Source: Lingula anatina
Lineage: Eukaryota > Animalia > Brachiopoda
NCBI GenBank assembly: GCA_051362555.1
Contig: CM120646.1
Coordinates: forward strand, 22,196,001-22,260,000
Direction: 5' to 3'
Length of the DNA: 64,000 nt
Part shown: positions 1 through 64,000 of the stretch, one piece after another
Position numbering within the stretch: the stretch's first letter is position 1
Layout of the letters: every line of letters begins with the position of its first letter
Made by a program: the position numbers and the translations under genes
Notes under the pieces: generated by a model
The model's database searches: none
What the model saw: only the letters and a program-made list of their open reading frames with translations
What the model was told of the DNA's origin: nothing

Positions 1-955
1 TACTTTGTGTGGAATAAGTGAATGTGTTGACCTAAGCTCTATTTTTATACCGATGCATACGACTGTACTATTTGTCACTGAGGTCAGGTCAAGCAACGCG
101 ACAACAGCCAGGATGAGGAAGTAGGTGACAGCAAGGGATTTTTAAATTACAAGTAGTTTCATGAAAGGAGTACGTCTATATATATGTGATATAACGAGAA
201 TATCATCTTCAAGTATTGTTCTCGATGAATAATCGACCGGCCTAAGTAGTAGAATTCATGCCTAACTTTTCGTTATTTGTGTCTTGTTTTCAACAGGTAA
301 GGCTTACATTACGTTCAGTTCGTTCATAAAATACGACATGAATATGGAAGCACATTGTACGTATGCATATTTTGATATTAACATAAGCTTTTGTTTGTAA
401 ATGCATGTATCCGTAATTACCACCATTTTCACTAGTTTAATTTAGCATTTGGTGGGATATTTGATTAAGACTTAGTAATACATTTGTACAGGGGGTGACA
501 TTCTCTATAACTGTTGTAACCTTTGTATCAGGCGTGTTTATTCCGATCGTGGGCTTCTTTCTTACGTATACCCCTAAGTCAAGTTGATAAAATTTTGTGG
601 TTTTGCCAATGGACGGTGATTCTTTTACTGTGTACTTAAATGCTGCCTTAAACATGTAACGCCCTGTGCATCTATTGTAGTTGTCATCAAAGTGCAGATA
701 AGAAAATTGAAAATGTAATTGGGAAAGTTTATAACGGTCATAACAGTCAGATGGAATAATGGAGAGGTGCATACGTTCTGAAAAATATTTAAGTTGATTA
801 GATTCATCAACACAGCAGAGATCACGATTAGAAGGAACCTTGCTAACAGGTGCGTGTACTCCTAAGTGAAATTATTATTAATTTTGATAATGACGAATAT
901 TGTTCGAACATTGGATTGTACACTATAATATATTTTCTTCTTTATTTAGAATGAG

Positions 956-11651
<10,696 letters not shown>

Positions 11652-12484
11652 AAATATTGCCTATACAGTTCGTGGCAATTTCCGTTCCAGACATGCTTTT
11701 TATTCCTCCGAGGACTGCATATACTGTCTTAGTGGTGTAGGTATTACACTGCACAGGGTTTACTTACGATGTGCGCGAAGCTACGTACTATATTAATCGG
11801 AAAAAGAAAATATACATTTAACACTATATATCGCTTAATGAAATACATGTACTTCTTTTTATCTTTATTTGGAGTGATTTTATAGGTAATATATATCAAA
11901 GCTATCTTAGATTGGAATTATCGACTTAATTGAATTCAATAGGCTTATTGGTGAAAAAAGTTTGATTTATGACAATTATTTGTCAAAAACAAAGCTCAAA
12001 GAACTTCATGATTTGGTGTTATTGTATATACACTCTTAAGAACAATCGTATGATGATAAAAATGTTTTCTTTTTTAATAATTGTTTGGATGATATAGTAC
12101 AGGAATGACAGAAACGAACAAATGGTAACAGATTATATATAGGCTAAAATTATATATATATATATCACTAAAAAGGCAATTAGTTACCTTGAATGTACAA
12201 ATTAATAGCGCTTGAGTTTGGACAGTTTGGGTTTATTTTATAAATAAGATTAATTTGGTCATATATAGTCGCTGACTTTGAGCATTGAACTTGATATAAT
12301 CCGTGTAGCAGATGAAATAATGAGATTTTTACTTTCAGGGATATTTGATATCGACAACTGCAATAAATCTTGTCTTATTACGAGTCTGTCAATAATAGAT
12401 GGAAAGATAATCCGTGAAATACACACGTTTATATTGATCAATTGATCATACCAAAATATAATTCATTAAATATATGAAACAATT

Positions 12485-12535
12485 TATTATTATTTTTATT
12501 TATTTTTATTTATTTTATTTATTTATTATTTTTAC

Positions 12536-12570
<35 letters not shown>

Positions 12571-12575
12571 TTTTT
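12485..12575. repeat. (ATTT)n-like low-complexity repeat
   Basis: Direct reading. Confidence 0.85.
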
Positions 12576-13785
12576 TGTTCTTTCATAACACCGAATCTGA
12601 AAGAGATCATTTAAGACAAGAGGAATCCAAATTTACAAACCGTTACATTTAATGTTCAACCGACGAAAAATATGTCTCTGATAATGTTAAGATTTCCCCA
12701 TGATCAATGTTGATAAGGTTAATATGAGTGCAACATTTAATTGTTTATAGTCATTTAAAGTGCTAACACATTCATTTTCATGTGTATCTTTGATCAGTGT
12801 AAATTAAAACTACGAATCTGAGCTTTACTTTTGAGAATGGCATATATTCGCCTAATGCCCATTATCTTTACTTCTACTACCCCAGGATAATTAGGATAGA
12901 AATAAGTGCGAACTATTTGAGCAACAAGGTGTAGAGCAGGTGAACCATTGCTATAGATGTGATTGACGACAGCTGGCGCAATGCAGTCCCAACGTTTGAC
13001 GTGTTTTATAACATTAATAGATACACATTATTGAACGTCCACGTCTACCTGTGCGAGGTATAATGTGATGTCAGTTACACTAATTGGAATTTTTCTGCGA
13101 TAACTCACTATGTTATCTCTGTCCATATTAACAACGTTTTGAAATAGGCCATAAATTAACAAACTGTTTTCATAATTGTTCAACGAGCGTTTGCTATTAA
13201 GTCCGCGTTACACTTTATAATGCTGCTAGCTTTTAAAAGTATGAATACAGACCTATTCAACTTAGGGGTATGGCAATGTGCTACCATTGCCTCTATTGAT
13301 CGGTTGATAAAAATAGCACATGTTGCAAAGCGGACTACCTATGAAAGGAGTTGAAATCAGGCCAGGTCCCTTAATATAGGCCAGTGTGGGAAAGGGAAGT
13401 GACTGTATTGACACGGTAAGTACAGATAGCATTGCTGTAACCTAATGCTAACTGTGTGAAAATATTAAACATACGTCTTATAACTTACTTATCTACGTCT
13501 ATATTAGTATTAATACTGAGTATTTAAGTGAGTGTTTTTTAGAATCTGTATAATGTAGAAATGACAAAACCAAATGCAATAAGTGCAACAATCATTGGGT
13601 CATATATTGGCTGTATGAAAGCAAGATAGCACCACTGGGCTTATGTTCACAGGGTTAAAAGTGGGCGACAAATTCGATTTGTCATTGTGTGATGTTTTGC
13701 ACACAAAACACATTACTCTCAATGAGGTTTCCTCCAAGTTGATTAATTTTGTTTGAACCCACGTTTATTTTATTAGAGCAAAGCC

Positions 13786-14574
13786 ATGGATAGGCATTGT
13801 GTCGTCGTCTTACAAATCTTGATCATAGTAGCGGGTGAAGCCGCGTGAAACCTACGGGGGCACTATTACTTGAGGGTCTTGACTGTCGGGATATCATGTG
13901 TCAGCCTGTTTATAGAATAGCTTGCTGCATTATGTTTTATGTTTCTCGCCTTTATTTTTAGCATGATATGTGTATACTATAATATGTAATGGGTTTAATA
14001 TCTCAACGACCCCCCACCCCCTCACCATTCCATAATCTTATAACTTTTCTCGTTATTAAGGACAGGCGAATGAAAGCTTATTGTCTGCTGCAAATTTGAA
14101 ACAATCTTAATTTTTATTATACAGATAGAACACGGAATTCTACAAGCACTCTGTTTTTAAACAGGTTTTATATGTGCCTATAAGTCTTATCTCTTTTAAA
14201 GTGTAAAATGTAAACATGTCTTACTTTTATAAATGTTCAGGAGAATTACAAACAAACATCGTTGGCGGCTCCATTCGTCGGTTATGGAGAGGCTAATGAA
14301 ATACACTACCGCTTTGGCTTATCTGGGACCATAAACCTCATACAGTGGCACCTCACAGATCCTGATCCTAACGTCCTTGTAGCCTCGTCGACAGGACCAG
14401 GGCAGACTACGTACACTGATTCTTTGACCAGTGACCGCGCAACTATGGCCACATCTTCCGTACACCTGACCATACAGAGTCTGATGACATCTGATGTCGG
14501 AGAGAATATCCGATGTGTTTGATGAAAGTTATTTCTCATTTTTACAGAAGCGGAATATACTTTAGCAATGCTTG
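13786..14574 (+). pseudogene. Degenerate IgV receptor fragment (signal exon plus broken V-set exon); locus B
   Basis: Signal-like exon 13786-13834 (MDRHCVVVLQILIIVA, phase-1 donor). Exon 14241-14574 has V-set remnants (LIQWH, LTIQSLMTSDVG, RC) but the B-strand Cys is replaced by Tyr, its frame is incompatible with the phase-1 junction, and TGA TGA stops follow the F-strand Cys. Donor g|gtgagt at 14574. Confidence 0.62.
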
Positions 14575-14763
14575 GTGAGTACTTTTAGCACAGCACATTG
14601 AATAAGGTCTTGAGTAACAAGGTAAAATTAAAAAAGGACGCGGAAGTAAATTGTGTCACACATTGAACACCAGGGACATTGCACACACAGCTTAATCAGT
14701 TAGTTAAATAGTGATTAAATAAAATATTGATTATTAAGTAATGCGGAAATGTACTCGCTTTAC

Positions 14764-14767
<4 letters not shown>

Positions 14768-14803
<36 letters not shown>

Positions 14804-14811
14804 GTGTGTGT

Positions 14812-14858
<47 letters not shown>

Positions 14859-14920
14859 TGTATGTTTGTATGTGTGTGTGTGTGTGTGTATATGTGTGTT
14901 TATGTGTGTATGTGTGTGTA

Positions 14921-14980
<60 letters not shown>

Positions 14981-15004
14981 TGTGTGTGTGTGTATGTGTG
15001 TGTG
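14768..15004. repeat. Compound (TC)n-(TG)n microsatellite
   Basis: Direct reading; explains the spurious CVCV/THTH ORFs. Confidence 0.95.
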
Positions 15005-15214
15005 ACGGGGTGCATTTGAATATATTAAGTGTCGCTATTTGTCGATTGGATCACTTTCTGAATGTATGAAATAAAGACAGAAAGAAAGAAGACAGGAAAA
15101 TACGATGAAATGAAAATAATACCGGCTGTGTGTATCTAAACGAGTGAGGGAGATGTGCCTGTGCTCAGCTGATGTTGCTATTGTCGTTTCAGTAATACGT
15201 TTGCGACAAGCAAT

Positions 15215-18200
15215 ATGGCTTTGAAAGAAGTACTACTTCTAGTCGTTGTAGGAATCGCATATATTCCCTTACACATTGTGACAGGTATAGTGTTTACTAA
15301 TTATTATTTTAGGTATTGAAATAACACAACTGCTAACACAGTTTCTCGCAGTTTTCTTCTTTATCGATTTAAATCTGTGTATGGCGGTGGGAATATAACT
15401 TTATTGATGTTTAAAGATTTCCAAATGAACCAAAATAATTACTTGAATTTCCCCAGTCTTACTTAATTACTTCAAGTAAGTTGTTTTCAAATGTCATAAT
15501 AATTAATAGCTAATTGGCCCATGTACAATTATTATATCTGACAACAACTCCTTCAATGTTAGGACGCACAGCAAAATGTTAATGGTGTAAATTAATGCCG
15601 AATATGATGAGAGACGGTCATAGTTATACAGGTACATGTTATCAGTGAATGAAAGGCACATATATTGCACTGTACGAAAGTTTTCTGAAACATCATATTG
15701 ACTTCATTTGCACAGGTGCTAATATAGATGTTGGGCCTTCCACAGCTGTCATTGCTTCAGTAGGAACATCAGTTTCCATGTGGTGTAAAGTGAATACAGT
15801 GACTACTGGATGGTACACGCAGTGGGTGAGGGGGGCGAATAATAATCCTTCCCTACTCACAGAAGGTTGTATATCTGTTGATGCAGCTAAGTACAGTGTT
15901 AACCCATGTGATCAGACCAACCACAACTTTACACTCGTTATATCCAATGTGCAGTTCTCGGATGGTGGGGGATATGCATGTGGCCACAGTGGCATGAGCA
16001 GTGACTGGGTCATTGTGTCAGTGATTGGTAGGCGTCTTGTGTCATTAAAGTTATCAGTCATCCAGAAAAAAATGCCTGAATGGTTTTCCTATAATTAATT
16101 TCGCCTGTATAGCCGGTACTCACAATAGTACGTACAAGTAGCTGACATTCTTAAATATGTACATGGTATCCGCAAAGTGTTTTTCGTTTACAGTCCATAA
16201 ACGTAACATCCTAGCTTTGCATTCTGTTCTTCAATAAGAAATACATCAGCAAGGTACAAAAAGAGGCAGAATGTCAAGAATTATTTATATATTTGTCTTT
16301 CAAATGCCATCATATGTTAGCCCGAAAAGCAATACGTAATTTTATATTTTTAAAGAAATCCTGATATCCTGCCACGTATGTCACATGCTTTCAAATTATT
16401 TTGCACCATACGAAAGGTCGTGATTTCAGTTTTTAACCCTGTCAATGCTAGCTGCTCCACGAGGAACTCGTCTCCTCAATGCCACAGCAGACCTCGAGGT
16501 GAGAGCCCAGCAGGACACCACGTTTATGTGTGAGACCAAGGCGTATCCAGCAGCAACTGTTACCTGGGAGATAGATGGCACAGCAGTGACATCTGGTGTT
16601 ACACACATTAATTCAGCAAGGGACGTCACCACGCAGCTTATTACAACTACAAGTACCCTGAAGTACATGTTTCAAAAGACCCAGGGTTCAAAGACTGTCA
16701 CCTGTAAGGCCAGTAATAGTGCTTCTGGATCGACTCCTGCAGTGGCCTCTGTGAATGTGGATATAATTTGTAAGTAATGCCAATTATGAAGTGACTATAA
16801 ATAGGAGTACGTTGTGCTTCTTTTAAACGGTTGCTATAATTTATATAGTAAAATGAAAGAAATCAAAATGAAAATGTCACTGTACATTATAATTATTTAG
16901 GTAAGAACAGACACGCATTGCATTACAGGTAAAATATTCAGTTTCAAATATATTTATTTAACAAGTTTTATTTATTTAACAAGTTGACAATTTCATTTTC
17001 GACTCACACATAAAAACATAACCCTGTATTTTTCTGTTGAAAAAAAACTTATATCTACATGTGAAAAACAATTATTAAAAGACAATTACGGTTGTATTCA
17101 ATAACTGTTATTTACCAAAACACTTGCATCTTGTATGCAGACCCATCTCCAGTCCAACAGCAAGCGGGCGTGATAGTTGGCATTGTGGTTGCTGTACTCG
17201 TGTTGCTCATATTGGCCGTGATAACTGCAATTGTTACTCGTCGCTTCAGAAAGTCGAAAAGTGGAAGACGTTAGTTTTATTTTCTTTTGTCAATTCTGTA
17301 TAAATAAAATATTTTAGTTAAAGAACAAGCGACAGCTTGAGAATATATTGTACTGCAAGATGTCTCAGTTCAGAAAACATTGAAAAAAGCGTCTTATCAC
17401 ATAACTAGAATGGAAGTTGTGTAAGAATTCATGAAAATATTCATCACGTAAAATACATTTTGACACTTCTAATTTATTACAAACCATTTAGATGTACCTA
17501 ACCGAGAGACAGCAGCAACAGGTGGGATAACTGAGATGAAGAACCTAAACTCGCAACCCCGAGGGGTGAGTGGAATGTGAGCTGTAGTGTTTGAAAACAA
17601 GATTGTGTTGTGTGTCTCCGTTGTAAGACTGCGTTTCTACAGTCAATGCCAGTGTTTAGATGTTGGTATGGCTGTCAGACTGTTGTAGACATTGGTGATT
17701 TCATAACACCGAACGTGTTTTCGTTCTTTAACATATGTTTGTGATTATATTTTCTTCCTTGAGTATCTGCTGCAAATATGCCACAAGCTGTTCATTTTTC
17801 TTAAGGTTAATGGCTATCCATTTCCACCTCTCCTATATTTAAAACTGTTTGACAAAGTGGTAAGGCCAATACTCCTCTATGGCTGTGAAGTTTGGGCCCA
17901 AGAAATATTCAAAGAAAAGAAAATGACCCTGAACAAAATTAACCAAATGCCTTTTGAGCAAGCACATTTGAGAATGTGCAAATGGGCACTGGGTTTGAGT
18001 AAACACGCCAGCAACAATGCCAGTCGCGCAGAGCTCGGTCGTTATCCTTTATATTCTAACATTGTTAAACAGGTACAACGATACTGCCAAAGATTTGGAA
18101 ATCTACCAAATAACAGAATAGTTAAACTCACCCATGATGCAGAACTGACAATAGGGGAAAAAGGTTGGCCAGGAGCGATTAATACTATGTTAACAACTTG

Positions 18201-19167
18201 GAATCTTCACAGTGAAAATGTCCCAGGGGTTCAGCAAATCCAAACACATTGCAATATTGAGGAAAAAATCAATGCTAAAATTGAAAAAATGTTCTGGGAA
18301 GAGTTAACTGATCCTCAAAGCACCAAGTTAAAAACTTATAGTCTGATAAAAAAGTCCTACAAAATTGAAAAGTACCTGCTAACTAATGCCCCTCAGTCAT
18401 TAAAAAGGGAAGTGGCTAAAATTAGAGTCAGTGATCATATTCTGGAAATGGAAAGAGGACGCTACACCAGACCTAAAACACCACGCGAGGAACGATTCTG
18501 TCCCCACTGTCCTGCAATCGAGGACGAAGTGCACTTCCTACTAGAATGTAGACACCATGTAAAAGAGAGGGAGGGCACGTTAAAACAATTCCCTAAATGT
18601 GACATGCATCACCTAGCAAGCAGTGACGAGAAGGTTAAAATCATACTAAGCCCAGAAAATGAGAAAGAATTGTACGCTGTTGGTAAATACATTCATAGGG
18701 CAATTTCCAAAAGAAATGAGCATCTGCCACACTGAAGTAGCCTCATCCTGCTATATATTATATGAACCATAAGTATGGCACATTAGATACATATAGCTAT
18801 TAGCCTATCAAAGAAAATGTGTGTTCCCTCAGTGTATTGAACTATTTACAATTGTAATAAGTATTTTAAACAACGTATACACTGTAATTAATAATCTTAA
18901 ACACTGTATTAGTATTAGTAGTAATCCATAGTGATGTATAACTATTTATTTATTTATATATTTGTAGTATAGAGGGCTAACAAATGTAACTGCCACATTT
19001 AATGCTCGAATAAATTATTATTATTATTATTTCCGTGCTTTTAGCAATCAACCATAATTTTTCAGAGGCCCCCGGCCACGGAAAGCAGTATCTATGAAGT
19101 TCCTGATCATCAAGCAAATCAAACACCAATCTACACAGACCTACAGCCCCATAATGCCTTGCGATGA
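15215..19167 (+). CDS. IgV-IgC2-TM receptor with a two-tyrosine cytoplasmic tail; locus C
   Basis: Exons 15215-15284 (signal MALKEVLLLVVVGIAY), 15716-16027 (V-set, C...W...DGGGYAC plus an extra Cys pair), 16452-16769 (C2-set), 17141-17269 (TM GVIVGIVVAVLVLLILAVITAIV), 17492-17565, 19066-19167 (RPPATESSIYEVPDHQANQTPIYTDLQPHNALR*). All phases are compatible. Confidence 0.86.
17826..19028 (+). mobile_element. 5'-truncated non-LTR retrotransposon (LINE, probably RTE-X-like) in the last intron of locus C
   Basis: Open frame to 18735 (KLFDKVVRPILLYGCEVW, ELGRYPL, RFCPHC..EDEVHFLLEC), typical of the post-RT C-terminus of invertebrate LINE ORF2. The 3' end has AATAAA plus a (TTA)n tail at ~19009-19030. 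Candidate target-site duplication ATTTCC at 17820-17825 and 19029-19034. Confidence 0.85.
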
Positions 19168-21521
19168 GTCCTGACAAGAAATATCGAAAGCGGTAGTGAA
19201 CATTATTCAAGCGTGTGAATATCGTTTTCTTTTTCCCATGACATCCCGACATAATAAATACCAGCAGACTTCCTTTGCTAGATGAAAATCGGTAAAACTT
19301 CGAATATGTAGAATCTGTCCACTTTCATTAAGATTGCAATTTTATTGCCAATAACTATAGGTAGAATTTTTTTTTACAAAAAGTGTATATAATCCTATTG
19401 TAAAATCTTGCATGAAAATTTGACACTATTGTACATAAAATCCTATTGGTACACCATTATAATAAATATAAATATTCATTATATTCAATATTCATTATAA
19501 ATACTGAATGTGCACATGAAATAAGAACATACCCCATCTAATATCTGTGTACATAAAATGCACCAGATGTTCAGTGTATCACCAAATGTGCCAATAGCAT
19601 TTTCGAGGTTGCGTATTCTGAGATCGGGTATCATGTGCGTTTTCATGTTGAGTGATATCAGTGCATGTCATTCTATTTTTTTTAGACTAAACTTGATAGT
19701 TTTTATGAAGTCATTGTCTTGGATTTTTAGTGTAGGTTATATATACTAGTATATATTTGTAGGTTAGAGCTGTACAGGGTAGTAAACACCCTGACACTAA
19801 GAATACAGACAACTCATTGCGACAGCTATCTAGGTGTCATTGTGACAGCTATCTCACCTAACACAATGCTAGCGTGTAGGTCCATTTGGATTGAGGCTGT
19901 GAAGAGAGAATCGTAGCTCGTATTTCGCGCATATGTACAGGTTATATTAATTCACTTTTTTCGTTAGGAGAAAGAAATAATTTTGTATTCTGTTTGTATT
20001 GTATTTTGTTTGTAGAATATACATGGATTTTAGACTCCAAATGAATAAATGTATTATTTTTACTATTATTATTATTATTATCATTATTATTATTAAAAAG
20101 ACAATACAATAGTGAGCGATTAAAACCCAGTATTCAAAGCCAATCATTTTCTCCCCTGTAGACATATGGTGTCTTCGTTTCTTTATTCTGTCTATCTGCA
20201 AGCTAAATGATATGAAGCCCTTTAGTTAAGCCTGCAGTGAGCAGTGTCGTGGGAAAGAGAGGTTTGGTGTTATGTGATAAGACATACGATAACCTTAGCT
20301 CAAGAAATAGTTGCGCTTTATAAGGAACTTACTTGCTTTGAGTCACTTCTATGATACATATGGTTGAGTAAATATGGAAGATAAGAGAAATATTATGAAC
20401 GTGTGTGTTTATATATACCTGTATGTGTGCTTGAGAGAGAGAGAGAGAGACGAGCAAGGGATGAAGGAGGAAGATGAATGATAGTGTCACGTACATGTAT
20501 TACACATCCAGACAGTTGGAGGAAGATATAATATGTCTTATTCTGTATTAAACTTGTAAATACACTTTATTCGTGTCAGTAAAATACAGAAGATTTGAGT
20601 GTAAATGCACAACCCACACAAATGTTAGCGCCTTCAAGTTTTTCATTCTCTCGTTTCAATGACCACAAACTTCCATATGGGACTGTGCTGCAGTATAACT
20701 AAGCAAGGCTTCTCATCTCATTAATGTAGATAACCAAATCATATTTCCCCAATTCTATAACTTTCTATTAAACAATATTTTTACAAGTCATTTTAATTAA
20801 CATTAACACAGCTGCGAAAAAAAGACTATAAAATTCTGTGTGTAAATTTTCTTTAGAGACAATGGGTTTATCTGTATCTGTACTTTAATCAATAATGTCA
20901 TATAAATTGACAAAATGATATATACCGGTAATCTATTAATTGCTTTGATTGAGTATTGGGAATCTGCATTAATATCTATAGATTTCCTATAGAGAATATG
21001 CACACAGGATGAAAATCGTACTGGTATCGACGGTAAAAATGTTTGCAACTTGCCTCTGATAATCAGATAGAAATTCATATACATTTTATCGTCTCAAAAA
21101 CAGAAGGTTGTATAACGTTAAAAAAGTCAAGTGTAACTATAAAGTATATATTCTATTATACAAGCATGGATTATGTATACAAAATTACCATTAAAAAGAT
21201 AGTATACCTTAAGTTCAGCTGTAACATTTTGCGCTCATTAATAATAAGAAGCGTCTGTTTAAATAATATGCATACACAAGCTCAGCCGAGAAATTTAAAA
21301 TAGGTGAAGTAAAACAACATATACTAACATAAAAAAATAGACAATATACTAATATTATCCGCGAAGAAAGCGTTTTAAATGCCACATTTCGCTACACTAA
21401 AAACAAGTAGGTATATACGTAAGGGTCACACAGCTGCAGTGATAAATAATTAACACATTCATGATGCAACAACTAAATGTAAATTGGATAAAAGTAAAAC
21501 TCCTTTTATATTATACGTTTA

Positions 21522-21777
21522 CTAACCGACAAGAAGTTCCAACATTTCTTTTTTTTTTTTTTCATTATCCGCCTTTAACAATTTTTGCTTTTTATCTACA
21601 TTTTCCTTACTTGAAACGGAAACTTTAGTCGGAGACCGGCGGGTCTTACTTGTTAAAGTCAATCGTTCCGTATCTAACGGCGTCATTGGTCCGGATGATG
21701 TCGTCTTGTTTGCCCCTGGTCGAGGTGAGTCTTGAAAACGTGAGGTCAGCTTAGACCGCGCCGTCTGGACCGACTGC
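21522..21777 (-). CDS. Candidate alternative terminal cytoplasmic exon of locus D (Ser/Thr/Lys/Arg-rich tail)
   Basis: Acceptor ctttgtgttacgcag| followed by an open phase-2 exon (QSVQTARSKLTSRFQDSPRP...EMLELLVG*). The phase matches the donor at 23837 and an internal donor overlapping the stop codon at 23400. GC-richer than its flanks. Confidence 0.45.
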
Positions 21778-22199
21778 CTGCGTAACACAAAGTTAAAAAG
21801 GTTGTCATTGTGATTTTAATATTCAAGTTTAAACTTAAAAGGCACGACGAAACAAGAAAGAAATAATGCAGTCAGAAATTAATGCAGATAGATATACCGA
21901 CAACCAGTCACTATGTGTGTATTGAATGATTAATCGACACGTTTAACAGCATGAAGAAAAGACACTTTACGATCGAAATATTCCACATGTTGTTAATGTT
22001 AATGGGCAACAGAGACCTATAGCACAGTTATACATGGTACAGTAATATTTAATAAACACTACATAATGATACCGGTACATTTCATGTGATCAAGAAATGT
22101 GCAGGATGATCTGATGGTGTGCACGAGCAAGTGCGAAGTAAAACCTCCACAGGAAGAAATTGCAACGTTCATTCTGCTTACCATAGGGGTGAACAAAAA

Positions 22200-22437
22200 C
22201 AGTGGCGGATTTAGGGGGGGTGTCAGGGGAGTCCCGACCCCCTTTCGATTTCTGAAAAAAAATCACACCAATAGTCCCCTCTTGAAATTAGAATTTTGAT
22301 AAGTTGAATCAACGAAATAGCACCGCTTGCCCTCTAAAATACCAAAAAACAACTTGGGGCCTTCAGGCCCCGAACCCCACGCCAAGAGTGGTGGGGAGGT
22401 GTAAATGTTGGTTTCAAATAATCCTGAATCCGCCCTG
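22200..22437. mobile_element. MITE (non-autonomous DNA transposon)
   Basis: Imperfect terminal inverted repeats cagtggcggatttagg ... cctgaatccgccctg; caaaaa on both flanks. Confidence 0.65.
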
Positions 22438-23396
22438 CAAAAAGACGTATATTTATATGATGATGTCCACCTTTCTACACGTATATCTTTAGATCTCTCC
22501 TGTCAAATGTGTTTAGCAGCACTTACTTAATTGATAAGATATGTCGGAATCCCTGTCACACTTAAGGAGTGATAAAGATATAAAACCGATTGTTTGTGTT
22601 TGGTTTATCTATATTCACATTTTATTAGATCTGTTTAAATAAACTGATGCTCTAATTCAAGCAGAATGCACTCAACGGTTGTTGACAAGTTTTGGAAATA
22701 GCCTAATTTTGAGTTGTAAAATACACCAAGGCGTAACCATGATATACAGCGAAAAAATATACATGTATAAAATATATGGTAAGTCTTCATAGATTAAAAT
22801 AAGTAAAGGAACTGTGTTGGAGAAAACTGTGAAACTCAGCAGCCTTTACTTTTTTATGGATACACTCACATGGAAAATGTTTCAAGTAATGTTCAAGTGG
22901 GCAAGTTCATGCAAAATGCAGTACCTATTGTGCTGTACGATGCACTGGCCAGTATCGGTGAATTAAAGGCCTTACACATGAACACGTCACTTAATGTTTA
23001 CCCTCTTTAATATACTCTACAAATCAATTTGATTTTAAAAGGCCATGTCAAACAGCTGACGACGGTACAGTATTAGACACCTTATCGCACAGAATACGAC
23101 CTTTGGGTCAGCTAAGGTCGTGTAAATGTAACATCTGTACACTCTTCAGGTGTGAACTTTTGATACACGCACCATGGAAACAACCGGCTATGTCTTCATG
23201 TAGCTGACACGATAATATATTTCCAGTCTTGGATGCATCCGCGTAATACTAGTCCATGTGTTGAATGCAAAGGCAATTAACAGAGGCAATTCTGTGGAAA
23301 AAAAATGAAAAAAATAACACACCCCACTAGTTGATCATATATGAACCATTGCTGTCAAAGTAGACATGACGTTTTTTTTTTTACCTTTACTGTACT

Positions 23397-24979
23397 TTAC
23401 TCCGTGACGTCAGAATCGGGTCCTCTGCTGGAGTGGTTTTCGTTGGAGGTTTCTAGGGCTGGGTTGGACACTCCATTTGACCCTACATGCCTGGTATCAG
23501 CAACCAGGGAACTACAACGTAGAAAATAATGTCTCGTCCATTGTTTTCACGTAGTAGAATTAAAAACATAAGCATTTCTCATATACAGACTTTTCAATAA
23601 GCTGCAGTATTATAAGGATCAAAGTAATGTAACCCTCAAAACTTTATTTCTATTTCTATTAGTTTTCTTTTCTGATTTCTTGGTTAAAAAAGCTGTTGCA
23701 AACTTGAAAAGGAGTATACTGTGACTTTTTTCTTTTTTGATAAAGACATTTATGCAAGGATAACTACTGTATTTAGTCACTTTATATTAAGTTAATTGAC
23801 AAAAAATTAATTATTACTTAATATTCAGACACTTACTTTCGAAGTCCCCTTAACTCCATCCTTGCATCTGAAAATTCATTAGAACATAAATGGAACATAT
23901 ATGGTAAATGTGTTTTTTTTTTTGGACTAGTTACAGCTGACCATATTTATCTTAATTTCCTAGCCTGTACGAGATAATTTCATCGTTAGTGTTTTGTATT
24001 TGTTTGTGGGAATAAAACGCTAATTTTTTTCTTTTATCGACAGCGATTATTAAACTTGTTGTTTACCTCCAAACGCTAGATGGTTTTCAAGGGCACCTTT
24101 ATCTTGAATAGCCATCGGAGGAAAACAGTAAGCCTGTTAATAAATTGTTTAATGTATATTGTTTGTTAATGCTAGTTCCCCCCCCCCAAAAAAAAAAACA
24201 CATACCGCTTGCTTTCTGTCTTCTTTTTAGATAAATCCCCCCTGCAATGATGGCAATCATTACCAACGCAGCTCCGACACTTAATGCGATGATGATAGTG
24301 GTCGTTTGATCGGGGTGCTCTGTTGGCTGTACAGCTGGAATTTTATAAACGTGTTTTATTTTAAAGTGTGCATTAATCTTAAAAGACATCAACGGTCATT
24401 ATCTATGTAAACAGAGACAAAGCGTCTGATCCAATATCCTTGACTTAACGCAGTTTCGCCTTCTCAAACCCCTTGTAAAACCTGTAGCAGTCAGTTATAT
24501 ATGCAAGAAATAAATAAGCAAAATCGAGTGAAAGCACATAAATGTATTTTGTGTGTATCTCTTTCTATTGAGATCAGTTTCCACTGAATACCTTTCAAGA
24601 TTTATATTTGGAAAGCATCACATTTAAACCTTTGATGGTCCTGTATATTATGCTGACATGAAATGATATACATGTATGTATACTCACTACTTTGTGTTCT
24701 CTTCTGAGATTCCACCACAACATCTTCACCTTGGTATATAAGTAAGCGAAACTCGTAGTCAAATGAGGGGTTAATCGAGAACTTCGTCGACAGTGACGTT
24801 TTATCAGAGACTTCGTGGACTCTGCATTCTTGTGGGTTTGCTCCAACTACACAGTATTCTATAGCTAGTGAAGAATATTCCCCTGTAGGAAGTTTCCATG
24901 TCAGTGTCACTGATGAACCAGAAATCTCCACTGTCAATGATGTCTCTTCAAATACAGGTTTTTCTTAAACAACAAAATA

Positions 24980-25033
<54 letters not shown>

Positions 25034-28000
25034 CACGTGTTAATGGACCATTACACATGTGAATATCATATAATACAACTCATTACTGTTTAATGCCTTC
25101 CAAGGGATTCCCGTCAAAGCTCTCACGTTGCCTGCCTGTTTGTCTCTCACATTAATTGGGTCGCGATTTATACTAACGTAGCCATTACTATCAGTTTATT
25201 GTAACATGCATTTGGTTTGGAATTTTGAAAACTACTTCAGGGATATGCAAAGCCCTCATTACCATTATCGCTAGAGCTTAAATGCATTTTAATAATCGAA
25301 GCATTTTCCATACTATAAAGAGACAAATTATAGAAAAGAATACCTTTCGTTGCAATAGAAATCACATCAGAATAGACACTATAACTTCCACCATTGTACG
25401 AATTTTTGGCTTTCACTCGTATATTGTAGGCAGTAGCAGGTGTCAGATTGTCAATTTTGTGGGATACATTCTTTACTTCGCCTGTATCATTGATGTCAGA
25501 GGCAGAAGTTTCCCATATCTCCCCAGCTTCATCTTTGTATTCTACCACGAACACTTGGGTGAGGCCACCACTGAAAGCGGAAACCCATTGAACTTGGGTC
25601 GAGATTGCCGTGGTGCGACCAGGAATCTCGTGAAGGCCTGTTGGAGCCAATGGTGGACCTAAATAATAATAATAATAATAATAATAGCCTTCATACATTG
25701 CCTATTTTACATTTTGCTTGTTCGAATATGTGAAAATTTGCCTTGGGATACATTGCATTATTATCTAAATCGTAGTTTGCAAAGGAATCAATCCAAACTC
25801 AAATGTTATTGAAATTTAAGTATATTATTTTATTTTACCACACATATGTGAATATCTTTCAAATTTGAAAAGTTATCAATGAATGCGCTACATGTTTTGC
25901 TTTATTTTAAATGGGGTAATACATTTCCATTAGCTCTAGTGCTTTAGGATAAGAACCCAAACCTATCTTACCTTGGGCGCTTACGTTAAAACAAACTTTC
26001 AGTTTTTCACCGATGCCATTGGCGACCTCACAGCAGTATTCCCCGTAGTCACTCTCCTTGACATTCCCAATAGTCAGATTTGAAACCAACCCGTCACTGG
26101 ACGCAAGCTCTGACACATTTCTTGAAGCGTTGTCTGGTTTGACTTTCGTCCACACAAAGTCGTCATGTTTGGGTTCGGGGTTTGCCACAACATACAAGGA
26201 CAATGTGACGTTACCGTTGACGGGTGCCACAACTTGTTGGCTAGCTTTCCGGTAGGGGTGAAGTTTGGGGGAATCTGCCCCAAAAAGACAATATATACGA
26301 TGTTATTATGGCCGCCTGTGCATTACTTTAGAATGCCAAAATGATTTATATTCTATACTTTAAGGGATGTACTGTATGTACATCCGTTAAACTAAAGACC
26401 TACGGTTTTTAGATTATGCATTTACTTCTCTTGTTTAAAAAAAAACACGATTCTAACTTCGAAATTAACATGCGTATTCACTTACGTAAAATGGGCAACA
26501 GCTTGCTTCCTTGCCGAACTAAAGCACTGTTATTAACCACACACGTATAAGTTCCAGATTTCATGTAGTTGATATTTTCCAGATGCAGAGTTCTGCCCCT
26601 TGTCCCGTTAAGCAACTGTGTGTCGCTCATGAAGTACGACTGAAAAGTCCAATCTTTGAAATCGTACAATGAAGGCACTCCCTCCGCCTGGCATTCCAGA
26701 GTAACATTGTCCCCCTCCATCAAATTGGTTTCTAGTATCGCAATTTGGACGTCTAAATCTGGTTTAAAAGAACATAGAAATAAGGGTATAATTGTGTTCA
26801 CACACACAAACCCACACACAATCACACACATGCAGAGAGAGCGAGAGAGAGAGAATTACAGACGCATGTTATAGATGAACATTCTAGATTCATTCATTTC
26901 TAAATGCGTTTTCATTACGTGGTTCATAGTACAATGATGAATATATTAGTATATAATGAATACGTCTTTAACATAGTGTAAAATATTTGTGAAATTCAAA
27001 TGAAACTTACAGTTAACTGTTATTGGCAAGTACTGAACAGTGATCAGCTGCCCGTATCGACTAGATTTGGAAGCGCCAGTACATGAGTAGTTTCCGGTAT
27101 CTGTTCTATTCAAGTTCAGGATTGTTTGGTTACTTCCAATCATGCTCCATTCGCCGTGCCCCAACCTGTATGTGATGTTAGAAGGGTTCCCGTAGCCTGA
27201 GCACATAAGACGGACACTATCATGCTCGTTGACCATATTTCCCGGCAAGGCGGTTAATTTTAGTTGTGGATGATCTGAAAAGGGGAATAGAAGTTACCTT
27301 CCAATTACACAGAGAGGTAAATATTTGCATATTTAATGAGGATGTATTGTTCTGAAGCAAATCAACATTAATTAGCAGCATTACAGACATTGATCACCAT
27401 ATGAGTATCAAACATATCCTGTCAAACAACGACGGTACCTACTAGAAATATAGGCAAAGTGTATTTATAAAGACGTACAACACATGCCAGTACCATGTTT
27501 GTAGATTTGTCCCAAGCCAAACTTATTCACAAGTGCAACTTACATTCCACGTCTAACTGTATGGCCTTGAACACCCTTCCTTTCACCGCCGTGTAACTGT
27601 TCCTCGCCTCGCAAACACATACCAATTTGTCATCGTCCACTCCAACAATAGGGACCACGGACATGAGAGACGGACCTTCTGTTCCATTCTGTGTACTGTT
27701 CTCCTTGCACATCCATGACAGCGTCGCCGGTGGATATCCACCAGTAGCGGTGCAGTTCAGTGTGGCGTTGACTGTGGCGTTCTCTCCGGTTGCAAGCCAG
27801 GGCAGCGGTGGGCTGGCCGTTATGTCCAGGTTTGGTGGATCTTTAACACATACGAAATGTGTGCTTTAATGGTTAATAGTGCTCAATGAATATGTATTCT
27901 CGGCAAAAATAGATCTTTTATGACGTTATAATAACATATTCTGGTTGTGTAAACGTTTTGGTAGCGTTATTGTAACGTTCTTTGTTTGCTAGGTTATATA

Positions 28001-29875
28001 TCCATGAATCTATCAATGTTAATAAGACGCATTTATAACAAAGATTTATTACTGGGGTATATTACGTCCCTATTTACTCAAGTTGTTACTGCTGTTGGAT
28101 GACAAACAAACTCACGGGCTATGAGCAGGGTGACATTGGAACTCCTCTCTTGTGGCGACGCGTATTTCTGAAATGCCGTACATGTACACACGCTGCCGTG
28201 GTGACTGGAACTGGCTACAAACTGTAGCTGAACCACAGCCTCTGTGGAGGACGACAAGTCAGTCTGACTTCCGTTGGGACATCCAGACCACGTGAGTTGA
28301 GATAGCGGGTTACCACCAGGTACCCTGCATGTGAGATTTACAATGTCTCCGTCATACATGGTGTCTGCCACTTGGTTGTACCTTCTGAGTATGGGGACAC
28401 TGCTCCATTCAGGTGGAGGGACTGTAACATTGACACAATACCATTATACAATAGGTGATAGATACTGCACAAATCATCGATATAGTGTGTAATGTAAGTA
28501 CGATCGAAATAATTCGTAACTTGGCCAATTTTTTAATAAACTTACATTTAATACATATTTAACATTTTATGTCTGTGAGAGTGTTTTAAAGCATACTTAA
28601 AGAAATCGTTAATTCATTGTCTCGACTCTACTTACAAAGTATGTTCAAGTAAAACTCAGATGAGTTGCGAGTCTCTCCAGTCACCGTGTTGTTTGCCTGA
28701 CATATGATTCGGAACCCATTGTCCAGCTCGGTAACGTTAAAAATTAAATGACTGATGGTAGTGAAAAGATAATTATCAACTGCTGTTACGTTTGATATGC
28801 TGTCTCCGCCGATGTCAATATATTCGTTTCTTTTATGCTTGAACCAGTTTATAGTTGCCGCGGGTCTGGATCTCTTGGCAGTACATGTTAACTTTAATTG
28901 TTCTTCCACTGTAAAATTCCGTGAGCAGCCATGGCTGCAGTTTTCTATGCTAAGGCTTTCGATGTCAACTAAAATGAAAAGGCTAAAAGATTTACATTGC
29001 ATAGAGAAGAACTGTATACAATAAAACACCTTGACTGTGGTATGTATTTCCAACTTTCGAATTAATACGTCTGTTCCTTTTCCAACTGTTCATCTGTATT
29101 TACTATGCATGTACAAATTATTTGTATATTATCTGGAATACACAAACTATGCCAAACTCTGTGGAGCTTTCCTTTACTATAGTAATAAACTTCATCATTA
29201 CCTTCAACATCCAGAAGTACTTTTTGTGATGCATTTTGGTAAAATTGATTTTGGTTTTGTATTTCTTGAACATAAGATATCCGACAACCATACAGCCCGA
29301 CATCTTCTACAGAGGCGTTTACAATAGTAAGCTCACGCCCACCGTGACCAATCGTCGCTCGGCCTTTGATACTGACGTCGTAGTCATCTTCCGATCCCTC
29401 TGCATGTCGTGCAATATAGTTTTTCTCGGTTAATTCATCCTTTTGGAACAAGACATATTCCATCATATTGTGTATTTTTTCAGGGTATTTACATTCCATA
29501 CTAAAAGTCATACTTTCTTTCACTCGGTTAGGTGTCAGCGTGAAGTCAACCTTTACATCCGCTGAAAATGTTAACAATTTTAGTGTTTGTGTCTGCAGCG
29601 TGGTTCTTTAAAGAACTGTTTACTTTTAAGGAATTTTGTTCAATTTAGATGATGGTATTCTAAACACACCGTTATCACAACGATACATACAAGTTACAGC
29701 AATAACTTAGACACATAAACAGTAAGATCTTCAACGAGATCGAGCCTTTGAGTTATCTATGGATTTTTCACAATTAACATTCAGCATTCGGAGTCACAGC
29801 ATGACCAATTCAACCTTTACCTGCTAGTAAATAAACCAAGAGAAATACCACCAAGAGCAATAAGATTCTATCCAT
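23397..29875 (-). CDS. Kinase-less IgSF receptor: signal - IgV-like - 6 Ig - FN3 - FN3-like - TM - short tail (paralogue of the locus A ectodomain); locus D
   Basis: Exons 29875-29821 (MDRILLLLVVFLLVYLLA), 29561-29202 (V-like, DVGLYGC), 28968-28636, 28421-28116, 27840-27544, 27274-27011, 26758-26486, 26274-25972, 25658-25344 (FN3), 24963-24688, 24334-24206 (TM), 23867-23837, 23511-23397 (ends GPDSDVTE*). All ectodomain introns are phase 1. Confidence 0.9.
24980..25032. repeat. (AAT)n microsatellite
   Basis: Direct reading. Confidence 0.9.
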
Positions 29876-30107
29876 TTTGGTATTATCTCACAGCTGTAAG
29901 TAGTAACGCACGAATATCATCGTTATGTTTTGTACTGTAGTATAAATTGGCCCTTTCAACAATTGTAGATATATAACTCTCCTTTCCTATCTCCTTATTA
30001 TGGAGTACATTCTACAAATACACATTAAGTAAAATGGGAATGAATGGATTGTCGTATTTAACATTTTATGAAAATTATGTGTATCCACGTGTGTAATTAA
30101 TATAAGT
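29876..30107. promoter_or_regulatory. Compact putative bidirectional promoter between loci D and E
   Basis: Only 232 bp separate the two divergent ATGs (29875 on minus, 30108 on plus). TATA-like TATAAA at 29941 and an ATATATA run near 29969. Confidence 0.55.
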
Positions 30108-32084
30108 ATGGCTGCTGGGAGAAACACCCATTTCTTGTTCGCGTTTATCCTGACAGTAGCAGGTATGTGGCAATTTTAACTTTAACACATATTAGATATA
30201 TGGAATATGGATGAACGTATTATTTGACAAACATGAGGTTACAGTCAGATTAAAATTTGTTATTTTTATTATTTATTTTTATTTATTTATTTTCAGACTG
30301 TGGTGCAGTTATAGTTGACTTATCGATAACAGGACTCCACGGGACAGATTATAACACATGGGCTCCACTTAACCAAGACGTAGTCTTTCGATGTGCATTC
30401 ACCACGCCATATAATGTTACGCTTGAGCTTTACAAAGGGACTCCTATTTTCAACAACCTAGTTTACAAATATCATTTTCGATTTAGAGAACCCCTGATAC
30501 CCAACAGTCCCTTCCATGGACGTTCTCAGTCTAACATAACTTTGATACACAGTGGTAAAATGTGGATAACCCTGCAGAATGTAACAAAAGAAGACACTGG
30601 GAATTATTCCTGCTACGTGAGAGATACACACAATAACGAAAATTTTTCACAAGTAGTTTTGACAGTCGCAGGTAGGTGAAAACGTTATAGTAGGCCACAA
30701 ATGCCAACTAGTACTAGTACATGAAAACACTCGCGTGTACGGGTATATGAATGTGTATTTGTGCGTGTGTTTGTGTACGTACTTGTGTGTGTGTGTTTAT
30801 GACTGTGTTTGCGTGTGTATGCATTATGCATGTCATGAATCGTTGAAATTGTCAGTCTGTTGATGCGTACGGATTCTTTCATTTTTTGATTCAATAGTTT
30901 ACATAACACCTGCTTGTCTGTGAACAGGTATTCGTAAAAGTACACATTCATACTTCTATAACAATATACACATTGTACACGTATGTCGAGGTATCTTAAT
31001 TGGACTTGGTTTAAACCAAATAAACATAAAGGACACTAAGAATTGTTTAATAGATAAACCAATAAACGATACCAATAAGTTACAAATTGCCAACTAAAAT
31101 CATATATTGATTACAGCCCCACTTGACGTTAATGGAATTTCAATCACTGAGATCGACGACATGGACCTGGACACCAGAACCATGAGGGCCGTTCTAGGCC
31201 TTGCCTACCCTGTGCCTGATGTCCACTGGTACTGTGGAAAGAAACAGTTTGTCAGTAATGACAGCTCGGTTTGTGATGAGACGTGCGCGACAACGAGCGT
31301 TGTCATCATACCTGCACCCAATAGAACGACCACGTGTAGGATGCGGGTTCAGCACGTTACTCTCTCGGCGGTATTTGAGAAGGATTTTACTCTGCGTGTT
31401 GTAGGTAAGTAGGTTGTATTTTTTCATGAATTTTATTCAGTAATAAGAATTGGCATCCTCCACAGGTAGACCAGAGCGTCAATACACAGTCAGTATCTTG
31501 GCCAAAAATGACCAGGCGTACAAAAGCTGGCAGTTGAAATACCATTAGTGAGAAAGAGACAAATGAAATCGACATCGGCAAAAATATCAACTATTTAATT
31601 TTACATAATTTTATCATAGTACTAAAGCAGATCATCCCTACTTATTACAGTTCCAACCACCATCCAACCTGACGAAACAACTGTAACTGTGTCTAGAAGT
31701 ACTGAAGTAGATACAAGGGAAACGTTGAACACCACGCCGAGTTCATCTGTGGAGCCGTTGCAATCTTCAGAACAACCATCGCAATCTGTAACACACCCGA
31801 CTACGGCACAACTACCACATTCGTCGAGTCCAGGTATGAATCAATTTACTAGTTACATCTATCTGCTTAATTTTTCTCAGAAGATGACTAATATTTGTAC
31901 ATTTGGGTGATTAGAATACTATAATGAGATGATTTGAGAAGGAAAAAGATGGAGATACCTCTATATTAAACCGCTCTTTTATTCGCTTACATGTATAATC
32001 AAGCCATCTATCTTTCGGCCTGGATCTTTACATTTTGCGATTCTCTGCCAGGCAATGCAAATAAAATTTAAATTATGATGTAAG

Positions 32085-32118
<34 letters not shown>

Positions 32119-32924
32119 TGGAATACACGTTTTTAATGAAGAAATATTCCATTGAACCACAATGTCGGGTACAGTGTCAGGAAGGTTAGCCGATTTAGTT
32201 GGTATAAATTTTGAACGGAAATAGCCAAAGTAAGCATGTATTCATAGTAAAAATATGTATACGGCAATTTCTCCCGCTGTTTTTCAGCCAGTATATTGGA
32301 TACGTTAAAGGACCCAGTAGTGATCGTTGGAATATCATTCGGTGCCATTATCATTATAATAATCATAATCGCAGTAAGCTGCAGATTCTGCGGCCGGAAG
32401 AAAACAGCAGCAGTCGCAGAAATAGGTAGCGTCACTGAACCATTTTTCTAACGATTTATTGCATGGCAAAATAACATTGCTTCTTACATTAGGGCGGTCA
32501 CACAATGCATGGATAAACACGTACAACATTAGCTCTGAAACAAATTTAATGACTCTATACATGCACTAGTTGCCCCTGTGTATAATTGGTATCAATGGGA
32601 ACACATAAACGCACCCGGCTCGTAATGTCTAGTTATATGTTAGCTGTGCTTGCTACAGCAATGGTTGAGAACGTAAGCATGAATGGAGTACTTGATTAAA
32701 TAAAATTCAAATTTTCGAAAGGCCGACTAGTCTTTATTCTAAAGTCAAACTGACCATACATATTCCACTTAGGACTTGCTTTGCAACATGATATTTTTAA
32801 CGCTGCTGTTTTGACAGATTTCAATGCGTGTTGTAATGTATATTAACATTCTGTATTGGACATTATGCTTTTATGAAATGTATTTTTCAGGTCTTGACGT
32901 CTTGCACTCTCTCCGGGTACGTTT

Positions 32925-32961
<37 letters not shown>

Positions 32962-34679
32962 AAAGTATATTCTTCAAATAACTATTTTGTATCTTTTAAA
33001 AGAACCATCTACTTGATATATTAATTAATTTAAGGTGTTTTGAAAACGTTACTGTCTTGGTTGGTGTCTCTTCTAAAGTATACATTTAGGTACCATGTCA
33101 TGTATGCCATACAATTTTTAAAAGAATTATCCATGATAACGACATTCAAAGAACAGCATGTCATTTCATTTCTCTTGAATAATGGAATTCTATCCGAAAA
33201 TGTATTTAAATGGATTTCTATATAAACGGTTAAATAGTAATATAACTTTTCGATATGATTTTCCTTAGAAAGGGGACGAAGTAGCAGTTAAGAATATGGG
33301 GAACGATGCTGAAATATCTATGGATTTGGCCGTATTTGAAAGGGCAGTAAAACCGTCTTACTGTGAAGTAAAATTACCGAGGAAAGGAGACCGGTATGAT
33401 TGCTATTTTCCTATAACCTCCCGTGTTCGTTTTCATACAGTAATTATCTGCATTGTGTGAGTGGTTCGCTTATTTTCCTTTATTTACATTGAATAAAGAT
33501 GTTAAACGGACAAACAGGTTTTAGATAATCCTGAATCCCACAAAACCATATTGCATCATTGCCAAGTGCTCCTTATATAAAACGTATTGTGCAATGTCAA
33601 GGCAATATGTGTCAAACAAAACCCGTTATCGAACACAATGAGAACAATCTTGCTTCATCAAGGTGATTGTTTAACATGTTCATTTGCCACGGTGGGAGTT
33701 TTTTTAAACTTTTTAATATATTTCATTATCAGTTTATTCAAAGTTAGCGTCAACAAACTGGTGGCTTTGAATTCAACCTCACCAAGTGAACTGAAGATTG
33801 GTATGGTAAGTATTTAAAAAAAGGCATTTGCATTTGTAGTAACTGAAAGTACCAATACTTTTAAAGCATTATATGAGCCTGAAGTTGATACTATTTGTGG
33901 GGTTCTAAGTATTTTTTTAAAAGTTTATACCAAATTATTTATTACAATGATCGACAAACTGAAAAGTAATCATGGGTAGAGATGTCCAGAAACCCATATT
34001 TGTGAATTATAAACCCATTATAAAAATTACCATGCAGCGCTGATATTAAGATTTGGCACATTTTCCAATACATTGCAAAGAATGTCACATTTAAAATCTT
34101 ACTACTTCAGAGTGTTGTAGCCCTTCATCCACTGGTGTGGCGTTTTTTCGAAGGAAATATTCAGGGAAAGGTACGATATTAATGCGATATAATTGCTTGC
34201 CTAGGAATTCTTAAAGTTCCCGTGCAGGTACGGTTGATAGTTTTAAATGCGTCTCTTTGTAGAAATAATCGCTTTTTGTGTCTCTGACGTACATGAAGAC
34301 AAATGCCTGGCTGTGCATTAGTCCCTACGTGATGTGTATACACGTTAAAACAACGGCATGTAAAAACAGCTTTTTCATTATCATGAAACTGTTAACAACA
34401 CTGACATTTAATTATATTTTTTATACTTTAAAGGTTATAGTGATGAATTAAGTAACATGCTCTTGTGTCTGTGTTTTTCAGTATAGATCGCATCTTTCTT
34501 AGTTGGACCTAATTAGTGCTATACTAATGAAGTAGGGAAAGAAAAAAATACTTATTTTAAATTAAGTGCATGCTTTTTAGGTCGGAGAGGACAAGTACAG
34601 CATTCGGTTTAAGGGAGAAGAAGTTGAAGACCACATGGTGGACTTGAAATACATTCTGGATGTGGGATGTATCAACTGA
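30108..34679 (+). CDS. IgV-IgC-mucin stalk-TM receptor with a cytoplasmic SGF29-like tandem Tudor domain; locus E
   Basis: Exons 30108-30162 (signal), 30297-30671 (V, DTGNYSC), 31117-31404 (B7/CD80-type C domain, AYPVPDVHW), 31651-31833 (S/T/P stalk), 32288-32425 (TM), 32891-32916, 33269-33393, 33733-33805, 34111-34170, 34581-34679. Intron phases after the TM exon run 1-0-2-0-0 with no stop. An unspliced read-through would end at 32451 (VTEPFF*). Confidence 0.8.
32891..34679 (+). other. Five micro-exons encoding a tandem Tudor-like (SGF29 C-terminal type) domain
   Basis: Spliced translation: GLDVLHSLRKGDEVAVKNMGNDAEISMDLAVFERAVKPSYCEVKLPRKGDRLFKVSVNKLVALNSTSPSELKIGMSVVALHPLVWRFFEGNIQGKVGEDKYSIRFKGEEVEDHMVDLKYILDVGCIN*. 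Collinear motif similarity to SGF29 as recalled (GDKVAA, ILAEV, YEV, VIPL, VLALYP, FY, DDYSVLF, V..RYVV). Confidence 0.68.
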
Positions 34680-37600
34680 CGAGTTAATGCATGTTGTCGA
34701 TAACAGTATTCTTCATTGGATTTGGGAGTCCAATTTGAGTTTTTGCAAACGCCTCTATATCCACAAACAGTTATTATATCATTAATACAACTTTGTGTGT
34801 CAAAGGTCTGGTTCGTATTTAAAATGCATGATGCAGTAACATCGCTGGACTATCAGAAAAAAGTCACCGCTGTTGCAAATGGCACCCCAAACATGTACAG
34901 AACCACCTCCTCCAACTATTGTTTCCTGGATATTTTCCCAGGGAGCCTACGCACTCTCATTTCTTGTTGGAAAACGTTTATCCACCATATTTATTTTGAA
35001 AATCTCCAACAATAATGAATATAACCGTAATAAAGAGTAAGCTTTGTTGTAAAGTCTATTAAAAACCTTAAATTGATATTTTGTAGATACAAAACACGTC
35101 TGAATGACCTATTTTTGAATGAGACGTTCCAATCGCAAGTAGCCCAATAGAAAAGAAAAATGAGAAAGTAAATCACAAATAAAACAATAGGAAAGCGCAA
35201 TCAAAAACAGCATAATTTGCTTTAAGCTATTTATTCAATATTTTGGAAATAATCAGCATAAATGGTATTTTCCTTCCCCATCCACAATCATACCGAACCC
35301 TCTACAGCATTTGTAGGCCTATAGATCATAAAACTAACGTAATGTTAAATCAACTGCCAAAGCATCAAGGAATCCATTGGATATGATATTCCTGTCTTAC
35401 ATCTCAACATAAAAAAATATTTTGGTTTATTTTAATGAAATTTGACCTCAGGTGACCTTTGTCCACCTGCTTGATTTCAGCTGATGTCACATAATTTTCT
35501 TTACTGTTTTCTTTTAGGACAATATTTTAAAATGGGGTAAAGCCATCACTTTATCTTATTTTATTGACATACTGTAAATAGTTTCCTCCCCCTATCCCTA
35601 ATCTTTTTAGATGTTTTCATTACCGGTTTAAAACATTTACACACTGAAAGCTACCGATTTGAAGATGCTACCAAACAGAAGCTGATTCCTGAATAAATGG
35701 ACATATGATACCAATGGAATTTGGTCGCCCTATTTGTACTGATGACCCAGGTTTAAGTAGTCTATTACGGTTGCGGCTATGAACGGGCACACCTACATTC
35801 GTATGTCTTAAATTTCATTGACACACTATATTCTGTATTGGGATATTTTGAAACAACTTATGATGAAAAATAGTTTGTAAGATACTGTGTATTTTCGTTC
35901 ATCAATTGCGGGTAATGACTGCGTTTAAACTATACGCATTTCTTTATTGTTTATTTTTAAAATTAGCCATTGGTACATGTAGTTAAATTGTATATAAACC
36001 CTTCTTAAATGTATTGCTTTCCTCTAGAGAACATAGTCAGATAATTCAACGAACACAGAAAATAGAAATAATTGAATGGACAAATACACAGGTTAAAGAA
36101 TTCACGCCCGTTCTACAAATTGAATTCCGCTTATTAATTGGTAAAAGAAAACCGCCTGTGCTCCACATTTGTCTACAGTGGCAGTGCTGTTTACATGGGG
36201 GGCCTATATGTGTATGTTGGTGTGCAGCAACGGCACCAGTGACTCTTCAGATCATCGATTCAAACACTGATTCTATATTATAAAATGATAGATACAGTTA
36301 AGTGAAATGTTCCTTATTAAGATGGGTCAATAATAACAATCATTATTTCATGTAGTTAAAATGGCATAGATATTTGTATACCAGTAAAGTGGATTAGTTT
36401 CGATTTGCGCAAGATTTTTATTACTATTATACTTTTAATTACAATAACAAATCGGCTGACAAAAGCCGCTCTTTACAGCAACGATACAATAAAAAATAAG
36501 AAGGGCACAGCAAGCCACGCGTCACACCTTTGTATATGTACACAGTATCACAGCTTCTTTGACAAGCTACCTTTGCATTGTATGTGTCACCGTCTATGGG
36601 AGAAGATCTGAAGCTAAACGAACCAGCACGAACTGACAAAGCGAACATTTTGTGGCGTTGTCTTTTTCTTAAAAACCATTTACAAATAGCAGGGCTAAGC
36701 GTGGCATCAATTCTATGATGAATTACTGCTATGGAATATATGTAATGAAGTTTTGAAGGAGATAAATAGCAACTCATGCAGCAAACATTTCAAAGACATT
36801 CAATGGAAATTATAGGCCTAATGTATACGAACATGGTCAACATATACCAGAATGAAGCATACCGAGTCTCATTTCCTATTATTTTACTAAACTTGCTTAA
36901 GTCTAATCTCAGCTCATCTTTAACTAAGCCGAGACAGCCAAGTATTGCATTTAATTTTATGCAGGACCCCATGTGGCTCACCTTCAATAATTCCCATATT
37001 CTGCACTTGGTGAATCTCTTGAAGTAAATCTATGGATTTTAACACACAGCTTGAAGTAAAGGAGAGGCTTAAGAAAAGACCCATGCTGCACCCCCTTTGT
37101 TTTCTAAATCACAAAAGCATATATTTGTGTTAAGAATGATAAGTAAGGTCGCAATAATTCATTTGCCGATGTCCAGATAAACCATCCATGAGCGCAATCA
37201 GAATTTGGCATTTGGAATAGGGTTTCTGAAGTTCTTAAATAATTTCAAAGGCGAATCCGGGGTAAAGTTCTAGTGGTAGGCCCTCTATACTACACAGAAA
37301 TACGTATTTTCTCTTTTTTTTAGGAAGACAGCAAGGATCTAAATTAATTGCATCCAGATACACCTTTAAAATAGTTGCACGTTTTACCAAGACATCCAAG
37401 TTCATATCACAAAAAATCCGATTAAATACAGTAAAAGATGTAGTTGTAACTATATATGAATAAAGAACAAAAAACTTCATGGAATGTCACATGAAAAACA
37501 GAGAAAATCCAAGCGCTTAAATGTAACTCTTGTGCGTATATATAATACATAAAGGATTGAGCGTTTGCTATGTATACACTTCAATATGTACATATACTGC

Positions 37601-38697
37601 ATCCCAATACAGTGATATATTATTTCCTTTTTTTGCAAAGTGACGGGTATCTGGAGAGATAAATTGAAAAAATAGTGTTCAAGAAGATAAATGAAAATAT
37701 AAAAAATTGCATTTTTAAATACCTTTAAGTGCACTTCCTGTATGTTTATCTACAAATATATACAAAAAAATCTAACAATATCATGATTGCAATATAGAAA
37801 GAGTTATTGGTCCTCACATGACACACATAATTGTGTCATAAGAAAACAATCTGAACTGATTTTTCATTTACGCATTCCATGCACGAAATGCATCTTGTTG
37901 GCAACCCTATAACATAAATGCATATGTGAGTGTCCACAAAAAATAAAATCATGTAAATAGATAAATAAATGATACATTTACCCTGTGATGTGCAAAAATG
38001 CATAGGCTGTAGAGAACCTGATTTATACACAAGTTGCATAAAAGACAAATTGCAAATGAAAAATGAATGTATTGGTAGAGCCTGAAAAAAGTATTAATAT
38101 GGATTTTTCCAAAAGTTTCATTTAAACAATATCAAACAAAAATTATGAACAGAACAATAATTTCAATGAGCAAAATTTCAAAATTTTGCTTGCATGGACA
38201 CTGCTTCTATCACCATATCATTAACGACTCTATCTTATCACCCTGTTGTAATCAATGTACCCAATATTGCCTATAATTATGCTTTGCTATCCAATGAAAA
38301 AAATACATTCACAAATTAAAACAACCTGTTTTTACCCTGTTTTTACCCTCCTCTTTCATTAAAGTGAATCCTTATAATCACACCTGCACAGCAGGTATCG
38401 AGATATGCATAAATATTCTGTCTATGGACGGACAGCGGGTCTTAAAAGGGCGACTAGTACATTGGTGTATTTCGTATTGTCTGTTGACTCCTAACATCTT
38501 GGCAACTAGACAATCTGGTTTTATGCTTCTAACTTTAGTAAATAGTATATATATTCCAGGTATATTCTAATACCCAGTTTGATATGTGCCAGTGGTGGCA
38601 ATGTATATATCAAATGGTTTGGATGTATTCAGATCAAACACATGGATACAGGTACCAGAGTTTGGGTTGTAGAGAAGAAAGTACTTCATTCTTTCAA

Positions 38698-53992
<15,295 letters not shown>

Positions 53993-54791
53993 CTTCGCAG
54001 CTGACTCGGTACTAAAATCTAAATGTTATCCTGCAGGTGCGTCCAAATCCGTCCACTAATTCCTACGTTATTCCCAAAAGTTTCCAACTCAATTACTTCA
54101 CTGAGCTCCCGCGTCCTCCATGTTGAATCGGTTTACAAGGTACATGTTGACACGTTGCCAAGACGTTGCTAGGGTTTGTCAATAGATTGAGGTCAGAATA
54201 GATGACACGGTCAATAAACCCCTTAGATTGTTATGGTTAGATCAATAACATGTTGAAATCAGCTGTGGTTACTGTCTCGCGGCTGTATTGTATAATACTT
54301 AAAATAACGTCATATTTCACAATTTCTTTTTGAACTTTTTTCAATTGTTTTTAGTCTGTATTGCAGGGGTACTCAATCTGTGATTAGGCCCACCTAATTT
54401 TCGAGCATGGTGTAAATTTATATTTATTATAATTTATTTTTCTCTTATTTTGGAAAGTTGACGTTGCGTTTTTCTTTGTTAAGTAGAAAACAAAATATTG
54501 AAAAATGGATCGTTAACCATTTGGCACATAAATTGTGCTGGTAACACGCGCACCTTCAATTAGCAATTAGTGGTAAATCTAAATGTATTTAACTTAAATA
54601 AAACACTACATGATCCATTTGCTTTAAAATCGGTGTGACGGCTGCGTTCTTCAGAATAACAAACACTTACTGTGTGTGAATTAATTAATCAATATGCTTC
54701 CATTGTTGTATATTTCAAAGCTGTTGACCCCCCCTCCACCCATTCTCCCCTTCACGCCCACATTTCGTAATACCTGTCACATGATTGTCAC

Positions 54792-56786
54792 ATGACAGTC
54801 AAAATGGAGGACAGGGGAGTCCGACTTGATATAATCAACGACAACATCGCAGTTATTCGTCTAGAAAATGGACAAAACAGAATTAATGCAAACTTTATTA
54901 AGTCATTCAATCAGGCACTGGATACAATCGAAAGGTTGGTGCAAGTTAAAATGTATTCTAGTGCAGATATTTTGACGACTAAAAAGAGCTATTCGTTAAC
55001 ATTTGACTTTTTAAAATTCATCTAACAAGAATGCAAAGGTTGAGCATTCCACGCAATGACCCTATATAGCCTAACACGAGAGCCAAAGTCAAAATTAAGC
55101 AAAATAGGAATATACATAATCTGTGCCAGTGGTAGGCCTACTCAGCCCGAACTTGAGCCAACCGCGTGAACAATACATGTACGTGGGCCCTACATGTGAG
55201 TATATTAGGATAATGCTCTACAGTATGTAGAGATGAAATTAATCTTTTACGCAGGCACGAGGTCAAGCATTTGCTTCACTTTTTGTTAGATTAAACCAAG
55301 GATTCGTATGAGTAAATTATAGGCTAACCACAGGGTATCTAGGTAAATAAAAATGTATCCTACATGTTCTCATGTCTTTATAGTCACCCTATATATGCAT
55401 GCTACGGGGCTTTTATCATACATTTAAGTTTGTATCAAGCACAGGCGTAATCTGTATTTAAAACAGCCCAATGACTGGTAAAATATTTGGTAAGTGCCGG
55501 CAATCATATCGTCCACAAGTTGGACATAATAACAAATTCGTAATTTTGTCCACGTCCACAATAAATAATTATAACAATTGCGTGGTAAATGTACTGTAAA
55601 TACTTGCAGGACCTAGATGGCAGCTGCTAGCACGCAAATCATTCTAGTCTGGTAAGCACGACGTATCCGTGTCCTTCATTTTTCCCGTCAATGCCTGTCT
55701 GGTCTGTCCCAGCGTTGTAGGAGCCTCCTCCCCCTCCGCAGGAGTTGCTGTTATTGTCCCCATTTGCCCCGCCAGAGTAGCCGCCCCCTCCGCCCGCTCC
55801 TCCGCCATTTCCGTAGGCACCGCCCCCGCCCCCGAACCCACCGTTCGCTGTGTTGTACTGCGCATCCGGCCAGAATTTGGTTCTTCCTCCTGCACCGCCG
55901 TTCACAAACGCCTTTCCGCCCTCGCCCCCTGTCCCGGACCCGCCGTACTTGGCACTGCTCCTCCCGTCGGTTAGAAGACCACCCCCTCCTCCACCTGAAT
56001 TGCCGGAGTCGGCTGTCGAAGCACCCTGTCCGTTACGACCACCCGGCCAAGCTGATCCTCCAAACCCACGGTTGCCATCGTTACGCGCTGTGCCGCTGCA
56101 CACAGCCTGTCTGCCCGTGGGGGATTCCACCCCGCCTCCGCCCCCAGCCACGATTAACGGGTCGTTGTCAGCATATGTAACAAACGTCCCACCGCCGCCA
56201 CCAGTGGAAGATTTGCTGTGCTGTCCTCCCATCTGACCGACCAGGATTTTAAGTTGACGACCTGAAATGCAGGAAAAATGTTTGTAATTTTTGTTACATT
56301 TAAAACATCTGTCAGATAAATATAATTCCAAAAAAAGACGCACGCATGTGTACACACAAACAGACACTCATAGTGACACACACACAGGCACAAACAATTA
56401 CATATAAGTGGTTATAGTGAATGCAGTTAATTTCAGAATTTCTGTCTTTAAAAAAAGAGAGTGGTAGTCGCACCTATATTTCAACTTTTTTTTACATACA
56501 GTGTACCGGTGCGTACATAACAATACCAAAATACCCCTTCGTGAGTTATGTTAATATTATAAATAAGAAATTAAAACTACATTTTTATGTCCTTTTATCT
56601 CCTAGTATATGCTATGTCTAATGTCCCAGCCTGTGTTTGCGATACGTTTAATTTACCTGCATCTAAATTGAACGTCCCGGCTACAACAGCACCGCGGCTG
56701 CGGTAGTTACATCCTCTTGCGTCACAGCCCCCTGCAGCGCCTGGTGGACAGATGATTAACAAAAAGTAAATTAGAATACATGTCCC

Positions 56787-56836
<50 letters not shown>

Positions 56837-59800
56837 TAGCGACGAAAAGGTGGAAAGATGGTGATCTTACTAGTGAACACGCACAGGAATAGGCAGACCA
56901 ATTATTGTTATTTTGTTTTTTTTTACTATTATTATTAATGTAGATATATCTTTAAGTACAAAAAACACTTTATGATAATTCTATCTAAGGGACATCAATG
57001 TACCGGTACACAACCTATTTAATTTACAAAATAATGCTAACGAAGTATATAATTTACCAGCGGCACGTATCCTGTAGAGACCGGAGACAGGGATGGTAAA
57101 GAGCTGTGTCCCGTTCTCTAAGGTCACCCTGCCCTGATGGTCCTGGCCGTCGTAATGTTTACCAACTGAAGTCGGCCCAAGTCGTCCCGTCGCACCGAGA
57201 TTTGTGAATGTCATATTCCGAAACCCTGAAAACAGATATTTCTTTGTAATTAAATCACCGCATTGGGCAGGTTTTAAAGTCCTTTTCCGCTGTGACTGAC
57301 CTTTCAAACTAGTTAACTGTATATAATATCGTCTGAATCGACTTACCTTTAACAGTGCAATTTTCATAATTGGAAACTAATTCTCTCAGAGCAGAGACCC
57401 CTGCCTCCAGCATTAGTTGGTCGGAAGTGGGCGCTTCTCGCTTAGACAGTCGGCTCCTCATTGCCATGACGTCCCACCATTGGTAGTTGATGCTTTCCGG
57501 GCAGTACTTTACAAGTGCCTGCGTGAACTTTGCAATGTACTGGGAGACGACTCTGTGATGCACCTTGCTTGCAAGTACATCTTCCAAATTTTTATTCGGG
57601 TCTTTGGCCAGCTGAGTGGTCTGTGATTCCCCATTTTCAAGACAGCTGAAAAGTAAAGCCACTACTACTAGCAGATACATGTTCGAGTACATGAATATCT
57701 CTACTGTCAGGTTTCTCCTTAAGCTCAGCTACGACTCTTGCTCTCTTTTATAGTGCTGCTTTGCTGCAACGCAGGGGCTGCACCTAGGCCTGGCGCACTC
57801 GATAAGGAAGCAGGATGCAAACACGAGATAATCATGGTAAAAATTGGGAAAATGTCCGCAGATCCCGGATCTTTTAGTTTTTGGTACTGTGGTGATTTCA
57901 TTGCAGTAGCAACATACCGGGATAGACAGTTGAAATTATTTATGATGGAGTTTTAAAGACTGCCTGGTTCTTAAAGCGGCATGTTCACTCCTAAAGGAGG
58001 GTTTTTAATGGGAGCGTGAATTTCCAGTAACGCATTTTAATGGGAGCGTGAATTTCCAGAAACGCATTTTAAGTTAAAACTAGGAAACCGTTTATGCAAG
58101 TTTCTTATAAAAAAAAAAAGTCGAAAAACCAAGGATTTAACCGAATTAATCACTTAATCAGCCATGAAAGTACCTTAAACTGCACATCACATTCTTCATT
58201 TTTTGGTTGTTAATTTAACCCTCTGACATATATCTGACTTATTTATCTGCCCCGTTTTTATACAGCACAGAGATCGAACAGGAACAATCCTCAAAACAAT
58301 CATTCTTCTGGTAATATGAATTTTTTTTTTTTTTTTTTTTTTTTTTGCATTTGTGGCAAAAATGACTACAAATACATCTTTGAGTGAAATTTTGAATCAG
58401 TTGAAGCACTAACCACACGTGCTTTTTTGATGACATTTTATTCCTGTGAGTCGTCGTGCACAAACACGCCACTTAACATCACGAGGTACAGTTCCCGCTA
58501 GTTGCATTGTTCTTTTCGTCGAAGATACACAGCGCATGATCGACTAGGAAAACCGCAGTGCAATCCCGCTTTGCTCACGGGATAATATAAACAACCGCGC
58601 GTCAAAAAATTCCTCTTGCATCTGATATTTTAAGTTCTTCGCGAGCACTGAAAAGGCAATGAATAAATAGATAAAAAGATAAGCACGTTTATAGATAGAT
58701 AGATGGATAGATGGTGTAATAGAAGTCAAAGGCGTGAAATAATATATTGAAATACTTGAGTTCATAAAATGTAATTTAATATGTAATTTTGCTATTAGAA
58801 ATTAGAATTGTTTTCAAATTATAACGTCTTAAGGGATTTATGCTAAAAAATGACACAATAAAGAAGCTATAGAGTGGAGTTACGTGTAGAAATTAACATT
58901 TCTTTAAATATTCATTTTGTTTTAAGAATTACATATTTCTTAGAGGAATCACATTGCTTTCAATACGATAATTTGGTCTCGTGTAAATTCGTATGTTTCA
59001 ATTGTTAATACAAATGCCTTTTTACAGCAAATCCAACATCCAAGCGCTGATAACTACAGGAAAAGACAAATTTTATAGCAATGGACTAGACCTGGAGTGG
59101 CTGGGCGGTTCAGGGGCAAACGATCGGGAGGCATTCATGAGTGCATTTAATGCCCTTTGTGTGCGAATCCTCACATTCCCCATGCCCACTATAGCAGCTT
59201 TAAATGGTGAGTTACCGGAGGGCTTTGCGGATTGCGTTAGATGTGATTATGTCGCATTTTGTATAGGTTGAGAACAAGATTACAGTTGAAGCGTCTACGG
59301 TACGATACTGTAATGGTCAGATAGTAATCTTCGTAATGTGGGTTTTATATGGAAAGTGATCTTAGCATTCTTTGCTATGGAATATCATAAACTAAATGAT
59401 CGACATAAAACGCGTCGTAGTCATAAATTCATATCTTTCTCTCGCAACTGGGGACATATTGTACATAAAATGCTCGAGATTGTATGGCTGTAGGTTTTCT
59501 GTGCTTGCTTACTTATCACCTAACCGGTATACATGTATATCACTGTAAGTGTTTTGAAATGCAAGATACCTATCGCTTACCTCCTCCCCCTCCCGCCCCC
59601 AATTTTTTCCTTAAACTCCCGATCTTCCTAGGCCACGCCTTTGCCGGGGGCGCCATGCTTTCCCTGTGCCACGACTACCGTGTGATGAGGACAGGGAGAG
59701 GCTGGATTTGTCTTAATGAAATAGACCTCAAGACGAGATTCACAAGATTCATGTTGAACCTAATACAGTAAGGAACTTTAATGGTTGACAATTCTGTGCA

Positions 59801-59952
59801 TATATGTATCCTTTTTTTTTTTTTTTTTTTTTTGGGGGGGGGAGTATAACTGGGTCACAAGGACATTTCTGGGAATATTAGTTTGTCTTATTTTGCTTCT
59901 TACATCTGTTGTTGTTGTTCTTCTTGTGCTTTCTTCTTTTTGTTGTTGATCC

Positions 59953-59989
<37 letters not shown>

Positions 59990-60478
59990 TGTAAGAAATC
60001 AAATATGCATGTTACTTTTTTATTTTCTGTTATTTTTTCTCTCCTCCTTCACGTTACCTCTCATGTATCCCCCCCCCCTTCCCTCTATTGTGTCTCACGT
60101 CTCCACAGTACGCTCTCTTCTGTGTTATTTGTTCTGTTTCTTGTTATCTGAAGTTATGTTGTGTTAATTTGTTCCATTCCTAGGTCAAAGGTGAAGTCTT
60201 GCATCGTTGAGACGGACATGCTAGTCATGGGCAAACGCTTCGCAGCAGAAGACGCTCTCACCGCAGGTCTAGTCACACTAATAACAGGTCCTGATCAACT
60301 AATAGAGAAAGCAGCGGGGTTAGCCGAGCAAGTGATCGGAGCTAATGGTTATGACAGAGGTGCTATGAAAGACATGAAAAGGGACGTGTACGCGCGTGTG
60401 GTAGCACTAGAGCAAATGCTTAGAGGAAAGGACGCTGCTGCAAAACTTGATCTCTCTGACCTTATATCTAAGTTGTAG
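54792..60478 (+). CDS. Peroxisomal delta3,delta2-enoyl-CoA isomerase (crotonase fold, plant/fungal ECI-type) with PTS1
   Basis: Exons 54792-54934, 59028-59206 ([18 protein letters not shown]), 59632-59767 (GHAFAGG, HDYRVM, LNEIDL), 60184-60478 ending ISKL*. Confidence 0.9.
55639..57692 (-). CDS. Secreted ALK/LTK-type glycine-rich-domain protein, copy 1 (nested antisense in isomerase intron 1)
   Basis: Exons 57692-57347 (signal [13 protein letters not shown] plus pro-region), 57225-57058 ([23 protein letters not shown]), 56740-56657 ([15 protein letters not shown]), 56261-55639 ([49 protein letters not shown]). No TM segment. Confidence 0.88.
56790..56829. repeat. (AG)n microsatellite
   Basis: Direct reading. 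Confidence 0.9.
57746..57752 (-). promoter_or_regulatory. TATA box of glycine-rich gene copy 1
   Basis: TATAAAA on the minus strand 54 nt upstream of the ATG at 57692. Confidence 0.55.
58002..58072. repeat. 32-bp tandem duplication upstream of glycine-rich gene copy 1
   Basis: ttttaatgggagcgtgaatttccag(t/a)aacgca x2 followed by ttttaa. Confidence 0.85.
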
Positions 60479-61577
60479 GCCGCATTTACAATCAAATTCG
60501 GCCAATAGAGTCCAAGTCACGTCGTATGGCTATGGCTTGCACATAACAGTGGCATTTTTACTAGCAAATTTGTAATGGGGCTCTTAGGATAAAAAAAATC
60601 ACTTGGGTCGGGGAGGTTGAAGGTCATGGAATATACTAGTACTGTACTAGCAACTACATTATTTGTACCGCTTATGGTACCAAAGAAAAAAATAGAAATT
60701 ATCCATTACCCCCCCCCCCCCCCCCCGGTCCCACACTGTAGTCTTCATAGATATTTGCCTGGGCCTGGGGAACATATACATGTACTTGACCTGTTGGTTT
60801 GAGTTCCTACGTACTGGGTACGTGTGAAACCGTAATTGAATAAAACAATGAGCTATTAGTATATCAGTGTGTTGTTTATTTAATGATGGGCGGTTGTCAG
60901 CATTACAAGATAATGATGATGATGTTCACTTCAGCGAAGGAGTTGGATAGACCTACTCCTTGCTGTAACACGAGTTGCTTTAACTACATAAAGATACATG
61001 ATGTACAGGTAGACAGAAAGATAGATAGATTGATACATGTACGGTAGACCAGTTCCATTTCCCGCATCATCTTCTTACATTTTGATTTCATATTATCTTA
61101 AATGTCACCTTTTTATTTACTTCATTTCTTCATTTTATTTTTGTTGATGCCCTTGTTACATTCTACGTCTCCCTTGTTTATCTATGGGGTATGTTTACAG
61201 TTATTTTGGACAGTCTCTAGTGTACCTGTAAAATATCAGTTTTAGTTTTAAAGTAAACACTCAAAATCCCTTATCTGCGCTCGGATCGTATCGTTTTATG
61301 GGTTTCTACTTGTCTCTGTAAAAAGCTACACATCTTCTATTGCAGTTATCATAACGTTAAGTCAGAACAATCACAGGGAAATGGGAAAGTTACATTTCCG
61401 GCGCCCCAAATTTATTGTTACACCTCTGCACGCTAAAATACCTTCCTTTGGTCCATATTGTCGTACTACTTTTGAACAGTACTGGCAGTCATAATATCCA
61501 CAATAAACATAACAATCGAGTGATCAGTGCACCAGTAGATACATGTAGGCCCTAGATGGCAGCTGCTAGCACGCAAA

Positions 61578-62891
61578 TCATTCTAGTCTGGTAAGCACGA
61601 CGTATCCGTGTCCCTCATTTTCCCCGTCGATGCCTGTCTGGTCTGTCCCGGCGTTGTAGGAGCCTCCTCCCCCGCCGCAAGAATTACTGACGTTGTCCCC
61701 ACTCGCCCCGCCAGAGTAGCCTCCCCCTCCGCCCGCTCCTCCGCCATTTCCGTAGGCACCGCCCCCGCCCCCGAACCCACCGTTCGCGGTGTTGTACTGC
61801 GCATCCGGCCAGAATTTGGTTCTTCCTCCTGCACCGCCGTTCACAAACGCCTTTCCGCCTTCGCCCCCATTCCCGGACCCGCCATACTGGGCACTGCTCC
61901 TTCCGTCCGTGAGTAGACCGCCCCCTCCTCCCCCTGAATTGCCGGAGTCGGCTGTCGAAGCACCCTGTCCGTTACGACCACCCGGCCAAGCTTGCCCTCC
62001 AAATCCACGGTTGCCTTCGTTACGCGCCGTGCCACTGCACACAGCCTGTCCTTGATTAAGTTTTTCTATTCCTCCGCCGCCACCAGCCACAATCAACGGA
62101 TCGTTATCAGCATATGTAACGAACGTCCCACCGCCGCCGCCACTTGATTGGTACCTGTGCTGTCCTCCCATTTGACCAACCAGGATTTTAAGTTGACGAC
62201 CTGAAAGATAAGACGAATGTTTGGTATATTCTTTCTTAGTTGTTAAACATCTACTAGATAAACCTTATTGCTAAAGGCCCTATTTCACACAGACCACGAA
62301 TCCCACGAATCGCCAGGAATTGACAAATTTTAGGATTCGGCTGGAATCGTGAGATTTTGCCAATTTTCTGGTCTAATTCGACACGCTCTACGATTCAGTT
62401 ACGATACAGGTGCGATAGTGTTACGAATATTCGTGGGATTCGGCTGGAATCGCACGAATATTGTCCAGAAATTCACTACGATTTTTTGGAATCGGGAGTT
62501 CGTGGCCAAAACTATGAACAGCTCAAAATTTTTGCCACGAATTCCCGATTGATCAAGAATTGCAAGAACTTACTACGATTATATACGAATCTGTTAAGAA
62601 CTTCACGAACTGATAACGATTCAACCAAATTTTCAATTTCTGGCGATTCGTGGGATTCGTGGTCTGTGTGAAATAGGGGCATCAAAGTTTTTGCCACCCA
62701 TTCCTGTTGGTCAAGAAGTGCAAGAACTGACTACGAATAGATACGAATCTGTTAAGAACTTCACGAACTGATTACGATTCAACCACGAATGGTGAAATTT
62801 GTCAATTCATGGCCATTCGTGGGATTCGTGGTCTGTGTGAAATAGGGCATTAAAAGATAGCTCGTGCGCACGCACGCTCTTTCACACTCAC

Positions 62892-62927
<36 letters not shown>

Positions 62928-63937
62928 GCTAAAGTACTGGAAAATAACTTAAGCAATAGTATGTTGGCATTATATGACATGCATGATGTTAGATATACGT
63001 TATCAATTTATCCATTTTCAGTTTTAACATTTGCTGTACATGTTCTCCTAAGTCATTTTACTATGCCTACATATCCCGCAAAGCAACTTATCTTTCCTAA
63101 ATTCAGACCTTTAAAACTACAAATCCAATCAAGTGATAGTAAACTTTGATAGTTCCTTCTTCAATTAATATGGAGAAATGACGTTCTAAGAGGCTGACCA
63201 GGCATTAAGAACTAAATCATTTCATTGAACATTGAATAAAATATTGGATCAAGTGAAAGACGGGGAACAGCAATGATTAGGAAATTTTTGCCTTCTTTTC
63301 CGAGGGAAATAGATTTTGCTGAGTAACTCCTGGACAGAATACCTTTAAGTTTCGCTTAAAAATGCCCTGTATCTTGTTCGCTTTTTTTATTTCAGAGTTT
63401 GCCAATGTTTAATCTGTCTTAACAAGTTTTCAAAGGAGGATTTTACCTGCTTTTAAATTGAACGTCCCAGCTACAACAGCGCCGTGACTGCGGTCATGAC
63501 ATCTACCATTGTCACATCCCCCTGCAGCGCCTGGTGAACAGATAATGGATATATCACAATTTAAAAAGTTAAGAGAGAGAGAGAAGGGAAGCAAAGTTGA
63601 AGATCATCAAGAAACGTAAAAAGAGTACAAGTCATTATTTTCTTAAAATCCAACAAAGAATGGTAAAAAAATAATTTAAGCATAAAAAGAAGATGTATAA
63701 TAAATTCTGCAAAGGAATATTGATAGCGTCTTTAATTTACAAAATGTTTTAACAAAATATATAATTTACCAGCGGCACGGATCCGGTAGAGACCGGAGAC
63801 CGGGATGGTAAAGAACTGAGTCCCGTTCACTAAGGTCACCTTGCCCTGATGGTCCTGACCGTCGTAATATTTACCAACTGAAGTCGGCCCAAGTCGTCCC
63901 GTGGCACCGAGATTTGTAAATGTCATATTCCGAAACC
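61578..63937 (-). CDS. ALK/LTK-type glycine-rich-domain protein, copy 2 (5' exon lies beyond the window end)
   Basis: Exons 63937-63770, 63530-63447, 62200-61578; same boundaries and phases as copy 1, with near-identical protein. Confidence 0.88.
62275..62850. mobile_element. MITE (PIF/Harbinger-like ends) with a duplicated right end
   Basis: Left TIR gccctatttcacacagaccacgaatcccacgaatcgcca; matching right TIRs end at ~62682 and again at ~62850; TAA flanks the outer ends; acgaat/attcgt-rich body. Confidence 0.8.
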
Positions 63938-64000
63938 CTGCAAAAAGATATTTCTTTGTTATTCAATCAACGCATTCGATAAATTCTAAAATCGTTTTTC

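Follow-up and report, generated by a model that had tools for sequence, protein, structure and literature searches.

A predicted two-Ig-domain membrane receptor with a cytoplasmic tail that probably derives from SGF29's tandem Tudor domain

The window (the whole 64,000-nt stretch of DNA that was analysed) contains ten GT-AG exons at 30108-34679 on the forward strand, from which a single stop-free open reading frame of 473 amino acids was built. We consider it somewhat better than an even chance that its product is a single-pass receptor with two immunoglobulin (Ig) domains whose tail is a tandem Tudor domain derived from SGF29 through duplication at the DNA level and is predicted to serve as a membrane-tethered docking module, not as a histone reader. 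The architecture is likely real and undescribed, with a predicted function.

The open reading frame encodes, in order, a predicted signal peptide, a V-set domain, a probable degenerate C-type Ig domain, a Ser/Thr/Pro stalk, a transmembrane (TM) helix and a 127-aa tail. GT-AG borders were present at 9/9 introns and the exons end in phases 1,1,1,1,1,0,2,0,0. An earlier note on this DNA had proposed five tail exons of 26, 125, 73, 60 and 99 nt; assembly of the reading frame recovered them with the acceptors it claimed, in compatible phases and free of stops. The G+C content of each tail exon (0.38-0.58) was higher than that of every intron of the gene (0.22-0.36). The features of the gene model are as follows.

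30108..30162, + strand: exon 1, carrying the ATG and a predicted signal peptide (aa 1-18); donor score 9.1
30297..30671, + strand: exon 2, Ig V-set domain (aa 19-143) with Cys51 and Cys124
31117..31404, + strand: exon 3, probable degenerate C-type (C2-set-like) Ig domain (aa 144-239) without the B-strand Cys
31651..31833, + strand: exon 4, mucin-like stalk (aa 240-300), Ser/Thr/Pro 54%
32288..32425, + strand: exon 5, transmembrane helix (aa ~312-330) with a juxtamembrane Cys pair and a basic stop-transfer; weak phase-1 donor
32891..32916, + strand: exon 6, 26-nt adapter from phase 1 to phase 0, first residues of Tudor 1
33269..33393, + strand: exon 7, first strands of Tudor 1 with Leu391 and Arg393 (equivalent to D194 and D196); phase 2 end at an SGF29 intron position
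33733..33805, + strand: exon 8, end of Tudor 1, linker and start of Tudor 2; 73 nt vs. 94 nt in animal-type SGF29
34111..34170, + strand: exon 9, first strands of Tudor 2 with His427, Trp431 and Phe434; 60 nt vs. 69 nt
34581..34679, + strand: exon 10, last part of Tudor 2 with Phe451, Gly453 and Glu454, then the stop codon; 99 nt vs. 117 nt
32644..32672, + strand: candidate alternative adapter exon, 29 nt, phase 1 to 0, with an in-frame ATG at 32661
35029..35034, + strand: candidate poly(A) signal, the first AATAAA 3' of the stop codon; more at 35058 and 35178

Sequence comparison makes it likely that the tail is a much-altered tandem Tudor domain copied from SGF29. The tail scored 23.0 bits on our main profile, which was home-built from 33 diverse SGF29 Tudor domains, compared with a maximum of 5.6 bits among 2,000 shuffles (1,676 scored) and of 7.6 bits among 10,000 stop-free decoy splice chains drawn from the window (of which 7,386 scored). 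Alignment of the tail with SGF29 by hhalign covered 116 columns (probability 77%, E 2e-5 for the pair), and residues were identical in 10 of 26 strongly conserved SGF29 columns. The collinear SGF29 blocks and the His/Phe/Phe/Gly at the cage positions that had been listed earlier were both reproduced by HMMER, MAFFT and hhalign. The tail is 12-26% identical to SGF29s, whereas animal-type SGF29s are 53-81% identical to each other. On a profile of 23 long, mostly animal SGF29 Tudor domains the tail reached 5.4 bits, less than the best decoys (12.9), and its pairwise score with the animal-type SGF29 gene L076 was 2.5, again less than the best decoys (6.0); exons 7 and 8 on their own scored 0.8 bits. 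True SGF29s cross-matched DUF4537 at 17-23 bits (three of the five tested), so 23 bits alone denotes a tandem Tudor and not its family. The Pfam models, that of SGF29 among them, were run on single tail exons and gave no Tudor match (0/4), and lone tail exons likewise retrieved no Tudor domain from PDB sequences (0/2) or the ESM Atlas. When the tail exons were aligned to one SGF29 scaffold at a time, ordered placement was obtained with 0/33, and an internal self-alignment of Tudor 1 with Tudor 2 was not recovered in the tail. A stretch at 20280-20339 that resembles the Tudor-2 motif (tblastn E 1.0) was taken as chance.

Shared introns provide the strongest evidence for the predicted link to SGF29, and they are new beyond the earlier note. 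All three introns inside the Tudor region (3/3) lie at the same aligned codons and in the same phases (2, 0, and 0) as those of L076, whose exon lengths are 182, 94, 69 and 117 nt as against 125, 73, 60 and 99 nt in the tail; exon 9 has SGF29 intron positions at both ends, in phase 0. Among 10,000 intron-match decoys, 331 had one match and none had two or more. The first shared boundary was also present in L063 and L077, and the second and third in the more distant L052. The agreement in position and phase points to a DNA-level duplication of the last exons of SGF29, and because introns were kept, the copy would not have been retroposed. The N-terminal region of SGF29 had no match below E 1 in the window (tblastn with full-length L020). 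The linker of the tail is 7 aa shorter than that of animal-type SGF29. Short linkers are present in non-animal SGF29s too (e.g., L097 and L067).

The residues that SGF29 uses to bind histones are largely changed in the tail. The aromatic cage of SGF29 is formed by Y238, Y245, F264, and D266 (PMC4589357), and the mutants D194A/D196A are reported to have defective H3K4me binding (PMC10630320, PMC8873214); Y245F was reported to lower the affinity only about 4-fold (PMC4589357). The cage positions correspond to His427, Phe434, Phe451 and Gly453. The Asp found at position 194 in 34/34 SGF29s is Leu391, and position 196, which is acidic in 30/34, is Arg393. The cage alignment given earlier thus held, but the label of a methyl-lysine reader with a partly kept cage was weakened by the Leu, Arg and His at D194, D196 and Y238; similarly, the Gly at D266 was correctly observed but carries less weight than it had been given, being natural in 9/34 SGF29s. 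Reading of H3K4me3 chromatin by the tail would be unlikely because D194, D196, and Y238 are replaced. The tail did not contain an ITIM pattern, its only Tyr residues (386, 447 and 465) being inside the Tudor region, and the tail exons had no Pfam match to B30.2/SPRY.

The remainder of the model has the features of a type-I Ig-superfamily protein, namely a signal peptide, a V-set domain, a single TM segment and phase-1 domain exons. The V-set domain of exon 2 scored 34.5 bits in Pfam (cut-off 26 bits), and its weak matches included BTNL8, MOG and BTN3A1 (E 2.7e-4 or worse), mixed with CEACAM, JAM and VEGFR. Exon 3 had no Pfam Ig match; on a profile of seven Ig exons of the window it scored 14.1 bits (best of 2,000 shuffles, 9.0). 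Its AF2 model made with window paralogues was all-beta (pLDDT 65), and the top Foldseek rows for it were Ig constant domains and Necl-4 at E about 0.01, none at E<=0.001; a single-sequence fold was uninformative (pLDDT 45). The TM helix of exon 5 had a Kyte-Doolittle value of 3.28 over 19 aa. The host locus is a local cluster of Ig receptors.

The frame and phases of the exons make it likely that the Tudor domain is fused to the Ig receptor, with the splice from the TM exon to 32891 inferred from sequence. The earlier claim of an Ig receptor with an SGF29-like tandem Tudor is supported in its Tudor part, by profile and by 3/3 introns, and its fusion part is regarded as likely. A splice matrix built from 20 acceptors and 22 donors belonging to other genes of the window ranked acceptors 32891, 34111 and 33733 second, third and fourth among 105 AG sites and donors 33805, 32916 and 34170 first, fifth and sixth among 145 GT sites. 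Weak by this matrix were the TM donor 32425 (52/145) and acceptors 33269 (57/105) and 34581 (23/105). A homology-blind search for splice chains chose exons 6 and 8 in four of five settings, exon 9 in three and exons 7 and 10 in none. RNA sampled from four of nine runs with the same species label (about 6, 6, 6 and 25% of each, without a positive control) gave no exon reads on 29900-35500; the 29 reads obtained from this sample were all on a repeat near 34870-34960, and the result speaks neither for nor against the splices.

We propose that duplication placed a copy of the last exons of an SGF29 gene that had introns after the TM exon of one receptor in the local Ig cluster. There, a short adapter exon would bridge the phase-1 donor of the TM exon and the phase-0 acceptor of the Tudor region. 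The histone-binding surface would then have drifted while selection kept the fold, as suggested by the lack of stops and by exons that differ in length by a net 21, 9 and 18 nt, with every change in a loop. Binding of a ligand or cell contact by the V domain would cluster the receptor, and the Tudor barrels are predicted to recruit a cytoplasmic partner. Tudor domains are known in proteins of the nucleus, of RNA granules and of the inner nuclear membrane. Should the junction be confirmed, the gene would document the transfer of a chromatin-reader module onto a cell-surface Ig receptor, down to intron positions, and would offer a direct test of the repurposing of a methyl-lysine reader. It would also represent a class of genes missed by annotation and protein databases because micro-exons split the domain so that no single exon reveals it.

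The weak TM donor is one argument for the Tudor exons being a separate small gene, or having an internal promoter, with the receptor ending in a short read-through tail (a stop occurs 24 nt into the intron after the TM donor). In-frame ATGs 5' of exons 6 and 7 at 32661, where a strong donor follows, and at 32824, 32836 and 32878 agree with this possibility, as does an ATTAAA at 32695; the absence of any AATAAA between the TM exon and exon 7 speaks for the fusion. We regard a separate gene as rather unlikely, however, given that the exon 6 acceptor is among the best of the region with the phase exactly as needed, that a 3' end and a promoter must fit in only 465 nt, that intron sizes are uniform (305-465 nt in the tail, within or 11 nt above the 134-454 nt of the other introns), and that the TM exons of three other receptors in the window likewise end in phase-1 donors. 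It is improbable that the fused tail belongs to some other tandem Tudor family (DUF4537/C11orf16-VWA3 type or similar) and is not an SGF29 derivative: animal SGF29 has a longer linker and a longer last loop than the tail, which resembles DUF4537 in this, SGF29 and DUF4537 cross-match, and the mostly animal SGF29 profile fails on the tail, but all three introns coincide with those of SGF29 and the short linkers of L097 and L067 belong to SGF29s. A decaying, unexpressed fragment or a chance splice chain would fit with the failure to find a relative in the databases searched; the open frame, the intact splice sites and length changes that keep the frame at about 80% divergence, together with the decoy tests on profile score and intron matches, make this barely credible.

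For the function of a fused tail, there is a small chance that a captured reader domain of a SAGA subunit works as an intracellular sensor, either with a rebuilt pocket that binds a methylated protein, a metabolite or a pathogen effector and signals via the Ig ectodomain, or with a tail that is released and acts in the nucleus. If this reading is true, the gene would encode the first Ig-TM-Tudor signalling receptor. A remodelled cation pocket (His427, Trp431, Phe434, Phe451, and Glu454/455) might sense a methylated protein or a small trimethyl-ammonium metabolite in inside-out signalling, as B30.2 does in butyrophilins. Four aromatics and two Glu near the cage positions, the natural Gly at D266, the small cost of Y245F, the V-C-TM layout and the weak matches to BTNL8, MOG and BTN3A are in accord with such a pocket; with His at Y238, Leu/Arg in the D194/D196 pocket and butyrophilin matches both weak and mixed with other families, we think it doubtful. 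Two roles raised in the earlier note fared worse. A mucin stalk, together with a TM helix that has many beta-branched residues and Gly, suits shedding and gamma-secretase, and the 14-kDa tail is small enough to diffuse into the nucleus; these features would allow Notch-like intramembrane proteolysis to free the Tudor domain to read H3K4me3 chromatin, but the H3K4me determinants are replaced and both the SAGA-binding N-terminal region and an effector domain are missing, making this role very unlikely. The chance is slighter still that the host domain, captured into a fast-evolving Ig cluster, is an integrated decoy for pathogen proteins aimed at SGF29/SAGA, since about 20% identity and a changed binding surface make a poor mimic and the chain has no signalling domain.

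The earlier note knew of no described type-I Ig receptor with a Tudor tail, and none was found in the databases and literature searched. Close relatives were not found by word searches with exon 7 and the V exon, by exact look-up or in metagenome contigs. HMMER with the V exon against 1.84 billion representatives gave 268 matches, of which the best 150 were generic multi-V or other Ig proteins; 0/150 matched either the SGF29 profile, with a best score of 1.3 bits, or the tail, and a Pfam scan of 44 of these had no Tudor among the top five families listed. Conversely, 0/30 long SGF29-containing proteins had an Ig domain listed. The literature search found no relevant paper on an Ig-TM-Tudor architecture beyond a survey of 3,323 Tudor proteins from 111 holozoans, the main text of which does not contain the words "immunoglobulin," "receptor," or "signal peptide" (PMC12147562).

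The sole transmembrane Tudor protein in that survey's table of known Tudor proteins is the lamin B receptor, LBR (PMC12147562). LBR has a single, N-terminal Tudor domain and is located in the inner nuclear membrane, without the signal peptide or Ig domains of the present model. Plant NLRs with integrated decoys also carry a nuclear host domain on a receptor, whereas the present protein is an animal single-pass Ig receptor without NB-ARC or another signalling domain, and its domain is far from the parent in sequence. Butyrophilins have an IgV-IgC-TM structure with a B30.2 tail, and their cytoplasmic domain was gained by exon shuffling. The model resembles butyrophilins, MOG and B7 in its V and putative C-type Ig domains, TM helix and predicted globular cytoplasmic domain; it differs in having no B30.2, a mucin stalk and a C domain without the B-strand Cys, and the similarity is too weak for orthology. 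DUF4537 (PF15057) belongs to the same superfamily as the tail, cross-matches SGF29 and has a short linker. Unlike SGF29/CCDC101 (Pfam PF07039; PDB 3ME9, 3LX7), a soluble nuclear subunit of SAGA, the tail lacks the N-terminal region and follows a signal peptide, Ig domains and a TM helix; its linker and loops are shorter and it has an extra phase-0 intron at the start of the domain. With SGF29 it shares the collinear tandem Tudor, three introns and their phases, and a stop codon in the last Tudor exon.

The ten exons of the receptor gene, a predicted Ig-TM-Tudor gene on the + strand of the window (30108-34679), were joined by their coordinates into a single frame of 473 amino acids:

30108-30162, +, exon 1
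30297-30671, +, exon 2, V-set domain (Pfam V-set, 34.5 bits, over the cut-off)
31117-31404, +, exon 3, candidate degenerate C-type Ig domain (window Ig profile, predicted fold)
31651-31833, +, exon 4, 54% Ser/Thr/Pro
32288-32425, +, exon 5, strong TM helix
32891-32916, +, exon 6
33269-33393, +, exon 7
33733-33805, +, exon 8
34111-34170, +, exon 9
34581-34679, +, exon 10

All nine introns are GT-AG (phases 1, 1, 1, 1, 1, 0, 2, 0 and 0), and the G+C content of every exon (0.38-0.58) exceeds that of every intron (0.22-0.36). The five exons of the tail, the 127-amino-acid segment after the TM exon, join stop-free as the earlier note had proposed. Compared with solved structures, the V domain gave weak matches to CEACAM, VEGFR, JAM, BTNL8, MOG and BTN3A. 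Exon 3 had no Pfam match; it scored 14.1 bits on a profile of seven other Ig exons from the window, against at most 9.0 in 2,000 shuffles, its fold predicted with those paralogues as alignment was all-beta (pLDDT 65), and the top Foldseek rows for that model were Ig constant domains (E ~0.01). These results hint, weakly and in part circularly, at a degenerate C-type domain.

The tail is almost certainly a real, coding tandem Tudor. A degenerate motif scan over metagenome contigs yielded 113 loci, nearly all SGF29 by translation; all three tested matched Pfam SGF29_Tudor (103-127 bits), and one (L020) matched human SGF29 in the PDB with 226 bits. A profile of 33 of these loci, picked by eye as intron-free and covering both Tudors, gave the tail 23.0 bits (E 3.4e-9 as a single comparison), against 5.6 for the best of 2,000 shuffles and 7.6 for the best of 10,000 decoys (chains of five exons without stops, joined at GT-AG sites elsewhere in the window); motif selection biased the invariant Tudor-2 columns of this profile, and the decoys were scored under the same bias. 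Most of the score came from Tudor 2 (exons 9 and 10, 12.8 bits; exons 7 and 8, 0.8), and hhalign aligned tail and SGF29 over 116 columns (probability 77%, E 2e-5). On a profile of 23 long, mostly animal SGF29 Tudors the tail scored 5.4 bits, below the best decoys (12.9), and its pairwise score with L076, an intron-bearing animal-type SGF29 gene, fell inside the decoy range. Its identity to 34 SGF29s was 12-26%, and three of five true SGF29s tested also matched DUF4537 (17-23 bits). The tandem Tudor part of the "SGF29-like tandem Tudor" claimed earlier therefore stands, and sequence similarity alone cannot pick the family.

Gene structure points to SGF29. Several of the 113 loci, among them L063, L076, L077 and L052, are animal-type SGF29 genes with introns. 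The Tudor exons of L076 have lengths of 182, 94, 69 and 117 nt, the first of them taken from the earliest complete codon included, and the intron phases are 2, 0 and 0; exons 7-10 of the tail measure 125, 73, 60 and 99 nt, and all three intron positions and phases match. The last three exon lengths differ by 21, 9 and 18 nt, whole codons lying in the linker and loops. In a MAFFT family alignment, the first two of these introns occupied the same columns in tail and SGF29 within gap-free blocks and the third the same short loop; in the pairwise alignment with L076 all three coincided on at least one side. Among 10,000 decoys aligned alike, 9,669 had no intron match, 331 had one and none had two, and a simple calculation put a three-intron coincidence by chance at ~1e-6. 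Boundary 1 also occurs in L063 and L077, which are close relatives of L076 and count as one lineage, boundaries 2 and 3 in the more distant L052, and an exon beginning two codons ahead of the Tudor-2 motif recurs in 11 of the 113 loci, all 11 of animal type. The tail was thus very probably derived from SGF29, by a comparison that covered SGF29 gene structures, and there is a small chance of an origin in the DUF4537 family. The kept introns would indicate duplication at the DNA level rather than a retrocopy. Nothing similar to the SGF29 N-terminal region was found anywhere in the window, and none of L063, L076 and L077 has the phase-0 intron that the tail carries where Tudor 1 starts; the copied segment therefore probably began within an SGF29 exon and would then have taken on a new acceptor before Tudor 1. 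The acceptor of exon 7 is weak, fitting a recruited site.

Fusion of this tail to the Ig receptor is likely, as predicted from the genomic sequence. The acceptor of exon 6 ranks second of 105 and has the phase required by the TM donor, the window's three further receptors have TM exons that likewise finish in phase-1 donors, and the tail introns are similar in size to the remaining introns of the gene. An in-frame stop ahead of exon 7 means that this exon requires one upstream. Against fusion, intron 5 contains in-frame ATGs and a second possible adapter exon (32644-32672), and a splice-chain search blind to homology never picked exons 7 or 10. Also against it, the donor of the TM exon ranks only 52 of 145, a weak site, and read-through of that exon yields a short tail. 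A short-tailed isoform may exist alongside the fused form. On the side of fusion, the first AATAAA past the TM exon lies at 33492, within intron 7, and the first past the stop codon at 35029. Four of nine runs with the same species label, read partly and without a positive control, gave no reads on any exon, which speaks neither for nor against fusion.

The architecture appears new relative to the sources searched. Neither the receptor protein nor close relatives were found in the sequence databases or metagenome contigs searched, with partial queries that could miss diverged Ig-Tudor relatives. A HMMER search of 1.84 billion representatives with the V exon gave 268 matches, of which the best 150 were generic Ig proteins, none with a Tudor match; no Ig domain is annotated in any of 30 long SGF29 proteins. 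Like the earlier note, which knew of no Ig receptor with a Tudor tail, the literature searched (subscription journals mostly uncovered) held no description under Ig or receptor plus Tudor, domain or exon shuffling, or DUF4537. LBR is the only transmembrane Tudor protein in one survey's table of such proteins, and the survey's supplement may hold unnamed orthogroups of relevance here (PMC12147562).

The receptor gene is part of an Ig-receptor cluster, and the surrounding animal genome is AT-rich. Other features of the window are:

1696-11652, +, receptor tyrosine kinase (7 Ig, 2 FN3, TM and kinase exons)
14214-14519, +, solitary V-like frame, degenerate (E 0.067 on Pfam V-set), possibly a pseudo-exon
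15215-17269, +, sibling signal-V-C2-TM receptor (open frame, phase-1 TM donor)
17707-18732, +, 342-aa frame directly after the sibling's first tail exon
21525-29875, -, head-to-head Ig receptor (7 Ig exons, 2 FN3 exons, TM, kinase-less tail)
~38700-53000, -, kinesin-3-type gene (matches to Kinesin_assoc and, weakly, FHA)
55642-57728 and 61581-64000, -, duplicated gene with a glycine-rich domain (83-91% DNA identity between copies)
58987-60475, +, enoyl-CoA hydratase/isomerase-type gene, flanked by both glycine-rich copies

The head-to-head neighbor begins with an ATG at 29875, 232 nt from that of the receptor gene, and both open with a 55-nt signal exon; a common promoter is possible, and this neighbor is a candidate partner. 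Its ectodomain layout is that of the kinase receptor, and 33 query pieces for a kinase-like exon in its tail gave no match outside the kinase gene. No Tudor match was found downstream of the sibling receptor. The 342-aa frame, without a Pfam match, resembles a LINE reverse-transcriptase ORF in its C-terminal part, and the glycine-rich domain, also without one, we take to resemble that of ALK/LTK. The kinesin-3-type gene ends convergently ~4 kb downstream of the receptor gene. The putative 3' UTR of the receptor gene contains a short repeat (34866-34960) that in runs X4 and X7 attracts reads of 90-95% identity showing a joint between opposite strands; the repeat is probably a dispersed inverted-repeat element.

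In human SGF29, Y238, Y245, F264 and D266 form the cage that binds H3K4me2/3, and binding further requires an H3A1 pocket; D266A/N lowers affinity ~8-fold and Y245F ~4-fold (PMC4589357), and D194A and D196A serve as mutants defective in H3K4me3 binding (PMC10630320, PMC8873214). When the tail was placed on this numbering via the PDB alignment, the cage positions were His427, Phe434, Phe451 and Gly453, reproducing the residues read earlier, and D194 and D196 were Leu391 and Arg393. Among 34 SGF29s the D194 column, which lies outside the selecting motif, is always Asp, the D196 column is acidic in 30, and the D266 column is Gly in nine. H3K4me3 reading is therefore probably lost, which weakens the methyl-lysine reader claimed earlier and counts against Notch-like release of a chromatin reader. 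An integrated decoy is also disfavored, since 20% identity to SGF29 would make a poor mimic. That the frame is still open and the splice sites intact at such divergence suggests long selection on the fold. The tail, in which no ITIM pattern was found, is most likely a protein-docking module at the membrane; its cluster of His427, Trp431, Phe434 and Phe451 with Glu454/455 makes ligand sensing a possible role.

In function the tail would stand outside the SGF29 family, with other binding residues, no N-terminal region and a different predicted localization, and the receptor is no butyrophilin, since it has no B30.2 domain. Most likely it works like other Ig receptors that gained a cytoplasmic interaction domain by shuffling.
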